From: an uncultured Bacilli bacterium | Lineage (GTDB): Bacteria > Bacillota_I > Bacilli_A > RF39 > UBA660 | Length of the DNA stretch: 64,000 bases | Assembly (NCBI GenBank): GCA_934096735.1 | Contig: CAKOMS010000002.1 | Span: 19,073-83,072, forward strand | Direction of reading: 5' to 3' | Part shown: positions 1 to 64,000 of the stretch, in pieces | How positions within the stretch are numbered: the stretch's first letter is position 1 | How the letters are laid out: each line of letters begins with the position of its first letter | Notes under the pieces: generated by a model | Seen by the model: only the letters and a program-made list of their open reading frames with translations | Database searches by the model: none | What the model was told of the DNA's origin: nothing | Translations under genes and position numbers: made by a program

Positions 1-1
1 T

Positions 2-1390
2 GGAACAAATTTAATAGAAAAAATAAAAATAAACGATCCAGTTGTTGTATTTATGGATAAAAGTATCGAAACACTTGAAACTTTTTTTGGAGTAGTATAC
101 GCTGGTGGTTGCTATAGCTTAGTTAATCCAGAATTTCCAAAAGGTAGAATTGAACAAATTACAGAAGTGCTTGAAAGTAATGTTATAATTACAAATAACG
201 AATTTTTAAATCTTGCTACTGAAATTTTCAAAAACAAAATAGTTTTAAATGTAGAAACTTTATTAAAAGGTGAAGCATCTTTCGAAAAATTATCTGATAT
301 AAGAGATAAAAAATTAGATCTTGATCCAGTTTATATTAATTTTACATCAGGTAGCACTGGTGTTCCTAAAGGAGTAGTTGTTGGTAATAGATCAATTATA
401 GATTTTATTAATGAATTTACAAAGGCTTTTAATATAAACGAAAATGATATTATAGCAAATCAAGCACCATTTGATTTTGATGTATCAGTAAAAGATATAT
501 ATTCTGCTATAAAGGTAGGAGCAACATTACTAATTGTACCAAAAAGATTATTTTCAAATCCTGCAAAATTACTTGATTATTTAGTAGATAATAAAGCAAC
601 AACTATGGTATGGGCAGTATCAGCATTATGTCTTATAACAACATTTCATGGTCTTGATTATAAAGTTCCGGAAACTGTTAATAAGATAATATTTAGTGGC
701 GAAGTTATGCCAATTAAACACTTAAATACATGGATGAGTAAATTACCGAATGCAACATTCATAAATGTGTATGGTCCGACTGAAATTACATGTAATTGTA
801 CATATCATATAATTGATAGAGAAAAAGAATATAATGGTATTATTCCTATTGGAAAACCATTCTTAAATGAAAAAGTATTTTTATTAGACGAAAATAATAA
901 AGAAGTAACAGAAACTGGATCAAGAGGGGAAATATGTGTAAGTGGAACGTGTTTAGCACTCGGATATTACAATAATAAAACTCAAACTGATTCACATTTC
1001 TGTCAAAATCCACTTAATACAAAATATATTGAATTTATTTATAGAACTGGTGACTTAGGAACTATAAACGATGAAGGTGAATTTGTGTTTGCTGGAAGAA
1101 AAGATTTTCAAATTAAGTACATGGGACACAGAATAGAACTAGAAGAAATTGATAGAGAAGTATCTAAAATTAACAATGTCGTTAGAGCTGTTACGTTATT
1201 TCACGAAAAAAAGAATAAACTTTATTGCTTTTATATTGGAAATATTGAAAAAGAAGAAATTGTTGAAAAATTGAAAGAATCAGTTCCAACTTATATGGTT
1301 CCATCAGTTTTTGTAAAGGTTGAAGATTTTACACTTAGCAAAAATGGTAAAATAGACAGAAAAATACTTCAAAAAATGATTGAGGGATAA
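2..1390 (+). CDS. Adenylate-forming carrier-protein ligase, DltA-like (5' end lies upstream of the window)
   Basis: Frame is open from nt 2. It has AMP-binding motifs FTSGSTGVPKG, YGPTE, YRTGD and a C-terminal SKNGKIDRK. It is the first gene of a dlt-like cassette. Confidence 0.8.
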   Translation, partial: GTNLIEKIKINDPVVVFMDKSIETLETFFGVVYAGGCYSLVNPEFPKGRIEQITEVLESNVIITNNEFLNLATEIFKNKIVLNVETLLKGEASFEKLSDIRDKKLDLDPVYINFTSGSTGVPKGVVVGNRSIIDFINEFTKAFNINENDIIANQAPFDFDVSVKDIYSAIKVGATLLIVPKRLFSNPAKLLDYLVDNKATTMVWAVSALCLITTFHGLDYKVPETVNKIIFSGEVMPIKHLNTWMSKLPNATFINVYGPTEITCNCTYHIIDREKEYNGIIPIGKPFLNEKVFLLDENNKEVTETGSRGEICVSGTCLALGYYNNKTQTDSHFCQNPLNTKYIEFIYRTGDLGTINDEGEFVFAGRKDFQIKYMGHRIELEEIDREVSKINNVVRAVTLFHEKKNKLYCFYIGNIEKEEIVEKLKESVPTYMVPSVFVKVEDFTLSKNGKIDRKILQKMIEG

Positions 1391-1392
1391 TT

Positions 1393-2556
1393 ATGAATTA
1401 TGAAGTATTAGAAAAAAAATATGGAACCCCATTATATATATTCGATTGTGATAAAATAAAAGAACGAATTAAGTCAATGAAAACCATTTTTAAAAACATA
1501 GAAATATGTTATGCCATCAAAGCAAATTCGTTTGTAGTTAAAGAAATTATAAATGATGTAGATAGATTAGAAATATGTTCAAATGGTGAATATGAAATTT
1601 GTAAATCTTTAAATATTGATGATAATAAAATAGTATTATCTGGTGTCAACAAAAGTCTAGAAGATTTTGAAAATATAATTAAAGAAAACAAAAAAATTCT
1701 TAGATTTACAATAGAGTCTATAAATCAGTTTGAAATGTTAAAAAAATTGACAGAAAAATATCAGACTAATATTAATATTCTTCCTAGAATAACGAGTGGT
1801 AATCAATTTGGAATTACAAAAGAAGAACTTGAATTTATTATAAAAAATAAAAATGATTTTATGAATGTAGTAGGAATTGAATATTTTTCCGGAACTCAAA
1901 AGCATTCAATGAAAAGGATTATTAAAGAATTTGAGAAAATAAAAAGTAATATTGATGAAGTTGAAGAAAAATATAATATTTGCTTAGAAGAAATAGAATA
2001 TGGCACAGGATTTCCAGTATATTATTTTACTGATGAAACCTTTGATGAAAATGAATTTTTTGTTGAATTTAATAAAAACATCAATGAATTTTTTAAAGGA
2101 AAAAAAATAATATTAGAAATTGGAAGAAGTTTAGTAGCAAGTTCTGGAGTTTATTTGACAAAAATAGTTGATTTAAAAGAGAATAAAACCGGAAAGTATG
2201 CTATACTAGATGGTGGTATCAACCATTTGGTGTACTATGGTGGTACAATGGGAATGAGAATTCCTCATTATGAGATATTAAATAAAGAAAATATAGGAGA
2301 AGATATTATCAATCTATATGGTTCACTATGTACTATAAATGATGTTTTAGTAAAAAATTTACAAGTTCCAACTTTGGATATAAATGATGTGTTTATTTTT
2401 AAAAATGTTGGAGCATATTCGGTAACTGAAGGTATATCATTGTTTTTAAGCAGAGATTTACCAAAAGTCTTATTAATATCAAATAATGAAGAAATTCTTG
2501 TAAGAGATAGTTTAAACACTTATAAATTAAATTGTCCAATGTATAAAGGAGAGTAG
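1393..2556 (+). CDS. PLP-dependent decarboxylase, Orn/DAP/Arg decarboxylase (fold-type III) family
   Basis: CYAIKAN PLP-lysine motif near the N-terminus, a glycine-rich LDGGINH, and YGSLCTINDV plus VGAYS near the C-terminus, as in DAP/ornithine decarboxylases. It starts 2 nt after the upstream stop. Confidence 0.7.
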   Translation: MNYEVLEKKYGTPLYIFDCDKIKERIKSMKTIFKNIEICYAIKANSFVVKEIINDVDRLEICSNGEYEICKSLNIDDNKIVLSGVNKSLEDFENIIKENKKILRFTIESINQFEMLKKLTEKYQTNINILPRITSGNQFGITKEELEFIIKNKNDFMNVVGIEYFSGTQKHSMKRIIKEFEKIKSNIDEVEEKYNICLEEIEYGTGFPVYYFTDETFDENEFFVEFNKNINEFFKGKKIILEIGRSLVASSGVYLTKIVDLKENKTGKYAILDGGINHLVYYGGTMGMRIPHYEILNKENIGEDIINLYGSLCTINDVLVKNLQVPTLDINDVFIFKNVGAYSVTEGISLFLSRDLPKVLLISNNEEILVRDSLNTYKLNCPMYKGE

Positions 2557-2557
2557 T

Positions 2558-2788
2558 ATGGAGAAGTTATTAGAAATTTTAGAGAATATTAAACCGGGAG
2601 TAGATTATAAAAATATTAATACATTAATAGATGATCATTATTTAGATTCCCTATCAATTTTATCTTTAGTAGCAGAAATTGAAGATGCTTTTGATATAGT
2701 AATTCCAACAGTTGAAATAATACCTAAAAATTTCAATTCAGTTGAAAGTATTATGGCTCTAATTAATAAAATCGAAGAGGAAGATTAA
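2558..2788 (+). CDS. Small carrier protein (DltC/ACP-like)
   Basis: 76 aa, acidic, with an LDSLS phosphopantetheine-serine motif. It lies between the decarboxylase and the MBOAT gene. Confidence 0.8.
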   Translation: MEKLLEILENIKPGVDYKNINTLIDDHYLDSLSILSLVAEIEDAFDIVIPTVEIIPKNFNSVESIMALINKIEEED

Positions 2789-2790
2789 TT

Positions 2791-4380
2791 ATGCAATATT
2801 GTGATTGGTCATATCTTCTTCTTTTTTTACCAATCGTAATGATTATTTATTCAGTTGTTCCGAAAAAAAAGCGCTATATTTTTCTTTTTTTAGTGGGATT
2901 AATATTTTTTTATTTAATAAGTGAAACATTGATAGTTTATCTATTTGTCACTATATTTATAACTTACGGTATTGGATTATGGTTAAAAAAACTAAATGAT
3001 GCAGAAGAAAAAAACATTGAAAATTTAGAAAAAGAAGAGAAGAAGAAAGTAAGAGAAACATTTAATAAGAAAAAAAGAATGATTTTATTTTTAGGAATTG
3101 CACTGGAACTTACAATGTTATGTATGACTAAATATTTAAGTTTTATGTGTTTGAATGTAAATAATTTATTAGAATTATTTCATGCTAGCTTTAGAATCAA
3201 AGAAATTAAAATTTTTGCTCCAATCGGAATTTCTTTTTATACACTACAATCTATTTCTTATATGGTAGATGTATATAGATTAAAATTTGAACCAAACAAT
3301 AATATACTAAAAGTCGGATTATATTTATCTTTTTTTCCACAAATTATGGAAGGCCCAATAAGTAGATATGATGATGTTAAAGATAATTTGTTTACGGGAG
3401 AAAATTTAAAATATCAAAATATATGTTTTGGAACTCAAAGAATAATGTATGGATTCATAAAAAAAATGGTAGTAGCAGATAGATTAAATAGTACTGTGGC
3501 ATTAATTTTTAATAATTACAGCAATTACAATGGTGGTATCATTTTTATCGGAGCTATACTTTATACAATTCAATTATACATGGATTTTTCCGGAATAATG
3601 GACATAGTAATAGGAAGTGGAGAAATATTTAATGTTAAATTACCAGAAAACTTTAAACAACCATTTTTCTCATCAAATATATCAGATTTCTGGTCAAGAT
3701 GGCATATTACATTAGGCACTTGGTTTAAAGATTATATATTTTATCCAATAAGTTTATCCAAGTTTTCCCGAAAAATGACTAGTTCTTTAAGAAAAAAAAT
3801 AGGTAACCATTTTGGTCCACTAGCAGCCGGAGCACTAGCATTATTTGCAGTGTGGTTTAGTAACGGTTTATGGCATGGAGCTGGTTATAGTTTCTTGTTT
3901 TTTGGAATGTACCATTTTGTACTAATTTTACTAGGTAATATTTTTTCACCAGTAATAAAAAAATTTTATGAATTTACAAAAATTGATAAAGATAAATTGT
4001 TATTTAAAAGTATTAGAATTATAAAGACTACTATAATCGTTATTATTGGTGAATTGTTTTTTAGAGCATCAACTTTAACAGACGGCATAAATATGTTTAA
4101 ATTAATTGTGAGTAATTTTTCGCTACAAGGATTAACAGATGGAACCTTATTAAAAATCGGGTTGGATGGAAAAGACTACATTATAATAGGAGTAACATTG
4201 CTAATAGTATTTGTTATAGGAGTACTAAAAGAAAAAGGTGTTTATATTAGAGAAGAAGTATCAAAAAAGCCACTAGTCGTAAGATGGTGTATATATTATA
4301 TGTTAATTCTTTATGGTTTGATTTTTGGAGCGTATTTAGGCCCTTATACTCCAATAGATCCTATGTATGCAAGTTTTTAA
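2791..4380 (+). CDS. MBOAT-family membrane O-acyltransferase (DltB/AlgI-like)
   Basis: Polytopic membrane protein with WSRWHITLGTWFKDYIFYP and NGLWHG histidine motifs typical of DltB/AlgI. Confidence 0.85.
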   Translation: MQYCDWSYLLLFLPIVMIIYSVVPKKKRYIFLFLVGLIFFYLISETLIVYLFVTIFITYGIGLWLKKLNDAEEKNIENLEKEEKKKVRETFNKKKRMILFLGIALELTMLCMTKYLSFMCLNVNNLLELFHASFRIKEIKIFAPIGISFYTLQSISYMVDVYRLKFEPNNNILKVGLYLSFFPQIMEGPISRYDDVKDNLFTGENLKYQNICFGTQRIMYGFIKKMVVADRLNSTVALIFNNYSNYNGGIIFIGAILYTIQLYMDFSGIMDIVIGSGEIFNVKLPENFKQPFFSSNISDFWSRWHITLGTWFKDYIFYPISLSKFSRKMTSSLRKKIGNHFGPLAAGALALFAVWFSNGLWHGAGYSFLFFGMYHFVLILLGNIFSPVIKKFYEFTKIDKDKLLFKSIRIIKTTIIVIIGELFFRASTLTDGINMFKLIVSNFSLQGLTDGTLLKIGLDGKDYIIIGVTLLIVFVIGVLKEKGVYIREEVSKKPLVVRWCIYYMLILYGLIFGAYLGPYTPIDPMYASF

Positions 4381-4387
4381 GGAGGTC

Positions 4388-5335
4388 ATGATGAAAAAAA
4401 AAATTAATATAATAAAATCAGTAACTTTTATTTCAATTTTACTTCTAATATTAAATTTATTATCAATTTTGTTCACTCCTAAAAATAACTATGCAGAATT
4501 CGGTATGATGCAAGTTCGTGCGAATGGTATTCTTGGAGAGAAAAAAAACACAATTGATGTACTATTTATTGGAGATTCGCTATCGTACAGTTCATTTTCA
4601 CCACTTCAAATGTATGACGAGCAAGGATTCACTTCATATGTATGTGGAACTTCAGGACAAAAATTATACGATTCTTATGCTTTTTTAAGTAAAGCATTAG
4701 ATTCTCAAACCCCAAAGATTGTAATTTTAGAAACAAATGCTTTGTTTAGAAAATTTTCGTTATCAGGAAGTTTAGAAGCTAAGATGAAAGCAGTTTTTCC
4801 GTTTTTTGAATATCATAATCGTTGGAAAAATTTATCAATAAATGATTTTAATAATGATGTAACATACACATATACTGATCCTTTAAAAGGCTATAAAATA
4901 AAAAATAACATAAAACCGATTGCAAACTCAAATTATATGGAAGAAATGGAAAAAAATGAAGAAATTCCCAAAGAAAATTATAAATATTTAGAAAAAATTA
5001 GAAAAAAATGTGAAGAAAATAATATTAAGTTTGTATTAGTTAGTGCTACAAGTCTAAAGAATTATAATTATAGTAGACATTTAACTATAGCAAATTATGC
5101 TAACGACAAAAAGATCGATTACATAGACTTAAATATAAATAATGTAGCAAATATAGACTGGACAAAAGATACTTGTGATAAAGGTGACCATTTAAATGTT
5201 CATGGAGCCAAAAAAGAAAGCTCTTACATAGCTCAAATTCTTAAAGAAAAATACAAATTACCAAACCATAAAGATGATATAGAATATTTCGGTTGGGAAA
5301 AAAGTTTGGAAAAATACAGATCATTAATAGGATAA
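4388..5335 (+). CDS. Membrane-anchored DltD/AlgJ-like SGNH-type protein
   Basis: AAGGAGG precedes ATG 4388 (the track start at 4367 is less likely). N-terminal TM, FIGDSLSY (GDS block) and GDHLNVHG (block V-like). It occupies the last position of the dlt-like cassette. Confidence 0.55.
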   Translation: MMKKKINIIKSVTFISILLLILNLLSILFTPKNNYAEFGMMQVRANGILGEKKNTIDVLFIGDSLSYSSFSPLQMYDEQGFTSYVCGTSGQKLYDSYAFLSKALDSQTPKIVILETNALFRKFSLSGSLEAKMKAVFPFFEYHNRWKNLSINDFNNDVTYTYTDPLKGYKIKNNIKPIANSNYMEEMEKNEEIPKENYKYLEKIRKKCEENNIKFVLVSATSLKNYNYSRHLTIANYANDKKIDYIDLNINNVANIDWTKDTCDKGDHLNVHGAKKESSYIAQILKEKYKLPNHKDDIEYFGWEKSLEKYRSLIG

Positions 5336-5336
5336 T

Positions 5337-5690
5337 TTATTTTTTGAAGATAATAACGCTAGCAATAGCATAGTCACCATCATGAGCAATTGAAAGAAAG
5401 CATTTAAACCTTTCTTTTTTTATCTTTTTGAATAAATTTCCATAAAAATTAAAATATGGAGCGCCATTGCTTTTATGTAATATTTCCATTTCTGTAAATT
5501 TATAAGATTCTATTCCAACCGCTAAAGCCTTTAAAAGAGCCTCTTTAGCTGCAAATGCTCCTGCTAACGTGTCATAATTTGACGTTTTATTAAAAAAACT
5601 TATTTCACTTTTTGTGAAAAAGTACTCCATTTTTGTTATGCTTTTAATTCTATCAATTTTTATTAAATCAATTCCTGTACCAATAATCAT
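5337..5690 (-). CDS. acpS: Holo-[acyl-carrier-protein] synthase (4'-phosphopantetheinyl transferase)
   Basis: 117 aa with the N-terminal MIIGTGIDLIKIDRI motif and AAKEALLKA typical of AcpS. Confidence 0.85.
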   Translation of the reverse strand: MIIGTGIDLIKIDRIKSITKMEYFFTKSEISFFNKTSNYDTLAGAFAAKEALLKALAVGIESYKFTEMEILHKSNGAPYFNFYGNLFKKIKKERFKCFLSIAHDGDYAIASVIIFKK

Positions 5691-5813
5691 AATATCATTC
5701 CTCTTTGATATTATAACATTTATATACTGATTTGTATATTTCTCATAAATTTATATAAAATATAGACAAAGGTAAGAAAATATATTAAAATTTAAAAGAA
5801 ATGGAGGATAACA

Positions 5814-6710
5814 ATGAAAAGAATAAAGGAATATATAGTTAGCTTTTTTAATGGATTATGTATGGCACTAGCAGATAGTGTTCCAGGAGTATCTGGAGGA
5901 ACAATTGCGTTTATTTTAGGATTCTATGATGAATTTATTAAATCTTTAGATGATTTATTTAGAGGAGATAAAAAGAAAAAAATTGAAGCATTAAAATTTT
6001 TAGGAAAAATAGGAATAGGTTGGATTTTTGGATTTGTTTTAGCAATTTTATTTTTAGCAAATTTATTTGAAACTCACATTTATGAAATGAGTTCATTGTT
6101 TATAGGTTTTATAGTATTTGCACTTCCTATAGTTATAAAAGAAGAAAAAAGCGCTCTTAAAGGAAAATATTATAATCTGTTTTTTGCAGTACTAGGTGCA
6201 GTTTTTGTAGCGGTAATTTCATATTTAAATGGTTCGACAAGTGTATCAGTTAACTTAAATGTTCTAAATTTATCTACAATTATTTATACATTTTTAGTTG
6301 GAGCACTTGCTATATCTGCAATGATTTTACCAGGTATTTCAGGTTCAACTATTATGTTAATATTTGGAATATATTTGCCTATCATAGCAAAAATAAAAGA
6401 TTTTTTACACTTTGACTTTAGTACAGTTCCAATTCTTACAACATTAGGATTAGGAATTATATTTGGAATTGTGGTTTTTACGGGATTTTTAAGAAAACTT
6501 TTAGAAAAAAGAAGAAGTGCAACTGTATATGCAATTATTGGAATGATGCTAGGATCAATATATTCAATTATTGCGGGTCCTACAACATTGACACCAGCCC
6601 TATCAATGCTTTCAGCTGAAACATTTAATATTTTGTTTTTCATATTGGGTGGAGTAATTATATTTTCTGTTGAAGGTATTAAGAAATTTATTGAAAAAAA
6701 TAATAAATAA
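5814..6710 (+). CDS. DUF368-family polytopic membrane protein
   Basis: Duplicated PGVSGGT / PGISGST motifs and about 8 TM segments. Confidence 0.8.
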   Translation: MKRIKEYIVSFFNGLCMALADSVPGVSGGTIAFILGFYDEFIKSLDDLFRGDKKKKIEALKFLGKIGIGWIFGFVLAILFLANLFETHIYEMSSLFIGFIVFALPIVIKEEKSALKGKYYNLFFAVLGAVFVAVISYLNGSTSVSVNLNVLNLSTIIYTFLVGALAISAMILPGISGSTIMLIFGIYLPIIAKIKDFLHFDFSTVPILTTLGLGIIFGIVVFTGFLRKLLEKRRSATVYAIIGMMLGSIYSIIAGPTTLTPALSMLSAETFNILFFILGGVIIFSVEGIKKFIEKNNK

Positions 6711-6836
6711 AATAAAGATTATCACGCTGTCGATTGATTTGAACTGACATTTTAATGCGATAAAATATACAATATAATAAGAAAGGAATCAATAAATAAA
6801 TATTTAGAATTTTTATGAACTTGATTAATAAAAAAT

Positions 6837-7721
6837 ATGAATGAATTAGTAAAATTAGGAGAAAAAACATTTTGTTTATTAAATGCAGTTAATGTAGGAT
6901 TTTACATTATTAATGAAAATGATGTATGTCTAATTGATTCTGGAAGTGGAAAGGACTATGTTAAAAATATAAATAAAGTTTTAGAAAGTAACAACTGGAA
7001 CTTGAAGTATATAATAAATACCCATAGTCATGCTGATCATATATACGGCAATCAAAAACTTCAAGATAAATATGGCTGTAAAATTTATTGCTCCGAAATA
7101 GAAAATAGTTTTATCAATTATCCAATTTTAGAACCAACGCTATTTTATGGTGCAATGCCAATTGAAGATTTAAAAAATCGTTTTTTAAACGCTCCAAAAA
7201 GTGTATGCGAAGATATTGCAAAAATAAACTTGGATGGAATAGAGATAATAGATTTAAAAGGCCACTCACCAAACATGATCGGAATATTAACTAGTGATAA
7301 TGTTTTATTTTGTGGTGATGCATTTACCAGCAAGAGTATAATTGAAAAATATCAGATACAATACATTTTTGATATTCAAGAATATAAAAACACATTAGAA
7401 AAAATTAGTAATATGAAGTATTCATACATTGTGCCGTCACACGGTGTAATTGAAAAAGATGCGACAAATACTATTGATGTAAATCTTAAAATTTGCAATG
7501 CTATAGAGATGCAAGTTCTAGATTTTCTTGAAAAAGAAAATACTTTTGAATCCTTATTAGAGAAAGTTTTTGAATATTATCATATAAATATGAATGTTAC
7601 TCAATATTTTTTGATTTCATCAACAATAAAAGCATATCTGAAAATATTAAATGATAAAGGTTTAATCTCATTTGATGTTGTCGATAATAAATTAATTATA
7701 AAAAAGTTTAATAATTTTTGA
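6837..7721 (+). CDS. MBL-fold metallo-hydrolase
   Basis: THSHADH zinc-binding motif and a downstream H/D pattern (GHSPNM, CGDAF). Confidence 0.75.
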   Translation: MNELVKLGEKTFCLLNAVNVGFYIINENDVCLIDSGSGKDYVKNINKVLESNNWNLKYIINTHSHADHIYGNQKLQDKYGCKIYCSEIENSFINYPILEPTLFYGAMPIEDLKNRFLNAPKSVCEDIAKINLDGIEIIDLKGHSPNMIGILTSDNVLFCGDAFTSKSIIEKYQIQYIFDIQEYKNTLEKISNMKYSYIVPSHGVIEKDATNTIDVNLKICNAIEMQVLDFLEKENTFESLLEKVFEYYHINMNVTQYFLISSTIKAYLKILNDKGLISFDVVDNKLIIKKFNNF

Positions 7722-9201
7722 AAATTGGTATTTTATGTGTTTTTTTAAAAGTAATCCATTTTAGTTCTTGTATGAATTTTGATGGGTTACTTTTGTCATA
7801 TACAAAGAAAGTCTTGATTTTACAACGTGTAATTGCTACATAAAATAATCTTCGCTCTTCTGCAAAAGGTATTTCAGAATTAGGAAAAAGTTTTTGAATT
7901 AGTATATTGTCCTCAATTTTGTTTGGAAATCCTAGTGTAGTATCGTCACAATTTAAAACAATTACATAATCAGCTTCTAATCCCTTTGATTTATGAACTG
8001 TAAAATGACAAATTCTCTGTTCTTTGTATAAAATTTCGCCATTTCCATATTTTATAACACTGCTAATATATTCATATATATCATTGTTGTTTCTAGTTAA
8101 AACCATAATATTTTTTGACTGTGGAAGAAGATAATCCAATATTTTAATAAGAGTATCAATTTTTGAACTGGCGGGAGCAAAAACATATGGAGTTGTGATA
8201 TTTTTATCAGAAACAATAGATTTTTTTATTTGCAAAGGATTTTTCATTACAAATTCGCTGGCAATGTTAACTAATTGTTGAGCATTTCGGTAAGTTTTAA
8301 CAATATATTTTTCACTTACGTTAGGGAAAAAGTTTTTAAAATCCAGAAAAATATTAAAGTCACAACCAGAAAATCTATATATCGATTGAAAGTCATCACC
8401 TACAACAATAATTTTTGCAGAAGTCAACAAAAAAATAGCTTTTAATAATTTTAATCTAATCGACGACGAATCTTGAAATTCATCGACAAAAATATATTTA
8501 TAATTTACATTAGTTTTTTCGGTGGAAGAGTATAGAATTTCAGCTGAATACATTATAAGATCATCAAAATCAAAAGAATTAGTACTAAGTTTTTCATTCA
8601 TATATTCATGGTAGATTTTGAAAATAAGTGCAACTATGTTTTTTTCTAATTTAGTGTATTTAACGTTGTTTACATTTTTGAGGCTAATGCCGTTTGCTTT
8701 GAAAATATTAATATATGATTCTATCATTTTGACAAAAGATTGAAATTCTTGTGAAAATAAAAATTTTTTATAACTTTTTTTGTAGTCTAAATATTTTAGT
8801 ATAATTTTTTGAGTTTTGAGGGTACAAGTTTTAAGATTTTCCTCAATGGTATATTTCAAAAGACCTTGAGAACAAATATTAAATTGTGTGCCACTATTTT
8901 TTAGTATTTGCATTGCTAGTTTATGAAATGTTAAAACTTTTATGGGCAAATTGTTTAATTTTTCTTGAATATCGTTAACTGAGTTATTAGTGAAGGAAAT
9001 TATTAGGATTTCTTCAGGTAAAACGTTATTGCTAATAAGATAAAATATTTTTGACAATATTGTGAACGTTTTGCCACATCCAGCTCCTGCATACACAATC
9101 ATATTGGAGTCGGTATAAACAATGTCTTTTTGATATTTATCAAGTTTTAAAAGACGTTCATTTAGTTGAGCAATTTGACTAACTGAATTATTCATATACA
9201 T
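7708..9201 (-). CDS. UvrD/Rep-family (SF1) DNA helicase, short form
   Basis: Walker A AGAGCGKT, DEFQD, VGDDFQSIY, TVHKSKGLE and RRLFYVAITR motifs. Confidence 0.8.
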   Translation of the reverse strand: MYMNNSVSQIAQLNERLLKLDKYQKDIVYTDSNMIVYAGAGCGKTFTILSKIFYLISNNVLPEEILIISFTNNSVNDIQEKLNNLPIKVLTFHKLAMQILKNSGTQFNICSQGLLKYTIEENLKTCTLKTQKIILKYLDYKKSYKKFLFSQEFQSFVKMIESYINIFKANGISLKNVNNVKYTKLEKNIVALIFKIYHEYMNEKLSTNSFDFDDLIMYSAEILYSSTEKTNVNYKYIFVDEFQDSSSIRLKLLKAIFLLTSAKIIVVGDDFQSIYRFSGCDFNIFLDFKNFFPNVSEKYIVKTYRNAQQLVNIASEFVMKNPLQIKKSIVSDKNITTPYVFAPASSKIDTLIKILDYLLPQSKNIMVLTRNNNDIYEYISSVIKYGNGEILYKEQRICHFTVHKSKGLEADYVIVLNCDDTTLGFPNKIEDNILIQKLFPNSEIPFAEERRLFYVAITRCKIKTFFVYDKSNPSKFIQELKWITFKKTHKIPIFKNY

Positions 9202-9286
9202 TATATTAACATTAATTTTAATAAAAGAACATAAAAATTAAAAAAATCAAAAAAAATTTTGATAAAATAAGTTTAGGTGATTAATA

Positions 9287-9715
9287 ATGCATGAAAAGTT
9301 AAAAAGAACAGTTGGCATAGCATTTATAGAAGAAGGAAAACTTTTAATAGTTAAGTCTGCAAGAAGTAGCAAAACAAATTCATGGACACTAGTTGGTGGA
9401 GGAGTCGAAACAGGCGAGAGCGAGATTGAAGCAGCATTAAGAGAGGTTAATGAAGAGATTGGACAAGGCTTTGAATTTTGTGAAGAAGATTTGATGCCTG
9501 TAATGTGTTTTAAAGAACTTGCTGCAAGTGATTCAGATGTCATTATTGAAATGAATTTATTTTTAGCAACAAAACAAATTCATGTATCTTTAATACCAAA
9601 TGATGAAATATTAGATTACCATTGGTATAAAATAGGTGAAACTAGTTACAATATGTCAACAAGTATTACTGAGCATTTTCTTCCTTATGCCATTCAAAAA
9701 GGTCTAATTTATTAA
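9287..9715 (+). CDS. NUDIX hydrolase
   Basis: Nudix box GGGVETGESEIEAALREVNEEIG. Confidence 0.85.
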   Translation: MHEKLKRTVGIAFIEEGKLLIVKSARSSKTNSWTLVGGGVETGESEIEAALREVNEEIGQGFEFCEEDLMPVMCFKELAASDSDVIIEMNLFLATKQIHVSLIPNDEILDYHWYKIGETSYNMSTSITEHFLPYAIQKGLIY

Positions 9716-9752
9716 TTTAAATCAAAAAAAATACAAAAAGCAAAAAAAATCA

Positions 9753-9781
9753 TTGCAATAATGAAATTTATATAGTATAAT
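9753..9781 (+). promoter_or_regulatory. Sigma-A type promoter for the tRNA cluster
   Basis: TTGCAA-17 nt-TATAAT, about 55 nt upstream of tRNA-Val. Confidence 0.6.
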
Positions 9782-9834
9782 TCTAATTGTCTTGAAGAGA
9801 TTTAAGATGAATAAAGTTTATGCTTTATGCATAA

Positions 9835-9911
9835 GGGCGATTAGCTCAGTTGGTTAGAGCACCTGCCTTACAAGCAGGGGGTCATAGGTTCGAGTCCTAT
9901 ATCGCCCACCA
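9835..9911 (+). tRNA. tRNA-Val (anticodon TAC)
   Basis: Cloverleaf folded by eye: acceptor GGGCGAT/ATCGCCC, anticodon loop CTTACAA, GGTTCGAGTCC T-arm, encoded CCA. Confidence 0.9.
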
Positions 9912-9920
9912 TTAATTTGT

Positions 9921-9996
9921 GCCGACATAGCGTAATTGGTAGCGCAATTGACTTGTAATCAATAGGTTGGGGGTTCGATTCCCTCTGTCGGCACCA
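9921..9996 (+). tRNA. tRNA-Thr (anticodon TGT)
   Basis: Acceptor GCCGACA/TGTCGGC, anticodon loop CTTGTAA, GGTTCGATTCC T-arm, encoded CCA. Confidence 0.9.
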
Positions 9997-10002
9997 TTAA
10001 AT

Positions 10003-10086
10003 GGAGGGGTAGCGAAGTGGTCAAACGCGGCAGACTGTAAATCTGTTCCTTCGGGTTCTATGGTTCAAATCCATATCCCTCCACCA
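10003..10086 (+). tRNA. tRNA-Tyr (anticodon GTA), long variable arm
   Basis: Acceptor GGAGGGG/CCCTCC, anticodon loop CTGTAAA, extra arm TTCCTTCGGGTTC, encoded CCA. Confidence 0.88.
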
Positions 10087-10095
10087 CTTATTTAT

Positions 10096-10171
10096 TGCCC
10101 CATAGCCAAGTGGTAAGGCATCAGACTTTGACTCTGACATTCCGTTGGTTCGAATCCAGCTGGGGCAGCCA
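10096..10171 (+). tRNA. tRNA-Gln (anticodon TTG)
   Basis: Acceptor TGCCCCA/TGGGGCA, anticodon loop CTTTGAC, GGTTCGAATCC T-arm, encoded CCA. Confidence 0.88.
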
Positions 10172-10180
10172 TCTGAATTT

Positions 10181-10256
10181 GTCTCGTTAGCTCAGTAGGT
10201 AGAGCATTTGACTTTTAATCAAAGGGTCTGGAGTTCGAATCTCCAACGAGACACCA
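10181..10256 (+). tRNA. tRNA-Lys (anticodon TTT)
   Basis: Acceptor GTCTCGT/ACGAGAC, anticodon loop CTTTTAA, AGTTCGAATCT T-arm, encoded CCA. Confidence 0.9.
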
Positions 10257-10267
10257 TTTTAAATATT

Positions 10268-10297
10268 AACCTCGTATTATCTAATACGAGGTTTTTT
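10268..10297 (+). terminator. Rho-independent terminator of the tRNA cluster
   Basis: AACCTCGTATTA / TAATACGAGGTT stem followed by a T-run. Confidence 0.8.
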
Positions 10298-10300
10298 AAT

Positions 10301-10330
10301 GTTACAAAAAAGAAAATTCTTTTTTGTAAC
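10301..10330. terminator. Perfect 13-bp A/T-rich hairpin (second or bidirectional terminator)
   Basis: GTTACAAAAAAGA-aaat-TCTTTTTTGTAAC. Confidence 0.45.
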
Positions 10331-10619
10331 TTATTTCATGAGTTTTTCTGGCTACAAAACATATATAATGTAATTAACCTGAGGATATTATTTTTGACAA
10401 AATGATGTTATTTTAAAAAAATAAAAAAAGAGCCACTTTATATGAAAACTTTTTATTCTTTAAAATCCAAAACCATTCCTAATAATAGCTCTCTTATATT
10501 TAATTATATTTAAATCGCACATTAAAAAAAGTTAAAATAGAGAAAAAGGAAATTTTAGACAAAATTTGACAAAAAAATTAATCAAAAAGTGATATAAATT
10601 AAATGAAGGGAGGAATATT

Positions 10620-11393
10620 TTGATCGATGATATAAAAAAGTTTAAATATAAATTTTATGACATAAGAAGAATGGGTCTGATAAAATCAAAAAGAAAAGGA
10701 ACCACTGGAGCAGGTTATACTTTTGAATGTTTAATTGGCAAACAAGAAGATCAAGAGTGTAAACCTGATTTTGGAAACATAGAAATTAAAACGAGAAACG
10801 CATTTACAAAGTCTCCAATGAATTTATTTACATTTAATCCAACTTCATTAAATGGAGGGTATGCTATTCAAGATATTTTTGATAATTATAACTATGAAAA
10901 AGAAAATACAAAAGAAATTATATTTTCCAGGAATGTTTATTATTGCAAAAGTTTTGAAAAAAATAGCTACAGTTTTAATTTACTTATAGATTTTAAAGAA
11001 AATAGATTATATCTCACAAGTTTAAAAGATGATATTTATAAAAATAAAATTTGTTATTGGGACTTAGATAAATTGAAAGAAAAAGTTGAAAATAAATTAA
11101 AGCTTTTAGCTGTCGTAAAAGCATATCCTTATACTAGAAACAACGAAACATATTTTAAATATTTAAAAATGAATTTGTATAAGTTGATAAATTTTGAAAG
11201 GTTTATTGAACTTATTTTATCAGATAAAATATTTATAAGCATATCCTTAAAGCAAAAAGAAAATCGTGATAAGAAGAAGTATATTGACAATCACGGTTGT
11301 GCATTTAGGATAGTTAATGATGCATTTGATGAACTTTTTCAAGAAATAGATTATTCAAATCAAGCCCTAGATTTATTAGAAAAAACACAATAA
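10620..11393 (+). CDS. PD-(D/E)XK endonuclease of MutH/Sau3AI/BcnI-MvaI type
   Basis: TTG start after GGGAGG. KGTTGAGYTFECLIGKQEDQECKPDFGNIEIKTR matches the G-x-x-(F/L)E-x-L(I)G ... PDF-x-x-IE-x-K catalytic core of the MutH/BcnI/MvaI family. Confidence 0.5.
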   Translation: MIDDIKKFKYKFYDIRRMGLIKSKRKGTTGAGYTFECLIGKQEDQECKPDFGNIEIKTRNAFTKSPMNLFTFNPTSLNGGYAIQDIFDNYNYEKENTKEIIFSRNVYYCKSFEKNSYSFNLLIDFKENRLYLTSLKDDIYKNKICYWDLDKLKEKVENKLKLLAVVKAYPYTRNNETYFKYLKMNLYKLINFERFIELILSDKIFISISLKQKENRDKKKYIDNHGCAFRIVNDAFDELFQEIDYSNQALDLLEKTQ

Positions 11394-11412
11394 AAAAACT
11401 CCCTAAGGAGTT
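11394..11412 (-). terminator. Short hairpin plus T-run (read on the minus strand), terminator for the minus-strand tRNA pair
   Basis: The minus strand reads AACTCC-TTAG-GGAGTT followed by 7 T. It also lies just after the plus-strand nuclease stop. Confidence 0.5.
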
Positions 11413-11423
11413 TATAAACTATA

Positions 11424-11500
11424 TGGTCGAGAAGACAGGATTCGAACCTGCGACCCCTTGGTCCCAAACCAAATGCTCTACCAAACTGAGCCACTTCTCG
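11424..11500 (-). tRNA. tRNA-Pro (anticodon TGG)
   Basis: The reverse complement folds as acceptor CGAGAAG/CTTCTCG, anticodon loop TTTGGGA, GGTTCGAATCC, encoded CCA. Confidence 0.88.
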
Positions 11501-11503
11501 AGA

Positions 11504-11580
11504 TGGTACACCCAGAGGGACTCGAACCCCCAACCTTTAGATCCGTAGTCTAACACTCTATCCAATTGAGCCATGGGTGC
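11504..11580 (-). tRNA. tRNA-Arg (anticodon ACG)
   Basis: The reverse complement folds as acceptor GCACCCA/TGGGTGT (G1-U72), anticodon loop CTACGGA, GGTTCGAGTCC, encoded CCA. Confidence 0.88.
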
Positions 11581-11773
11581 GTTTCCCAATACAAAGATAT
11601 TATATTACAATAGAAAAAAAAAAGCAACAATTTTTGTAAAAAACATAATAGATAATAAATACAGAACGTTTTTAGAAAGGAGTTAAAGATGAGAATAGAT
11701 TACATAATAAATGAATTAATAAAAAAAGTTGAAATGACAAGCATACATATAGACACAATCGATCTTAAAAAAC

Positions 11774-11803
11774 TTGACAAAAGAAGAATAAATCGTTTAT
11801 AAT
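11774..11803 (+). promoter_or_regulatory. Sigma-A type promoter upstream of gpsB/rnpB
   Basis: TTGACA-18 nt-TATAAT. Its position argues against the TTG 11808 start given in the ORF track. Confidence 0.55.
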
Positions 11804-11825
11804 TTCATTGTTAGAAGGTGTTGAA

Positions 11826-12158
11826 ATGTATAATGATAAGTTTTATTTAACTCCAAAAGACATACTAGAAAAAGAGTTTAAAATCGATGCGCGAGGTTTT
11901 AGACCACAAGAGGTTGATAAATTTTTGGATTTAGTAATACACGATTATACAGAATACAATTCAATCATAAAAAGATTGGAACAAAACATCAGAGACCTTA
12001 CTGAAGACAATAGCAAATTAAAGCAAGAAATCAGATCGCTACATAATGAACTTGATACCAAAGAATTTGCTGAATCTAACACAAAGGCACTAACAAATGT
12101 TGATTTATTGAAACGTATTAGTCAGCTAGAAAAAGTTGTATTTGGAAAGGAAGAATAA
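11826..12158 (+). CDS. gpsB: Cell-cycle protein GpsB (DivIVA-domain)
   Basis: LTPKDILEKEFKIDARGFRPQEVDKFLDLVIHDY matches the GpsB/DivIVA N-terminal domain, followed by a C-terminal coiled coil. GAAGGTG lies 5 nt before ATG 11826. Confidence 0.85.
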   Translation: MYNDKFYLTPKDILEKEFKIDARGFRPQEVDKFLDLVIHDYTEYNSIIKRLEQNIRDLTEDNSKLKQEIRSLHNELDTKEFAESNTKALTNVDLLKRISQLEKVVFGKEE

Positions 12159-12492
12159 TATTTAGACAAATGCTGCATAAAAATGTAGAGGAAAGTCCAT
12201 GCTCACACAATCTGAGATGATTGTAGTGTTCGTGCTTAGGGAATAAATAACCTAAGGTAGAATTCTAACGGCGTAAAAATTACCTTTTAAAGGTAAAAGT
12301 ATACATAAAGTGCCACAGAGACGAGTTATTTGGAAACAGATAAATGAAACGAGGTAAACCCCACGAGTGAGAAACCCAAATTTTGGTAGGGGAATTGTAA
12401 AGAAGGAAATGAACTTAATTACAAATGCTACGGCATAGATAAATATTTGTCGCTCATTTTTGAGAACAGAACATGGCTTATTAATATTATTT
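12155..12492 (+). ncRNA. rnpB: RNase P RNA (bacterial type B-like, compact)
   Basis: Universal P4 strands GAGGAAAGTCCATGCTC (about 12187) and ACAGAACATGGCTTA (about 12466). Candidate P1 is AATAATATT / AATATTATT. Ends are approximate. Confidence 0.85.
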
Positions 12493-12517
12493 TGATTTTA
12501 TTAAGGAGTGAAAAAAG

Positions 12518-12997
12518 TTGGAAGAGATTGCTGAACTTTTACGAACCGCTAGACAAGAATCAGGAATAGAAATTGAGGAAGCTAGTAAAGATTTAGAAAT
12601 TAACGAATTATATTTGAAAAATATTGAGGATGGAAAAATCGGTTCTTTTAAAGACATTTTTGAACTTAAAGAATATTTAACAGAATATTCAAAATATTTA
12701 GGTGTTGATGAAGAAAAAATTAATGATTATTTTAATGAATATATTTTTGAATATACATCAAAAATACCTATTAAAGAAATTGAAAAAACAATAAAAAATA
12801 ATAGTAAAGACGACGATCAAGAAATAGGAGACAAAATTGTTTCTCCTTACACAGTTGAAAAGGTAAAATCTAAAAAATTAACTTACATTACCATATATTT
12901 ACTAATATTGGTTATGGTTATTTTAGCAATAATATGGTCAGTAAATCAAATAACAATAGACAAAAGAAATGCATATGTAGCTAGTTACAAGGAGTAG
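12518..12997 (+). CDS. RodZ-like helix-turn-helix membrane protein
   Basis: N-terminal HTH (LRTARQESGIEIEEASKDLEINELYLKNIEDG) and a single C-terminal TM. It sits upstream of pgsA, as ymfM/rodZ does in Bacillus. TTG start. Confidence 0.6.
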   Translation: MEEIAELLRTARQESGIEIEEASKDLEINELYLKNIEDGKIGSFKDIFELKEYLTEYSKYLGVDEEKINDYFNEYIFEYTSKIPIKEIEKTIKNNSKDDDQEIGDKIVSPYTVEKVKSKKLTYITIYLLILVMVILAIIWSVNQITIDKRNAYVASYKE

Positions 12998-13001
12998 GGT
13001 T

Positions 13002-13625
13002 ATGAATTTACCAAATAAGATAACAATATCAAGAATTATTTTAGCTATTTTATTAATAGTAGCATTATTATTGCCATGGCATGATTTAGGAGTTAATATT
13101 CCAGAATATGTCGTAAATGGCGAGACAATAGACTTATTGCACATTATAGCAGGCTTTGTATTTATAATAGCTTGCTTAACAGACTTTTTAGATGGATATT
13201 TAGCAAGAAGCAAAAATATGGTGACGGACTTTGGAAAAATGACAGATGCTATCGCTGACAAAATCCTTGTTAATGGAGTTTTAATAGTTTTGACTTATGA
13301 AAGAATGGTACCTGTAGCATTAGTAGTAGTAATAATTATTAGAGACTTTATTGTTGATTCATGCAAAATGATATGTGGTAATAAGGGACATGTGGTTGCA
13401 GCAAGTTATGCCGGAAAAGCAAAAACAGTATGCATAATGTTGGGCATAATATTATCATTATTTAATAATTACCCATTCACTTACTTAGGTCTTCCAGTAC
13501 ATCAATTATTATTGTTGCTAGGAGCATTACTTTCAGTAGGAAGTGGATGTGAATACTATTTTGAAACTAAAGACATGCTATTAGCAGAAGAATTAATGAA
13601 AGATTTTAAAAGTCTGAAACGTTAA
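13002..13625 (+). CDS. pgsA: CDP-diacylglycerol--glycerol-3-phosphate 3-phosphatidyltransferase
   Basis: CDP-alcohol phosphatidyltransferase motif DFLDGYLARSKNMVTDFGKMTDAIADK. Confidence 0.85.
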   Translation: MNLPNKITISRIILAILLIVALLLPWHDLGVNIPEYVVNGETIDLLHIIAGFVFIIACLTDFLDGYLARSKNMVTDFGKMTDAIADKILVNGVLIVLTYERMVPVALVVVIIIRDFIVDSCKMICGNKGHVVAASYAGKAKTVCIMLGIILSLFNNYPFTYLGLPVHQLLLLLGALLSVGSGCEYYFETKDMLLAEELMKDFKSLKR

Positions 13626-13721
13626 ACTATGTTCTATAAAAACATGGTTTTTTTATTGTAAAAAATCACCCATACAAAAACATAAGAAAAACATAATATA
13701 AATTAGAAAGGAATTTATATT

Positions 13722-14015
13722 ATGGAACAAAAAAATTTTGAATATTACAATGGGCAAAATCAAGATGAAACTGTAAAATGTTGTATGGATCAAGGTCAAG
13801 CGATGCCACAAAGCTTTATGACTTGTGAACCAATCCAAGAATGCCCTCAAGAAAGAGTTTGTCACAGATATATTTGTTATGAGGTACCACATATAATGCC
13901 TTGCAATACAAGGATAATAAATCATCATATATATAGACACACATATACACCATGTTTTACACAATGTGAAGAAAATGTAGTATCAAATGTATATGACAAA
14001 AAATGTTGCTTCTGA
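13722..14015 (+). CDS. Cys/His-rich small protein, possibly a CotD-like spore coat protein
   Basis: 97 aa rich in C, H, P and Y (CHRYICYEVPHIMPCNTRIINHHIYRHTYTPC). A terminator follows. The overlapping minus-strand ORF is rejected. Confidence 0.4.
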   Translation: MEQKNFEYYNGQNQDETVKCCMDQGQAMPQSFMTCEPIQECPQERVCHRYICYEVPHIMPCNTRIINHHIYRHTYTPCFTQCEENVVSNVYDKKCCF

Positions 14016-14018
14016 TTC

Positions 14019-14046
14019 AAAATCTCTTTTATAGAGATTTTTTTAA
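14019..14046 (+). terminator. Rho-independent terminator
   Basis: AAAATCTCT-tttat-AGAGATTTT plus a T-run. Confidence 0.7.
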
Positions 14047-14131
14047 AATAAAAATAAATTTTTTACAAAAGTTAGATAATTATGTTTAAATATTTTTCAC
14101 ATTAATGTATAATATAAAAAGAAGGTGTAAT

Positions 14132-14500
14132 ATGAAAGTATTAAAAGATAAAAAAATAATAATCCTTATGGTAATACTATTAGCATATACTATCGTATAT
14201 TTTACCTTAGTAGCCAAAAGTTCCTATGCATTTGATAACGATTTAGATTATAACAAATTACGTCTAAAAACAATTAGCATAATAGAAGAAAGTGCAATAA
14301 AATACGCTGAAGCAAATAAAAATTTATTTGAAAAAGAAAATACTGTTTATATAAAAGTTCAAAATTTAATAGATGAAAATTTAATTGCAACAAACAATGA
14401 TGACAAATTAATAGACATATCTAACAATAATGAGTTAAATGGAAAAGTTATTAAAATAAAGCAGGAAAAAGAAGGCTATAAAGTAGAAGTGGATGCTTAA
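14132..14500 (+). CDS. Hypothetical membrane-anchored or secreted protein
   Basis: GAAGGTG before ATG 14132. It has an N-terminal hydrophobic segment and no recognisable motif. Confidence 0.45.
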   Translation: MKVLKDKKIIILMVILLAYTIVYFTLVAKSSYAFDNDLDYNKLRLKTISIIEESAIKYAEANKNLFEKENTVYIKVQNLIDENLIATNNDDKLIDISNNNELNGKVIKIKQEKEGYKVEVDA

Positions 14501-14585
14501 AAGGTAAAATTTCTGTAAAAAATGTTATAAAATGCTATTTATTATTTAAATTATTTAGTAAGATAATAATGTAAGGAGTGAGAAT

Positions 14586-14786
14586 ATGTTATATCCGTCT
14601 ATAGACAAATTGTTAAATATTGTAGATTCTAAATATATGTTAGTGCATGTAGCTTCAAAAAGAAGTAAAGAAATGGCTGAAACATCTCATTATCAAATGA
14701 GAATTAACAGCTATAAAAGTAAAAAAGATTTAGGAAGAGCACTTGAAGAATTAGAAGCAGGATTAATAAAAGTTATAAAAAAATAA
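14586..14786 (+). CDS. rpoZ: DNA-directed RNA polymerase subunit omega
   Basis: MLYPSIDKLLNIVDSKYMLVHVASKRSKEM is the typical RpoZ N-terminus. Confidence 0.85.
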   Translation: MLYPSIDKLLNIVDSKYMLVHVASKRSKEMAETSHYQMRINSYKSKKDLGRALEELEAGLIKVIKK

Positions 14787-14845
14787 AATTTTATTAAAAA
14801 AACTTGATTATCAGAAACATATATGATAAGATAATCATGTCGTTT

Positions 14846-14922
14846 GGGGGATTAGCTCAGCTGGCTAGAGCACCTGCCCTGCACGCAGGGGGTCGCGGGT
14901 TCGAATCCCACATCCTCCACCA
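14846..14922 (+). tRNA. tRNA-Ala (anticodon TGC), atypical details
   Basis: G3-U70 identity pair and anticodon TGC. The loop reads CCTGCAC (C at position 33) and the T-stem GCGGG/CCCAC has a C-A mismatch. Encoded CCA. Confidence 0.75.
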
Positions 14923-14932
14923 ATTGACAATT

Positions 14933-14956
14933 AACCTCGTAAATGCGAGGTTTTTA
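14933..14956 (+). terminator. Rho-independent terminator after tRNA-Ala
   Basis: AACCTCG-taaatg-CGAGGTT plus a T-run. The stem sequence is shared with the 10268 terminator. Confidence 0.75.
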
Positions 14957-15155
14957 TTTTGTCAAAACAATTTAAAATATGAATTTTAGTTACTAACACA
15001 TTTTTAAAAAAACACAAAATCTGGAATATTTTATCAACTTTTGTTAATAATAGTTAATGATATTAAAAATTTATATTATTTGACACAAAATAAATTTAAT
15101 TACTTGCTTGAATCATAAATGAGTAGTATTATTTTATTAAAGGTAGTGTGAACAT

Positions 15156-15791
15156 ATGACAAATAAAATAAATAAAAATAGCAAAAACACAAAGACAAAT
15201 TCAAAGAACATAGCAAATGTAAAAAAACAAAATTCGACAGAAAAAGTAAAAAACGAAATTACAAAGCAAAATGATAAAAAAAATACAATAATGAATATAT
15301 TGATTCTTTTAGGAGTAGCGATACTATGCTTTGTAACAGTTTATTTGATGAATTATTTCTTTGTAAAGCATAATAACATAAACACGAATTATTCAACCGA
15401 CAAACAATTAAGCGAAATTCAAATCGAAGGTCAATCAGAAATCATATCAACTCAAAAATACATTAGTGATCTAGGTTACAATATGAGATATGACATAAAT
15501 AATTTTGTAGTATTCAAACATAACAATAAAGATTACTATAAATTTAAACATAATGACAATGTAATAGTAAAAATCGAAAGTAGTTCAGTTCCCACAAATT
15601 GTACTAATCAAGTATTAGAAACTACATTAAATAATTGTTATAGAAAATTAGATAATTATACGGAAGAATACTACATAACCTCAAATAGCAAAACATTTAA
15701 AGCAACAATCAAATCACCAAATTCATCTGAATATAGCAGTAGTGTAAGAACTAGAATAGAAATAATGCTAGAAACATTTAAAGTAGATTAA
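15156..15791 (+). CDS. Hypothetical protein with Lys/Asn-rich N-terminus and one TM
   Basis: The ORF has an upstream AAAGGTAG and a single hydrophobic segment (NILILLGVAILCFVTVYLMNYFF). No motif was recognised. Confidence 0.5.
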   Translation: MTNKINKNSKNTKTNSKNIANVKKQNSTEKVKNEITKQNDKKNTIMNILILLGVAILCFVTVYLMNYFFVKHNNINTNYSTDKQLSEIQIEGQSEIISTQKYISDLGYNMRYDINNFVVFKHNNKDYYKFKHNDNVIVKIESSSVPTNCTNQVLETTLNNCYRKLDNYTEEYYITSNSKTFKATIKSPNSSEYSSSVRTRIEIMLETFKVD

Positions 15792-15853
15792 TATTTTGCC
15801 AATCAAAATATTAAAAGATGAAATAAATCAATATAAAGTAGAGGAACATTAAT

Positions 15854-16579
15854 ATGAAAATAAATTGCTACAGTATAACATTCTGGTATAATCCAGTAGA
15901 TGATTTTTCTGAAATATTAAAAGATTTACAAAAATTATTCAAAAAAGAGTACTCAACTTTTAATATAAATTCTGTGGAAACTGATGATTTTTATAATTCA
16001 GTTCTTTTTGCTATCAATCACAAAGTTCAAACGAATATCAACATTAGCAAAATAAAACTTCAATACACAATGGACAAAGTAACAAGTGCCAATTTCCAAG
16101 ATTTCAGTGAAAAATGTCTAAAAATTCTTTCTATATTTAACGAAAATAACATAAAAGTGTTACATTCTTCAGTATTCACAAATATGGAATTTACTGTAGA
16201 AGAGGCCCTAAAAAAAGTATCAACGCAATTACTTTCTAAAAACACATCAAAGAATCTCATTGATGTAAATTTAAGAATAAGTAAAGTAGAAGACGACATG
16301 TTTTATAAAATAATTACAATTTTAAACAAACAACAAATAAAATTACCAAATTTTGTTGATGATACTGGAAGAAATATTCCATTTCCTTTAATCTCTTGGA
16401 CAAATGCAGTTAAAGAAAAGGAAATAATAGAAGCATCATATGAATTAAACGATAGATATTCATTTGATACTGAAAAAAATTATGAAACAACAATATTTTC
16501 ATTAAATAAAATGTTATATATCGTCAAAAATTTTTCAAATAGCGATGTTGAAGAATTACTACAAAGTGGAAAATTTTAA
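15854..16579 (+). CDS. Hypothetical protein
   Basis: 241-aa ORF after GTAGAGGAA. No motif was recognised. Confidence 0.45.
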   Translation: MKINCYSITFWYNPVDDFSEILKDLQKLFKKEYSTFNINSVETDDFYNSVLFAINHKVQTNINISKIKLQYTMDKVTSANFQDFSEKCLKILSIFNENNIKVLHSSVFTNMEFTVEEALKKVSTQLLSKNTSKNLIDVNLRISKVEDDMFYKIITILNKQQIKLPNFVDDTGRNIPFPLISWTNAVKEKEIIEASYELNDRYSFDTEKNYETTIFSLNKMLYIVKNFSNSDVEELLQSGKF

Positions 16580-16884
16580 TTAGCACTTACTATTTGTCCA
16601 AAATAAATGAATTTGTTATTTAAAACAATTTCTTTTTTTATAAAATGAACAGATGATATTTTTCCAGTTTCTTTTATAATATTGCCATTAAAATAATAAG
16701 TAATAGTTATTAAACTCTGCAGATTATATGCATTCATGATCTTTGTTTCAATAAAAGCAATTTGTTCATTAGATAAAATCGGAGGAATTATTCTATTTTT
16801 TTCTTCCTGAACAGATTTTACAATACTTCTAGAGGAGAAACAAGAATCAAAGGGTTGCCATTTTATCATACCTCTATCAATCAT
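16576..16884 (-). CDS. YolD-like protein
   Basis: GMIKWQPF motif. It is translationally coupled downstream of a Y-family polymerase, as in yolD/uvrX and yqzH/yqjW. Confidence 0.7.
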   Translation of the reverse strand: MIDRGMIKWQPFDSCFSSRSIVKSVQEEKNRIIPPILSNEQIAFIETKIMNAYNLQSLITITYYFNGNIIKETGKISSVHFIKKEIVLNNKFIYFGQIVSAN

Positions 16885-18149
16885 GAGTAATGACCTCCAA
16901 TCTTTTTATTCCTCTCAATCGCGGTTGAATCTTTTAATAAATTACTTCCTTTTAATAAACTATTTTTACCAAATTTATTTTTTATTTCATCAATCGTAGA
17001 ATTAATATCAGAATCTTTATCAATGTAATTAATTTCATTGGAATCAAATAAATTTAGTTGTTCATTATCCTTAGAAACAATAGAACCACAAGAAATAGTA
17101 ACCTTTCTAATTGGCAAATATTCATAAAATTTATCAAAAATAATCAAACAATATTTAAGAATTTCACTAGCATAATCAGTTGGTGTATCAAGCTTTATAG
17201 TATGATAAAAGCCACCACCGATTTCTCTAGAATATCCAATTCCAAAACCTATACATTTTGTTAATTTCTTATTTTTTCTAAGTCTACTTACTAGAACGTC
17301 AACCATCTCAGAAATAATAATTTTAATATTATCATCATAATAATCTTTAAATAAAACCTGTGAATGACTATAAGAAACAGACTTGCTAGCCCTCTTATAG
17401 TCTTTAATTATACTTAAGTCAATTCCATTAGCATGATTCCATAATTCAAGCCCAATAACTCCAAATGAATCTTTCAACAAATTCTTATCAGTCAATGCTA
17501 AATCTCTTATAGAGTAGATTCCTATTTTATTTAAATTATTTTCCATTCTTCTTCCGATTCCCCACATATCCGAAAGCGGACTAATTTTCCATAACTTTTT
17601 CTTTACGTCATCATATGTCCATTTTGCTATGTTATTTTGGTTATGCTTTGCCTCAATATCCATAGAAACCTTTGCAAGTAGCATATTTGGACCAATACCA
17701 CAAGTTGCAGTAAGTCCAGTTTTTTTATAAATAGTATCTAAAATTTCCTCAGCTAATTCTAAATCACTTTTATTATACATTTTAAGATAATCAGTAACAT
17801 CTAAAAAACATTCATCAATTGAATAAATATGTAAATCTTCTTCAGAAACAAAATCTAGATAAATACTAACAACTTCCTTAGATTTTTCAATATACAAACT
17901 CATTCTTGGAGCAGCAGTAATAAATTTTACATTTTTAGGAATTTCAAAAACTCTACCTCTTGAGGGAACTCCTTTATTTTTCAAAAATGGAGTAACAGCA
18001 AGTGTGATAGCACCTCCACCTTGTTTAGGATTAGCAACAATAAGTGGAGTAGTAAAAGGATCAATACCTCTGTCAATACATTCACAAGAAGCAAAAAAAC
18101 TTTTCAAATCAATACATAAAATATTTCTTTTAGGATACAAATTTTCCAT
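16881..18149 (-). CDS. Y-family (UmuC/DinB-like) translesion DNA polymerase
   Basis: ILCIDLKSFFASCECIDRG, YSIDECFLDV and an HhH-like WGIGRR. GGAGG lies 6 nt before ATG 18149, so the track start at 18161 is unlikely. Confidence 0.85.
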   Translation of the reverse strand: MENLYPKRNILCIDLKSFFASCECIDRGIDPFTTPLIVANPKQGGGAITLAVTPFLKNKGVPSRGRVFEIPKNVKFITAAPRMSLYIEKSKEVVSIYLDFVSEEDLHIYSIDECFLDVTDYLKMYNKSDLELAEEILDTIYKKTGLTATCGIGPNMLLAKVSMDIEAKHNQNNIAKWTYDDVKKKLWKISPLSDMWGIGRRMENNLNKIGIYSIRDLALTDKNLLKDSFGVIGLELWNHANGIDLSIIKDYKRASKSVSYSHSQVLFKDYYDDNIKIIISEMVDVLVSRLRKNKKLTKCIGFGIGYSREIGGGFYHTIKLDTPTDYASEILKYCLIIFDKFYEYLPIRKVTISCGSIVSKDNEQLNLFDSNEINYIDKDSDINSTIDEIKNKFGKNSLLKGSNLLKDSTAIERNKKIGGHYS

Positions 18150-18262
18150 AGCAACCTCCAAACATTTGTTTAATTAAATTATAGGTCAATTTTCCCAAAA
18201 ATACAATAACCAAATTATGGAATTAACTTGAAAATATCAAAAAAACAATCTATACTTAATGT

Positions 18263-18484
18263 ATGAAAACAATTTTAATAAAACTAATAAAATTATATCA
18301 GAATACACCATTACAAAGCCACTCAAGATGCAAATTTTATCCAACTTGTTCCACATATGCAATAGAAGCTTTAGAAACTCATGGCTTTATAAAAGGAAGT
18401 TACTTAATGTTAAGAAGAATAGCAAGATGCAATCCGTTTTCCAAAGGAGGAATCGATTTGGTACCTAAAAGGGTTGCAAAATAA
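18263..18484 (+). CDS. yidD: Membrane protein insertion efficiency factor YidD
   Basis: [19 protein letters not shown] ... [14 protein letters not shown]. Confidence 0.85.
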
Positions 18485-18544
18485 AACAAAAAGTGATAAT
18501 ATTTACTCATAAATCTGTGATGAGAAACACGATTATTAAATAAT

Positions 18545-18702
18545 ATTTTAAAGAGAGTTAACATTAGGTGAAAGTTAATAAATTAGTTTAATAATTACTA
18601 TTCTCTAGAGAGGCCAATCACCTCCGGCGAAAACCGTTATATAAATTAAGTTAAACCAAGGATGGTACCGTGTAATTCACTCCTATTTTTTAGGAGTTTT
18701 TT
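18545..18702 (+). promoter_or_regulatory. T-box leader (tRNA-Thr responsive) with terminator
   Basis: AGAGAG box at about 18551. Candidate specifier ACT-A at 18597-18600. T-box sequence AAACCAAGGATGGTACCGTG at 18654-18673. Terminator ACTCCT-atttttt-AGGAGT plus T-run at 18679-18702. Confidence 0.8.
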
Positions 18703-18724
18703 ATTTGAAGAAAGGAAGATTAAA

Positions 18725-20479
18725 ATGAAAGAAATATTAAAGGATGAAAGACTAAATAAATTAAATCACAGTTGTGCTCACTTACTTGCGCAAGCAGTAA
18801 AACATTTATATCCAAACGCTAAATTTTGGGTAGGACCTGTAATCGAAGAAGGATTTTATTATGATATCGATTTAGGAGATAAAGTCATAACTGATGAAGA
18901 CATTCCACTTATTGAAAAAGAAATGAAAAAAATAAGCAAGGATGGAAAAAGAATAGTTAGACATGAACTTACAAAAGAAGAAGCAAAAGAAATGTTCAAA
19001 GATGATCCATACAAACAAGATTTAATCAGTAGAATGGACGAAAAAAGTACAGTTATCACATGCTATACTCAAGGAGATTTCACAGATTTATGTCGTGGTC
19101 CACATGTTGAAACTGTAAAAGAATTGAAATACTTTAAGTTAATTAAATTCAGCGGAGCATATTGGAAAGGCGATAGTAACAACAAAATGCTTCAAAGAAT
19201 TTACGGTGTTTGTTTTGATAAAGAAGAAGATTTAAATGAATATCTAAAAGAAATTGAAGAAGCAAAAGAAAGAGATCATCGTAAGATAGGTAAAAATCTT
19301 GGAATATTTATGTCACATGATTTAGTTGGAAAAGGTATGCCTTTGTGGCTTCCGAATGGGGCAATAGTTAGAAAACAACTTGAAAACTACATTTATGAAA
19401 AAGAGCAAAAATTAGGCTATCAACATGTATACACTCCATGTGTTGGAACAGTTGACCTATATAAAACAAGTGGCCACTGGGATCACTACAAAGAAAATAT
19501 GTTCCCAATGATGAAAGTTGATGACGAAGAATTTGTATTAAGACCAATGAATTGCCCACATCATATGCTAATATACGGAAATGAAATTCACTCTTACAGA
19601 GATTTACCAATTCGTATCGGCGAATTTGCAACTGATTTTAGATATGAAGCAAGTGGAGCAGTAAAAGGCTTAGAAAGAGTAAGATGTATGTGTCAAAACG
19701 ATGCCCATCTTTTCGTAACACCAGAACAAATTGGTGAAGAATTCAAAAAGGTTGTTGGACTAATTCTTGACGTATATAAAGATTTTGGAATAAAAAACTA
19801 TAAATTTAGATTATCACTAAGAGATAAAGACGACAAAGAAAAATATTTTGATGATGACAAAATGTGGGATGAAGCAGAAAATAAACTTCGTGAAGTATTA
19901 AATGAATATGGAATAGAATATTTTGAAGCCGTTGGCGAAGCAGCATTCTACGGGCCAAAATTAGATGTAGAAGTTAAACCGGCTGTAGGACCAGAAGTAA
20001 CATTATCAACTTGTCAATTGGATTTCCTACTACCTAGAAGATTTAACTTATCATATATAGATAGAGATGGAAATAAACAAACACCAGTCGTACTTCATAG
20101 AGCAATATTTGGAACTTTTGATAGATTTACTGCATTTATCTTAGAAGAAACTAAAGGAGCATTGCCACTATGGTTATCTCCAACACAAGTAAATGTTATA
20201 CCAGTAAATAATGAATATCATTTAGAATACGCTGAAAAAATCACAGATTATTTAAGAAAAAAGAACTACAGAGTAAACTTAGATAAAAGAGAAGAAAAAC
20301 TATCATATAAAATGAGAGAAAGTCAAGTAAACAAAATTCCAATAACAATAATTTTAGGACAAAAGGAAGTTGATGAAGGCTCAATAAGTTATAGACTATT
20401 TGGTAGCAATGAAACATATACTTTAACTCCTGAAAAATTTGTTGATTATTTAGAAGAAAGAATAAAAAATAATAACTAA
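18725..20479 (+). CDS. thrS: Threonine--tRNA ligase (no N-terminal TGS domain)
   Basis: HSCAHLLAQAVK editing-domain motif at residues 15-26, class II motifs (FRYEASGA, GFDR-like, HRAIFGTFDRF) and an anticodon-binding C-terminus. The start is reset to ATG 18725 after GAAAGGAAG, because the track start 18662 lies inside the T-box terminator. Confidence 0.9.
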   Translation: MKEILKDERLNKLNHSCAHLLAQAVKHLYPNAKFWVGPVIEEGFYYDIDLGDKVITDEDIPLIEKEMKKISKDGKRIVRHELTKEEAKEMFKDDPYKQDLISRMDEKSTVITCYTQGDFTDLCRGPHVETVKELKYFKLIKFSGAYWKGDSNNKMLQRIYGVCFDKEEDLNEYLKEIEEAKERDHRKIGKNLGIFMSHDLVGKGMPLWLPNGAIVRKQLENYIYEKEQKLGYQHVYTPCVGTVDLYKTSGHWDHYKENMFPMMKVDDEEFVLRPMNCPHHMLIYGNEIHSYRDLPIRIGEFATDFRYEASGAVKGLERVRCMCQNDAHLFVTPEQIGEEFKKVVGLILDVYKDFGIKNYKFRLSLRDKDDKEKYFDDDKMWDEAENKLREVLNEYGIEYFEAVGEAAFYGPKLDVEVKPAVGPEVTLSTCQLDFLLPRRFNLSYIDRDGNKQTPVVLHRAIFGTFDRFTAFILEETKGALPLWLSPTQVNVIPVNNEYHLEYAEKITDYLRKKNYRVNLDKREEKLSYKMRESQVNKIPITIILGQKEVDEGSISYRLFGSNETYTLTPEKFVDYLEERIKNNN

Positions 20480-20499
20480 AACAAAAAATTGGTGCAATA

Positions 20500-20907
20500 C
20501 TATTTATATTGAACCAATTTTTTCTTTAATTTTAATACATCATTTTCATCACATAGCTCATCTTCTGAATAAAAAATAGGAATAATGTTTCTAAAATCTT
20601 TAACATCCAAATCAATTAAATAATGATATCTTTCTAAAAATATTTTCATAAAAATTATAACTGTTCTTGTATTGCCATCATAAAACGGTTGTGTTACTAA
20701 AATATATCCCATAAGATTTAATAATAATTTTAATATCACATCAAAATCTCTGACCTCTATAACATCTTGAAAAAATACATTAATTAAATTATCAAAATAT
20801 GCAAGTTTATCTTCTGAAAGTCTAGACTCTCCATTTCCGGTCACAAAAAAATTAATATCCCTAAAAAATTGAAAGTATTTATATTTTTTATAACTTAAAA
20901 TTTTCAT
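20500..20907 (-). CDS. Small Fic/Doc-fold protein with degenerate active-site motif
   Basis: QPFYDGNTRTVIIF aligns to HPFxDGNGRxxR, but the catalytic His is Gln. Confidence 0.45.
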   Translation of the reverse strand: MKILSYKKYKYFQFFRDINFFVTGNGESRLSEDKLAYFDNLINVFFQDVIEVRDFDVILKLLLNLMGYILVTQPFYDGNTRTVIIFMKIFLERYHYLIDLDVKDFRNIIPIFYSEDELCDENDVLKLKKKLVQYK

Positions 20908-20992
20908 AACCCACCCAAGGCGTATTATAACACATATATTGCAATTTTAAACATTTTTTGCTAAAATAACCACCATTAGTGGAGGGGTAAAG

Positions 20993-21880
20993 TTGAAAAA
21001 TATCAATATAACAAGAAGAAACTTCGAAAAATTACAAAGACTTAGATTAAGTAACTTAGTAATGAATCAAGAATCAACTATATATTTAATGGAATCAAAA
21101 AATAGATGGGAGCAAGTATTAAAAGTATTAAAGATATTATTTAGAAGTAAAGGAGATATTTTTTCTACAAAGCTTTTTACAATTAGTTACCTAATGGATC
21201 ACAAAGACGAAATTGCAATTGATGAACTAGTAATTCCGGATTCACTTCTATCTATAGATGGAGAATTAAGAGGCTTTATAATGCCATATATTCAAGGTGA
21301 AAATTTTCAAGATATACTTAATCGCTCTGATCTTTCCATAGAAGAAAAAATCAAATATTTCAAACAAATTGGAGAACTATTAGAAAATTTAAAACAACTA
21401 AGAACTCATAGTTCTTTAAAAGACATCTACTTAAATGACATACATGAAAGCAATTTTGTTTTAAACCCAGAAACAAATAAATTAAATGTGGTAGATTTAG
21501 ACAGTGCTAAAGTAGGTCCAACATTTCCTCAACTTTCAAAATATCTTTCACCATTTAGTCCAATTTCAAAAGTAACTAAATATAAACCTGTAACTCATTC
21601 AGTAGGAGGATCGTTTGAAGTATCTGAAGATACAGACATTTATTGTTACGTTGTTATGATTTTTAAATATTTTCTAGGTATAAACATAACAAGACTAAGT
21701 ATTGAAGACTTTTATTTAGTTTTAGAGTATTTACAAAATATTGGCTTAGATAAAGAATTAGTACAAGTTTTATCCTTTATTTATCTAGAAAAACCAAACG
21801 AAAATCCAAAAGATTACTTAGAAGCATTTCAAAAAGTCAATATAGACGAAGATGAACTAAGACTTATACTAAAAAAATAA
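20993..21880 (+). CDS. Protein-kinase-like fold protein
   Basis: LNDIHESNFVLN (catalytic-loop-like HxxN) followed by VVDLDSAK (DFG-equivalent). TTG start after GGAGGGG. Confidence 0.45.
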   Translation: MKNINITRRNFEKLQRLRLSNLVMNQESTIYLMESKNRWEQVLKVLKILFRSKGDIFSTKLFTISYLMDHKDEIAIDELVIPDSLLSIDGELRGFIMPYIQGENFQDILNRSDLSIEEKIKYFKQIGELLENLKQLRTHSSLKDIYLNDIHESNFVLNPETNKLNVVDLDSAKVGPTFPQLSKYLSPFSPISKVTKYKPVTHSVGGSFEVSEDTDIYCYVVMIFKYFLGINITRLSIEDFYLVLEYLQNIGLDKELVQVLSFIYLEKPNENPKDYLEAFQKVNIDEDELRLILKK

Positions 21881-21928
21881 TACATAACAACATATTTTTC
21901 GTAAAAATAATACATAACAACATATTTT
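21874..21928. repeat. Two direct 25-nt repeats (period 30) abutting the infC promoter
   Basis: AAAATAATACATAACAACATATTTT occurs at 21874-21898 and 21904-21928. Confidence 0.9.
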
Positions 21929-21932
21929 CCAT

Positions 21933-21961
21933 TTGACAAACATATATTTAAATGATAAAAT
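21933..21961 (+). promoter_or_regulatory. Sigma-A promoter of the infC-rpmI-rplT operon
   Basis: TTGACA-17 nt-TAAAAT with TG at the extended -10 position. Confidence 0.6.
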
Positions 21962-22093
21962 ATCAGTGTTATTGAAAAGGAAAGCGATTTATACTCATGA
22001 ATCCACCTGATTGCACATAGCAATAGGTAAAGAGCCAAAGTTAAAGAAATTTAATATGAAGCTTTTTAAGTGGGTATAAAATACTCACTTTTT
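21962..22093 (+). promoter_or_regulatory. infC operon leader with attenuator (L20-leader-like)
   Basis: About 150-nt untranslated leader ending in the hairpin AAGTGGGTA-taaaa-TACTCACTT plus T-run (22068-22093). It occupies the position of the L20-responsive leader known in Bacillota. Confidence 0.45.
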
Positions 22094-22115
22094 AATTTTG
22101 TTGGAGGTGCTTGGT

Positions 22116-22637
22116 ATAGCAAAAGCGGAAGAGCTACAAATAAATGACCAAATAAAAGTAGCAGAACTTATGGTAATTGGTCCAAATGGCGAAAAAATGG
22201 GTGTTAAAAACCTAGAAGATGCCAAAACATTAGCAAATTATGCTGGATTAGATTTAGTTTTAATGAGTGAAAATAGTACTCCGGCTGTCGCAAAAATAAT
22301 GGATTACAACAAATACCGTTATGAAAGACAAAAGAAGTTAAAAGAAACTCAAAAAAAGCAAAGAGAATCTAATAAAGATATCAAAGAATATCGTTTATCT
22401 GTTACGATAGACATTGGAGACTTTGAAACTAGAAAAAGAAATGCTGCAGAATACTTGAAAAAAGGACATAAAATAAAAGCATTTATTAGATTTAAAGGTC
22501 GTCAAATGGCACATACAGAGTTAGGAAAAGATGTTTTGATGAAATTTGCCAGTGAACTTAGCGAAATTAGCCAAATTGAAACTGAACCAAAACTTGAAGG
22601 AAAACAAATGTCTTTGTTATTGGCACCAAAAAAATAG
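22116..22637 (+). CDS. infC: Translation initiation factor IF-3
   Basis: INDQIKVAELMVIGPNGEKMGV and KEYRLSVTIDIGDFETRK are typical of IF-3. The likely start is the non-canonical ATA at 22116, 8 nt after GGAGG. Start position is uncertain. Confidence 0.9.
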   Translation: MAKAEELQINDQIKVAELMVIGPNGEKMGVKNLEDAKTLANYAGLDLVLMSENSTPAVAKIMDYNKYRYERQKKLKETQKKQRESNKDIKEYRLSVTIDIGDFETRKRNAAEYLKKGHKIKAFIRFKGRQMAHTELGKDVLMKFASELSEISQIETEPKLEGKQMSLLLAPKK

Positions 22638-22652
22638 AAGGAGTAGAAGAAT

Positions 22653-22841
22653 ATGGGAAAACAAAAAACACATAAAGCAAGTAGTAAAGTACTAAAGAAA
22701 AAGAAAAATGGTACATTAACTTATAAATTAAGCAATGGAAACCATAAAACAAGTAAAGATTCATCAAAACAAGTTCGTCAAAGAAGAAACAAAGGAACTT
22801 TAGCAAAAGGAGAAGCTAGCAGATTAAAATCTGTTATCTAG
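22653..22841 (+). CDS. rpmI: 50S ribosomal protein L35
   Basis: MGKQKTHKASSKVLKKKKNG; 62 aa and basic. Confidence 0.9.
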   Translation: MGKQKTHKASSKVLKKKKNGTLTYKLSNGNHKTSKDSSKQVRQRRNKGTLAKGEASRLKSVI

Positions 22842-22860
22842 TTAGGGGGTAGAAAGTAAT

Positions 22861-23400
22861 ATGGCAAGAGTTAAAGGCGGAAACGTATCAAAAAACAGAA
22901 GACGTAAAGTATTAAAACAAGCAAAAGGATATTTTGGAAGTAAACATAGATTATATAAGACTGCTCAAGAACAATTATTTCACAGTGGAGCATATGCTTA
23001 TAGAGATAGAAAACAAAATAAAAGAAACTTCCGTAAATTATGGATTACAAGAATCAATGCTGCTTGTAGATTAAATAATATTAGTTATTCAAAATTTATA
23101 AATGGTTTAACAAAAGCAGGTGTTGCAATTAATCGTAAAATGTTATCAGAAGTAGCAATTAATGATCCAGCATCATTTACAAAATTAGTTGAAACTGCAA
23201 ATAATGCACTTGAAGGAAAAGTTGAAACTCCTAAAAAAGTTGAAACAAAAAAAGTAGAGGAAACTAAAAAAGAAGTAAAAGAAGAAACTACTGATTTAAG
23301 CAAAAAGACATTAGCAGAATTAAAGGCAATTGCAAAAGAAAAAGGAATCAAAGGATTTAGTACAATGAAAAAAGAAGAATTACTAGAAAATTTAAAATAG
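22861..23400 (+). CDS. rplT: 50S ribosomal protein L20 with about 60-aa C-terminal extension
   Basis: [26 protein letters not shown] ... canonical L20 for about 117 aa. This is followed by a K/E-rich linker and [33 protein letters not shown] (Rho_N/HeH-like). Confidence 0.9.
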
Positions 23401-23478
23401 TAATTCTTTTTTTCTGAAAAAAACTTGATAACTATAATCTTTTTAGATATAATTATTAAAGAAAATAGGAGTGACATT

Positions 23479-24720
23479 ATGCGAAGATTTATTGCCAGTT
23501 TAGATATTGGTTCATCTCTTTTAAAACTAGTAGTAGCAGAAATAGTTAAAGATAAAGTTAATATTTTAGCATGTGTAGAAACTCCAGCAAGAGGAATAAA
23601 AAAGGGTTATGTTATAAATGGAGAGAGTGCAACAGAATCTCTAAAAGAGATTTTTACAAAAGCTGAAAATGTTGTAGGACTTCCTATAAAAAAGGTTTTA
23701 GTAAGTGTACCATCAAAATATGCAGAATGCTTTTTAAGTAGTAGTATTATTTCTACTATAAATGAAGATAGAGTAATTAGAACTGAAGATATAATAAAAG
23801 CTATGCAAAAATGTGTTTATAATAAAGTAGATGAAAGTAAAGAATTAGTGACCGTTTTACCAACTGGTTTTAAAGTAAATGATGAAATAGTAACTAATCC
23901 GTTAAATATGATTTCAGAAGGTTTAGCTATGAAAGGTGTAGTAGTAACAGTTCCTAAAAAAAACCTTCAAGGAATTGGAGTATGTTTAAAAAATATTGGA
24001 GTAGATTTAATAGACATTATTATTTCACCACTTGCTGATTACTATCAAAACAAAACAAAAGACTCATCAAAAGAAATTGGAGCAGTAGTAAACATTGGTG
24101 AAGAAACAACAGTAGTATCAATATTCAATAAAGGAATATTAACGAATAGTGAAGTTTTAGATATTGGAGGAAGTACAATTACTAACGATTTATGCTATGT
24201 TTACAAAATTGCAAATAACGATGCAATATATTTGAAAGAACACTTAGCACTTGCTCATACCAGACTTGCTCAACCAAATGAAAGTTTAACATTTAAAGAT
24301 AAGCATGGAGATAATATAAAAATAAATCAATATGATGCCTCTGAAGTAGTAATGCAAAGGCTAACAGAAATTATTAATTTAGCCAAAAAACAAATAAATC
24401 TCTTAACAAAAAAGCAAATAAGTTATATAATACTTACAGGAGGAGTAACGGAAACTCAAGATTTTGATATTTTGGCAGAAGAATTACTTGGATTAAATGG
24501 TATCATTGGAAAAGTAAATGAAATTGGAGCAAGAAATAATAAGTATAGCACTGCAGTAGGTATGTTAAAATATTATAATAGTAGATTAAAGTTAAGAAAT
24601 ATAGATTTTTCAATATTCAATTTAGAAGAACAAGAAGAGTTGAGTGGACAAAATAAAAAAGTAAATATTCCGGAGAACTCAATTTTAGGAAAATTATTTG
24701 GATATTTTTTTGATAATTAA
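23479..24720 (+). CDS. ftsA: Cell division protein FtsA
   Basis: FIASLDIGSS actin-like phosphate-1 motif, ILTGGV, and its position upstream of ftsZ. ATG 23479 follows TAGGAGTG. Confidence 0.9.
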   Translation: MRRFIASLDIGSSLLKLVVAEIVKDKVNILACVETPARGIKKGYVINGESATESLKEIFTKAENVVGLPIKKVLVSVPSKYAECFLSSSIISTINEDRVIRTEDIIKAMQKCVYNKVDESKELVTVLPTGFKVNDEIVTNPLNMISEGLAMKGVVVTVPKKNLQGIGVCLKNIGVDLIDIIISPLADYYQNKTKDSSKEIGAVVNIGEETTVVSIFNKGILTNSEVLDIGGSTITNDLCYVYKIANNDAIYLKEHLALAHTRLAQPNESLTFKDKHGDNIKINQYDASEVVMQRLTEIINLAKKQINLLTKKQISYIILTGGVTETQDFDILAEELLGLNGIIGKVNEIGARNNKYSTAVGMLKYYNSRLKLRNIDFSIFNLEEQEELSGQNKKVNIPENSILGKLFGYFFDN

Positions 24721-24732
24721 GGAGATGATGAT

Positions 24733-25791
24733 ATGAACGGATTACAAATGGATCAAATAGCAAAAATAAAAGTTGTTGGTGTTGGCGGCGGAGGTAATAA
24801 TGCTGTTAACAGAATGATAGAAGAAGGAGTTAAAAGCGTAGAATTTTATGTAGTAAACACAGATTTGCAAGTATTAAATGCATCAAAGGCTACAAATAAA
24901 ATTCAAATTGGAAAATCAATTACTGGAGGTCGTGGTGCTGGAGCTAACCCTGAAATAGGAAGAGCAGCAGCATTAGAAAGCAAAGGAGAAATAGAAGACG
25001 CATTAAAAGGTGCAGATATGGTATTTGTTGCCTGTGGAATGGGTGGAGGAACTGGTACAGGAGCAGCACCTATTATTGCTGAAATTGCTCAAGAACTTGG
25101 AGCATTAACTGTAGGAATTGTAACTAAACCATTCAGATTCGAAGGCAAAAGAAGAAGTGAAAATGCTATTTTAGGATTAGAAGAATTAAAAAAACATGTT
25201 GATACTTTAATAGTAATACCAAATGATAAACTAAGAGATATTATAGACAAAACAACTTCATTTGATGATGCATTTAAAGAAGTTGATAATGTACTACATA
25301 GAGGAGTTCAATCAATTTCTGACTTAATAGCAGTTACTGGAGTAATAAATCTAGACTTTGCTGATGTTAAAACTGTAATGGAAAAAAGTGGAACTGCAAT
25401 TATAGGTATAGGATGTAATGCAGGAGAAAATAGAGCAATCGAAGCAGCAAGACAAGCTGTAGCAAATAGTTTATTAGAAGCTACAATTGATGGTGCAAGA
25501 AATGCTATTGTTAACGTTACAGGTGGAAATAATTTAACTTTATTTGAAATCGAAGATGCCGTTGAAACAGTAAGAGAAGCTGCTAATAACGATGTAAATA
25601 TTATCTTCGGAGCAATTAAAAATGAAAATTTAAATGATGAAGTTATAGTAACAGTAATAGCAACTGGATTTGATGAAGGAACAGAAGAAGAATTATATGA
25701 TCAACCAGAAGTTCCAAAAAGAAGAAGTGTTCCAACAAATGATGATGATTTAGAAATACCACCATTTTTAAGAAATAACGATTTATTTTAA
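24733..25791 (+). CDS. ftsZ: Cell division protein FtsZ
   Basis: [13 protein letters not shown] and [12 protein letters not shown] tubulin signature. Confidence 0.95.
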
Positions 25792-25801
25792 CAAAAACTA
25801 A

Positions 25802-25830
25802 AATACGACAAAATATGTTGTATTTTTTTT
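25802..25830 (+). terminator. Terminator after ftsZ
   Basis: AATACGAC-aaaatat-GTTGTATT (one G-U) plus 8 T. Confidence 0.55.
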
Positions 25831-25852
25831 ATATAATAAATTTGGTGATAAT

Positions 25853-26599
25853 ATGACAATATATATAGATTTATTATTTATATTAAACTTTATATATGAT
25901 TTTATCTTACTACTAACAGTTTGCATTACTTTAAAAAGAAATGTAACAATAAAAAGAATACTACTTTCTTCTTTATTTGGAGCATTTACAACATTTATAA
26001 TATTATTACCATTTAATAAATACATAATTTTTATTCTAAAAATATTATCTAGTTTTATTTTAGTAATAATAGCATTTAGATATAAAGATATAAAATACTT
26101 TTGGAATAATTTAATGTATCTATATATGTGTAGTGTTATTTTAGGAGGATTTTTGTATTTTTTGAAACTACAATTTAATAATCTATCATACTATATTGTT
26201 ATTCTATTTGGACCAATAATTTTATATATGTATAAAAAAATGCAAAAAGAATTATATGAAAAAGTAAATTATTTTAAAAAAGTAATTATCAATTTTAAAA
26301 ATAATAATACCTTGATTTTAAATGGATTTATAGATAGTGGAAACAAATTAAAAGATCCAATTACTAAAAAATATATAATTTTAATAAATAAAAATAAATT
26401 AAAGGGCATATATAATATAAGAAGCCCAATGTTTATTCCAATAGTAACAGTAAACAAACATAGTCTGCTAGAAGTAATAGGTATTAAAAATATAGTAATA
26501 GATAATAAAACTTACAATAATTATTTACTAGGTTTTACAAATCATACATTCAGTGATGGAATAGAATGTTTATTAAATTATCATTTATTGGAGGATTAA
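25853..26599 (+). CDS. spoIIGA: Sigma-E processing peptidase SpoIIGA
   Basis: Five N-terminal TM segments, a GFIDSGNKLKDP aspartic-protease motif, and position directly upstream of sigE. Confidence 0.85.
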   Translation: MTIYIDLLFILNFIYDFILLLTVCITLKRNVTIKRILLSSLFGAFTTFIILLPFNKYIIFILKILSSFILVIIAFRYKDIKYFWNNLMYLYMCSVILGGFLYFLKLQFNNLSYYIVILFGPIILYMYKKMQKELYEKVNYFKKVIINFKNNNTLILNGFIDSGNKLKDPITKKYIILINKNKLKGIYNIRSPMFIPIVTVNKHSLLEVIGIKNIVIDNKTYNNYLLGFTNHTFSDGIECLLNYHLLED

Positions 26600-26601
26600 A
26601 A

Positions 26602-27285
26602 ATGTTTAAAAAAATTATAGAATTTTTAAAATTAAAATATAATGAATGCTTTTTTGTTGGAGCAACAGATAAGTTGCCACCACCATTAAAAAAAAATAGA
26701 GAATTAGAATTATTATTAAAAGCTAAAGAAGGTGACATAGAAGCCAGAAATATATTAATTGAACATAATTTAAGATTAGTAGTATTCTTAGCAAAAAAAT
26801 ATGAAAATACTGGTTTTGATATTGAAGATTTAGTGTCAATCGGTTCAATTGGATTAATAAAAGGAATAAATACATATAAGCCAGATAAAAATATTAAGCT
26901 TGCTACTTATGCATCAAGATGTATAGCAAATGAAATATTAATGTTTTTAAGAAAAAATAAGAGAAAAAGAATAGAAGTAAGTTTAGAAAGTACATTAAAT
27001 TATGATGTAGAAGGAAATGAATTACATTTAGAAGATATTTTAGGAACTAGTATAGATGAAGTACCAAAAAAGTTTGAAAACATTATGGATAAAGCTACTT
27101 TAAAAAAGGAAATTGAAACACTAGGAGAAAGAGAAAAAGAAATAATGACATTAAGATATGGCTTAAATAATACAGAAGAATATACCCAAAAAGAAGTAGC
27201 AGAACTTTTAGGCATAAGTCAATCTTACATTTCTAGAATAGAAAAAAAAGTAGTAAAAAAATTACAAACTATTATGAAAACTTAA
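26602..27285 (+). CDS. sigE: Sporulation sigma factor SigE (pro-sigma-E)
   Basis: Pro-sequence then FFVGATDKLPPPLKKNRELELL. Sigma-70 regions 2 and 4 are present. GGAGG precedes ATG 26602. Confidence 0.9.
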   Translation: MFKKIIEFLKLKYNECFFVGATDKLPPPLKKNRELELLLKAKEGDIEARNILIEHNLRLVVFLAKKYENTGFDIEDLVSIGSIGLIKGINTYKPDKNIKLATYASRCIANEILMFLRKNKRKRIEVSLESTLNYDVEGNELHLEDILGTSIDEVPKKFENIMDKATLKKEIETLGEREKEIMTLRYGLNNTEEYTQKEVAELLGISQSYISRIEKKVVKKLQTIMKT

Positions 27286-27314
27286 ACAATCTTGAATTAT
27301 TCAAGATTGTTTTA
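27285..27314 (+). terminator. Terminator after sigE
   Basis: ACAATCTTGAA / TTCAAGATTGT stem plus a T-run. Confidence 0.75.
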
Positions 27315-27320
27315 AAATAC

Positions 27321-27409
27321 TTGAATTCATACTAATTTTATAGTATGATTTAGTAGAAAAGATAGAAAATAAGTAATAAGAAACATTTACTTACTCGGAG
27401 GTTGATAAA
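27321..27409 (+). promoter_or_regulatory. Conserved promoter/leader of surface-protein family (copy A)
   Basis: TTGAAT-17-TATGAT, then the leader AGATAGAAAATAAGTAA..TTACTTACTCGGAGGTTGATAAAATG shared with copies at 29516 and 53403. Confidence 0.6.
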
Positions 27410-29440
27410 ATGAGCAAAAATAGCTTCCGGGGGGGGGTTGTGAAACTCCTTCTTGGAATAGAAATAGTAACTTTATTTTTAGGGATTAAGAGTTTTGGTA
27501 ATAGACCATCAGAAAAATTAGATGATATAAAACTGCTACAAGCCATACATAAAAATAGTTTATATGCAGTAATGGTAGATGATGGGTCAGGTAATTATAC
27601 TGAAGGAAATGACTTTCCAATAGAAGGTTACATATTTAATAAAGAAAAATCAAAATGTATAGATTCAAATGGAAATACTTTAAATGATGAATTAAATTTT
27701 GTAAATGGTAATGTTGAAGTAACACTAGGTAAAACAGCATTTTGTTATTTATATTTTGATAAAAACAGTGAAACAATAATAACTTTAACAGTTACAAATG
27801 GTGTTGAGTCATATCAAACTGTACAATTTGAAGCAGCAGATGAAGACGGAATTGCAGGTGTTTACTACGGAATGGATAACCCAGAAGATACTGAAGTAAA
27901 TTATTCGGAAATAAGTGATGGTTCAACAACTAAATCTGTACAATTTATTGCAAGAGCATATGGTATTTATTATTTTTCGGTAAAAGATATACATGGTATG
28001 GTTACTACAACAAGTAGAGAATTTTTTGAGACGAAATTTAGCGTAGAAAATGGATCAGTAACACCAGCAAGTGTTATAACTTTAAAAGGTAATTCATTTG
28101 CATTACCTACTCCTAGAGCTAAGCCAGGATATACCGTAAGTACAACATGGCACGGAAATGGAACAACTTATGCAATCGGAAGTACATATACACCAACAAC
28201 AAATTCAACATTAACGGCAAATTCAAGTCAAAATAGATATAATGTAACTTTAACAATAACAAATGGAACAACTACAAGCGTAAATCCACAAGCAGTATTA
28301 CATGGTAGTTCGGCTTCATTTGCAATAACACCAAATACTGGATATGATTTAGTATTAGCAAGTGATACATGTAGTGGAACATTATCAGGATCAACCTATA
28401 CAGTAAGTAATGTTACATCAGCAAAAAGTTGTGCAATAACGCTTAAAAAGAAAACTTATAGTGTAAAAATAACAGTAACAAATGGTTCGACGAGCAGTAC
28501 AAATCCCCAAACAGTAGAACATGGTGGTTCAGCAAAATTCACAATATCAGCAAAGAGTGGATATCAATTATCATTATCATCGAATGGATGTGGTGGAACA
28601 CTATCAGGAAGTACTTACACAATTAGTAACGTAACTAGTGCAAAAACTTGTACAATAGTACTAAAAACAGCTTTAGCAGGTGATGCAATAAAAGCATTAA
28701 AACCAACCGGACTTGAAACAGTAGCAAGAGATGGGTTATATAGATTTGTAGGATCATCAAACAACTACGTATGCTTAGGGACTTGTAGTGACACTACAAA
28801 ATATAGAATAATTGGAATAACAGATGGTTCAAGTGGTAACACTAATTTAGGAATAAGTTCTGGACAATTAAAAATAAGAAGAGCAGTAGCCTTTGGAAAA
28901 ACAACATGGGGTGTCGACGACTGGTACAGCACAAAATGGGTTGATGCAAATTACTGGCAAGCCAAAACAGTTTATACTTATTTGAATATTACGAATAAAT
29001 CATCAATAATACCAAGTGGATGGAGTGACAAAATTTCTTCGGTTAAATGGAACATGGGAGATGTTAGAACTTTAGGAACCGGTAATGCAACATATAAATT
29101 AGAAGCGGCTGATCCAACTACAGATACATCACAAATAGGATTAATATATTTAAGCGATTATTTATATAGTGAAACAGCAGGAGGAACTACAATTTGTTAT
29201 GGAACAACATATTGTACAAATTCATGGATGAGACCTTCAGCAGGTTTTCAGGAATGGACAATGGGATATTATGGAGAAGAAGATAACAAAGGTAGAGCCT
29301 GGTCACTTATTAATAACCACGCAATATATCAAGTAAGGAGTTTATCACGTGATGTATATCCAGTATTTTATTTAAAAAATACTGTATCATTTACAGGAAC
29401 TGGAAATGGAACATCTTCAAACCCATATATTTTATCTTAA
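27410..29440 (+). CDS. Large surface protein, family member A (signal-anchor, conserved N-module, InlB-B-repeat-like modules, C-terminal W..RPA..PY domain)
   Basis: 676 aa. The N-terminal TM is VVKLLLGIEIVTLFLGI. It has 73-aa modules with conserved Cys pairs (..NPQ..HG.SA.F.I....GY.......C.GTLSGSTYT.SNVTS...C.I.LK). The C-terminal domain ends VYPVFYLKNTVSFTGTGNGTSSNPYILS. Confidence 0.85.
   Translation: MSKNSFRGGVVKLLLGIEIVTLFLGIKSFGNRPSEKLDDIKLLQAIHKNSLYAVMVDDGSGNYTEGNDFPIEGYIFNKEKSKCIDSNGNTLNDELNFVNGNVEVTLGKTAFCYLYFDKNSETIITLTVTNGVESYQTVQFEAADEDGIAGVYYGMDNPEDTEVNYSEISDGSTTKSVQFIARAYGIYYFSVKDIHGMVTTTSREFFETKFSVENGSVTPASVITLKGNSFALPTPRAKPGYTVSTTWHGNGTTYAIGSTYTPTTNSTLTANSSQNRYNVTLTITNGTTTSVNPQAVLHGSSASFAITPNTGYDLVLASDTCSGTLSGSTYTVSNVTSAKSCAITLKKKTYSVKITVTNGSTSSTNPQTVEHGGSAKFTISAKSGYQLSLSSNGCGGTLSGSTYTISNVTSAKTCTIVLKTALAGDAIKALKPTGLETVARDGLYRFVGSSNNYVCLGTCSDTTKYRIIGITDGSSGNTNLGISSGQLKIRRAVAFGKTTWGVDDWYSTKWVDANYWQAKTVYTYLNITNKSSIIPSGWSDKISSVKWNMGDVRTLGTGNATYKLEAADPTTDTSQIGLIYLSDYLYSETAGGTTICYGTTYCTNSWMRPSAGFQEWTMGYYGEEDNKGRAWSLINNHAIYQVRSLSRDVYPVFYLKNTVSFTGTGNGTSSNPYILS
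27429..27437 (+). repeat. G9 homopolymer in codons 7-10 of gene A (in frame)
   Basis: Counted directly: ttcc-GGGGGGGGG-ttgtg. Confidence 0.95.
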
Positions 29441-29451
29441 AATTCTTATAG

Positions 29452-29475
29452 GAGAGCAATAACGCTCTTTTTTTG
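29452..29475 (+). terminator. Terminator after gene A
   Basis: GAGAGC-aataac-GCTCTT plus 7 T. Confidence 0.6.
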
Positions 29476-29515
29476 TTATTTATTATTTCATTAGAAAGAA
29501 ACAAAAAACAATAAC

Positions 29516-29604
29516 TTGAATAAAAATAAATTTTATAGTATTCTATTAATAGAAAGATAGAAAATAAGTAAGAAGAAACATTTACTTACTCGGAGGTTGA
29601 TAAA
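29516..29604 (+). promoter_or_regulatory. Conserved promoter/leader of surface-protein family (copy B)
   Basis: TTGAAT-17-TATTCT and a leader nearly identical to the copy at 53403. Confidence 0.6.
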
Positions 29605-29622
29605 ATGAGCAAAAACAGCTTC

Positions 29623-29631
29623 GGGGGGGGG
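29623..29631 (+). repeat. G9 homopolymer in gene B (out of frame)
   Basis: Counted directly: ttc-GGGGGGGGG-ttgtga. It lacks the C that precedes the tract in A and D. Confidence 0.95.
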
Positions 29632-30632
29632 TTGTGAAACTCCTTCTTGGAATAGAAGTAATAACTTTATTTTTAGGGATTAAGAGTTTTGGTAATAAAA
29701 ATAACAGATTAGATGATATTAAATTATTAGATAGTAAATCTGATAATCTTTTTGCAATTATGATAAAGGATGCTAGTGGTAATTATAATGAATCAAGTAC
29801 ATTTCCAACTGGAGCATATGTACTTAATGAAACAATGTCATCATGTGTAGATAATAATGGTAATAAGATAGATAATGTACTTAGTTATAGTGATGGAGTA
29901 GTATCATCAAGAACAAATAAGACAGTATATTGTTATTTATATTTTGATAAAAACAGTGAAACAATATTAACAATAACAGCTTCAAATGGTGTTGAGTCAT
30001 TTCAAACTGTACAATTTGAAGCAGAAGATGAAAACGGAATTGCAGGTGTTTACTACGGAATGGATAACCCAGAAGATACTGAAGTAAATTATTCGGAAAT
30101 AAGTGATGGTTCAACAACTAAATCTGTACAATTTATTGCAAGAGCATATGGTATTTATTATTTTTCGGTAAAAGATATACATGGTATGGTTACTACAACA
30201 AGTAGAGAATTTTTTGAGACGAAATTTAGCGTAGAAAATGGATCAGTAACACCAGCAAGTGTTATAACTTTAAAAGGTAATTCATTTGCATTACCTACTC
30301 CTAGAGCTAAGCCAGGATATACCGTAAGTACAACATGGCACGGAAATGGAACAACTTATGCAATCGGAAGTACATATACACCAACAACAAATTCAACATT
30401 AACGGCAAATTCAAGTCAAAATAGATATAATGTAACTTTAACAATAACAAATGGAACAACTACAAGCGTAAATCCACAAGCAGTATTACATGGTAGTTCG
30501 GCTTCATTTGCAATAACACCAAATACTGGATATGATTTAGTATTAGCAAGTGATACATGTAGCGGAACATTATCAGGATCAACCTATACAGTAAGTAATA
30601 TCACATCAGCAAAAAATTGTGCAATAACGCTT

Positions 30633-31070
30633 AAAAAGAAAACATATACGTTTAGAATAAGTTTAGGTAATGCTACCACAAGTAGTACAAACCCACAAAC
30701 AATAGAACATGGAGGAAGTGCAACGTATGTAATAAATCCAAAAGATGGTTATGATTATGTGGCATCAAGTGATACCTGTGGAGGAACATTTAGTGGTAAA
30801 AATTATATCATACCAAATATTACATCAGATACAAAATGTACACTTGTACTTAAAAAGAAAACATATACGTTTAGAATAAGTTTAGGTAATGCTACCACAA
30901 GTAGTACAAATCCACAAACAATAGAACATGGAGGAAGTGCAACGTATGTAATAAATCCAAAAGAAGGTTATGATTATGTAGCATCAAGTGATACTTGTGG
31001 AGGAACATTTAATGGTAAAAATTATATCATACCAAATATTACATCAGATACAAAATGTACACTTGTACTT
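30633..31070 (+). repeat. Two tandem 219-bp (73-codon) near-identical repeats inside gene B
   Basis: AAAAAGAAAACATATACGTTTAGAATAAG... restarts at 30633, 30852 and (diverged) 31071. Only a few mismatches between the two units were seen by eye. Confidence 0.9.
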
Positions 31071-31349
31071 AAAAAGAAAAGCTATAAAATATCATTATTA
31101 GTTAGAAGACGTATTTCGACTGGTGCAGTTCAAAATACTCGGGAATCTCTAACGGTGAATCACGGAGAAAATGCAGTATTTTCAGTATATAATGAAGATG
31201 GTAATTATAATTTATATAATTCATATTTGAATACCAATACTTGTGGAGGAGTCTTTACAAAAGCTAATAATAAAATGACATACACTTTAAGTAACGTAAC
31301 AAGTGATATGGAATGTGAAATACTAGTTACATATAATGGAACTTACTAA

Positions 31350-31556
31350 GATGCAAAAAAATCATCACAATTTGATGTGAACCATGTCTAGGAGACATCA
31401 ATAGTTACTATATATATTAATATGTATAAAGAATATAGTTCACAAAAAAGTAGTAGATATACTCCACCATACTCATCATTAATTATATAAAAAAATACTG
31501 TATCATTTACAGGAACTGGTAATGGAACATCTTCAAACCCATATATTTTATCCTAG
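31350..31556 (+). pseudogene. Decayed 3' remnant of a family member
   Basis: 31490-31556 encodes KNTVSFTGTGNGTSSNPYILS*, identical to the end of gene C. Upstream sequence (..agtagat..) shows only degraded similarity with stops. Confidence 0.7.
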
Positions 31557-31604
31557 TAATATTGGAATATAGATTTAATAACTGATTCGATTATAAATTA
31601 ATTG

Positions 31605-31640
31605 AAAAACTTATATATAAAATTTATATAAGTTTTTTAA
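31605..31640 (+). terminator. Rho-independent terminator (duplicated at 39569-39604)
   Basis: AAAACTTATATA-taaaat-TATATAAGTTTT plus T. Confidence 0.75.
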
Positions 31641-31642
31641 TT

Positions 31643-31672
31643 GAATAAATAATTGAAACTTCGTCCATAATT
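31643..31672 (+). promoter_or_regulatory. Forespore (sigma-F/sigma-G type) promoter of sigG
   Basis: GAATA-18 nt-CATAATT fits the published G(C/A)ATA ... CATxxTA consensus. An identical copy lies at 39607-39636. Confidence 0.5.
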
Positions 31673-31690
31673 TTATTGGAAGGTAAAATT

Positions 31691-32467
31691 ATGGCAAAAT
31701 ACAAAGTAGATATTAGTGGAGTAAATACAAGTGAATTAAAAGTTTTAAAAAACGACGAAATAAGAGAATTATTTATAAGACTTAAAAATGGAGATACTTC
31801 TGCTAAAGAAGAATTAGTAAATGGAAACTTAAAATTAGTTTTATCAATACTTGGAAAATATTCAAATAGTAAATATAACATGGATGATTTATTTCAAGTA
31901 GGAGTAATTGGTTTAATAAAAGCAATTGATAATTTTGACATTTCTCTTAACTTAAGATTATCAACCTATGCAGTCCCACTAATAATTGGAGAAATAAAAA
32001 GATATATTAGAGACAACACAGAAATAAGAATTAGCAGAAGCATAAAAGATTTAGCATATAAAATAATCAAATTTCAAGATGAGTATACAATAATCCATGG
32101 CTTTCCTCCAAAAAATGAAGAAATATGTGAAAGCCTAGGAATAGATGAATACGAAATATCTTATGCACTCGATGCCTTAAGAGATCCCACTAGTATATTT
32201 GAGCCAATTTACAATGATGGCGGAGACACAATCTTCTTACAAGATCAAATCGCAGACAAAAGAGAAATAGATAAAGATAGAGATATGTTAATTTCACTTA
32301 GAAGAGCACTTCAAAAAATAAAAGAAAAAGAAAAAAATATTTTAATATCTAGATTCATTATAGGAAAAACACAAACAGAAATTGCAGATTCTTTAGGTAT
32401 AAGTCAAGCACAAGTTTCTAGAATAGAGAAAAATGCTATTACTAATGTTAGAAAACTTATAAAGTAA
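31691..32467 (+). CDS. sigG: Sporulation sigma factor SigG
   Basis: MAKYKVDISGVNTSELKVLKNDEIRELF..AKEELVNGNLKLVLS..DDLFQVGVIGLIKAIDNFD closely parallels Bacillus SigG. Confidence 0.9.
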   Translation: MAKYKVDISGVNTSELKVLKNDEIRELFIRLKNGDTSAKEELVNGNLKLVLSILGKYSNSKYNMDDLFQVGVIGLIKAIDNFDISLNLRLSTYAVPLIIGEIKRYIRDNTEIRISRSIKDLAYKIIKFQDEYTIIHGFPPKNEEICESLGIDEYEISYALDALRDPTSIFEPIYNDGGDTIFLQDQIADKREIDKDRDMLISLRRALQKIKEKEKNILISRFIIGKTQTEIADSLGISQAQVSRIEKNAITNVRKLIK

Positions 32468-32492
32468 CATATAATTTATAAAAGGTGATTTT

Positions 32493-32714
32493 ATGTTATT
32501 AAGTGAATTACAATTAAAAGATATAATTAATGTTAAAGATGGAAATAATTTAGGAAGAATAGTTGATGCAAAAGTAGATGAAACAGGTAAAATTACATAC
32601 TTTATTGCAGAAGAAAAAAAACTATTGAGAAAAGTAACTAGAGGAGGAGAAGTAACTTTTACATTTGCATCAATTGAAAAAATAGGTGAAGATGTAATAC
32701 TTGTTAATTTGTAA
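32493..32714 (+). CDS. YlmC/YmxH-family sporulation protein (PRC-barrel)
   Basis: LSELQLKDIINVKDGNNLGRIVDAKVDETGKI. Confidence 0.75.
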   Translation: MLLSELQLKDIINVKDGNNLGRIVDAKVDETGKITYFIAEEKKLLRKVTRGGEVTFTFASIEKIGEDVILVNL

Positions 32715-32781
32715 TACTTTTTCTTAAAGACAAAAATTTGCTCGTTACTAAACAATATGTTATAATAAACTTGTGATAAAT

Positions 32782-33297
32782 ATGAAAGAAAAGATTCACA
32801 ATATAACAAAAAAGATACATAAAAACAAAAACATATTAATTTTAATTATGTCTTTATTTTTATTGTCTGCAGATATTTTTACAAAATATTTAATAAATAC
32901 AAATTTTAAGTTATTGGAAACAAAAGTAATAATAGTAGATTTTTTTTCAATTACTAAAATTTATAATGAAGGAGCAAGTTGGAATATATTATCTGGTTAT
33001 AAATATATACTTATAATAATTGCTATAATTATGCTTATTACGCTTTATTATTACCAAAAAAAGTTTAAATTAAATGATAGAAATGTAATTGCATTTTCAG
33101 CAGTGTATGCTGGAATACTTGGAAACTTAATTGACAGAATTATATACGGCTCAGTAATTGATTTTTTAGATTTTCATATTTTCAACTATGACTTTCCAGT
33201 ATTTAATCTTGCAGATATATTAATTGTACTTGGAATTTTTTTACTTATTATTGCAATATTAAAAAAGGAAGATATTAATGAATTTGATAGTAACTAA
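32782..33297 (+). CDS. lspA: Lipoprotein signal peptidase II
   Basis: NEGASWNIL and VIDFLDF...FPVFNLADI motifs. The start is ATG 32782 or GTG 32773. Confidence 0.85.
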   Translation: MKEKIHNITKKIHKNKNILILIMSLFLLSADIFTKYLINTNFKLLETKVIIVDFFSITKIYNEGASWNILSGYKYILIIIAIIMLITLYYYQKKFKLNDRNVIAFSAVYAGILGNLIDRIIYGSVIDFLDFHIFNYDFPVFNLADILIVLGIFLLIIAILKKEDINEFDSN

Positions 33298-34159
33298 CGA
33301 AGATGAAAGAATAGATAAATATATAAGTAATAATACAGATTATAGTAGAGAACTTGTAACAAAAATGATTAAAGATAATTATATCTTAGTTAATGGTAAT
33401 TCTATTAAACCAAGTTATAAAACAAAATTGAATGATGAAATAACTATTGATGAGTCATACATTCAAACAGACGAAATAGTACCTGAATATATTCCTTTAA
33501 ATATAGTTTATGAAGATGAATATTTAATGGTTATTAATAAACAAAGTGGAATTGTAGTACATCCTGGAGCAGGCAATAAAGATAATACCTTAGTAAATGG
33601 ATTAAAATATTACACAGAAAGTTTAAGTGACTTAGGAGGCTCAGTTAGAAGCGGGATAGTTCATAGACTTGATAAAGATACAAGCGGACTTATGTTAGTA
33701 GCAAAAACAAATAAAGTACATGAATTATTAAGTGATGACTTTAAAAATAAAAGAGTTTATAGAGAATATTATGCACTTTTAATAGGTAATTTTCCAAGTA
33801 ATACAGCCTTTATTGATGCTCCAATCGGAAGAAGTAAAGAAAATTACAATAAAATGGTTGTAACAAAAGATGGAAAACCAGCAAGAACTCACTTAAAAGT
33901 ATTAAAAAGATATAAAGATTATACTTTAGTTAGTTTAGTATTAGAAACAGGTAGAACTCATCAAATAAGAGTACATATGAGTTATATTGGTTATCCAATA
34001 TATAATGATCCAGTATATGTTAATAAAAAAGCTACTGAATTTGGTCAATTTTTACATTCAAAAAACATTAAATTTACTCATCCAATAACCAAAGAAGTTT
34101 TAGAGTTTACTAGTGATCTACCTAAAGAATTTCAAGATTTTATAGATGGTTTAGAGTAA
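33278..34159 (+). CDS. rluD: RluA-family 23S rRNA pseudouridine synthase (RluD-like)
   Basis: S4 domain at the N-terminus, HRLDKDTSGLMLVAK catalytic motif, and GRTHQIRVH. Confidence 0.85.
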   Translation: MNLIVTNEDERIDKYISNNTDYSRELVTKMIKDNYILVNGNSIKPSYKTKLNDEITIDESYIQTDEIVPEYIPLNIVYEDEYLMVINKQSGIVVHPGAGNKDNTLVNGLKYYTESLSDLGGSVRSGIVHRLDKDTSGLMLVAKTNKVHELLSDDFKNKRVYREYYALLIGNFPSNTAFIDAPIGRSKENYNKMVVTKDGKPARTHLKVLKRYKDYTLVSLVLETGRTHQIRVHMSYIGYPIYNDPVYVNKKATEFGQFLHSKNIKFTHPITKEVLEFTSDLPKEFQDFIDGLE

Positions 34160-34471
34160 ACTTACAATACTACTAAATGTAAATACTGTAAAAAAGAAAT
34201 AAGGAAGACTAAGTATTTTTAAAGAACCAGTTGTACTTTTAATACATCTTATTAAAAGATAAGAAAATATCATAAGAGTAAAACTTAAAAGCAAACTAAG
34301 TACTAAATTTCTATCATAACTAAATAAAATCGATAACATAAAAAGTAAAATATAATTACTAAGAAGTAAAAATAACAATCCATCTGACATCTTATTATTC
34401 CAAATAATTTTTATGACTGGAACTAAAAGATAAATTATAGAAAAAACGTAAACAATAAAATATAAATTCAT
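34151..34471 (-). CDS. Hypothetical small membrane protein
   Basis: Three hydrophobic segments and no motif. Confidence 0.35.
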   Translation of the reverse strand: MNLYFIVYVFSIIYLLVPVIKIIWNNKMSDGLLFLLLSNYILLFMLSILFSYDRNLVLSLLLSFTLMIFSYLLIRCIKSTTGSLKILSLPYFFFTVFTFSSIVSLL

Positions 34472-34529
34472 ATTATCACCCTTTACTAATAATATGAACT
34501 AGTTTAAAATAATATGAGAAGGAGTGCAT

Positions 34530-35678
34530 ATGAGTACAATCATTGAAAGAAAAGATGAAACAATAATGAGTTTAGTTCATTATTTTGTAACCGAAGAAAA
34601 CTATACACCAATAAATGTTCAAGGTGCAAATAATGAAATTTGGCTTGAAAATCTCTCTGCAAAATACAAAATAGTTAGAATTAATTCAAAATATATACAT
34701 AATGATGAACAATATAAATTTGATATATTTAAAATGCAATATATAATAAAACAAATAAAAAGAAAAACATTATCAATTAAAATGAATGCTTTAAATATTT
34801 GTTTAGATTTAGGTGATTATGTAACTTTAAATGATAATCCATCAAATATAATTGATACAGTAAAAGTAAGTGATTTAACAAGTGTTAAAAAAAATGAATT
34901 TTTAAGTAGTATATTTCCCAAACTAAAAACAAATAGTTTAAAGAAAACTACAAATATTGAAGATGTCATCGAAGTAACTGATGACATCAATAAAAAAACT
35001 GAAGAAGAAAATACAAAGTTTGAAAAAGTATTTAAACCTAAAAAAATAGTAATAACTTATATATTAATTGGTATAAATATTATAATGTATCTATTAAGTT
35101 TATTTATTACAAATAATTTTAATGCAGCTTTAATTATACTAGGTGCAAATAATAGAGCTCTTGTATTAGGTGGAGATTATTATAGACTTATAACAAGTGC
35201 ATTCTTACATGGTTCATTATTACATTTACTTGTTAATATGTATTCACTTTTAGTAATTGGAAAAGAAGTAGAAACCTACTTAGGTAAAACAAAATTTCTA
35301 CTAATATATTTACTAAGTGCTTTTATGGGAAGTTTGTTAAGTATAGTATTACATGATAATACAATTGGTATAGGAGCAAGTGGAGCAATATTCGGTCTTC
35401 TTGGTTCATTATTATATTTTGGATATCATTACAGATTATATTTAGCAAGTAGTCTAACAAGTCAAATAATTCCAATAATTATATTAAATTTAATATTTGG
35501 ATTTATGACTCCAGGCATTGATAATGCTTGTCATATCGGAGGATTAATTGGTGGTTACTTATCTACTATGATAGTAGGTATAGAATATAAAAGTACAAAG
35601 AGTGATACTATTAATGGTATTGTAGTATATTTGTTATTAGTAATATTCTTAATCTATGCATTATTTAATTTAGTATAG
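34530..35678 (+). CDS. Rhomboid-family intramembrane serine protease with cytoplasmic N-domain
   Basis: HGSLLHLLVNM, GASGAIFGLLG (catalytic Ser) and CHIGGLIGG (catalytic His). GAAGGAG precedes ATG 34530. Confidence 0.85.
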   Translation: MSTIIERKDETIMSLVHYFVTEENYTPINVQGANNEIWLENLSAKYKIVRINSKYIHNDEQYKFDIFKMQYIIKQIKRKTLSIKMNALNICLDLGDYVTLNDNPSNIIDTVKVSDLTSVKKNEFLSSIFPKLKTNSLKKTTNIEDVIEVTDDINKKTEEENTKFEKVFKPKKIVITYILIGINIIMYLLSLFITNNFNAALIILGANNRALVLGGDYYRLITSAFLHGSLLHLLVNMYSLLVIGKEVETYLGKTKFLLIYLLSAFMGSLLSIVLHDNTIGIGASGAIFGLLGSLLYFGYHYRLYLASSLTSQIIPIIILNLIFGFMTPGIDNACHIGGLIGGYLSTMIVGIEYKSTKSDTINGIVVYLLLVIFLIYALFNLV

Positions 35679-35739
35679 GCATATATCTTACTCGCTTTTA
35701 AGAATTTCGCATATCTTATTAGTAGAGGAGATATTTTTT

Positions 35740-36483
35740 ATGAGTGTAAAAAAAATTAATGTCATAAATCCAGTTTTAAAAAATAAGGAGCATTACATAA
35801 CAAGTGATTTCTATGAAAGAAATAATACTAGGAGTAAACATAAAGGTATAGATATGATTGGTAAAAATAGAGCTACTGATTATGTAATTGCAATAGATGA
35901 TGGAGTGGTTATAACTAGTACTTATTCTAAAACTGCAGGATATTATGTTGAAATAAAACATAAAAATAATTATATATCTAGATATTTACATATGAAGAAA
36001 AACTCTTTAAAAGTAAGAAAAAAAGATTATGTAAAGAAGGGTGATATACTTGGGTTTATGGGTAATACTGGTGCATCAAATGGAGCTCATTTACATTTTG
36101 CAGTATTTACCAAAAATAAGATAGTGGATGATCCTCTTTTATACCTCCAAAATGTTTTAAACTTTAACTCCACTTATTATGAAGATTTTATTTATAGTGC
36201 TCAAGGTATTTTTAAAGTAAAACAAGATGGTATAGCCGGTAAAAAAACTTTAAATAATACTATAACAGTGTCAAGTAAAATTAATAGGACTCATCCAATT
36301 GTAAAAGTAATTCAAATATATTTATATAATATAGGATACACTGAAATAGGTAAAAGCGATGGTATAGCAGGTCCTAAATTTACAAGTGCTGTAAAGAGAT
36401 TTCAAAAAGAACACAATTGTTATGTTGATGGCATAATAACAAAGAAAAATAAAACTTGGAAAAAGTTATTAAAACTTTTATAA
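35740..36483 (+). CDS. M23 peptidase with two C-terminal peptidoglycan-binding repeats
   Basis: HKGIDM and GNTGASNGAHLHF. It has DGIAGKKTLN and DGIAGPKFTSAVKRFQ PG_binding-like repeats. Confidence 0.8.
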   Translation: MSVKKINVINPVLKNKEHYITSDFYERNNTRSKHKGIDMIGKNRATDYVIAIDDGVVITSTYSKTAGYYVEIKHKNNYISRYLHMKKNSLKVRKKDYVKKGDILGFMGNTGASNGAHLHFAVFTKNKIVDDPLLYLQNVLNFNSTYYEDFIYSAQGIFKVKQDGIAGKKTLNNTITVSSKINRTHPIVKVIQIYLYNIGYTEIGKSDGIAGPKFTSAVKRFQKEHNCYVDGIITKKNKTWKKLLKLL

Positions 36484-36533
36484 AAAAAATTGTTTCATAT
36501 ATTCATTCCTTTATTCTTTCTAAACGAAGTTAA

Positions 36534-37337
36534 TTAATTTAATTTCGTTTTCTTTTTGATTATTAAATAAGAAATAATAAATGAAATAATTAATAATATT
36601 ATATTTATAATATTTATATTACCAGGATATATAAATAGTGTTGAAGATAAACTAAAACCAATAATAGCACTAAAAGTATTTCTATATTGTTTATTAAATA
36701 AAATATTTATAAGTTTAAGTAATAAAATACTAAATAATATAAATGCTATAAAAAATGGTATAAGAGTACTTATAATACTTAAATTAATACTTAAAGGATT
36801 ACTTATAATATTAAGCAAATATTCATATATACCTAAAAATATTAATAAAGATGATCCACTTATACCTGGTACTATTTTACCAATTGAGTAAAAAATACCT
36901 CCAATAAACATTCTAAAAAGACTAATACTTGTACTAGTAGTAATATTTTTTTCAACTAAGAAAAGTAGTACTCCAATAATAAAAGTAATAATAAATACTA
37001 TTATATTAATATTTTGATTACATTTATATTTAACATCTTTTATTAAATAAGGTATACTACCTAAAATAAGACCAATAAATATATAAGATATAGAGTAAAT
37101 ATTATTATTAAAAAAGTATAATATAATCCTACTAAATAAAATAATTCCAAAAATTAAACCAATAAATAAATTTCCTAAATATAATAGATTATCTTTAATA
37201 TTATTTTTAAAATTATTTAACCTTTTAATTGCATCATCATATATCCCAAGTATAGTAGCAAGTACCCCACCAGATACTCCAGGTATAATAAATCCAATAC
37301 CGATAATTAAGCCATAAATAATATTTTTTAAATGCAT
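36534..37337 (-). CDS. DUF368-family polytopic membrane protein (second copy)
   Basis: PGVSGGVLATILGIYD and PGISGSSLLIFLGIYE. AAAGGTG precedes ATG 37337. Confidence 0.8.
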   Translation of the reverse strand: MHLKNIIYGLIIGIGFIIPGVSGGVLATILGIYDDAIKRLNNFKNNIKDNLLYLGNLFIGLIFGIILFSRIILYFFNNNIYSISYIFIGLILGSIPYLIKDVKYKCNQNINIIVFIITFIIGVLLFLVEKNITTSTSISLFRMFIGGIFYSIGKIVPGISGSSLLIFLGIYEYLLNIISNPLSINLSIISTLIPFFIAFILFSILLLKLINILFNKQYRNTFSAIIGFSLSSTLFIYPGNINIINIILLIISFIISYLIIKKKTKLN

Positions 37338-37402
37338 AATTATCACCTTTTAAATTATACTAATAATAACTATAAAATATGTCAAATATTTACTAATGTC
37401 CC

Positions 37403-37431
37403 TTGACTAAATTTCATAGTTTAATTATACT
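37403..37431 (+). promoter_or_regulatory. Sigma-A promoter of family member C
   Basis: TTGACT-17 nt-TATACT. Confidence 0.55.
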
Positions 37432-37483
37432 TAATAATATAATAGTGTGTACTATTTTGTACAAAATATTTAGGAGGATAGCA

Positions 37484-39520
37484 GTGAAAAAAAGATCATT
37501 TTTAATTATATTACTATTAATAATGGAGGTATCATTAATTTTTTTTAGTGTAAAAAGTTTTAATAATAAACCATCAGAAAAATTAGATGATATAAAACTG
37601 CTACAAGCCATTCAAAAAAACAGTTTATATTCAGTAATGATAAATGATGGAACTGGTAATTATACCGAAGAAAACGACTTTCCATCAAGCAATTACATTT
37701 TAAATAAAGAAAAATCTAAATGTATTGACTCAAATGGAAATACTTTAGAAGACGAATTAAATTTTGTAAATGGTAATGTTGAAGTAACACTAGATAAAAC
37801 AGCATTTTGTTATTTATATTTTGATAAAAACAGTGAAACAAGAATAACTTTAACAGTTTCAAATGGTGTTACGTCATCTCAAACTGTACAAATTGAAGCA
37901 GAAGATGAAGATGGACTTGCAGGTGTTTACTATGGAATGGATAACCCAGAAGATACTGAAGTAGAATATACTGAAGTTTATGATAGTCCAACAAGCAAAT
38001 CTTGGACATTTCATACATCAGGCCCAGGTATCTATTATTTTTCAGTAAAAGATATACATGGTATGGTTACTACAACAAGTAGAGAATTCTTTCAAACAAA
38101 ATTTAATGTAGAAAATGGAAGGGTAAATCCAACTAGTGTTTTAACACTAAAAGGTAATTCATTTATCTTACCAACCCCCGAATCTAGAAATCAAGGATAT
38201 ACCGTAAGTACAACCTGGCATGGCAATGGAACAACTTATGAAAGTGGAAGTACATATACACCAACAACAAATTCAACATTAACAGCAAATTCAACTCAAA
38301 ATAGTTATAATGTAACTTTAACAATAACAAATGGAAAAACAACAAGCGTAAATCCACAAACAGTATTACATGGTAGTTCAGCATCATTTGCAATAACACC
38401 AAATACCGGATATGATTTAGTATTAGCAAGTGATACATGTAGTGGAACATTATCTGGATCAACCTATACAGTAAGTAATGTTACATCAGCAAAAAATTGT
38501 GCAATAACACTTAAAAAGAAAACTTATAGTGTAAAAATAACAGTAACAAATGGTTCAACGAGCAGTACAAATCCACAAACAGTAGAACATGGTGGTTCAG
38601 CAAAATTCACAATATCAGCAAAAAGTGGATATCAATTATCATTATCATCGAATGGATGTGGTGGAACACTATCAGGAAGTACTTACACAATTAGTAATGT
38701 TACTAGTGCAAAAACTTGCACAATAGTATTAAAAACTGCTTTAGCTGGGGATGCAATAAGAGCATTAAAACCAACCGGACTTGAAACAGTAGCAAGAGAT
38801 GGGTTATATAGATTTGTAGGATCATCAAACAACTATGTATGCTTAGGGGCTTGTAGTGACACTACAAAATATAGAATAATTGGAATAACAGATGGTTCAA
38901 GTGGTAACACTAATTTAGGAATAAGTGCTGGACAATTGAAAGTAAAAAGAGAATCATCATTTGGAAAAACAACATGGGGTATTATGGACGATTTCAACAC
39001 AAAATGGGTTGATGCAAATTACTGGCAAGCCAAAACAATTTATACTTATTTGAATATTACGAATAAATCATCAATAATACCAAGCGGATGGAGCGATAAA
39101 ATTTCTTCGGTTAAATGGAATATGGGAGATGTTAAATTAGGAACTGGTTATTATGCGGAAGGAACAGCGAACGAAATTTATAAATTGGAAGCAGCAGAAC
39201 CAACTACAGCAACCTCGCAAATAGGATTAGTTTATTTAAGTGATTTTTCTTATAGCGAGTCTGTCGGAGGAACAACAATTTGTAAATATAACAATAGTTG
39301 TAAAAACTCTTGGATGAGTGATCGAATAGATTGGTGGACAATGGGCTATTTTGGTAAATCGGGAGAAAAATATAGAGCATGGAATATTCAACGTGGGACT
39401 CCAATAGCTCAAGTAAGAAGTAGATCTTTAGATGTATACCCAGTATTTTATTTAAAAAATACAGTATCATTTACAGGAACTGGTAATGGAACATCTTCAA
39501 ACCCATATATTTTATCCTAG
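37484..39520 (+). CDS. Large surface protein, family member C (full-length paralog of A, no poly-G tract)
   Basis: AGGAGG lies 6 nt before GTG 37484. It is collinear with A over its whole length, with scattered substitutions. The TM is FLIILLLIMEVSLIFFSV. Confidence 0.85.
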   Translation: MKKRSFLIILLLIMEVSLIFFSVKSFNNKPSEKLDDIKLLQAIQKNSLYSVMINDGTGNYTEENDFPSSNYILNKEKSKCIDSNGNTLEDELNFVNGNVEVTLDKTAFCYLYFDKNSETRITLTVSNGVTSSQTVQIEAEDEDGLAGVYYGMDNPEDTEVEYTEVYDSPTSKSWTFHTSGPGIYYFSVKDIHGMVTTTSREFFQTKFNVENGRVNPTSVLTLKGNSFILPTPESRNQGYTVSTTWHGNGTTYESGSTYTPTTNSTLTANSTQNSYNVTLTITNGKTTSVNPQTVLHGSSASFAITPNTGYDLVLASDTCSGTLSGSTYTVSNVTSAKNCAITLKKKTYSVKITVTNGSTSSTNPQTVEHGGSAKFTISAKSGYQLSLSSNGCGGTLSGSTYTISNVTSAKTCTIVLKTALAGDAIRALKPTGLETVARDGLYRFVGSSNNYVCLGACSDTTKYRIIGITDGSSGNTNLGISAGQLKVKRESSFGKTTWGIMDDFNTKWVDANYWQAKTIYTYLNITNKSSIIPSGWSDKISSVKWNMGDVKLGTGYYAEGTANEIYKLEAAEPTTATSQIGLVYLSDFSYSESVGGTTICKYNNSCKNSWMSDRIDWWTMGYFGKSGEKYRAWNIQRGTPIAQVRSRSLDVYPVFYLKNTVSFTGTGNGTSSNPYILS

Positions 39521-39697
39521 TAATATTGGAATATAGATTTAATAACTGATTCGATTATAAATTAATTGAAAAACTTATATATAAAATTTATATAAGTTTT
39601 TTAATTGAATAAATAATTGAAACTTCGTCCATAATTTTATTGGAAGGTAAAATTATGGCAAAATACAAAGTAGATATTAGTGGAGTAAATACAAGTG
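39454..39697 (+). repeat. 244-bp direct repeat, copy 2
   Basis: See 31490-31733. Confidence 0.95.
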
Positions 39698-40104
39698 GAG
39701 GAAAATTAACGACAGCATTAGGTTTTGTTGATTCTAAAATAAGTAATAGAAGATTAACGTGTCAAGATAAAGAGGATCAATTCACATTAAAAGTAGCTAA
39801 AGGTGGAACACTAGGTTATGGAAATAATGCCTTGGATTACCCAGTTGGTTTATTAACTGTGTTAGAAACACAACTAGTGAATGAATCAGCTAATTATTTA
39901 AATAATAATGATAACTATTGGTTGCTATCTCCTAATTACTTCACTAGCAGTGCTGGTGTATATGGTAAAAACTATGGGGGAGTTAGTTATTATGGTGCGG
40001 CTAGCATTCTCGGGGCTCGACCAGCTATCTCAATAAAGAAAAATATTAAAATATCTGGAGGAACCGGAGAAAAAGAAAACCCATACACACTAAGCCTTAC
40101 ATAA
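39655..40104 (+). CDS. Chimeric ORF: first 14 codons of sigG fused to a C-terminal fragment of a surface-protein family member
   Basis: MAKYKVDISGVNTS is identical to SigG. Then comes ...NYWLLSPNYFTSSAGVY..GARPAISIKKNIKISGGTGEKENPYTLS, resembling the family C-terminal domain. It is preceded by the duplicated sigG promoter and RBS. Confidence 0.6.
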   Translation: MAKYKVDISGVNTSGGKLTTALGFVDSKISNRRLTCQDKEDQFTLKVAKGGTLGYGNNALDYPVGLLTVLETQLVNESANYLNNNDNYWLLSPNYFTSSAGVYGKNYGGVSYYGAASILGARPAISIKKNIKISGGTGEKENPYTLSLT

Positions 40105-40124
40105 AGCAAAAATAAAAAAAATTT

Positions 40125-40162
40125 AAAAAACCAATAATTAACTAACCAATTATTGGTTTTTT
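40125..40162 (+). terminator. Rho-independent terminator
   Basis: AAAAAACCAATAATT-aacta-ACCAATTATTGGTTTTTT. Confidence 0.75.
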
Positions 40163-40207
40163 AATATATAAATAACTTCACATACTAATATTGTATAGGA
40201 GTGTAAT

Positions 40208-41176
40208 ATGAAAAAAGTTATATTAGCAATTATGGTATTATTAATGCCTTTAAATGTCCTTGCATATTCTAGTGAAGTATACCTTGGTGGTAATACATTA
40301 GGTATTGAAATATCATCTGATGGTATTTTAATTATTGGTTTCTATGAAATAAATGGAAAAATTAATAAAGGTAATCCTAAATTAAAAGTCGGAGATTATA
40401 TAAAAGAAGTTAATGGAGTAGAAGTAAATAATTTAAATGAATTAACTAAAGAGATCGAAAAAAGTAAAGATGAAGGTAAAGTTACAATTACTTATAAAAG
40501 AGATAATAATTTAAAAAAAACCACATTAAATTTAATAAAAGATGAAGGTATTTATAAAACTGGATTGTACGTTAAAGACAGTATTATAGGTATTGGTACT
40601 CTTACTTATATAGATCCTAAAAGTAATATATATGGAGCTTTAGGTCATGAAATAATTGAATCTAATTCAAACTCTATTATCGAGGTTAAAAGTGGTTCAA
40701 TATTTAGAAATAGTATAACAAGTATAGATAAAAGTAAAGTAGGTTATGCTGGAAGTAAAAATGCTAAATATTATTATGATACTATATATGGCTCAATTTA
40801 TAAAAATACTGTACATGGTATATTTGGTAAATATACAGGTAATACAAATAATTATAATTTAATAAGTGTTGCTAAAAAGGATGAAGTAAAAGTAGGGAGT
40901 GCTAAAATATATACAGTTCTCAGTGGTGAAAAAATAGAAGAATATGAAATAAATATTACAAGTATAAATGAAACTAGTAATACAAAAAATATTAATTTTG
41001 AAATTAATGATAAGAATCTAATAAAAGAAACTGGAGGAATAATTCAAGGAATGAGTGGTTCTCCAATAGTTCAAAATAACAAAATAGTCGGAGTAGTAAC
41101 CCATGTAATAATAGATAATCCTCTAACTGGTTATGGTCTTTTTATAGAAACAATGTTAAAAGAAGGAGAAAATTAA
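40208..41176 (+). CDS. spoIVB: SpoIVB signalling serine peptidase (S55)
   Basis: PDZ-like GDYIKEVNGVEVNNLNEL, GTLTYIDPKSNIYGALGH (His) and GMSGSPIVQNNKIVGVVTHV (Ser). Confidence 0.85.
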   Translation: MKKVILAIMVLLMPLNVLAYSSEVYLGGNTLGIEISSDGILIIGFYEINGKINKGNPKLKVGDYIKEVNGVEVNNLNELTKEIEKSKDEGKVTITYKRDNNLKKTTLNLIKDEGIYKTGLYVKDSIIGIGTLTYIDPKSNIYGALGHEIIESNSNSIIEVKSGSIFRNSITSIDKSKVGYAGSKNAKYYYDTIYGSIYKNTVHGIFGKYTGNTNNYNLISVAKKDEVKVGSAKIYTVLSGEKIEEYEINITSINETSNTKNINFEINDKNLIKETGGIIQGMSGSPIVQNNKIVGVVTHVIIDNPLTGYGLFIETMLKEGEN

Positions 41177-41257
41177 AAAAATTGACTAATAATTATCATC
41201 TGATAAAATTAAATTAAATGGTGCGGTTGAAATTACAATATAAAAAATTGAAATGTA

Positions 41258-42586
41258 TCAAAGCATTTCAATTTTATTTTTTATAAATGGATTTACATAT
41301 TCTTTATTATCGGTTGTAGAAGAAGTATTACTTACTACCTCTTTTCCAATAATAGCATTTTTTATATCTTCATCTTCATTACCAAAGTCGTCATTTAAAT
41401 CTATTACTCTTAATAACTCATCCATAGAAGTAAAACCTTCCATAACCTTTAAAAGACCATCTTTAAGAAGTGTATTACCTTTATCTCCATAAACTAATTT
41501 TCTAAGTTCATCTTTTCTTAAATTATTAACAATAGCATCTTTAATTTCTTGATTTATCTCAAGTACTTCATGAATAGCAATTCTTCCTTTATATCCATTA
41601 ATACATTCATCACATCCATGAGGAATATATATTTGATTAACATCTATACCTAAAACAGTTTTAAACAATGTTTTTTCATATTTATTAGTAGGTCTACTAG
41701 TTCTACATTTAGGACATAATTTCTTTACTAGTCTTTGTGAAATAATACCAGAAAGAGCACTTCCAAGTAGATATCTCTCTACATCCATGTCAAGTAATCT
41801 TTCAATAGTATTTAAAGCACTATTTGTATGTATTGTAGATAATACTAGGTGTCCAGTAATAGAAGCTCTAACAGCTATTCTAGCAGTTTCATCATCACGA
41901 ATTTCCCCAATCATTATAATATCAGGGTCTTGTCTTAAAATACTTCTTAATGTATTACCAAAAGTAAGACCAATCTCACTCATAACTTGAACTTGATTAA
42001 TACCATTAATCTTCATTTCTACTGGATCTTCAACAGTAATAATATTTCTCTCAGTAGTATTTAATACTTGTAACATAGAATATACAGTAGTACTTTTACC
42101 ACTACCAGTAGCACCAGTAACCAATATAATACCATTGGGTTTCTTTATAAGTTTATTTACCATATCAAAATTATCTTTAGAAAGTCCAATAGATTCAAGA
42201 CCACTTAAACTCATTCTATAATCAAGAATTCTTATAACTATTTTTTCGCCTTCAACTAAAGGTAAACTAGATACACGCAAATCCACATCAATATTTTCAA
42301 TTAATCCTTTTATAGCACCATCTTGAGGTAATCTAGTTTCAGTAATATTCATTCCAGAAATAATTTTAACTCTTGTAACTAAATTCTTTCTAACAGTAGG
42401 AGGAACTTTTGCATACTCTAAAAGAGAACCGTCGATTCTTATACGGACAATTAAATCTGTTTCAGTTGGATCAAAATGAATATCTGACGCTCCATGTTTA
42501 ACAGCATCAATAATCATTTCATTTACAATATCAACAACCGGTTTATTATCATAGTCGAATTCTCTAAACACTAGAACCACCGTCAA
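41258..42586 (-). CDS. Type II/IV secretion ATPase (PilB/GspE/ComGA-like)
   Basis: ASDIHFDP, Walker A GATGSGKSTT, Asp box, Walker B and His box (GHLVLSTIHTN), and a CxxC..CxxC tetracysteine. TTG start, and no long N-terminal GSPII_E_N domain. Confidence 0.85.
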   Translation of the reverse strand: MTVVLVFREFDYDNKPVVDIVNEMIIDAVKHGASDIHFDPTETDLIVRIRIDGSLLEYAKVPPTVRKNLVTRVKIISGMNITETRLPQDGAIKGLIENIDVDLRVSSLPLVEGEKIVIRILDYRMSLSGLESIGLSKDNFDMVNKLIKKPNGIILVTGATGSGKSTTVYSMLQVLNTTERNIITVEDPVEMKINGINQVQVMSEIGLTFGNTLRSILRQDPDIIMIGEIRDDETARIAVRASITGHLVLSTIHTNSALNTIERLLDMDVERYLLGSALSGIISQRLVKKLCPKCRTSRPTNKYEKTLFKTVLGIDVNQIYIPHGCDECINGYKGRIAIHEVLEINQEIKDAIVNNLRKDELRKLVYGDKGNTLLKDGLLKVMEGFTSMDELLRVIDLNDDFGNEDEDIKNAIIGKEVVSNTSSTTDNKEYVNPFIKNKIEML

Positions 42587-42690
42587 CCCATTTCTATTAT
42601 CTACAAATTATTATACAATATATTTATTTTTAATACAATTAAAAATAGAAAATTTAACACACATATGATAGAATATATATGGAGAATATT

Positions 42691-43788
42691 ATGAGAAAAT
42701 TAGTTAATATAAATTTAGAAGAAAATATAATATATGATAATGTTATTCATGAATATAATACCCCAGATAAAGTTTATATAAAAAGCTCTTTCGGAGAAAT
42801 AAATGACTATTTATATAAAAATGAATTTATTAATGATGAAATAGTATCAGTATCGGGTTATATTACTAATAAATCTAAAAATTATATTGAAGTAACTAAT
42901 GATTTTAAAGAAAACATAAAAACAAAACAAAAGAAATATAAAATAAATAAAGTTGATGAATTATTAAAACTGTTATTAAAATATAACTTAAATAATATTT
43001 ATGAAAAAATAAATGATAAGATAATTAATAATATTATAATAAGTTCAGTAGATAATGAAGTATATGAAGAAAGAGAGTTTATAAGACTTTTAAATTCCTA
43101 TGATAATTTATTAGATACAGCAGAAGAAATTATAAAAATATTTAAAGTAAATAAATTAACATTTGCAATAAAAAATACTAATTCTAATAGTATCAATAAT
43201 ATTAATTCAATTATTGGATCATACCCAAATATCAAAATACTTTTATTACCTGATGAATACTTAATAGGTAAAAAAGAATTTTTATGTGAATACTTAAATA
43301 TAAATAAATTAAATACATTAATTTTAACTACAAATGAATTATATGATATTTATAGAATACTTTATGGAATAGATTTAACTAAGAATTTAATAACTATAAG
43401 CGGCGATATAGAAAAGTCTTTAATAATAAATACTAAACTTGGAGTAAGATTAACAGATTTAATAAAAGAATATAATATAAAACTACCTAGTAAAAAAGAA
43501 ATATATATAAATGGTTATTTCTGTGGTTATAAAGAAAGCAGTATAAATAATGTATTAATTAATAAAAGTATACATTCAATAATCATAAAAGAGAAAAAAA
43601 ATATAAAAAAAGAAGAATGTATAAAATGTAATGCTTGTAATAAAATATGTCCATATAAAATAAATGTATATAAAAATATGTTAAATAATACATCGTGTGA
43701 TAAATGTATTGGATGTAATTTATGTACATTTATATGTCCAGCTAATATAGATTTAAAAAGTATATTGTATAAAGGGGGACAAAAATGA
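42691..43788 (+). CDS. RnfC-like protein, degenerate (SLBB-like region and two 4Fe-4S motifs, no GxGGAGFP site seen)
   Basis: C-terminal CIKCNACNKICP and CIGCNLCTFICP. ITISGDIEKSLIINTKLGVRLTDLIKE and YINGYFCGY align to the RnfC core. Confidence 0.5.
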   Translation: MRKLVNINLEENIIYDNVIHEYNTPDKVYIKSSFGEINDYLYKNEFINDEIVSVSGYITNKSKNYIEVTNDFKENIKTKQKKYKINKVDELLKLLLKYNLNNIYEKINDKIINNIIISSVDNEVYEEREFIRLLNSYDNLLDTAEEIIKIFKVNKLTFAIKNTNSNSINNINSIIGSYPNIKILLLPDEYLIGKKEFLCEYLNINKLNTLILTTNELYDIYRILYGIDLTKNLITISGDIEKSLIINTKLGVRLTDLIKEYNIKLPSKKEIYINGYFCGYKESSINNVLINKSIHSIIIKEKKNIKKEECIKCNACNKICPYKINVYKNMLNNTSCDKCIGCNLCTFICPANIDLKSILYKGGQK

Positions 43789-44672
43789 AAAAAAAGACTA
43801 TAGATAAATTAGTAATAGAAAGAATAATATTACTTGTTCCTTTATTATTATATGGTATATATAAAAATGGATTTTTATTATATAAAAGTGGTATTATAAA
43901 TATGGTTAATGTTTTTAAACCTCTTTATTTAACTATACTTGGAGTAATTATTAAAGTAATAGTAGATTTAATATTTGATAAAATAAATAAGGAAAAGTTT
44001 AAAATTAAAATAGATGAAAATTTATTATATGTTATTCTTGTATCTTTAATTATGCCATATAATATTAATTATCTTATATATATATTATCACTAATAATTA
44101 TCTTACCAGTTTTAAAATATTTAAATAAATATATTAAATTTAATAAAGTCTGTTTTATATATTTAATTATTATTTTAATTAATGGATTAATTAATAATTT
44201 TTCGTTCTTAAATACTTTAGAGCTTACAAAAAATTATGAATATACTTTAATCGATTATTTATTTGGAAGAAATATTGGAGGCATATCATCAACTAGTATT
44301 ATATTATCACTTATAAGTTATATTTTACTTTCTTATAATTTCTATTATAAAAAAGAAATACCTTTTTATATAAATATATCTTATATAATATGTGCATTTA
44401 TTTACTTTTTAATATTTAAGGATAGTGATTTTTTAATAAATAGTGAACTTATTTTTGGAAGCATATTCATAAGTAGTTTAAATGAATTTTCTCCAGTAGA
44501 AGAAAAGTATCAAAGCATATATGCCATATCAATTGGAGTATTCTCATTCTTATTATCTATAATATTAAGTAGTATAGTAAGCATATACATTATTACATTT
44601 TTAGTATCATGTTTATTTTATATAGATTTTAATAAGTTAAAAAATAATAAAAAGGCAAATAAAGACAATTAA
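43785..44672 (+). CDS. RnfD/NqrB-like polytopic membrane protein, degenerate
   Basis: LLVPLLLYGIYKNGF (N-terminus), GRNIGGISSTSIILSLISYILL and GSIFISSLNEFSP resemble RnfD blocks. It overlaps the upstream gene by 4 nt. Confidence 0.4.
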   Translation: MKKKTIDKLVIERIILLVPLLLYGIYKNGFLLYKSGIINMVNVFKPLYLTILGVIIKVIVDLIFDKINKEKFKIKIDENLLYVILVSLIMPYNINYLIYILSLIIILPVLKYLNKYIKFNKVCFIYLIIILINGLINNFSFLNTLELTKNYEYTLIDYLFGRNIGGISSTSIILSLISYILLSYNFYYKKEIPFYINISYIICAFIYFLIFKDSDFLINSELIFGSIFISSLNEFSPVEEKYQSIYAISIGVFSFLLSIILSSIVSIYIITFLVSCLFYIDFNKLKNNKKANKDN

Positions 44673-44792
44673 TGACAAAATAATCTATTGCATAAATAAA
44701 ATAAATATAATAAATTAAATTTACACAGGAAAAGGCAACAATTATGTTTTTTCTTGTGTTTTATTTTAAGAAAAAATATTAGAAAGGATATT

Positions 44793-46274
44793 TTGAAAAA
44801 AATAATGTTTTTATTACTTTTATTATTTATGTGTTCAAATGAAGTAAACGCAATAAATATAAAAGAAACTGGTTTAGGAAAATATGCAAAAATTTACAAA
44901 TATAATTTTAAAGAACAAGTTGTAGAAATAAAAAAATTAGTTGATACAGATACAAATACTTATTTATTTAGACTTAGTCCTAATGATAAATTAAACTCTA
45001 ACAATTACGTAAGTTATAAAAATGATTTTAGTAAATGGAAAATAAGTAAAAATTATATAGATTTCTTTTTAACAATTGTAAATTATAATTTTGAAAGTGA
45101 ATTAGAAAATGATTTTAATTATTATATAACTCAGTGTATGATTTATAGTGCAGTAACTTATCATGATGTAAAACTTACTGATAAAAACGGAGTAATAGAT
45201 ACTGCTTTAAATAATTTAATGGATAGTAAATTGCAAACTACTTCAAAATTCTTTTTAAAAGATGATATTTTTAAAAAAATATATAAAATAAAAAATGGAG
45301 AAGTATTAAGTATAAATAGTAAAAATAATTTAAAAGTAGTAGATGATTTAGGATTAGAAATAGATATAAATAAAAATAATATTAAAATAAAAGGTGATTA
45401 TAAAGGTTTAGTTAATCCATCATTTACAACAACATATGAAGAAAATAATTTTATTTATACTGATGGTATTAGTAGTTTTTATGCTAATCTAGGAGGCCCT
45501 GCTAATATAATAAATAAACTAAATATAGAAGTAGATAGTATAAAATTAAACATACATGAAAACTTAAATAATGAAAGTATTTTTAATCATATAACTTTAA
45601 ATAATAGTAAATATGAAATTTATAAAGATAATATTTTAATAAAAGAAGTAAATGATTTAAATAATGTATATTTAAATAAAAATTCAGAATATAAAATAAA
45701 AGATATAACAAATGATAGAAATATTTTAAATAGTAAAGATATTACATTTAATACAAGTGAAGATGATTATGACATATATATAGAAAAAGATGTTGTATTA
45801 AAAGAAATTATAATAAATATTTCAAGTGATAAAAAATATTTATTATACGAAAAAAATAATAAGGATAATTATTATGAATTAGAGAAAATTAATAATTTAA
45901 AATTACCGAATGGTAATTACATAATAGAATATGATAATAATGTAATAAAAGAATTTGATACTAATAAAGATGAATTAAATACTATTTTTATAGATGATAC
46001 TAGAAAAGATGAAAATCTAAATAATGAAAACAATAATGGTGAAAATAACAATGAAGTGGAAGAAAAAAAAGAAATTATAAAAAGTAGAGAAGATACTAGT
46101 AAAGAAAAATTATCTGAAAATGAAGAAAATAATAATGATTTTGAAAATATAGATAATAAAAATGATAATTATTCTGAAATTATTAATCCCAAAACTAAAG
46201 ATAATATTTTTTATTATGTATCATTTTTAATAATAAGTGTATTTGGTTTAGCATTTAGAAAAAAACTATTTTAA
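44793..46274 (+). CDS. Asn/Lys-rich secreted protein with C-terminal sorting-signal-like tail
   Basis: Signal peptide (M)KKIMFLLLLLFMCSNEVNA. The C-terminus is NPKTKD plus a hydrophobic stretch plus RKKLF. The start is assigned to TTG 44793 after AAAGGA (uncertain). Confidence 0.6.
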   Translation: MKKIMFLLLLLFMCSNEVNAINIKETGLGKYAKIYKYNFKEQVVEIKKLVDTDTNTYLFRLSPNDKLNSNNYVSYKNDFSKWKISKNYIDFFLTIVNYNFESELENDFNYYITQCMIYSAVTYHDVKLTDKNGVIDTALNNLMDSKLQTTSKFFLKDDIFKKIYKIKNGEVLSINSKNNLKVVDDLGLEIDINKNNIKIKGDYKGLVNPSFTTTYEENNFIYTDGISSFYANLGGPANIINKLNIEVDSIKLNIHENLNNESIFNHITLNNSKYEIYKDNILIKEVNDLNNVYLNKNSEYKIKDITNDRNILNSKDITFNTSEDDYDIYIEKDVVLKEIIINISSDKKYLLYEKNNKDNYYELEKINNLKLPNGNYIIEYDNNVIKEFDTNKDELNTIFIDDTRKDENLNNENNNGENNNEVEEKKEIIKSREDTSKEKLSENEENNNDFENIDNKNDNYSEIINPKTKDNIFYYVSFLIISVFGLAFRKKLF

Positions 46275-46335
46275 AAATATATAAAAATTTGTTAAAAAGT
46301 TCCATAAGAACTTTTTTAATTTTGTTTAAAATTTC

Positions 46336-46364
46336 TTGAAAAAAAGTTTTAATTTTACTATAAT
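46336..46364 (+). promoter_or_regulatory. Sigma-A promoter upstream of dnaG-sigA
   Basis: TTGAAA-17 nt-TATAAT. Confidence 0.55.
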
Positions 46365-46463
46365 ATGCAGAAAAAGCAAAAAAATTAACAAATTTGTCAA
46401 AAAATTGCAATAAAAAAAAGGAAAATGGAGTTTAACTTATAATATATTTATTAGAGGGGAAAA

Positions 46464-48212
46464 ATGAAAGCAATAAGTGATGAGAAAATAAATGAAATAA
46501 GAAATTCTGCTGATATAGTTAGTATTATTTCTGATTACATACCATTAAAATTACATGGAAAAAATTATTTTGGAATTTGTCCTTTTCATGATGATCATTC
46601 ACCAAGTATGTCCGTGTCACCAGATAGGCAACTTTTTAAATGTTTTGTATGTAATAAAGGTGGTAATGTTTTTACATTTATTAAAGATTACGAAAACATA
46701 AGCTACATTGAAGCTGTTAAAAGAGTTGCAGATAAAATAGGTATCCCTCTTTCCATAGATACATACTCAAATAAAAGCACAAAATTTAATCACGAATATG
46801 AAATTATGGATTATGCTACAAAGATTTTTCAAAATAATTTGTATAGTAAAGAAGGCTCTAAAGCTAGAGAATATTTAAAAGAAAGAAATATTACAGAAAA
46901 TATTATAAAAGATTTTAAAATAGGGTTAGCTTTAGAAAATAGAACTCATCTAAGAGATTCATTAAAAAATAAGTATGATATTAATGAACTTGATGAACTT
47001 GGGCTTATAACTAAAGATGGAATTAACTCATATGATAAATTCTATAATAGAATTATGATACCTTTAACTAATGAAGATAATAAAGTTGTAGGGTATACTG
47101 GAAGAATTTATAATGGTGAAACTGATACAGCAAAATATGTTAATACCATGGAAACTAAAATATACAAAAAAGGTCATATATTATTTAACTATTACAATGC
47201 CAAACCTTTTATAAGAGAAGAAAAGAAGGCTATAATAGTTGAAGGAAATATGGATGCGATTAGAATGTATTCTAGTGGTGTTAAAAATGTTCTTGCATTA
47301 ATGGGTACAGTTATAACAGATGATCAAATTAATATGTTAAAAAAATTAAGAGTACCTATAATACTTATGTTAGATAACGATAATGCTGGAAGTCTTGCTA
47401 CAATAAATGTTGGAGATGTTCTTATAAAAAATGAACTTCAAGTGCTTGTTGTAAGACTTGAAGGAGCTAAAGATCCAGATGAATATATTGTTAAATATGG
47501 TATAGATAAATTTAATGAAACAATTAAAAATGCTATGAATTATTTTGATTATAAAATGATTTATTTAAAGCAAAATAAGAATTTAAATAATACAGAAGAG
47601 TTAGTTAGCTATGTAAAAGATGTTTTAAAAATGGTTAAAGATGAAGATAATTTAACTAAAGAAATAACTCTTCAAAAATTAAGTAAAGAATTTGGACTAG
47701 AGTATGATGTCTTAAAAGGTGAAGCTGAATTCAAAGAAGAAAAAGTTCAAAAAAAAGAGATAAAAGAAATACCTATAAAAGAAAAAAAAGATACTTATAA
47801 GTTATGTGTAGATAAGATTTTCTACTATATGATGAATGATACCAAATATGTGAGTATTTTTAATAATAGATTAGGCTATTTAAAAAATAAAGAAGAAAGA
47901 TATTTAATTGGAGAAATTGAACATTTTATTAAAATTTATGGTAAAATAAATCTTGCAGATTTTATTACCTATGCTGAAAATGATGATAAAATTAGAGATT
48001 TTGTAAATATTATAAGTAGTAGTGTGTATGAAGATGAATTAAGTGAACAAACATTCATTGAGTACATTAATAGAATTAAAACTATTTTAAATAAAGAAGA
48101 AATAGATAATATAAAAAAGGAATTAAGAAATACAATTGATGCTAAAAAGCAAGAAGAATTGTTAAAGAAATTACAAGGGTTAGTAAAAAAGAGGAGTGAG
48201 ATAAATGGTTGA
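46464..48212 (+). CDS. dnaG: DNA primase
   Basis: Zinc finger [34 protein letters not shown] and Toprim EGNMDAI..DNDNAG. Confidence 0.92.
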
Positions 48213-49311
48213 GATTAAAACTTTTGAAGAAAGAAAAGAAGCATTAATAAAAAAAGGAAAAGAAAATGGATTTATTACATTTGAAGAATTAGCACAAGCT
48301 TTAAAGGGCTTAGAAATTGATGCTGATACATTAGATGAATTATATAATTCTTTTGTAGAAGCAGGAATAACTGTAGTAACTGAAGAAGAGGCAGATGATG
48401 AATCTTCTTCTGGTCATGAACCTAAAATAGATGATGAAGAACCTATTATATTAAGTGATGCAGAAATTACCAAAGATGTAAATATAAATGATCCAGTAAG
48501 AATGTATTTAAAGGAAATTGGTAGAATTAGTTTGCTTTCTAGTGAAGAAGAAATGAATTTAAGCGTTAGAATAGCAGACGGTGATGAAGAAGCAAAAAGA
48601 CTACTTGCAGAATCAAATTTACGTTTAGTTGTATCAATTGCTAAAAGATATGTTGGAAGAGGTCTTTTATTTCTAGATTTAATTCAAGAAGGAAATATAG
48701 GGCTTATGAAAGCAGTAGATAAATTTGATTACGATAAAGGATACAAATTTTCTACATATGCAACATGGTGGATAAGACAAGCCATTACAAGAGCTTTAGC
48801 AGATCAAGCAAGAACAATTCGTGTTCCAGTTCATATGGTTGAAACAATTAATAAAATGGTACGTATTCAAAGACAAATGACTCTAGAACTTAATAGAGAA
48901 CCAAGTGAAGAAGAAATCGCTAAAAAGATGGGTATTTCTGTTGATAAAGTAAGAGAAGTAATAAAAATTAGTCAAGAACCAGTATCTTTAGAAACTCCAA
49001 TTGGAGAAGAAGATGATTCACATTTAGGAGATTTCCTAAAAGATGAAAGTAATTTAAGTCCAGAAGAATATACTGAAAATGAAATTTTGAAAGAAGAAAT
49101 AAAAGAAGTATTAAGAACACTTCAACCAAGAGAGCAAGAGGTACTAGAACTTAGATTTGGTTTAATTGATGGAACTTGTCATACACTAGAAGATGTAGGA
49201 AAAAGATTTAATGTTACAAGAGAAAGAATTAGACAAATTGAAGCTAAAGCTTTAAGAAAATTAAGACATCCATCAAGAGCCAAAAAATTAAAAGATTTTA
49301 TGGATAATTAA
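48205..49311 (+). CDS. sigA: Primary sigma factor SigA/RpoD
   Basis: [40 protein letters not shown] and region 4 [20 protein letters not shown]. Confidence 0.95.
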
Positions 49312-49931
49312 TGAATAGTGAAAGATTAAATAAAATTGTATCTTTAGTTGATAAAAATGATACAGTTCTAGATGTTGGATGTGATCATGGATATATTAGT
49401 ATACTTCTTAAAAAAAACAATTTATGTAAGAGTGTATATGCCAGTGATATAAGTAAAAATGCTTTACAATTTGCAGTTAATAATATAAAAAAAAATAATT
49501 TAGATATTAAATGTATTGTTAGTGATGGATTTAAAAATATTAATGAATATTTTGATACTGCAATAATTGCAGGTATGGGAGCAAGTACAATTATTAATAT
49601 ATTAAATTATAATAATTTACCTAATAAATTAATTCTATGTAGTAATAATGATTATGAAAAATTAAGAAGATATTTAAATAAAATAAATTATAAACTAGAA
49701 AAAGAAATTGTAGTAAAAGAAAATAATCATTATTATATAATTATGGAGTATCACATTGGTAAAGAAAAGTTAAATGATAAAGTATTTAAATATGGAATAA
49801 ATTATGACAAAGAATATTTAAACTACTTGATAGAAAAAAATAATAGTTTTATAAATAATTTACCATTTTTAAAAAAGTTAAAAATAAAAAAAGAAAATAG
49901 AATAATTAAAGATCTTATTGAAAAAAAGTAG
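49311..49931 (+). CDS. trmK: tRNA (adenine22-N1)-methyltransferase TrmK-like
   Basis: LDVGCDHGYISILL and IAGMGA motifs. It sits after sigA, as in Bacillus. Confidence 0.7.
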   Translation: MNSERLNKIVSLVDKNDTVLDVGCDHGYISILLKKNNLCKSVYASDISKNALQFAVNNIKKNNLDIKCIVSDGFKNINEYFDTAIIAGMGASTIINILNYNNLPNKLILCSNNDYEKLRRYLNKINYKLEKEIVVKENNHYYIIMEYHIGKEKLNDKVFKYGINYDKEYLNYLIEKNNSFINNLPFLKKLKIKKENRIIKDLIEKK

Positions 49932-50196
49932 GACCTTTTTTATTATCACTAATTATATTTGCATTTACAATTTTTTCCTTAATTGGAGCAATATTTTTTT
50001 GAGCATTATTCATTACTCTAGTAGTAGTAGTACTAGTCATTTGTTTTAAAAAATTTATAGCACTTTTAGCATTACCAACTAATGGTTTAGCCTCTTTATA
50101 AATGGGAATTACTTGATTAACAATACCTAGAGTTTTATTAAGACCTCCAATAATTTTACCTAAAGAAAAGAATGAACCCATATTATTTCCAAACAC
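49915..50196 (-). CDS. Small hypothetical protein (possibly YqfQ/VrrA-like)
   Basis: AGGTGA lies 5 nt before GTG 50196. The weak resemblance is by position and composition only. Confidence 0.3.
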   Translation of the reverse strand: MFGNNMGSFFSLGKIIGGLNKTLGIVNQVIPIYKEAKPLVGNAKSAINFLKQMTSTTTTRVMNNAQKNIAPIKEKIVNANIISDNKKGPTFFQ

Positions 50197-50284
50197 ATAA
50201 ATCACCTACTATATTTTATGCTAAATAGGACTAGAAACATACATTTTATTATGATATAATTTACTAGAATAGTAGGTGTAACAT

Positions 50285-51853
50285 ATGAAAGCACAAAATA
50301 ATCAAGAAAAAAAAGTTTGGTATGTTGTAGTAGTAGAATTTTTGAAAAAAGTAGCATTAACTATTTTTTCGATATTCTCTTATGCATTTATAGGGGTAAA
50401 AGCATGTACTTATGATGCCTTTGTTTATGTATACAATTCATTAAGTTGGAAACTAGATAAAGCATATAAAAGGACAAAAGAAGTTTTAGCACAAGATGCA
50501 TATGATAAACCTAAGGAAAAAAAAGAAAAAGTATATAAATACAGTGCTAAAACAATGGCTAAACTTGAAGCAGAATATAATGAACTAGTAAAAGATTTAC
50601 AAACAAGTGGAGCCACAAGATCAAAAGAGGCAAATGTTTATTATTTTAAAGTTAGAGATAAACAAGGAAAAATTATTACTGGTACTATGAATGGTCTTTC
50701 TAAATTAGATATTAATTCATTCTTAGTTAATGAAGGTTATACTGTTTATAGTATTAAAACTAGTCCATTTATTAACTTTTTATTTAAAGAAAGTAGCTTA
50801 ATGGCACCAAAAATGTCAAATAAAGAATTAGTTTTTTGGCTAACTCAGTTATCAACTTATTTAAAAGCAGGTATTACATTAAATGATGCGATAAGAATAT
50901 TATCAAAACAAACGTCTAAAAATAAAACAAAAGCGAGAGCTTTTCAATCAATTTCATACGAATTGGTACTTGGTTCATCTTTCTCTAAAGCATTAGAGAA
51001 ACAAGGAAATATGTTTCCAGCACTTTTAATCAATATGATTAAAGCAGCAGAAGCGAGTGGTACTTTAGTTGAAACATTAGATGATATGGCAAATTATTAC
51101 ACTGAAGTAGATGAAACAAGAAAAGAAATGTTAGGCGCATTATCTTATCCAATTATTATTAGTGTTTTTGCAATAGCAGTTATAACATTTATATTAATTT
51201 ATATAGTTCCTAAATTTGTTAAAATTTATGAATCACAAGATATATCGATATCAGGTATAACATTATTCTTAGTAAACTTTAGTACATTTATGAAAAATAA
51301 TATATTTATTATAATTGGTTTACTATTACTTACTATAATAGTTTTAATAGTAGCATATAAAGAGATTAAAGCATTTAGAAGAAATGTTCAAACACTTCTT
51401 ATGCATATACCTGTAGTTAAAGATATTATAATTTATAAAGAACTTACAATATTTACAAAAACATTTGCATCTTTATTAAGAAATAATGTATTTATTACAG
51501 AAAGTATAGATATACTAACAAAAATAACAAATAATGAAATATACAAAGGTATTTTATATAGAACTATTAATAATGTAGTTAAAGGTGAAAAAATATCTGA
51601 AGCGTTTAAAGATCATTGGGCTGTACCAGATGTAGCATATTTTATGATTACTACTGGTGAATCAACTGGTGAACTTGATGAAATGATGCAAAAAGTAAGT
51701 GATTATTATCAAGGATTACACAAAAATGTAGTAAACAATTTAAAAACATTTATAGAACCAATTTTAATTGCATTTTTAGCAATAATAGTTGGAGGAATTA
51801 TCTTAGCAGTTATTATGCCAATGTTCAGCATGTATAGTGAGATGTTAAAATGA
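50285..51853 (+). CDS. Type IV pilus/competence platform protein (PilC/GspF/ComGB-like) with about 115-aa N-terminal extension
   Basis: Two GspF-type repeats (ELVFWLTQLSTYLKAGITLNDAI.. and ELTIFTKTFASLLRNNVFITESI..) and YYFKVRDKQGKIITGTMNG. An extra N-terminal hydrophobic segment is present. TAGGTG precedes ATG 50285. Confidence 0.85.
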   Translation: MKAQNNQEKKVWYVVVVEFLKKVALTIFSIFSYAFIGVKACTYDAFVYVYNSLSWKLDKAYKRTKEVLAQDAYDKPKEKKEKVYKYSAKTMAKLEAEYNELVKDLQTSGATRSKEANVYYFKVRDKQGKIITGTMNGLSKLDINSFLVNEGYTVYSIKTSPFINFLFKESSLMAPKMSNKELVFWLTQLSTYLKAGITLNDAIRILSKQTSKNKTKARAFQSISYELVLGSSFSKALEKQGNMFPALLINMIKAAEASGTLVETLDDMANYYTEVDETRKEMLGALSYPIIISVFAIAVITFILIYIVPKFVKIYESQDISISGITLFLVNFSTFMKNNIFIIIGLLLLTIIVLIVAYKEIKAFRRNVQTLLMHIPVVKDIIIYKELTIFTKTFASLLRNNVFITESIDILTKITNNEIYKGILYRTINNVVKGEKISEAFKDHWAVPDVAYFMITTGESTGELDEMMQKVSDYYQGLHKNVVNNLKTFIEPILIAFLAIIVGGIILAVIMPMFSMYSEMLK

Positions 51854-52608
51854 TTTATGTAGTTATGTTTATTTTTGGAGCCTTATTTGGCTCTTTCTAT
51901 TTAGTTATAGGCACAAGACTTCCACTAAAAGAAAATGTAATTACTGGAAGAAGCAGATGTGATAATTGTGAAAAAACACTTAAGTGGTATGAATTAATTC
52001 CAATTATAAGTTTTATATTTCAAAAAGGAAAATGTAACCATTGTCACAAAAAAATTAGTATAGAACATTTAATTGTAGAAATAATTACAGGTATTCTTTT
52101 TGTAGTAGGATATTTAATTTATGGCCTAACTTGGGATTTAGGTATATATTTAATACTTACTTCCCTAACAATATTGATATTTATAAGTGATTTTAAATAC
52201 ATGATAATACTTGATTCACCATTAGTTATATCATCAATTCTTTTAGTATTCATCACATATGAAAAGTCTGGTTTAAAATTAACATTATATCATTTAATTT
52301 ATGCTTGTTTATTATTTTTAACAATGTATTTAATTAAAATTATTGGAGATAAATTATTTAAAAAAGAATCTTTAGGTGGGGGAGATATAAAACTTTCTTT
52401 TGTAACTGGTTTAGTACTAGGATATCAACTAGGATTAATATCATTAATTTTTGCATCTTTTCTAGCACTTCCGTATGCAGTATTAAGTTTATATCTAAAC
52501 AAAAAAAATGAACTTCCATTCGGTCCATTTTTAATATCCTCAGCCTTAATAATCTTTATATTTATAGAAAAATTTACAAATTTATTAATATTTTTTCAAT
52601 TATCTTAA
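51850..52608 (+). CDS. Prepilin peptidase (A24 family, PilD/ComC-like)
   Basis: CDNCEKTLKWYELIPIISFIFQKGKCNHCHKKIS zinc-ribbon-like motif and GGGDIKL second catalytic Asp box. Confidence 0.88.
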   Translation: MIYVVMFIFGALFGSFYLVIGTRLPLKENVITGRSRCDNCEKTLKWYELIPIISFIFQKGKCNHCHKKISIEHLIVEIITGILFVVGYLIYGLTWDLGIYLILTSLTILIFISDFKYMIILDSPLVISSILLVFITYEKSGLKLTLYHLIYACLLFLTMYLIKIIGDKLFKKESLGGGDIKLSFVTGLVLGYQLGLISLIFASFLALPYAVLSLYLNKKNELPFGPFLISSALIIFIFIEKFTNLLIFFQLS

Positions 52609-52700
52609 TATAAAGCATAAACTGCTATTCCGGCAACAAAAGATGCTACCATTAAGAATAACATTAACCAAACTAAGATTTTCTTAGTTTTTTTATTCAT
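52605..52700 (-). CDS. 31-aa hydrophobic peptide (below the ORF-track cutoff)
   Basis: The minus strand reads AAGGTGGG, a 9-nt spacer, then ATG. The product is MNKKTKKILVWLMLFLMVASFVAGIAVYALY. Confidence 0.35.
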   Translation of the reverse strand: MNKKTKKILVWLMLFLMVASFVAGIAVYALY

Positions 52701-52815
52701 TAAATATCCCACCTTTAATACAATTTAAATATATCATAATTTAGTTCTTTTTAAAAGTATTTTTCATATTATTAAGTGTAATGAGTCGTAATTTAATTAA
52801 AGGAAAGGTCACAGT

Positions 52816-53391
52816 ATGAAAAAAATTTTAAAAAACAATAAACAATTTATTACTTTTTTACTTGTACTTTTTATAGTATCTTTTGCACTTAGTATAATAT
52901 ATTTTTCATTTTTAACAGATGAAGTAAAAGAAAGTATACAAATATCTTTAAAAAGTAATTCAATATATAATTATAATAAAATAATTAATGATTTAATAAT
53001 TATGTCAGTTCTTTTAATTACATCATTTTTCATAATTGGAAGTCCACTTAGTATAATATATTTAGTTTATGATTTCTTTTCAGTCGGATTTCTTTTAATG
53101 ATTCATAACTATACTTATGGCATAGGTGGTATAGTATTTATATTAATTTATATATTCTTAAATAAATTTATATTTTACATTTTATATTCAATATTTATAA
53201 AAAGATTAATTAAAATAAGTATATTAGTATTCAAAAAAATAGCAATAAAACAAGAATTTACCAATAATAATCGTTTAGTATCTAACTTTACATCTTCTTT
53301 ATATCTTATATTAATAGTACTTATATATAACGTATTATTATATATACTAAATCCTTTTGTATTAAATAAATTAGCATACTTAATAAAATAA
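52816..53391 (+). CDS. SpoIIM-like polytopic membrane protein
   Basis: About 190 aa with 5 hydrophobic segments. IIGSPLSIIYLVYDFFSVGFLL resembles the SpoIIM VIGLPVIFILLFLKGVVVGF block. Confidence 0.45.
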   Translation: MKKILKNNKQFITFLLVLFIVSFALSIIYFSFLTDEVKESIQISLKSNSIYNYNKIINDLIIMSVLLITSFFIIGSPLSIIYLVYDFFSVGFLLMIHNYTYGIGGIVFILIYIFLNKFIFYILYSIFIKRLIKISILVFKKIAIKQEFTNNNRLVSNFTSSLYLILIVLIYNVLLYILNPFVLNKLAYLIK

Positions 53392-53402
53392 ACTTTCATG
53401 AC

Positions 53403-53490
53403 TTGAATAAAAATAAATTTTATAGTATTCTATTAATAGAAAGATAGAAAATAAGTAAGAGTAAAACTTACTTACTCGGAGGTTGATAAA
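53403..53490 (+). promoter_or_regulatory. Conserved promoter/leader of surface-protein family (copy D)
   Basis: TTGAAT-17-TATTCT plus the shared leader ending CTTACTCGGAGGTTGATAAAATG. Confidence 0.6.
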
Positions 53491-54861
53491 ATGAAAAAAA
53501 TAGACTTCCGGGGGGGGGTTGTGAAACTCCTTCTTGGAATAGAAATTACAACTTTATTTTTAGGGATTAAAAGTTTTGGTAATAAGAATAACATAATTGA
53601 TGATATTAAATTATTGGATAATAAATCTAATAATCTTTTTGCAATTATGGTACAAGATGATACGGGTAATTATGTAGAAAGTAGTGATTTTCCAAAAGGT
53701 AAATATAAATTAAATGATGAACTAACTGTATGTAATGATAATAATGGAGATAGAGTAGAAAATGTACTTAGTTACTCAAATGGTTTTGTAACTGTAACAA
53801 GTAAAAGAACTATATTTTGTTATTTGTATTTTGAACCTAAAGTAGATTTAATAATAAATGTTACAAATGAAACAATACCTAAAACATCTGGTTATAGTGT
53901 AGTATCAACTTGTCCAAACAGTAATTGGAGTGATAAATATCAAAGATTAGAACTTGGAGATATATCAAATCCAACAGTAGAATGTAATTTAACATATAAT
54001 AAAAGAACATTTGATGAAAGTAAAAAATTAAGTGCCATAGCATCCACAGTAGGAACTTCAGGAATTGGAAGTATAGTAGATGAGGGAGATGCAGGATTCA
54101 GATATGAAGGACAAGATCCAAATAACTATATCTGGTTTAATAATGAATTATGGAGAATAATCGGAGTAATACCAACAAAAGTAGATTCAAGTGGAACAAC
54201 AGAAAATTTAGTAAAGATAATAAGAAACTCCGCAATTGGAGGACTTGCATATGATGCAAATTCAACTGGTAAAGGAGCATGGGGAAGTAATACTTTGTAT
54301 AGTTTATTAAATGAATATTATTGGGGTAAAGAGAATGGAACAAATACAACAGGATGTTATGGATACCGAAATGAATACCGATCAACTTCAAAATCAAAAT
54401 GTGATTATACAAAAATTGGGTTAGAAACAACAGATTATTATGGTGATATGGTTAAGAAAGTATATTGGAATACAGGAGTAAGTATGTATGATAAAACAGC
54501 AAGTGAAGTGTACGAAACAGAAAAAACTGTCCAAACAGTATACAATTACATAGGACTCATGAGTGCAAGTGATTATGGATATGCGACAAGCGCATCGCAT
54601 AGCAAAAATCTTTCTTCATATAATAATGCAACCCATACATTAAACAATTGGTTATATGGACAAGGAGACGAATGGACAAATATTCTGAGTGTTCGTTCTA
54701 ATTATGCGACTTATGTGAGTTCTGGCGGGGATGTGAACGGCATTAGTGCGGCTCGTAGCAATGTGGCTCGTCCAGCCTTGTATATGGAGTCTGATATATA
54801 TGTGTACTCAGGAGATGGAAGTAAAGTCGATCCATATATTGTTTCGAAGAAATTAAATTAA
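53491..54861 (+). CDS. Surface protein, family member D (shared N-terminus and poly-G, shorter body, W..RPA..PY C-domain)
   Basis: MKKIDFRGGVVKLLLGIEITTLFLGIKSFGN. The N-module is conserved with A-C, followed by NYIWFNNELWRIIGVIP ... ARPALYMESDIYVYSGDGSKVDPYIV. Confidence 0.85.
   Translation: MKKIDFRGGVVKLLLGIEITTLFLGIKSFGNKNNIIDDIKLLDNKSNNLFAIMVQDDTGNYVESSDFPKGKYKLNDELTVCNDNNGDRVENVLSYSNGFVTVTSKRTIFCYLYFEPKVDLIINVTNETIPKTSGYSVVSTCPNSNWSDKYQRLELGDISNPTVECNLTYNKRTFDESKKLSAIASTVGTSGIGSIVDEGDAGFRYEGQDPNNYIWFNNELWRIIGVIPTKVDSSGTTENLVKIIRNSAIGGLAYDANSTGKGAWGSNTLYSLLNEYYWGKENGTNTTGCYGYRNEYRSTSKSKCDYTKIGLETTDYYGDMVKKVYWNTGVSMYDKTASEVYETEKTVQTVYNYIGLMSASDYGYATSASHSKNLSSYNNATHTLNNWLYGQGDEWTNILSVRSNYATYVSSGGDVNGISAARSNVARPALYMESDIYVYSGDGSKVDPYIVSKKLN
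53510..53518 (+). repeat. G9 homopolymer in codons 7-10 of gene D (in frame)
   Basis: Counted directly: ttcc-GGGGGGGGG-ttgtg. Confidence 0.95.
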
Positions 54862-54884
54862 TTGGTTGGAAAGGCGAGTGTAAT

Positions 54885-56018
54885 ATGAAAAAATATTGTG
54901 TTGTAATTATGTCTGTTTTAGCAATTTTATTACTAACTTATTTTGCTTTACAAAGTAATGATAGTAATAAAATGTTTATGCAAGATGGAATACTTTTTGC
55001 TATGACAAAAGATGGAGAAGATATAACATCCTTTCCAACAGATGGTAAATATAAAGTTAGTATTGATTGTAAAAATGGTAAAGGTAATTATTTATATTTT
55101 GAAGATGAAAATAAATGGAAATTTACTGTAGAAAATATTACTGGAAAAGTAAGTTGTAATGTTGACTTTACAACTGTAAGTAATAGTGATTTATTAGGTG
55201 TAGTAGCATCCACAGTAGGAACCTCAGGAACAGGAAGTATAGTTAATGAGGGGGATGCTGGATTTAGATATGAAGGACAAGATCCAAATAATTATATTTG
55301 GTTTAATAATGAGTTGTGGAGAATAATTGGAGTTATACCAACAAAAGTAGATTCAAGTGGTACAACAGAGAATTTAGTAAAAATAATAAGAAATGAATCA
55401 ATTGGAGGACTAGCATATGATGCAAAGTCATCGTCATCTGGATCTACAGGAGCATGGGGAAGTAATACTTTGTATAGTTTGTTAAATGAATATTACTATG
55501 GTAAAAAAGATGGAACAAATACAACAGGATGTTATGGAAATCGAGCAACTGCCAAAGCAAAATGTGATTATACAGAAATAGGAATAAATGGAGCAGATTA
55601 TTATGGCAGTATGATAAAAAAAGTATATTGGAATACAGGAGCAAGTGATAATGGTGCAACAGCAAGTACTGTATATGGAACAGAAAAGGCTACTCAAACA
55701 ATATACAATTATGTAGGACTCATGAGTGCAAGTGATTATGGATATGCTACAAGTGCATCGCATAGTACAGATTTAGATTCTTATAATAATGAGATACACA
55801 CATTAAACAATTGGTTATATGGACAAGGATATGAATGGACAAATATTCAGAATTCTGACTATGCTTATCAAACACTTTATGTATTTTATCTGGGTGATGT
55901 GACTGGCACTATTGCGAGCTATGGCTCTGCAGTTCGTCCAGCAGTGTATCTAAATTCTAATATCTATGCATCATCTGGAGATGGATCACAATTAAATCCT
56001 TATATACTTATATATTAG
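54885..56018 (+). CDS. Surface protein, family member E (ordinary signal anchor, C-domain paralogous to D)
   Basis: ASTVGTSGTGSIVNEGDAGFRYEGQDPNNYIWFNNELWRIIGVIPTKVDSSGTTENLVKIIRN is nearly identical to D. It ends VRPAVYLNSNIYASSGDGSQLNPYILIY. Confidence 0.85.
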   Translation: MKKYCVVIMSVLAILLLTYFALQSNDSNKMFMQDGILFAMTKDGEDITSFPTDGKYKVSIDCKNGKGNYLYFEDENKWKFTVENITGKVSCNVDFTTVSNSDLLGVVASTVGTSGTGSIVNEGDAGFRYEGQDPNNYIWFNNELWRIIGVIPTKVDSSGTTENLVKIIRNESIGGLAYDAKSSSSGSTGAWGSNTLYSLLNEYYYGKKDGTNTTGCYGNRATAKAKCDYTEIGINGADYYGSMIKKVYWNTGASDNGATASTVYGTEKATQTIYNYVGLMSASDYGYATSASHSTDLDSYNNEIHTLNNWLYGQGYEWTNIQNSDYAYQTLYVFYLGDVTGTIASYGSAVRPAVYLNSNIYASSGDGSQLNPYILIY

Positions 56019-56198
56019 TTAAATAAACTTTTTAATCGTCAACGAAGACGTTAAAATAGACGAGTTCTCCCGAACTACTACAAAGGTACTCTATAATTTT
56101 TAGGGTACTTTTTATATTTCAAAAACTTTAAAAATCATGCAAACTTTACAAAAGCTCAAAAATTATTTATAATACATAACCGAAAGGAAGTATTTATA

Positions 56199-57131
56199 AT
56201 GCAAAAACTATACCTAAATCCAGTAAGTGATTGTATAGACAAATTAAATAGCACTGCTGAAAATCGTGTGTTTTTGTATGGACTTCCCGGTAGTGGCAAA
56301 ACAGTAGTACTAAATGAATTTGAAAAAGACTTACATAGTAAAAACATTCCAGCCTTAAATGCTACTAAAACATTTGATGAATTAAATATTATTGAAAACA
56401 AAAGATTATTTAAGCTATACGAAATATGTTTACTTATAAAAAAAATACAAGCCTATATCGTAAATGTTTATGGAGACTATGTTAATGAAGAACTAATATT
56501 TTTCTTAAAAAGAATTGATAATTATTTAAGACAAATATCCTATATATATTATGTTAAAGATTTTAAAAACTTAGATAGTATTTTCCCAAGTGCCATATTA
56601 AATAATCCAGAAACTCTTTTAGAATATTATTTATCTCACTTAGATAGTAGATTTGGCATTAAAGATATTATAATAATACTTGATTCATTTGATAAAGGTA
56701 CAAGTAAAACTTACCAAGAAATATATTATGAAGTAATTAGCACTTATTTAAAAACTATAATGAGTATAAGCGATGAAAATTATGAAGATAAAGTAGGAGA
56801 AAAAACTGACATTGTAAAAGTAAATTATAATGAAAATGTTGATGTAATGTTTGAAATAATTGATAGATTTATAATAACTAATAATTTACATAAAGGAGAT
56901 TTTTCAAAAAGAATTAGATTTTTACTTGATTCAAAAGATATGGATTTATTAATCGAAAAAACAAATGGCAACTTATTTGATATATTAAGAGCAGTAAGAT
57001 TTGTTTATACAAAAACATCAATAATAAGTCCATCATTCTTTAAAAATGTACTATTTACTTACATCGATGAAGAAATTAACAAACCCCAAGTAATAACGGG
57101 AATGGTTGTACCCAAAAGGAAATTACTTTAA
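56199..57131 (+). CDS. P-loop NTPase of unknown function
   Basis: Walker A GLPGSGKT and Walker B-like IIIILDSFD. Confidence 0.55.
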   Translation: MQKLYLNPVSDCIDKLNSTAENRVFLYGLPGSGKTVVLNEFEKDLHSKNIPALNATKTFDELNIIENKRLFKLYEICLLIKKIQAYIVNVYGDYVNEELIFFLKRIDNYLRQISYIYYVKDFKNLDSIFPSAILNNPETLLEYYLSHLDSRFGIKDIIIILDSFDKGTSKTYQEIYYEVISTYLKTIMSISDENYEDKVGEKTDIVKVNYNENVDVMFEIIDRFIITNNLHKGDFSKRIRFLLDSKDMDLLIEKTNGNLFDILRAVRFVYTKTSIISPSFFKNVLFTYIDEEINKPQVITGMVVPKRKLL

Positions 57132-57211
57132 TTTCCAAATACTTACAAGCCACTTATATTGAAAAATGAGTAAAGATTTGATAAAATTAATGTGTTATGA
57201 GGTAATTTAAT

Positions 57212-57457
57212 ATGACAGACAAAACAAGTATTTTTAATGTAGCAGCATTAAAACAAGAACTTATTTTAATTACTTTAAATGAAGTAATTGAATCATTAAA
57301 AAAGAAAGGTTATAATGCTGAAAATCAATTAGTAGGATATCTTCTTACTGGGGATGCAACTTACATTTCCAATTACGAATCTGCAAGAAGTAAAATTGAG
57401 AATTTAAAAAGAGAAGAAATTTTACTAGCTCTTATAAATAGTTATGAAGGTAAATAA
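57212..57457 (+). CDS. IreB-family regulatory phosphoprotein (UPF0297)
   Basis: VIESLKKKGYNAENQLVGYLLTGDATYISNYESARSKI. Confidence 0.8.
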   Translation: MTDKTSIFNVAALKQELILITLNEVIESLKKKGYNAENQLVGYLLTGDATYISNYESARSKIENLKREEILLALINSYEGK

Positions 57458-57458
57458 T

Positions 57459-57875
57459 ATGAGATATTTAGGACTAGATTTAGGTACTAAAACTCTTGGA
57501 ATTAGTGTAACTGATAAAACAAATACTCTAGTAACTCCTTTAGATGTACTTAAATTTAATAGTGAAGACTATGAAAGTACTTTGCCTAAAATAAAAGAGT
57601 TAACAGAAAAGTACAATATTAAGTTGATTGTGCTAGGTTATCCTAAAAATATGGATGGTTCAGTAGGATTTGCAGGAAAAAGAAGTGAATCTTACAAAGA
57701 ATTATTAGAAAAAGAAGGCTATAATGTGGTACTTGTTGATGAAAGACTTACAACAAAAACTGCGATTGATTTAATACATTTAAATAATGATAATGTAAAA
57801 AATACTAAAAATAAAATAGATTCAATAGCGGCCTCTATAATATTAGAAAGTTATCTGAAAGGTTTAGAAAAATGA
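57459..57875 (+). CDS. ruvX: Holliday-junction-resolvase-like RuvX/YqgF
   Basis: RYLGLDLGTKTLGISVTD..GYPKNMDGS..DERLTT. Confidence 0.85.
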   Translation: MRYLGLDLGTKTLGISVTDKTNTLVTPLDVLKFNSEDYESTLPKIKELTEKYNIKLIVLGYPKNMDGSVGFAGKRSESYKELLEKEGYNVVLVDERLTTKTAIDLIHLNNDNVKNTKNKIDSIAASIILESYLKGLEK

Positions 57876-58078
57876 ATTTACAAAACAAAAAAAATAAAAA
57901 GATTAGAGAATTCAACGTTATTATGAGTGTTATAAGACATGATAAAGAATACATAGTATACGAAGATGAAACTAAAAGTTGTTTATATGCTGGTGTTAAA
58001 GTAGATAATTCATTAATGCCACTTGAAGATGAAGAATATAAAGCAATAATAAATTTAATAGAAGAAATGGATTTGTAG
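57872..58078 (+). CDS. DUF1292 (UPF0473) protein
   Basis: Small acidic protein (YIVYEDETK...LMPLEDEEYKAIINLIEE) in the conserved ruvX-mltG position. Confidence 0.65.
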   Translation: MNLQNKKNKKIREFNVIMSVIRHDKEYIVYEDETKSCLYAGVKVDNSLMPLEDEEYKAIINLIEEMDL

Positions 58079-58087
58079 TGTGATAAT

Positions 58088-59119
58088 ATGAAAAAGAAAA
58101 TAATAATTATAATTGTTAGTTTAATTACTTTAGTACTAATTTTAGTAGGAGCTTATTTTTACGGACTTACTAGTGTAAAAAAAGAAAGTGACTCAGTAAC
58201 ATTTAATATAACTAAAGGAGAAAGTGCAAGAACAATAATAAATAATTTATATGATGTAAAAATAATTAGAAGTAAAATTTCTAGTTTAATCTATTTGAAA
58301 TTAAATAAAAACTTATCTTTTAAACCAGGTGAGTATACTCTAGATAGAAGTAAAGATACAAAAAGTATATTTGATACTTTAAATTATGGTACTACCGAAG
58401 ACACTATAAGAGTTACATTTATTGAAGGAAAAAGAATACCTGATTATATAGATACTATTAGTAAAAACTTTGGCTACACTAAAGAAGAAATACTAAAAGT
58501 ATGGAATAATGAAGAATATTTAAATAAACTTATTAAAGAGTATGATTTTATAAGTAAAGATATTTTAAATAGTGATATATATTATCCACTTGAAGGTTAT
58601 TTGTATCCTGCAACATATGAGTATTTTAAAACAGCTAGTATTGAAGATATTACAAAAAAAATGCTTGATAAAATGGCTTCAGTGATAGATAATTATAGTG
58701 ATGCTATTAAAAAAAGTGGTTATAGTACTCATCAAATACTAACAATGGCAAGTATAATAGAAAATGAAACTAAATTTGATGAAGATAGAAAAAAGGTAAG
58801 TCAAGTAATATATAAAAGACTTAATACTAATACTAGTTTAGGTATGGATGTAACAACATATTATGCAGAGCAAAAATCATTTAAAGAAAGTTTAACGAAA
58901 GAAGATCTTAATAAATATAATGCATATAATACAAGAAATACAAAATTCCTAGGACTTCCAGTAGGACCAATATCAAATCCTAGAAAAGAATGTATAGAAG
59001 CAGCATTATCACCAAGTTCAACTGATTATTTTTACTTCTATGCAGATATTAAAACTGGTAAATTATATTTTGCTAAAACTGAAAGTGAATTTAAAGAATT
59101 AATTAGAATCTATGGTTAG
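58088..59119 (+). CDS. mltG: Endolytic murein transglycosylase MltG (YceG-like)
   Basis: N-terminal TM, ASIIENE, and YNTRNTKFLGLPVGPISNP. Confidence 0.85.
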   Translation: MKKKIIIIIVSLITLVLILVGAYFYGLTSVKKESDSVTFNITKGESARTIINNLYDVKIIRSKISSLIYLKLNKNLSFKPGEYTLDRSKDTKSIFDTLNYGTTEDTIRVTFIEGKRIPDYIDTISKNFGYTKEEILKVWNNEEYLNKLIKEYDFISKDILNSDIYYPLEGYLYPATYEYFKTASIEDITKKMLDKMASVIDNYSDAIKKSGYSTHQILTMASIIENETKFDEDRKKVSQVIYKRLNTNTSLGMDVTTYYAEQKSFKESLTKEDLNKYNAYNTRNTKFLGLPVGPISNPRKECIEAALSPSSTDYFYFYADIKTGKLYFAKTESEFKELIRIYG

Positions 59120-59131
59120 GAGAGATTAAAA

Positions 59132-59728
59132 ATGAAAGAATTAATTGGAGAGATGGAGGAATACGCCTCCCTTAAGAATGTTCCAATAATAGAAAAAAAA
59201 TCAATAGCATTTATTATGAAATATATAAAAGATCATAATGTAAAAAGTGTTTTAGAAATAGGATCTGCAATTGGTTATTCTGCAATACTTATGGCGAGTG
59301 CTAAGGAAGACACTATTGTAACTACTATTGAAAGAGACGAAGAAAGGTATATGGAATGTCTAAAAAATGTTAAAAAATGTGGCTTAGATAAAAAAATTAA
59401 TGTCGTATTTCAAGATGCATTAGAAGTTAATTTAAATGAAGATGTAAAATATGATTTAATTTTTATTGATGCTGCAAAAGGACAATATACAAGATTTTTT
59501 GAAAAGTATAAATATTTTTTGAAACCTAATGGAACTATTATTACAGATAATTTAAAATTTCATGGATATGTTGGTAAAAGTTCTAAAATAGAAAGTAAAA
59601 ATTTAAAAGGCTTAGTAGAAAAAATAGAGGGTTATATTGAATTTTTAAAAGAAAATCCAGAATTTAATACTGAATTTTATGACATTGGAGATGGACTTTC
59701 TGTTAGTACATGGAAAAATGAAGGATAA
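59132..59728 (+). CDS. SAM-dependent O-methyltransferase (YrrM/TrmR-like)
   Basis: VLEIGSAIGYSAILMA and DLIFIDAAKGQY. It sits upstream of the two U32 genes. Confidence 0.75.
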   Translation: MKELIGEMEEYASLKNVPIIEKKSIAFIMKYIKDHNVKSVLEIGSAIGYSAILMASAKEDTIVTTIERDEERYMECLKNVKKCGLDKKINVVFQDALEVNLNEDVKYDLIFIDAAKGQYTRFFEKYKYFLKPNGTIITDNLKFHGYVGKSSKIESKNLKGLVEKIEGYIEFLKENPEFNTEFYDIGDGLSVSTWKNEG

Positions 59729-60500
59729 AATAATTGTAACAATTAATAAATTAGAAGATACTATAAAGTTAAAAGAATTAGGTATAAGTAAATTTGCTTT
59801 TCCACTAAAAGATTTTACTGTTGGAATGCCTAATACTTTTTTAGTTTCAGAAATAAATACAAAGGGATATTTATTTATAAATAGAATACTTGATAATAAT
59901 GGTATTATTGAACTTAAGAAAATATTAAATAATTTAAGTGATAATATTATAGGTATTATTTTTGATGACTTAGGTATTATTGAATTAACAAAAGATTTAA
60001 AGTTAGAAAAAATATTATACCTATCACATTTTAATACCAACTATGAATCTAGTAAAATATATCTAGAATATGTTGACTCAGTAATATTATCGACAGATAT
60101 TACTAAAGAAGAAACAGAATATATAGTAAATAAACTACCAAATAAAGTAACTTTATTTGTATACGGTTTAGTAGGAGTAATGTATTCAAGAAGAAAATTA
60201 ATAGATAACTATAGTAAATACTATAACATACCTAAAATTAATCCTTTATTAATAGAAAACACTAATCATGAATTTTTATTATATGAAAATGAATATGGTA
60301 CATATTTTTATCATGATAAAATATTTAATGGTAAAAAATTATTAGATTTAAATGCTTTATATTTCTTTATAAATTCTGCATTTATTACTCCATCATTCAT
60401 AGAAAGATTTTTAAGTAGTGATAATGTATCTGAAGATGAAGATGAAGGATTTTTATATACAGAAACAATTTATAAGTTAAAGGGGGATTTAGATGACTGA
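59718..60500 (+). CDS. Peptidase U32-family protein (YrrN-like)
   Basis: The call rests on position, size and a partner U32 gene downstream. The start is set to ATG 59718. Confidence 0.55.
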   Translation: MKDKIIVTINKLEDTIKLKELGISKFAFPLKDFTVGMPNTFLVSEINTKGYLFINRILDNNGIIELKKILNNLSDNIIGIIFDDLGIIELTKDLKLEKILYLSHFNTNYESSKIYLEYVDSVILSTDITKEETEYIVNKLPNKVTLFVYGLVGVMYSRRKLIDNYSKYYNIPKINPLLIENTNHEFLLYENEYGTYFYHDKIFNGKKLLDLNALYFFINSAFITPSFIERFLSSDNVSEDEDEGFLYTETIYKLKGDLDD

Positions 60501-61662
60501 GTTACTAGCTCCTGCTGGAGATTTAGATAGATTAAAACTGGCTCTTTTATATGGAGCAGATGCTGTTTATGTCGGAGGCAAAGATTATAGCTTAAGAGCA
60601 AATGCTAAAAATTTTAGTATTCCTGAATTAAAAGAAGCAGTAGAGTTTGCTCACAATTTAAATAAAAGAATCTACACAACAGTAAATATTGTATTTCATG
60701 ATAATAATTTAATTGGATTAGATGATTATTTAAAAGAGTTAAAGAAAATAAATGTTGATGCTGTAATATCATCTGATATAGTAGCAATAAGAAAAGCAAA
60801 AAAATATGGGCTTGATATCATACTTTCTACTCAAGCAAGTACTTTAAATTATGAAGCTATTAATTTTTGGAAAAACGAAGGTGTAACTAGAATAGTTTTA
60901 GGTAGAGAAGCTACTAGAGAAGATATTATAAAAATAAAAAAAGAAACTAATGTTGAAGTAGAATGTTTCATACATGGTGCAATGTGTACATCAATAAGTG
61001 GTAAATGTGTATTATCAAACTACTGTACTAATAGAGATTCTAATCGTGGGGGATGTGCTCAAATATGTAGATGGGTATTTAATACAGAAAATAAAGAATT
61101 ACCAGAATTTTCATTTATGAGTAAAGATTTAAATATGAGTAGTTTTTTAAAAGATATGATAGAAAATAATATTGATTCATTTAAAGTAGAAGGAAGAATG
61201 CGTTCAGTATATTATATTGGTACTGTAATAATGTGTTATAGAAAAATGATAGATAAAATACTTAATAATACATTTACAGATAAAGATGAAAAGTATTATA
61301 CTAAAGTATTAAATAGAGTAGCAAATAGAGAAACTGTACCACAATTTTATAATAAATTTCCAACCTATGAAGAAAGTTATTTTGGCGATAGAGTTGAAGT
61401 ATCAAATCAAGACTTTTTAGGTTTTGTTCTAGATTATAATAAAGTAGATGGTATTGTAACTTTAGAAGAAAGAAATTATTTTAAAGTAGGAGATGTAGTA
61501 GAATTTATTGGCCCAAACATTGACACACTAGAATACAAAATTGAAGAAATTATTGATGAAGATGGTAATAATATTGAAGTAGCAAGACATCCAAAAATGA
61601 TTGTTAAATTAAAAGTACCATTTAAATTACCAAAATATGCAATGATGAGAGTAAAAATATAA
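60493..61662 (+). CDS. Peptidase U32-family protein (YrrO/TrhP-like)
   Basis: ELLAPAGDLDRLKLALLYGADAVYVGG, a Cys cluster (CTSISGKCVLSNYCTNRDSNRGGCAQICR) and FKVEGRMRS. Confidence 0.85.
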   Translation: MTELLAPAGDLDRLKLALLYGADAVYVGGKDYSLRANAKNFSIPELKEAVEFAHNLNKRIYTTVNIVFHDNNLIGLDDYLKELKKINVDAVISSDIVAIRKAKKYGLDIILSTQASTLNYEAINFWKNEGVTRIVLGREATREDIIKIKKETNVEVECFIHGAMCTSISGKCVLSNYCTNRDSNRGGCAQICRWVFNTENKELPEFSFMSKDLNMSSFLKDMIENNIDSFKVEGRMRSVYYIGTVIMCYRKMIDKILNNTFTDKDEKYYTKVLNRVANRETVPQFYNKFPTYEESYFGDRVEVSNQDFLGFVLDYNKVDGIVTLEERNYFKVGDVVEFIGPNIDTLEYKIEEIIDEDGNNIEVARHPKMIVKLKVPFKLPKYAMMRVKI

Positions 61663-61725
61663 TGAAGTAAGATTGTAAAATGTGATAGTATGTGCTATCA
61701 TATTTTTTGCCTTAGGGGGTATATC

Positions 61726-62565
61726 ATGTCAAAAAGTGGTTTTACAGATGATAAAATAATTGAACTCGAAAGAAAAAGAATTATTTTAAATTTAGAAAGT
61801 CAAATGAAAAAATATCAAAGAATGATTAATCATACAGAATCTTATAATGCAAAATTATTTTTAATAAAAAATTTGAAAACACATTTAGCATTTTTAAAAG
61901 TAATTTTACCATACTTAGTAACTGCATCAGTAACTTTTAAAATATTTTCATGTATTGGTATGACACCTTTTGTATATGATGATAAGAAAGAAAATTTAAA
62001 AATACGAAAAGAATTTGATAACAAAGGTAATGAAAAACAAGTACTTCAATATACAAATTTTGAAAGTACTTTAAGTACTGTTTCTTTTTATGGAAAATGG
62101 GACTTGAATGAAGATGGATTATATGAAAGATTAGTTAGTGTTTATCAGATGCCTAAAATAGATGAAGAAACAATTAAAAATATTATAAAATCAGGTGATG
62201 CAACATCATTAGATGATTTATTTAAAGAAAAAATTTCAGAAAGAAGAGAAGTAAAAAATAACATTAATTATAAAGAATTAGAAAGTGATGGATATTTTGA
62301 AGCAGTTATATATGATGTAGATAATAATGATTGCATAATAGTTAAACAAGATTTTAATAGTGATTTAATAGATATCATAATATGGCTTTTAGATAATTGT
62401 TTTTTGGGATACCTTATTAATAAACTTAGAAAAAAAATAAGTGATTATTCATTTGAAGAAGCCCTAGTAGAAATTGAAAAAGATTATCAAAAAATAGATA
62501 AAGATGAATTAGTAAGAAGACTTAAAATTACAAAAGATAATTTAAGTAGATTAAAGGAAAATTAA
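61726..62565 (+). CDS. Hypothetical membrane protein
   Basis: AGGGGG precedes ATG 61726. It has hydrophobic segments at about residues 55-80 and 215-235. It ends 2 nt before the amidoligase gene. Confidence 0.5.
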   Translation: MSKSGFTDDKIIELERKRIILNLESQMKKYQRMINHTESYNAKLFLIKNLKTHLAFLKVILPYLVTASVTFKIFSCIGMTPFVYDDKKENLKIRKEFDNKGNEKQVLQYTNFESTLSTVSFYGKWDLNEDGLYERLVSVYQMPKIDEETIKNIIKSGDATSLDDLFKEKISERREVKNNINYKELESDGYFEAVIYDVDNNDCIIVKQDFNSDLIDIIIWLLDNCFLGYLINKLRKKISDYSFEEALVEIEKDYQKIDKDELVRRLKITKDNLSRLKEN

Positions 62566-62567
62566 AG

Positions 62568-63608
62568 ATGGAAAAATACAAATATGATTTAGAAAATGAT
62601 GAATTAATATTTAAATTTATTAGTCCAAGCAGTAATGATAGGCTATCTAAAATAAAAGGTAGTGACCTACTTACATTAATAGCACTAATTAATAAATACT
62701 ATTTGAAATTAAGAAGTAGAATTAATTTGCCAGAAGATATAACATTTGGTTTAGAAATAGAATATGAATATGCAAAAGGAGAGTTAATAAGTAAAGCACT
62801 AGATGAATTAGAAATTAGTGAAAAAATTTCGCTAAATTGGACTGGAACAAGTGATAGTTCTCTAACTCATGGAGGAGAATTAGATTCACCAATATTTACA
62901 GATACAGAAAAAACTTGGATAGAATTAGATAATCTTTGTAAAATGCTTGAAGAGTATGCAACTATATCTGTAAACAGTGGGGGACACATTCACATAGGAG
63001 CACATATTTTAGAAGGTAAAGAAAAATACTGGCTTAATTTTTTAAAACTATGGGAAGTATATGAAAATATTATTTATAGATTTTGTTATGGCGAATTTAA
63101 AACAGGAAGACCATCAATAACTTCTTATGCAGAACCTTTAAGAAATAATTTATTAATTGATTATCCAGAACTTGTAGTAGATAAAGCAAATCTTAAAAGT
63201 ATTTTAAGTACAGTATCTTATAAAAGAGATCAAGGAATTAATTTTTATAAAGTAAGAAAATCTACGTATAGTAGTGATAATACAATTGAATTTAGATGTC
63301 CAAATGGCTCACTTAATGCCACTATTTGGCAAAATAATGTAAACTTTTTAGCAAGACTTTTATTATTTGCAAAATCTCCTTCTTTTGACGACGATACAAT
63401 AACTAAAAGATTACAAACTATAGAAAAAAAAGACTTTTCTCTAGAAGTATATAATGAAGTAGATCTAAATCCAGCTTTAGAAATATGTGATATGATTTTT
63501 TCAAATAACTTAGATAAAATATATTTTTTAAAGCAATATTTAAAGGCTTTTGAGATGCCTAAAAGAAGATCAGACTATACAAGAGTAAGAAGACTTACTA
63601 AAAATTAA
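62568..63608 (+). CDS. Amidoligase-family (glutamine-synthetase/GCS2-like fold) protein
   Basis: FGLEIEYEY, TSDSSLTHGGELDSP and NSGGHIHIG blocks, as in the putative amidoligase family. Confidence 0.55.
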   Translation: MEKYKYDLENDELIFKFISPSSNDRLSKIKGSDLLTLIALINKYYLKLRSRINLPEDITFGLEIEYEYAKGELISKALDELEISEKISLNWTGTSDSSLTHGGELDSPIFTDTEKTWIELDNLCKMLEEYATISVNSGGHIHIGAHILEGKEKYWLNFLKLWEVYENIIYRFCYGEFKTGRPSITSYAEPLRNNLLIDYPELVVDKANLKSILSTVSYKRDQGINFYKVRKSTYSSDNTIEFRCPNGSLNATIWQNNVNFLARLLLFAKSPSFDDDTITKRLQTIEKKDFSLEVYNEVDLNPALEICDMIFSNNLDKIYFLKQYLKAFEMPKRRSDYTRVRRLTKN

Positions 63609-63720
63609 TGTATCATTATTTGTACTATTACATATATTATAAAGACAAAATTATGATTGACAAAGAAATTGTTTTATAGTATTATTTTGTAAGTTGATTA
63701 AAAAGGAGGATTTTCAAATA

Positions 63721-64000
63721 TGAAAAAAGAAGATTTTTTTGAATTGACTGCAGAAGGTTATCTAGAATTAGAAACTGAATTAAATGAGTTAAAAAATGTA
63801 AAAAGACAAGAAGTAATAATTGCATTAAAAGAAGCTAGAGCTATGGGTGATTTATCTGAAAATGCTGATTATGATGCTGCAAGAAATGATCAAGCACAAA
63901 TAGAAGCAAGAATTAAAGAATTAGAATATAAATTAGAACATAGCAAAATAGTAGATACTAAGAAAAATAGTAATAAAGCAGCTATTGGTTCAATGATAAC
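63721..64000 (+). CDS. greA: Transcription elongation factor GreA (3' end beyond the window)
   Basis: LTAEGYLELETELNELKNVKRQEVIIALKEARAMGDLSENADYDAARNDQA. Confidence 0.9.

Follow-up and report, generated by a model that had tools for sequence, protein, structure and literature searches.

In Neisseria gonorrhoeae and Neisseria meningitidis, pilC1 and pilC2 carry a poly-G run in the region encoding the signal peptide of a pilus-associated adhesin, and similar poly-G contingency genes occur in Campylobacter jejuni. Homopolymers also act in promoters; porA of N. meningitidis has poly-G between its -35 and -10 elements, and opc is switched by poly-C in the promoter spacer. Phase variation by simple repeats is known mostly from a few pathogens, and the switches described in gut commensals are mainly DNA inversions, as in Bacteroides and Clostridioides difficile. 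General background on such contingency genes is given in PMC8355987, PMC5320596, and PMC11868660. The vlp genes of Mycoplasma hyorhinis form a multigene lipoprotein family with promoter poly-A (Vlp is cited in PMC11868660). In spore formers, homopolymer phase variation has been described for swrA of Bacillus subtilis (A8/A9) and for a flagellar gene hotspot of Paenibacillus glucanolyticus (PMC2831843, PMC9941203).

We analyzed a 64-kb stretch of DNA, hereafter called the window, with a G+C content of 26% (17 to 33% along its length). In all 64 kb, G runs longer than 5 occurred just three times, always on the + strand and each time as exactly G9 (27429 to 27437, 29623 to 29631, and 53510 to 53518), and no C run exceeded 5. 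The motif GGGGGGGG was observed six times, twice in each run, compared with 0.03 expected from dinucleotide-preserving shuffles, and none of 100 shuffles reached six. The runs lie in three paralogous genes, here called A, B, and D, and start 19 nt after the ATG at 27410 in gene A, 18 nt after that at 29605 in gene B, and 19 nt after that at 53491 in gene D. Their placement is nonrandom, as the 64 kb contains no other G run longer than 5 and all three share one codon position in three paralogues. Thus, each gene carries in the 5' part of its reading frame a homopolymer of at least about 8 nt that exceeds the expectation from composition, as is typical of translational contingency loci. An earlier sequence-only reading of this DNA had described three exact G9 runs 18 to 19 nt after an ATG in a shared context, and both our counts and the alignment agree with it.

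The alignment of the three genes showed a common cassette of approximately 165 nt, which comprises a promoter, a 5' untranslated region (UTR), a perfect Shine-Dalgarno (SD) sequence, and the first 30 or so codons. Conservation among the three copies starts at cTTGAAT. The promoter-like sites on the + strand are TTGAAT-17 nt-TATGAT in gene A (27321 to 27349, at the 5' edge of the cassette) and TTGAAT-17 nt-TATTCT in both gene B (29516 to 29544) and gene D (53403 to 53431). GGAGG lies 8 nt before the ATG in all three genes (27397 to 27401 on the + strand in gene A), and the sequence downstream of the run, TTGTGAAACTCCTTCTTGGAATAGAA, is identical in all three copies. The bases before the run are agcttc in gene B versus agcttcc in genes A and D, i.e., one C fewer in gene B. 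A terminator-like hairpin on the + strand (29450 to 29471) follows gene A, which indicates that genes A and B are separate transcription units.

The window also contains family members that lack the run. Paralogue C (37484 to 39520, + strand, 678 amino acids [aa]) shares 87% DNA identity with gene A over 2 kb, has no G run, and has its own promoter and N-terminus; it is therefore a nonswitchable family member. In addition, a 377-aa paralogue of the D head domain (54885 to 56018, + strand) has an ordinary signal/anchor without a G run.

To examine the consequences of run length for translation, reading frames were simulated for G5 to G13 in genes A, B, and D. Gene A (27410 to 29440, + strand) and gene D (53491 to 54861, + strand) were fully open at G6, G9, and G12, giving 676 and 456 aa, respectively. 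At G8, both ran into TTG TGA and encoded a 10-aa product, and at G10 they reached a stop after 26 codons; the frames checked by hand in the earlier reading, with TTG TGA at G8 and an early stop at G10, were thereby reproduced. In gene A, the run covers part of codon 7, codons 8 and 9, and the first base of codon 10. Gene B, because agcttc rather than agcttcc precedes its run, is out of frame at G9 and encodes only the 10-aa MSKNSFGGGL*; at G7, G10, and G13 it is in frame and gives 580 to 582 aa. A one-unit change thus leads to an early stop in each of the three genes, and the in-frame lengths lead to a full product. In the assembled state, genes A and D are ON and gene B is OFF. The start of gene B as assembled (29605 to 29637, + strand) consists of the ATG, the G9 run, and TTG TGA, and is followed by an intact open reading frame (ORF) of 571 codons (29634 to 31349, + strand), which begins at a GTG overlapping the TGA of the short peptide. 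The earlier reading had left unstated that gene B is already out of frame at G9.

Direct reading of the three runs showed that GGGGG followed after 2 to 6 nt by GTG resembles an SD sequence and a start codon. With the G run as an SD-like element, initiation at the GTG just 3' of the run may be possible independently of phase, and the OFF state may be leaky. In the predicted structure of the cassette RNA (z = -3.8), the SD sequence pairs with CUUCCGGG and CUCGGAGGUU pairs with GACUUCCGGG, and by this predicted SD pairing the run may also affect translation initiation. No Rfam family matched in or near the cassettes, and elsewhere only tRNAs and RNase P were matched. The predicted pairing and the SD-like run before the GTG would also be expected if the run were a fixed element with another role, such as an N-terminal Gly-Gly, an mRNA helix that sequesters the SD sequence, or an internal SD sequence for the GTG, and if the differences in length between assemblies were sequencing or assembly errors. 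We consider this explanation unlikely. In tract-less relatives, MKKNTLHEMIVKLLLG and MINEKNTLREVVVKLLLG are read from the upstream ATG, with nine ordinary bases in place of G9, which indicates that the upstream ATG is the ancestral start. These relatives carry HEM or REV where RGG stands in the window genes, and Gly-Gly is therefore not required.

The run lengths themselves bear on the same question. Homologous cassettes in other gut metagenome assemblies contained G7 (loci L004b and L005), G8 (L003), G9 (L002, L009, L093, L095, L096, L097, and L100), or G10 (L004a, L006/L011, L088, L089 to L092, L094, L099, and L101), a census that is partly biased toward OFF alleles by L088 to L092, which were fetched via proteins whose calls start at the GTG 3' of the run. 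Contigs with these cassettes occur in samples ERZ27287075, ERZ27287023, ERZ4560700 (Hadza), ERZ28614142, and ERZ15610550 and in the source of GCA_964329735.1. The sequence-only reading had proposed a comparison of tract lengths in related genomes, and the tracts in these relatives differed in length. Intact genes had either G9 or G10; the G7 and G8 runs were confined to a truncated 90-aa remnant, which lies upstream of spoIVB. In L002, ATT replaces the ATG, and the ORF has 94 codons. Contig L088, from another sample, carries the locus orthologous to gene D and was 99.93% identical to positions 52022 to 56361 of the window over 4,341 nt, with two mismatches and one gap, the latter being G10 (OFF) versus G9. 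Contigs L009 and L016 were identical at 400 of 400 upstream positions, with G9 in one and at least G10 in the other. We also compared ten contigs that share an identical FtsZ with the window, taking the gene that comes first after sigE; eight read through its run, five with G9 and three with G10. Four of the five G9 contigs had a long or open ORF, and L097 ends 6 nt past the run. These comparisons indicate that the change is recent.

The length of a long G run can be wrong in Illumina assemblies, and a large number of contigs stop at the run, as would be expected of a fixed element that is hard to assemble. Such breaks could stem from sequencing problems and not from true heterogeneity; the cassette itself is repeated, and poly-G is hard for Illumina sequencing. 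The contig ends are compatible with heterogeneity, not decisive for it. However, run lengths differed between loci even where sample and assembler were the same (G9 and G10 in ERZ27287023, G9 and G10 in ERZ27287075, and G9 and G8 in GCA_964329735.1), which argues against a systematic assembly error. At the cotE locus, the run lengths agreed across three samples. Lengths that vary by locus within a sample yet agree across samples at cotE are unlike random error.

The OFF alleles retained intact downstream ORFs of 444 to 675 codons. This length polymorphism among close strains with conserved flanks and intact OFF ORFs is what a contingency locus would be expected to show. OFF alleles with intact ORFs would likewise be expected if they were still expressed through transcriptional slippage or ribosomal frameshifting on G9/G10, in which case each allele would give mixed products and the run would determine how strongly the gene is expressed instead of a heritable state. 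Long homopolymers are indeed sites of transcriptional realignment, mainly A/T runs of at least 9, but slippage is less efficient at G runs than at A/T runs. Moreover, the polymorphism between near-identical strains was observed at the DNA level and suffices for ON/OFF states. On these grounds, expression by slippage or frameshifting seems quite improbable. Ordinary decay, in which frameshifts at a mutable run in a large redundant family represent ongoing pseudogenization without a selected switch, would account for degenerate copies such as the 90-aa remnant and the 94-codon ORF of L002. We nevertheless regard decay as very improbable, since the run is the sole lesion in the full-length OFF alleles, recurs at one position across all copies of the cassette, and is maintained at 9 to 10 G in a genome of 26% G+C.

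We therefore consider it probable that the three G9 runs, as hypermutable homopolymers, serve as heritable and reversible translational ON/OFF switches (contingency loci) of a surface-protein family. Each gene carries its own cassette of a sigma-A-type promoter, 5' UTR, SD sequence, ATG, six codons, G run, and membrane helix. Slipped-strand mispairing at replication would gain or lose one G, as suggested by the established behavior of G/C runs of at least 8. With 19 nt before the run, as in genes A and D, lengths divisible by three give the full protein, and gene B, with 18 nt, is one step out of register. Because of this difference in register, the three genes would switch independently, and a population would express its surface proteins in various combinations. 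The advantage would probably lie in escape from host IgA or phage, or in variable adhesion in the gut. The interpretation as a homopolymer-slippage switch, already put forward in the sequence-only reading, gains support from cassettes ranging from G7 to G10, from near-identical strains that differ at the run and at hardly any other site, and from the intact OFF ORFs. A slippage ON/OFF switch is the best-supported reading of these data, and reversible switching in the population is what we infer from the comparison of alleles.

Next, we examined the encoded proteins. The structure model of gene D (pLDDT 88) showed an N-terminal helix, a linker, and beta and C-type-lectin-like ectodomains; along the protein, a transmembrane (TM) helix at residues 6 to 30 is followed by a flexible linker, beta domains at 50 to 171, and a C-type-lectin-like head at 180 to 456. 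By the logic of this model, the product of gene A would combine a membrane helix at the N-terminus with the family N-domain, InlB-B-repeat-like beta repeats, and, at the C-terminus, a lectin-like domain. The products of genes A, B, and D look like N-terminally membrane-anchored surface proteins with beta domains, and those of A and D appear also to have a lectin-like head. The switched products are thus predicted to be surface exposed, as in known contingency loci. The N-terminal sequences, read directly, contained no lipobox Cys near the N-terminus, and the proteins would be TM-anchored rather than lipoproteins.

The best Protein Data Bank (PDB) match of the D model was the IgA peptidase of Thomasclavelia ramosa, 9qa6 (Foldseek E = 1.3e-6, probability 1.00, 309 aligned columns, 18% identity). 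The matched part is most likely, judging from its size, the noncatalytic lectin-like N-terminal domain. This domain of the peptidase is an enlarged C-type-lectin-like domain that is dispensable for cleavage (PMC12237041). Both the D model and the T. ramosa enzyme represent cell-surface proteins of low-G+C gut organisms of the Bacilli class; unlike the enzyme, the four proteins A to D lack both an HExxH motif and a metallopeptidase domain. An M64 IgA metallopeptidase (igalysin) with its HExxHxxxGxxD domain was accordingly rejected, as HExxH was absent from A, B, C, D, and the 377-aa paralogue. A profile search of PDB sequences gave no match, and A, C, D, and the 377-aa protein had no match in Pfam or NCBIfam even at E values up to 5. 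In the same databases, B gave a weak Lyase_8_C fragment (28.2 bits versus a cutoff of 22), in which no single stretch passed the E-value limit, and Flg_new_2 below its cutoff. We detected over 3,800 relatives of gene D, and a single metagenome-assembled genome (MAG) had as many as 32 loci. Searching proteins with the N-domain profile yielded just 12 short fragments, which correspond to OFF or truncated gene calls.

Gene D lies directly 3' of pilC-like and prepilin-peptidase genes, and gene C lies near a gene for a pilB-like ATPase. Because of the neighbors of gene D, a type IV pilin or pseudopilin with a class III signal peptide was considered. This reading was rejected. The N-termini, RGG-VVKLLLGIE, lack the G(-1)/E(+5) signature of a prepilin-peptidase site before a hydrophobic segment, as Glu falls at +9 or +2 according to which Gly is counted, and the Gly is absent altogether from tract-less and distant relatives. 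A double-glycine leader was also rejected, as the leader would have only nine residues and Gly-Gly is missing in tract-less relatives.

A different arrangement was found in distant relatives. Rabbit-gut Bacilli MAGs, each with dozens of family paralogues, contained 52 G runs of at least 6 in 337 kb around family genes, and all 52 lay in the spacer of the promoter TTGAC[AT]-CC-Gn-TA[AT]TA-TATAAT (G6 twice, G7 five times, G8 33 times, G9 11 times, and G10 once). The spacer length equals n+7, and the promoter with G10 matched the consensus at 12 of 12 positions with a perfect 17-nt spacer (TTGACA-17-TATAAT). Within the window, the promoter spacer is a fixed 17-nt A/T sequence without a run, and spacer runs were met only in the rabbit-gut relatives; the poly-G there lies at another control point and in another cassette, within the same protein family. 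In these sister lineages, the family would be switched transcriptionally, with poly-G length tuning the distance between -35 and -10. The spacer runs are unexplained by a coding or RNA role of a fixed element, they argue against slippage or frameshifting because this version works only at the DNA level, and they are likewise at odds with ordinary decay. They thereby lend further support to the homopolymer-slippage switch.

Whether these two arrangements belong to one system appears to us an even call. Such a system would provide lineage-wide combinatorial surface variation in uncultured low-G+C gut Bacilli, including spore formers, through one very large unannotated TM-anchored family, many of whose members have a lectin-like head. 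Poly-G would act at two control points, the -35/-10 spacer in the rabbit-gut relatives and codons 7 to 10 in the human-gut lineage of the window, in cassettes without obvious similarity. If this is true, these commensals would be functional counterparts of the Mycoplasma Vlp or Neisseria Opa/PilC systems, and surface variation of this kind may be linked to interaction with IgA or mucus, given the likeness to the N-terminal domain of an IgA peptidase. In the window's own lineage, the proposed switch attaches a classical repeat mechanism to a large unnamed surface-protein family of uncultured spore-forming gut Bacilli. If switching is real, stochastically changing surfaces would face host IgA, mucus, and phages and affect strain persistence, and many truncated or GTG-started gene calls in MAGs would be OFF alleles. 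The run length is also a simple marker that can be counted in existing metagenomic reads.

The mechanism is classical, and the protein family and lineage are new. Literature searches returned no description of this family or of a poly-G-switched surface multigene family in the lineage. The earlier statement that no equivalent is described in spore-forming Bacillota should be narrowed to such a poly-G surface-protein multigene family in this lineage, since homopolymer phase variation as such is known from swrA and Paenibacillus. Like pilC and the Campylobacter genes, the window genes have a G run of approximately 8 to 13 nt in the first codons, within a secretion or anchor signal of a surface protein, where a one-G change leads to an early stop and several independent loci allow combinatorial expression. 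In contrast to pilC, the host is an uncultured gut member of the Bacilli/Bacillota with 26% G+C and sporulation genes rather than a Gram-negative pathogen, the family is unrelated and unannotated, the run lies in a duplicated promoter-to-signal cassette that moves between loci, and we infer switching of the window genes from sequence comparison. The rabbit-gut relatives resemble porA, opc, and Vlp in having Gn flanked by TTGACA and TATAAT hexamers that are both perfect, and they resemble Vlp in having dozens of paralogues, most with off-optimal lengths and few with the optimal one. Genes A, B, and D of the window differ from these systems in their fixed 17-nt A/T promoter spacer, and the family differs from Vlp in being TM-anchored rather than lipoproteins. 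With swrA and the Paenibacillus hotspot, the window genes share a frameshifting homopolymer in the coding region of an endospore-forming member of the Bacillota. In those cases, a single regulatory or flagellar gene carries an A/T-type run or an isolated hotspot, whereas the window has a G run that is extreme for its composition and replicated over a multigene family of surface proteins.

A homopolymer census of the window found exactly three G runs longer than 5 nt, each of nine G's (G9), at 27429-27437, 29623-29631 and 53510-53518 in the paralogous surface-protein genes A, B and D, respectively. Window G runs otherwise had lengths of 1 to 5, followed by a gap up to 9, and no C run in the window exceeded 5 nt. 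The G+C content was 17 to 33% per 2-kb window (26% for the window as a whole), and six G8 matches were seen, two per run, against 0.03 expected from dinucleotide-preserving shuffles. The census and the shuffles thus confirm the three runs reported in the sequence-only reading, which are real and far from chance.

Alignment of A, B and D placed all three runs within one common cassette of ~165 nt, reaching from the promoter to the first codons. Its conservation begins at cTTGAAT, in which TTGAAT is a -35-like hexamer, followed by a 17-nt spacer and TATGAT in A or TATTCT in B and D. The 5' UTR contains a small AAGTAAG/CTTACTT hairpin and GGAGG 8 nt 5' of the ATG. The ATG is followed by six codons, the run and then directly TTGTGAAACTCCTTCTTGGAATAGAA, which is identical in A, B and D and codes for a membrane helix. 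Because terminator-like hairpins lie 3' of sigE and 3' of gene A, A and B are separate transcription units. The frame consequences of G5 to G13 were simulated for the three genes. Gene A (27410-29440, 676 aa) and gene D (53491-54861, 456 aa) were in frame at G6, G9 and G12; as claimed from the sequence alone, both closed early when one G was lost or gained, with a 10-aa peptide ending in TTG TGA at G8 and a 26-aa peptide at G10. Gene B (ATG at 29605) has one C fewer 5' of the run and is therefore out of frame at G9, where it reads MSKNSFGGGL and stops; it was full length (580 to 582 aa) at G7, G10 or G13, and its body (29634-31349, 571 codons) is intact. In the assembled state, A and D are ON (in frame) and B is OFF (early stop). 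In the -1 phase, the TGA of the short peptide overlaps a GTG that opens the main ORF (GTGA; 29632-29637, 27438-27443 and 53519-53524), and gene callers start OFF alleles at this GTG after the run, for example in the retrieved proteins P0013-P0015. The G run directly 5' of the GTG could act like a Shine-Dalgarno sequence, and termination-reinitiation at the overlap could yield a protein short of the first 10 residues and so leave one of the two OFF phases leaky.

The cassette was retrieved from other assemblies by exact-protein look-ups and a metagenome scan with a 5' UTR pattern. It was present in many human-gut assemblies, including Hadza samples and MAG GCA_964329735.1. Tract length in related genomes, a check proposed in the sequence-only reading, was scored where both flanks were present and differed from G7 to G10 at homologous cassettes. 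Among the retrieved contigs and loci (L-numbers), G7 was found in L004b and L005, G8 in L003, G9 in L002, L009, L093, L095, L096, L097 and L100 as well as the window copies, and G10 in L004a, L006/L011, L088, L089-L092, L094, L099 and L101, where L088-L092 are OFF by construction because they were fetched via proteins whose called start is the post-run GTG. In sample ERZ27287023, the D locus (L088) shared 99.93% identity with window 52022-56361 across 4341 nt, with two mismatches and one gap, the gap being G10 in L088 versus G9 in the window. L009 and L016 were identical at 400/400 upstream positions, with runs of G9 versus at least G10. Among ten contigs with an FtsZ protein identical to that of the window, eight have sequence across the run in the first gene 3' of sigE; of these runs, five were G9 and three were G10 (L094, L099 and L101) and OFF. 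The G9 contigs L093, L095 and L100 carried full ORFs of 525 to 676 aa, the ORF of L096 was open to the contig end, and L097 stops 6 nt past the run. One sample processed with one assembler showed different lengths at different loci, and the cotE-locus copy was G10 in three samples, which argues against random or systematic miscounting. Plain pseudogenisation of the OFF genes is highly improbable, being contradicted by the ORFs of 444 to 675 codons that are intact behind the run in OFF alleles.

Many independent metagenome and MAG contigs end within a few bases of the poly-G, in coding-type and promoter-type cassettes alike (L007, L008, L010, L012, L013, L015, L016, L094 at its end, L097, L098 and L101; further L021, L043, L050-L052, L055, L058 and L065). 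These ends are compatible with read-level length heterogeneity, but the repeated cassette, or the difficulty of poly-G for Illumina sequencing, could be their cause just as well. In sample ERZ27287023, the copy between eno and the PFOR gene (L002 3971) has G9, ATT replacing ATG and an ORF of just 94 codons; this copy may be decaying or use a rare start codon. A truncated family remnant of 90 to 110 aa lies upstream of spoIVB in several strains (L003 547-819, L004 4001-4273, L005 2046-2318 and L087 442-774), with the full cassette and G7 or G8, but no run in L087. At this position the window has paralogue C and a chimera of the sigG 5' end instead.

Two closer relatives lack the run, with CTAC-ATGAAATGA-TTGTG and CTAC-GTGAAGTAG-TTGTG versus TTCC-GGGGGGGGG-TTGTG in the window. 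Their segments have the same length and code for HEM-I and REV-V in place of RGG-V. Thus, the upstream ATG is the ancestral start, Gly-Gly is not required, and a run of G9 keeps the gene in its ancestral frame. More distantly, an N-domain profile scan of genomes yielded 69 loci, mostly in MAGs of rabbit-gut uncultured Bacilli, with 32 in one MAG. In 337 kb around these genes, all G runs of at least 6 (52/52) were in the context cTTGAC[AT]CC-Gn-TA[AT]TA-TATAAT, 26 to 72 nt 5' of the longest family ORF (29 to 30 nt in the commonest cassette type). G6 occurred twice, G7 five times, G8 33 times, G9 11 times and G10 once. The promoter spacer is n+7, so that G8 gives 15 nt and G10 gives TTGACA-17-TATAAT, a 12/12 consensus. 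Most of the ORFs that these promoters precede are intact (~420 to 440 aa), and a few are shorter or cut by a contig end; other relatives, including an 'uncultured Mycoplasma sp.' MAG, have no run. One protein family thus carries poly-G at two control points according to lineage, in cassettes with no obvious similarity, and it is difficult to account for this other than by selection for switchability.

In a predicted mRNA fold of window 53420-53560, and likewise in A and B, the Shine-Dalgarno region CUCGGAGGUU pairs with GACUUCCGGG, which takes in the first G's of the run, and the remaining G's pair with downstream AACUCCU (MFE, -34.7 kcal/mol; z = -3.8 against shuffles). Translation initiation might also be tuned by run length. 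The predicted pairing of the Shine-Dalgarno sequence with CUUCCGGG would suit a fixed element with an RNA or peptide role, combined with assembly error; this reading is unlikely, as an RNA fold accounts for neither the DNA polymorphism nor the promoter version. The best explanation is slipped-strand mispairing at the run, which would lead to heritable and reversible frame switching, with the three loci here switching independently; further loci of this kind lie elsewhere in the genome, at eno, cotE and spoIVB. The slippage switch proposed in the sequence-only reading is supported by where the runs lie, by the frame logic, by the length polymorphism between strains with near-identical flanks, by the intact OFF alleles and by the promoter-spacer poly-G of distant relatives. 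The slippage process itself, its rate and reversibility and the selective agent are inferred. Transcriptional or ribosomal slippage, with the run as a rheostat, is quite improbable as the main explanation, and such slippage could make OFF leaky.

Genes A and B form an insertion between sigE (26566-27285) and sigG (31676-32467), 3' of ftsA-ftsZ-spoIIGA. The genes ahead of D are dnaG-sigA, one with no family assignment, a pilC-like gene, and those for a prepilin peptidase and for a membrane protein of 191 aa. Paralogue C (37484-39520) has no run; its DNA is 87% identical to A over 2 kb, but its promoter and N-terminus differ. The run is also absent from a 377-aa copy of the D head domain (54885-56018). 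A 251-nt segment comprising the sigG upstream region and the first ~43 nt of sigG (MAKYKVDISGVNTS...; 31483-31733) has a second, 98.8% identical copy directly 3' of C (39448-39697), where it opens a chimeric ORF of 154 aa (39640-40104), and the final 70 nt of gene A recur after gene B (29368-29436 and 31483-31552). Evidently, family genes were copied from one locus to another along with their flanks. The sigE-sigG interval (27286-31675) holds surface-protein genes inside an otherwise conserved spoIIGA-sigE-sigG sporulation cluster, and its content differs among strains with identical FtsZ (L093, L094, L095, L099 and L100). Some have a single 525- to 590-aa gene and then directly sigG or other genes, others have a 667- to 676-aa gene followed by a contig end or a second cassette, and the window has two genes; the interval looks like a recombination hot spot. 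Type IV pilus or type II secretion-like genes adjoin C and D: a PilB/GspE-like ATPase (41258-42586, minus strand), a PilC/GspF-like platform protein with a long N-terminal extension (50285-51853) and the prepilin peptidase (51850-52608). No obvious pilin gene was seen near them.

The family is not covered by Pfam or NCBIfam. With D as the query, a database search returned >3,800 relatives; the few that have a name are called hypothetical and belong to MAGs of Bacilli or Clostridia. The AlphaFold2 model for D (66 sequences; pLDDT, 88; pTM, 0.77) showed a helix (residues 6-30), a disordered linker (31-45), beta domains (50-171) and a compact domain (180-456). Its sole significant PDB match was the Thomasclavelia ramosa IgA peptidase, 9qa6 (E = 1.3e-6, 309 columns, 18% identity), probably to the N-terminal domain, judging by size and position. 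[quoted passage not shown] HExxH is absent from A to D, which are therefore not proteases, and pilins were rejected for want of a G(-1)/E(+5) signature. The best reading is that A to D would be surface proteins with an N-terminal anchor, A and D also having a predicted lectin-like head for ligand binding.

In switches of the pilC and Campylobacter type, a poly-G lies within the first codons of a surface protein, and the window genes are functionally like these. The porA and Vlp type has a homopolymer in the promoter spacer, as in the distant relatives. Homopolymer phase variation is known in spore formers, in swrA and in a Paenibacillus gene (PMC2831843, PMC9941203), so the mechanism is not new, and the earlier statement of no described equivalent in a spore-forming surface-protein family needs narrowing: it is for this poly-G-switched family in this lineage that no description was found in the literature. 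The novelty lies in the family, in the lineage (uncultured gut Bacilli with 26% G+C and sporulation genes), in the mobile promoter-to-signal cassette and in the run having two placements within one family. To a specialist the mechanism would come as no surprise; its scale and host range merit follow-up.

Follow-up and report, generated by a model that had tools for sequence, protein, structure and literature searches.

We conclude, with a probability of about 80%, that gene B of the window (the whole 64-kb stretch of DNA that was analyzed) is an intact surface-protein gene under the control of a slipped-strand contingency switch that currently stands in the OFF position. According to the mechanism that we propose, B would belong to a paralogous family of membrane-anchored Ig-like surface proteins of gut Bacilli, and a poly-G tract that occupies codons 7-9 of the signal/anchor leader would control expression of the gene. 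G residues would be gained or lost through slipped-strand mispairing in replication, such that a TTC-G10 sequence would join the strong Shine-Dalgarno (SD)/ATG start to the body of the gene (ON state), and the G9 tract present in the window would end translation after 10 codons (OFF state). The slippage that gives rise to length changes is presumably frequent and reversible, little or no protein would be made from the OFF frame, and the cell would probably benefit by varying a surface antigen or receptor, as bet-hedging toward immunity, phages or niches. Direct observations comprise the anatomy of the locus, the polymorphism of tract length and the difference in ON/OFF state of orthologs between samples.

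The first-pass annotation had stated that translation from ATG 29605 stops shortly after the G tract, that the body of the gene continues in another frame without further lesions and that a single added nucleotide would yield an intact gene. Our re-reading of the sequence agreed with it on each of these points. The leader ORF in its current OFF frame (29605-29637, + strand) consists of codons ATG AGC AAA AAC AGC TTC GGG GGG GGG TTG TGA, i.e., it encodes MSKNSFGGGL and ends with TGA at 29635-29637. The SD sequence GGAGG (29592-29596, + strand), which is invariant in every family leader examined, is located 8 nt 5′ of the ATG. Codons 7-9 are formed by a presumably hypermutable G9 homopolymer (29623-29631, + strand), and thus the 5′ part of the ORF contains a homopolymer of at least 8 nt. 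The body of B (29634-31349, + strand) begins with GTG, lies in the -1 frame relative to that of ATG 29605, is stop-free over 571 codons with no second lesion, and encodes a membrane helix, a linker and Ig-like beta domains. As can be seen from the leader alignment, the tract of B is preceded by TTC (TTC-G9) and those of paralogs A and D by TTCC (TTCC-G9), also as annotated. In the TTC context, G10 is in frame and G9 is out of frame; a change of one unit toggles the gene between a 10-codon leader followed by TGA (G9) and 581 codons (G10), and restoration of the C likewise gives 581 codons. In the OFF frame, TGA 29635-37 overlaps GTG 29634-36 (GTGA), a layout typical of translational coupling. 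An alternative genetic code in which TGA is a sense codon was considered and rejected: with TGA read through, the leader frame would end at TAG 29653-55, and housekeeping ORFs are intact under table 11.

Runs of at least eight G residues occur three times in the window, whose G+C content is ca. 25%, and all three are found at the same leader position of A, B and D; the expectation in shuffled sequences is 0.03 matches. A putative promoter of B (29516-29544, + strand; TTGAAT, 17 nt, TATTCT) was assigned by alignment. It sits in an upstream block of ca. 90 nt that is nearly identical in D and largely common to A, and a simple promoter scan returned only the corresponding site of A (TTGAAT-17-TATGAT). 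The putative spacer of the B promoter (29522-29538) is A/T-rich and the G tract is in the coding sequence, which distinguishes B from promoter-spacer switches. A terminator-like hairpin followed by a T run (29450-29471, + strand) is located directly 3′ of the stop codon of A, suggesting that B is transcribed on its own.

The 5′ UTR, SD, ATG and leader are common to A, B and D. Both A (27410-29440, + strand; 676 aa) and D (53491-54861, + strand; 456 aa) are in frame (ON), with TTCC-G9 at positions 27429-27437 and 53510-53518, respectively. Paralog C (37484-39520, + strand; 678 aa) has a different leader (VKKRSFLIILLLIMEV) without a G tract. The earlier description of B as fully homologous to A holds for the first 409 aa, over which the two proteins are 78% identical, but not past this point, where B contains extra Ig-like repeats and lacks the C-terminal domain of A (ca. 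257 aa). A block of ca. 200 residues (~27800-28400 in A, ~29990-30590 in B) is 100% identical at the protein level amid flanks of 40-80% identity, which suggests recent gene conversion between these adjacent paralogs. B also carries a tandem repeat (30630-31080, + strand; 219 bp, 2.1 copies, 97% identical) that corresponds to a duplicated Ig-like module; since P0123, a 498-aa allele from another sample, has one copy of this repeat fewer, size variation appears to be superimposed on phase variation. A non-coding remnant of an A/C-type C-terminal end (31416-31553, + strand), 61-66% identical to the last ~40 aa, is found 3′ of the stop codon of B and seems to have been left behind when recombination replaced a 3′ end of A type. 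Adjoining D, there is an ORF (54885-56018; 377 aa) whose product is 68% identical to the C-terminal domain of D; this ORF lacks a tract, and its N-terminal signal (MKKYCVVIMSVLAILLL) differs from that of D.

The gene order in the window is ftsA-ftsZ-spoIIGA-sigE-[A,B]-sigG, with cotE-D and spoIVB also present (sporulation and cell-division genes were assigned using Pfam tables of syntenic contigs). Genes A and B interrupt a conserved sporulation cluster between sigE and sigG (window 25853-27285, 31676-32467), and D follows cotE. Among ThrRS homologs that bear a name, the nearest are MAG proteins of 82-86% identity with the labels "Bacilli bacterium", "Clostridiales bacterium", "Tenericutes bacterium" and "Firmicutes bacterium". 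Contigs with near-identical genes come from human gut metagenomes, Hadza samples among them, and the host is apparently an uncultured, spore-forming lineage of gut Bacilli. In the region upstream of thrS (18560-18700), a T-box-like motif (aaggatggtaccgtg) is followed by a terminator-like hairpin; Rfam returned no T-box in this region at the gathering threshold.

In-frame alleles of B had been expected in sister genomes, and both predicted repairs were found. A homolog search with the body of B as the query retrieved P0001 (contig L001; 580 aa), which is 95% identical to B, covers 100% of it and is in frame by virtue of TTCC-G9. Protein P0122 (contig L071; 580 aa), which falls in the same 90%-identity cluster as B, begins with MKKNNFGGGVV and is in frame by virtue of TTC-G10. 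We then compiled 22 tract-bearing leaders, comprising those of the window and of 13 related contigs. Their tracts are G7, G9, G10 or G11 in length, as read from short-read metagenome consensus sequences, in which homopolymers can be misjudged. Seven of the 22 leaders are ON and 15 are OFF; the former fraction is close to the random-frame expectation and therefore is by itself no proof of selection on frame. The ON leaders carry TTCC-G9 (6/22) or TTC-G10 (1/22). Among OFF leaders, TTCC-G10 predominates (12/22), the remaining ones being TTC-G9 (1/22, B itself), TTCC-G7 (1/22) and TTCC-G11 (1/22).

Orthologous loci differ in state between samples. At the A locus (after sigE, in the sigE-sigG interval), the tract is G9 (ON) in the window and in contigs L091 and L072, and G10 (OFF) in L090. 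The D locus (after cotE) is represented by G9 (ON) in the window, by G10 (OFF) in two contigs, L093 and L094, and by G11 (OFF) in L092. Thus, tract length at orthologous loci is polymorphic between samples, as it is at contingency loci. Family gene content varies between strains as well (L072, L071, L001): a single A/B hybrid gene resides between sigE and sigG in L072 (10001-11752), and in L071 (7579-16253) four family genes stand in a row, with the B-type gene after the C ortholog. Leaders are also shuffled among bodies, P0001 having a D-type leader on a B body.

As to the origin of the B allele, the leader alignment indicates that its TTC context may derive from a TTCC to TTCG change, which stays in frame and produces TTC-G10 as in L071, followed by the loss of one G. 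Simple loss of the C is equally possible: since B has as many G residues as A and D and lacks only a C, the lesion could be an ordinary deletion. Under either origin, a +1 G slip repairs the frame.

A scan of metagenomes with a DNA pattern retrieved 17 loci, many of them cut at the tract; five of them matched by chance and are unrelated (L073-L075, L087-L089 in part). Contigs L078, L080, L082, L085 and L086 end, and contigs L025, L039, L043, L053 and L056 start, inside or exactly at a G tract. The repeated 5′ region or heterogeneity of tract length among reads could cause such breaks, which may bias the set of states that get assembled.

Real decay of OFF genes had been predicted to show as further frameshifts in relatives. 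Of 13 OFF bodies that could be read to the stop, 12 are open over 444-672 codons (two further OFF genes are cut by contig ends), and one, L071:15975 with a G7 tract, has decayed to 87 codons. This gene apart, OFF alleles are otherwise intact and non-decaying, as are those of contingency loci. The dN/dS ratio of B relative to the in-frame alleles is 0.27 (L001) and 0.37 (L071), and the ratio between the two in-frame alleles is 0.37, the same as the upper value for B. In these sequence comparisons, the divergence of intact OFF bodies carries the signature of purifying selection. The existence of in-frame alleles, the intact OFF bodies, the dN/dS values and the flips of state at orthologous loci together support the initial view of B as an OFF phase variant rather than a decayed pseudogene.

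The tract region is also predicted to fold in RNA. The predicted sense-strand hairpin of B (29620-29651, + strand), UUC-G9-UU [GUGA] AA-CUCCUUCUU-GAA, has a dG of -17.3 kcal/mol (z -2.9), with the tract as its 5′ arm and the GTG in the loop. The hairpins predicted for A (27425-27458) and D (53506-53539) have the TTCC form, UUCC-G9-UU [GUGA] AA-CUCCUUCUU-GGAA, and a dG of about -21 kcal/mol. Because the stem relies on G:U pairs, only RNA of the sense strand can form it. With TTCC, a perfect 15-bp stem (-20.9 kcal/mol) arises at the in-frame length G9; the values are about -18 for G10 and G11 and -16.8 for G8. A second leader type has TGCTTGCA instead of TTGTGAAA and the loop CUUG instead of GUGA, and its stem is kept by a double change from U-A to G-C. 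The 3′ arm encodes Leu-Leu-Leu as CTC CTT CTT, a rare-codon run (CTCCTTCTT) that pairs with the G tract; in 23 further genes of the window, Leu is encoded by CTC in 0.5% of cases (P about 1e-4). By burying the SD-like G run and the internal GTG, the predicted hairpin would help to make OFF states tight. A tract-less leader type retains CTCCTTCTT without a pairing partner, and so shared ancestry or gene conversion could explain part of the conservation of the hairpin.

The AlphaFold2 model of P0001, the in-frame allele of B, has a mean pLDDT of 82.5 and consists of a helix at residues 10-24 (a predicted transmembrane (TM) segment), a low-confidence linker and a series of all-beta Ig-like modules. 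In the ON state, the leader provides a typical positively charged n-region (MKKxxFRGG) ahead of the predicted TM helix. None of the four proteins A-D matched a Pfam or NCBIfam family above threshold. The score of PF18998 (Flg_new_2, divergent InlB B-repeat) against B was 17.0 bits (E 0.0057) at a gathering cut-off of 23.6, and A and several homologs have precomputed matches to this family. A Foldseek search of the PDB with the P0001 model returned only generic multi-Ig surface proteins, e.g., B. anthracis TIE and YwfG. Like Firmicute Ig-bead proteins (InlB B-repeat/Flg_new_2, B. anthracis TIE 6fwv, YwfG 7yl4), members of the B family have an N-terminal export/anchor helix followed by tandem beta-sandwich modules; the similarity is at the level of fold only (TM-scores near 0.2, 8-13% identity).

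The N-terminal module (the helix plus ~100 aa) is widespread, with 527 cluster representatives (50% identity) at E<=1e-3. In all cases it is N-terminal and is joined to C-terminal parts of very different lengths; no curated family matched its conserved ~100 aa. We read the A-D family as probably consisting of modular membrane-anchored or secreted surface proteins, judging by these models. A lipobox was looked for, and no Cys was present among the first 60 residues of A, B, D and P0001. A type IV pilin/pseudopilin signal, raised by a Glu in the hydrophobic helix and by a PF07963 match in the distant homolog P0104, was rejected: no G/FxxxE motif is suitably spaced, and relatives lack the Glu.

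When species-representative genomes were scanned with the N-terminal module, 69 loci at 35-50% identity were found in "uncultured Bacilli" MAGs from rabbit and human gut and in one "uncultured Mycoplasma sp." MAG; the species of the window was not among them. Upstream of these distant family genes, 44 distinct promoters carry a G6-G10 tract between the -35 and -10 elements, outside of the ORF, with the pattern cTTGAC(A/T)cc-Gn-ta(a/t)taTATAAT (L002-L069, e.g., L042:2859-2900, L029:2921-2960). The spacer is 15 nt long, with G8, in 26 of the 44 promoters and 16 nt long in 12 (G9 in 11, G8 in one); spacers of 14 nt (G7) were found in four, and the optimal 17-nt spacer (G10) and a 13-nt spacer (G6) in one each. 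Several of these contigs, too, begin or stop exactly at the promoter tract. Judged by its position, the tract of the distant relatives belongs to the classic type of homopolymer phase variation that acts through the promoter spacer. The presence of a G tract in two switch positions of one family argues that the tract is kept by selection; such an arrangement would be difficult to account for if the tract were not retained for its mutability.

Several other explanations of the B locus can be offered. The gene might still be expressed from GTG 29634, by reinitiation at the leader stop or with the G run acting as a mimic of the SD, in which case the tract would choose between isoforms with a long and a short leader, or set the level of expression, and would not be a true ON/OFF switch. 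The overlap of the leader TGA with this GTG is compatible with such a scheme, and the G11 tract of the D ortholog (L092:17990) leads into the same stop/start overlap. The G run also pairs with the canonical anti-SD as strongly as the real SD does (-10.9 vs. -10.2 kcal/mol). Furthermore, gene callers favor this site: out of 78 homologs with the LLLGIE motif, 64 were called from the GTG just 3′ of the tract (MKLLLGIE or MLALLLGIE) and 14 with an upstream leader; in every GTG-called gene whose DNA was inspected the conserved ATG leader was present out of frame. On the other hand, only 2 nt separate the end of the tract from the GTG, which places most of the tract too near to act as an SD. Tract and GTG are both enclosed in a stable predicted hairpin (-17 to -21 kcal/mol), and a protein started at the GTG would be devoid of the K/R-rich n-region. 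TTCC-G10, the most frequent OFF state, produces a 26-codon overlapping ORF without stop/start coupling, and no variation is seen among paralogs in the strong SD, the ATG or the leader. We consider this scheme unlikely; since a GTG overlaps the leader stop and is preceded by an SD-like G run, the OFF state of the switch may nevertheless be leaky. Repair at the level of RNA, through -1 ribosomal frameshifting or transcriptional slippage on the G run, would result in constitutive low expression. The body of B is indeed in the -1 frame, G GGG GGG fits the slippery X XXY YYZ pattern and a stable predicted hairpin involves the tract region. However, the hairpin contains the slippery site instead of being located 5-9 nt downstream of it, and the out-of-frame layout is not conserved, orthologs being in frame in DNA, contrary to what a programmed -1 frameshift calls for. 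G-rich A-site heptamers and G runs are, moreover, poor frameshift substrates compared with A/U runs, and this explanation appears improbable in the extreme.

One can also suspect a sequencing or assembly error beside the homopolymer, the true gene being in frame, given that homopolymers are prone to error and that many metagenome contigs break at or inside the G tracts of the family. Yet what distinguishes B from A and D is a missing C, with an equal G9 count, and the TTC context is present independently in L071. Out-of-frame tracts are in the majority in independent assemblies, some of which have ~79x coverage judging by contig names, and we find an error very unlikely. Finally, B may be a pseudogene at the onset of decay, its frameshift being permanent. 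Family members do decay, as illustrated by the 87-codon body of L071:15975, and a remnant of an A-type C-terminus is located directly 3′ of B. Against decay stand the 571 open codons of the body at ~25% G+C, the dN/dS of 0.27-0.37 relative to in-frame alleles, the near-identical in-frame B alleles present in other samples and the fact that a single G slip restores the frame. An incipient pseudogene is thus highly improbable, and a contingency switch in the OFF position is the reading that we retain.

Coding poly-G tracts are known from Neisseria pilC, in which the tract is in the signal/leader part, and from poly-G genes of Campylobacter jejuni, whose genome is low in G+C. The B family resembles Neisseria pilC, hmbR and nalP and the C. 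jejuni genes in having a G run near the ORF start, changes in its length that shift the frame, ON and OFF alleles and intact OFF ORFs; as in the Neisseria and Campylobacter contingency genes, there are several loci per genome, and the low G+C content is as in Campylobacter. The poly-G mechanism has been described for meningococcal ORFs (PMC3786947, PMC3723659). Unlike the Neisseria and Campylobacter genes, B family genes have no protein homology to them, reside in uncultured spore-forming gut Bacilli rather than in Gram-negative pathogens, and have a tract that doubles as an arm of a predicted, conserved RNA hairpin. In Mycoplasma hyorhinis Vlp genes, a poly-A tract is located in the promoter. 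The B family shares with Vlp a large paralogous set of surface proteins, combinatorial ON/OFF states and a variable number of internal repeats, and its distant relatives, with G6-G10 between TTGAC(A/T) and TATAAT and spacers of 13-17 nt, are similar to Vlp also in tract position, which is that of the Neisseria Opc type as well. Unlike in Vlp, the tract of the window species is in the coding leader and consists of G rather than A, and the proteins, which have no homology to Vlp or Opc, are not lipoproteins. Mycoplasma Vlp literature is listed in PMC11868660. Literature searches on this protein family or lineage found no paper.

A more far-reaching reading, which we offer tentatively and regard as possible but doubtful, is that the gut Bacilli clade keeps a large family of these Ig-like proteins, many to a genome, that the poly-G switch of the family moved in evolution between the promoter spacer and the leader codons, that the hairpin, perfect only at G9, is itself selected and that the three frames have three outputs. 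These could be the full-length protein, a reinitiated short-leader form made via the GTGA overlap and nothing. In such a scenario, the promoter-spacer position would mean transcriptional control, and the leader-codon position translational control.

The switch mechanism is a classic, known one, seen here in an unstudied gut bacterium; what deserves further attention is the hairpin and the occurrence of the switch at two positions. There are practical consequences for the family, too, in that gene callers systematically mis-start its genes at the GTG after the tract and assemblies break at its tracts. Homopolymer contingency loci are best known from a few cultured pathogens, and here they are found at family scale in an uncultured, spore-forming commensal lineage of the human gut, to which only metagenomes give access. 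Across species, the family lends itself to comparing a single switch element in promoter and in coding-leader position, and its ON/OFF states could be scored directly in gut metagenomes.
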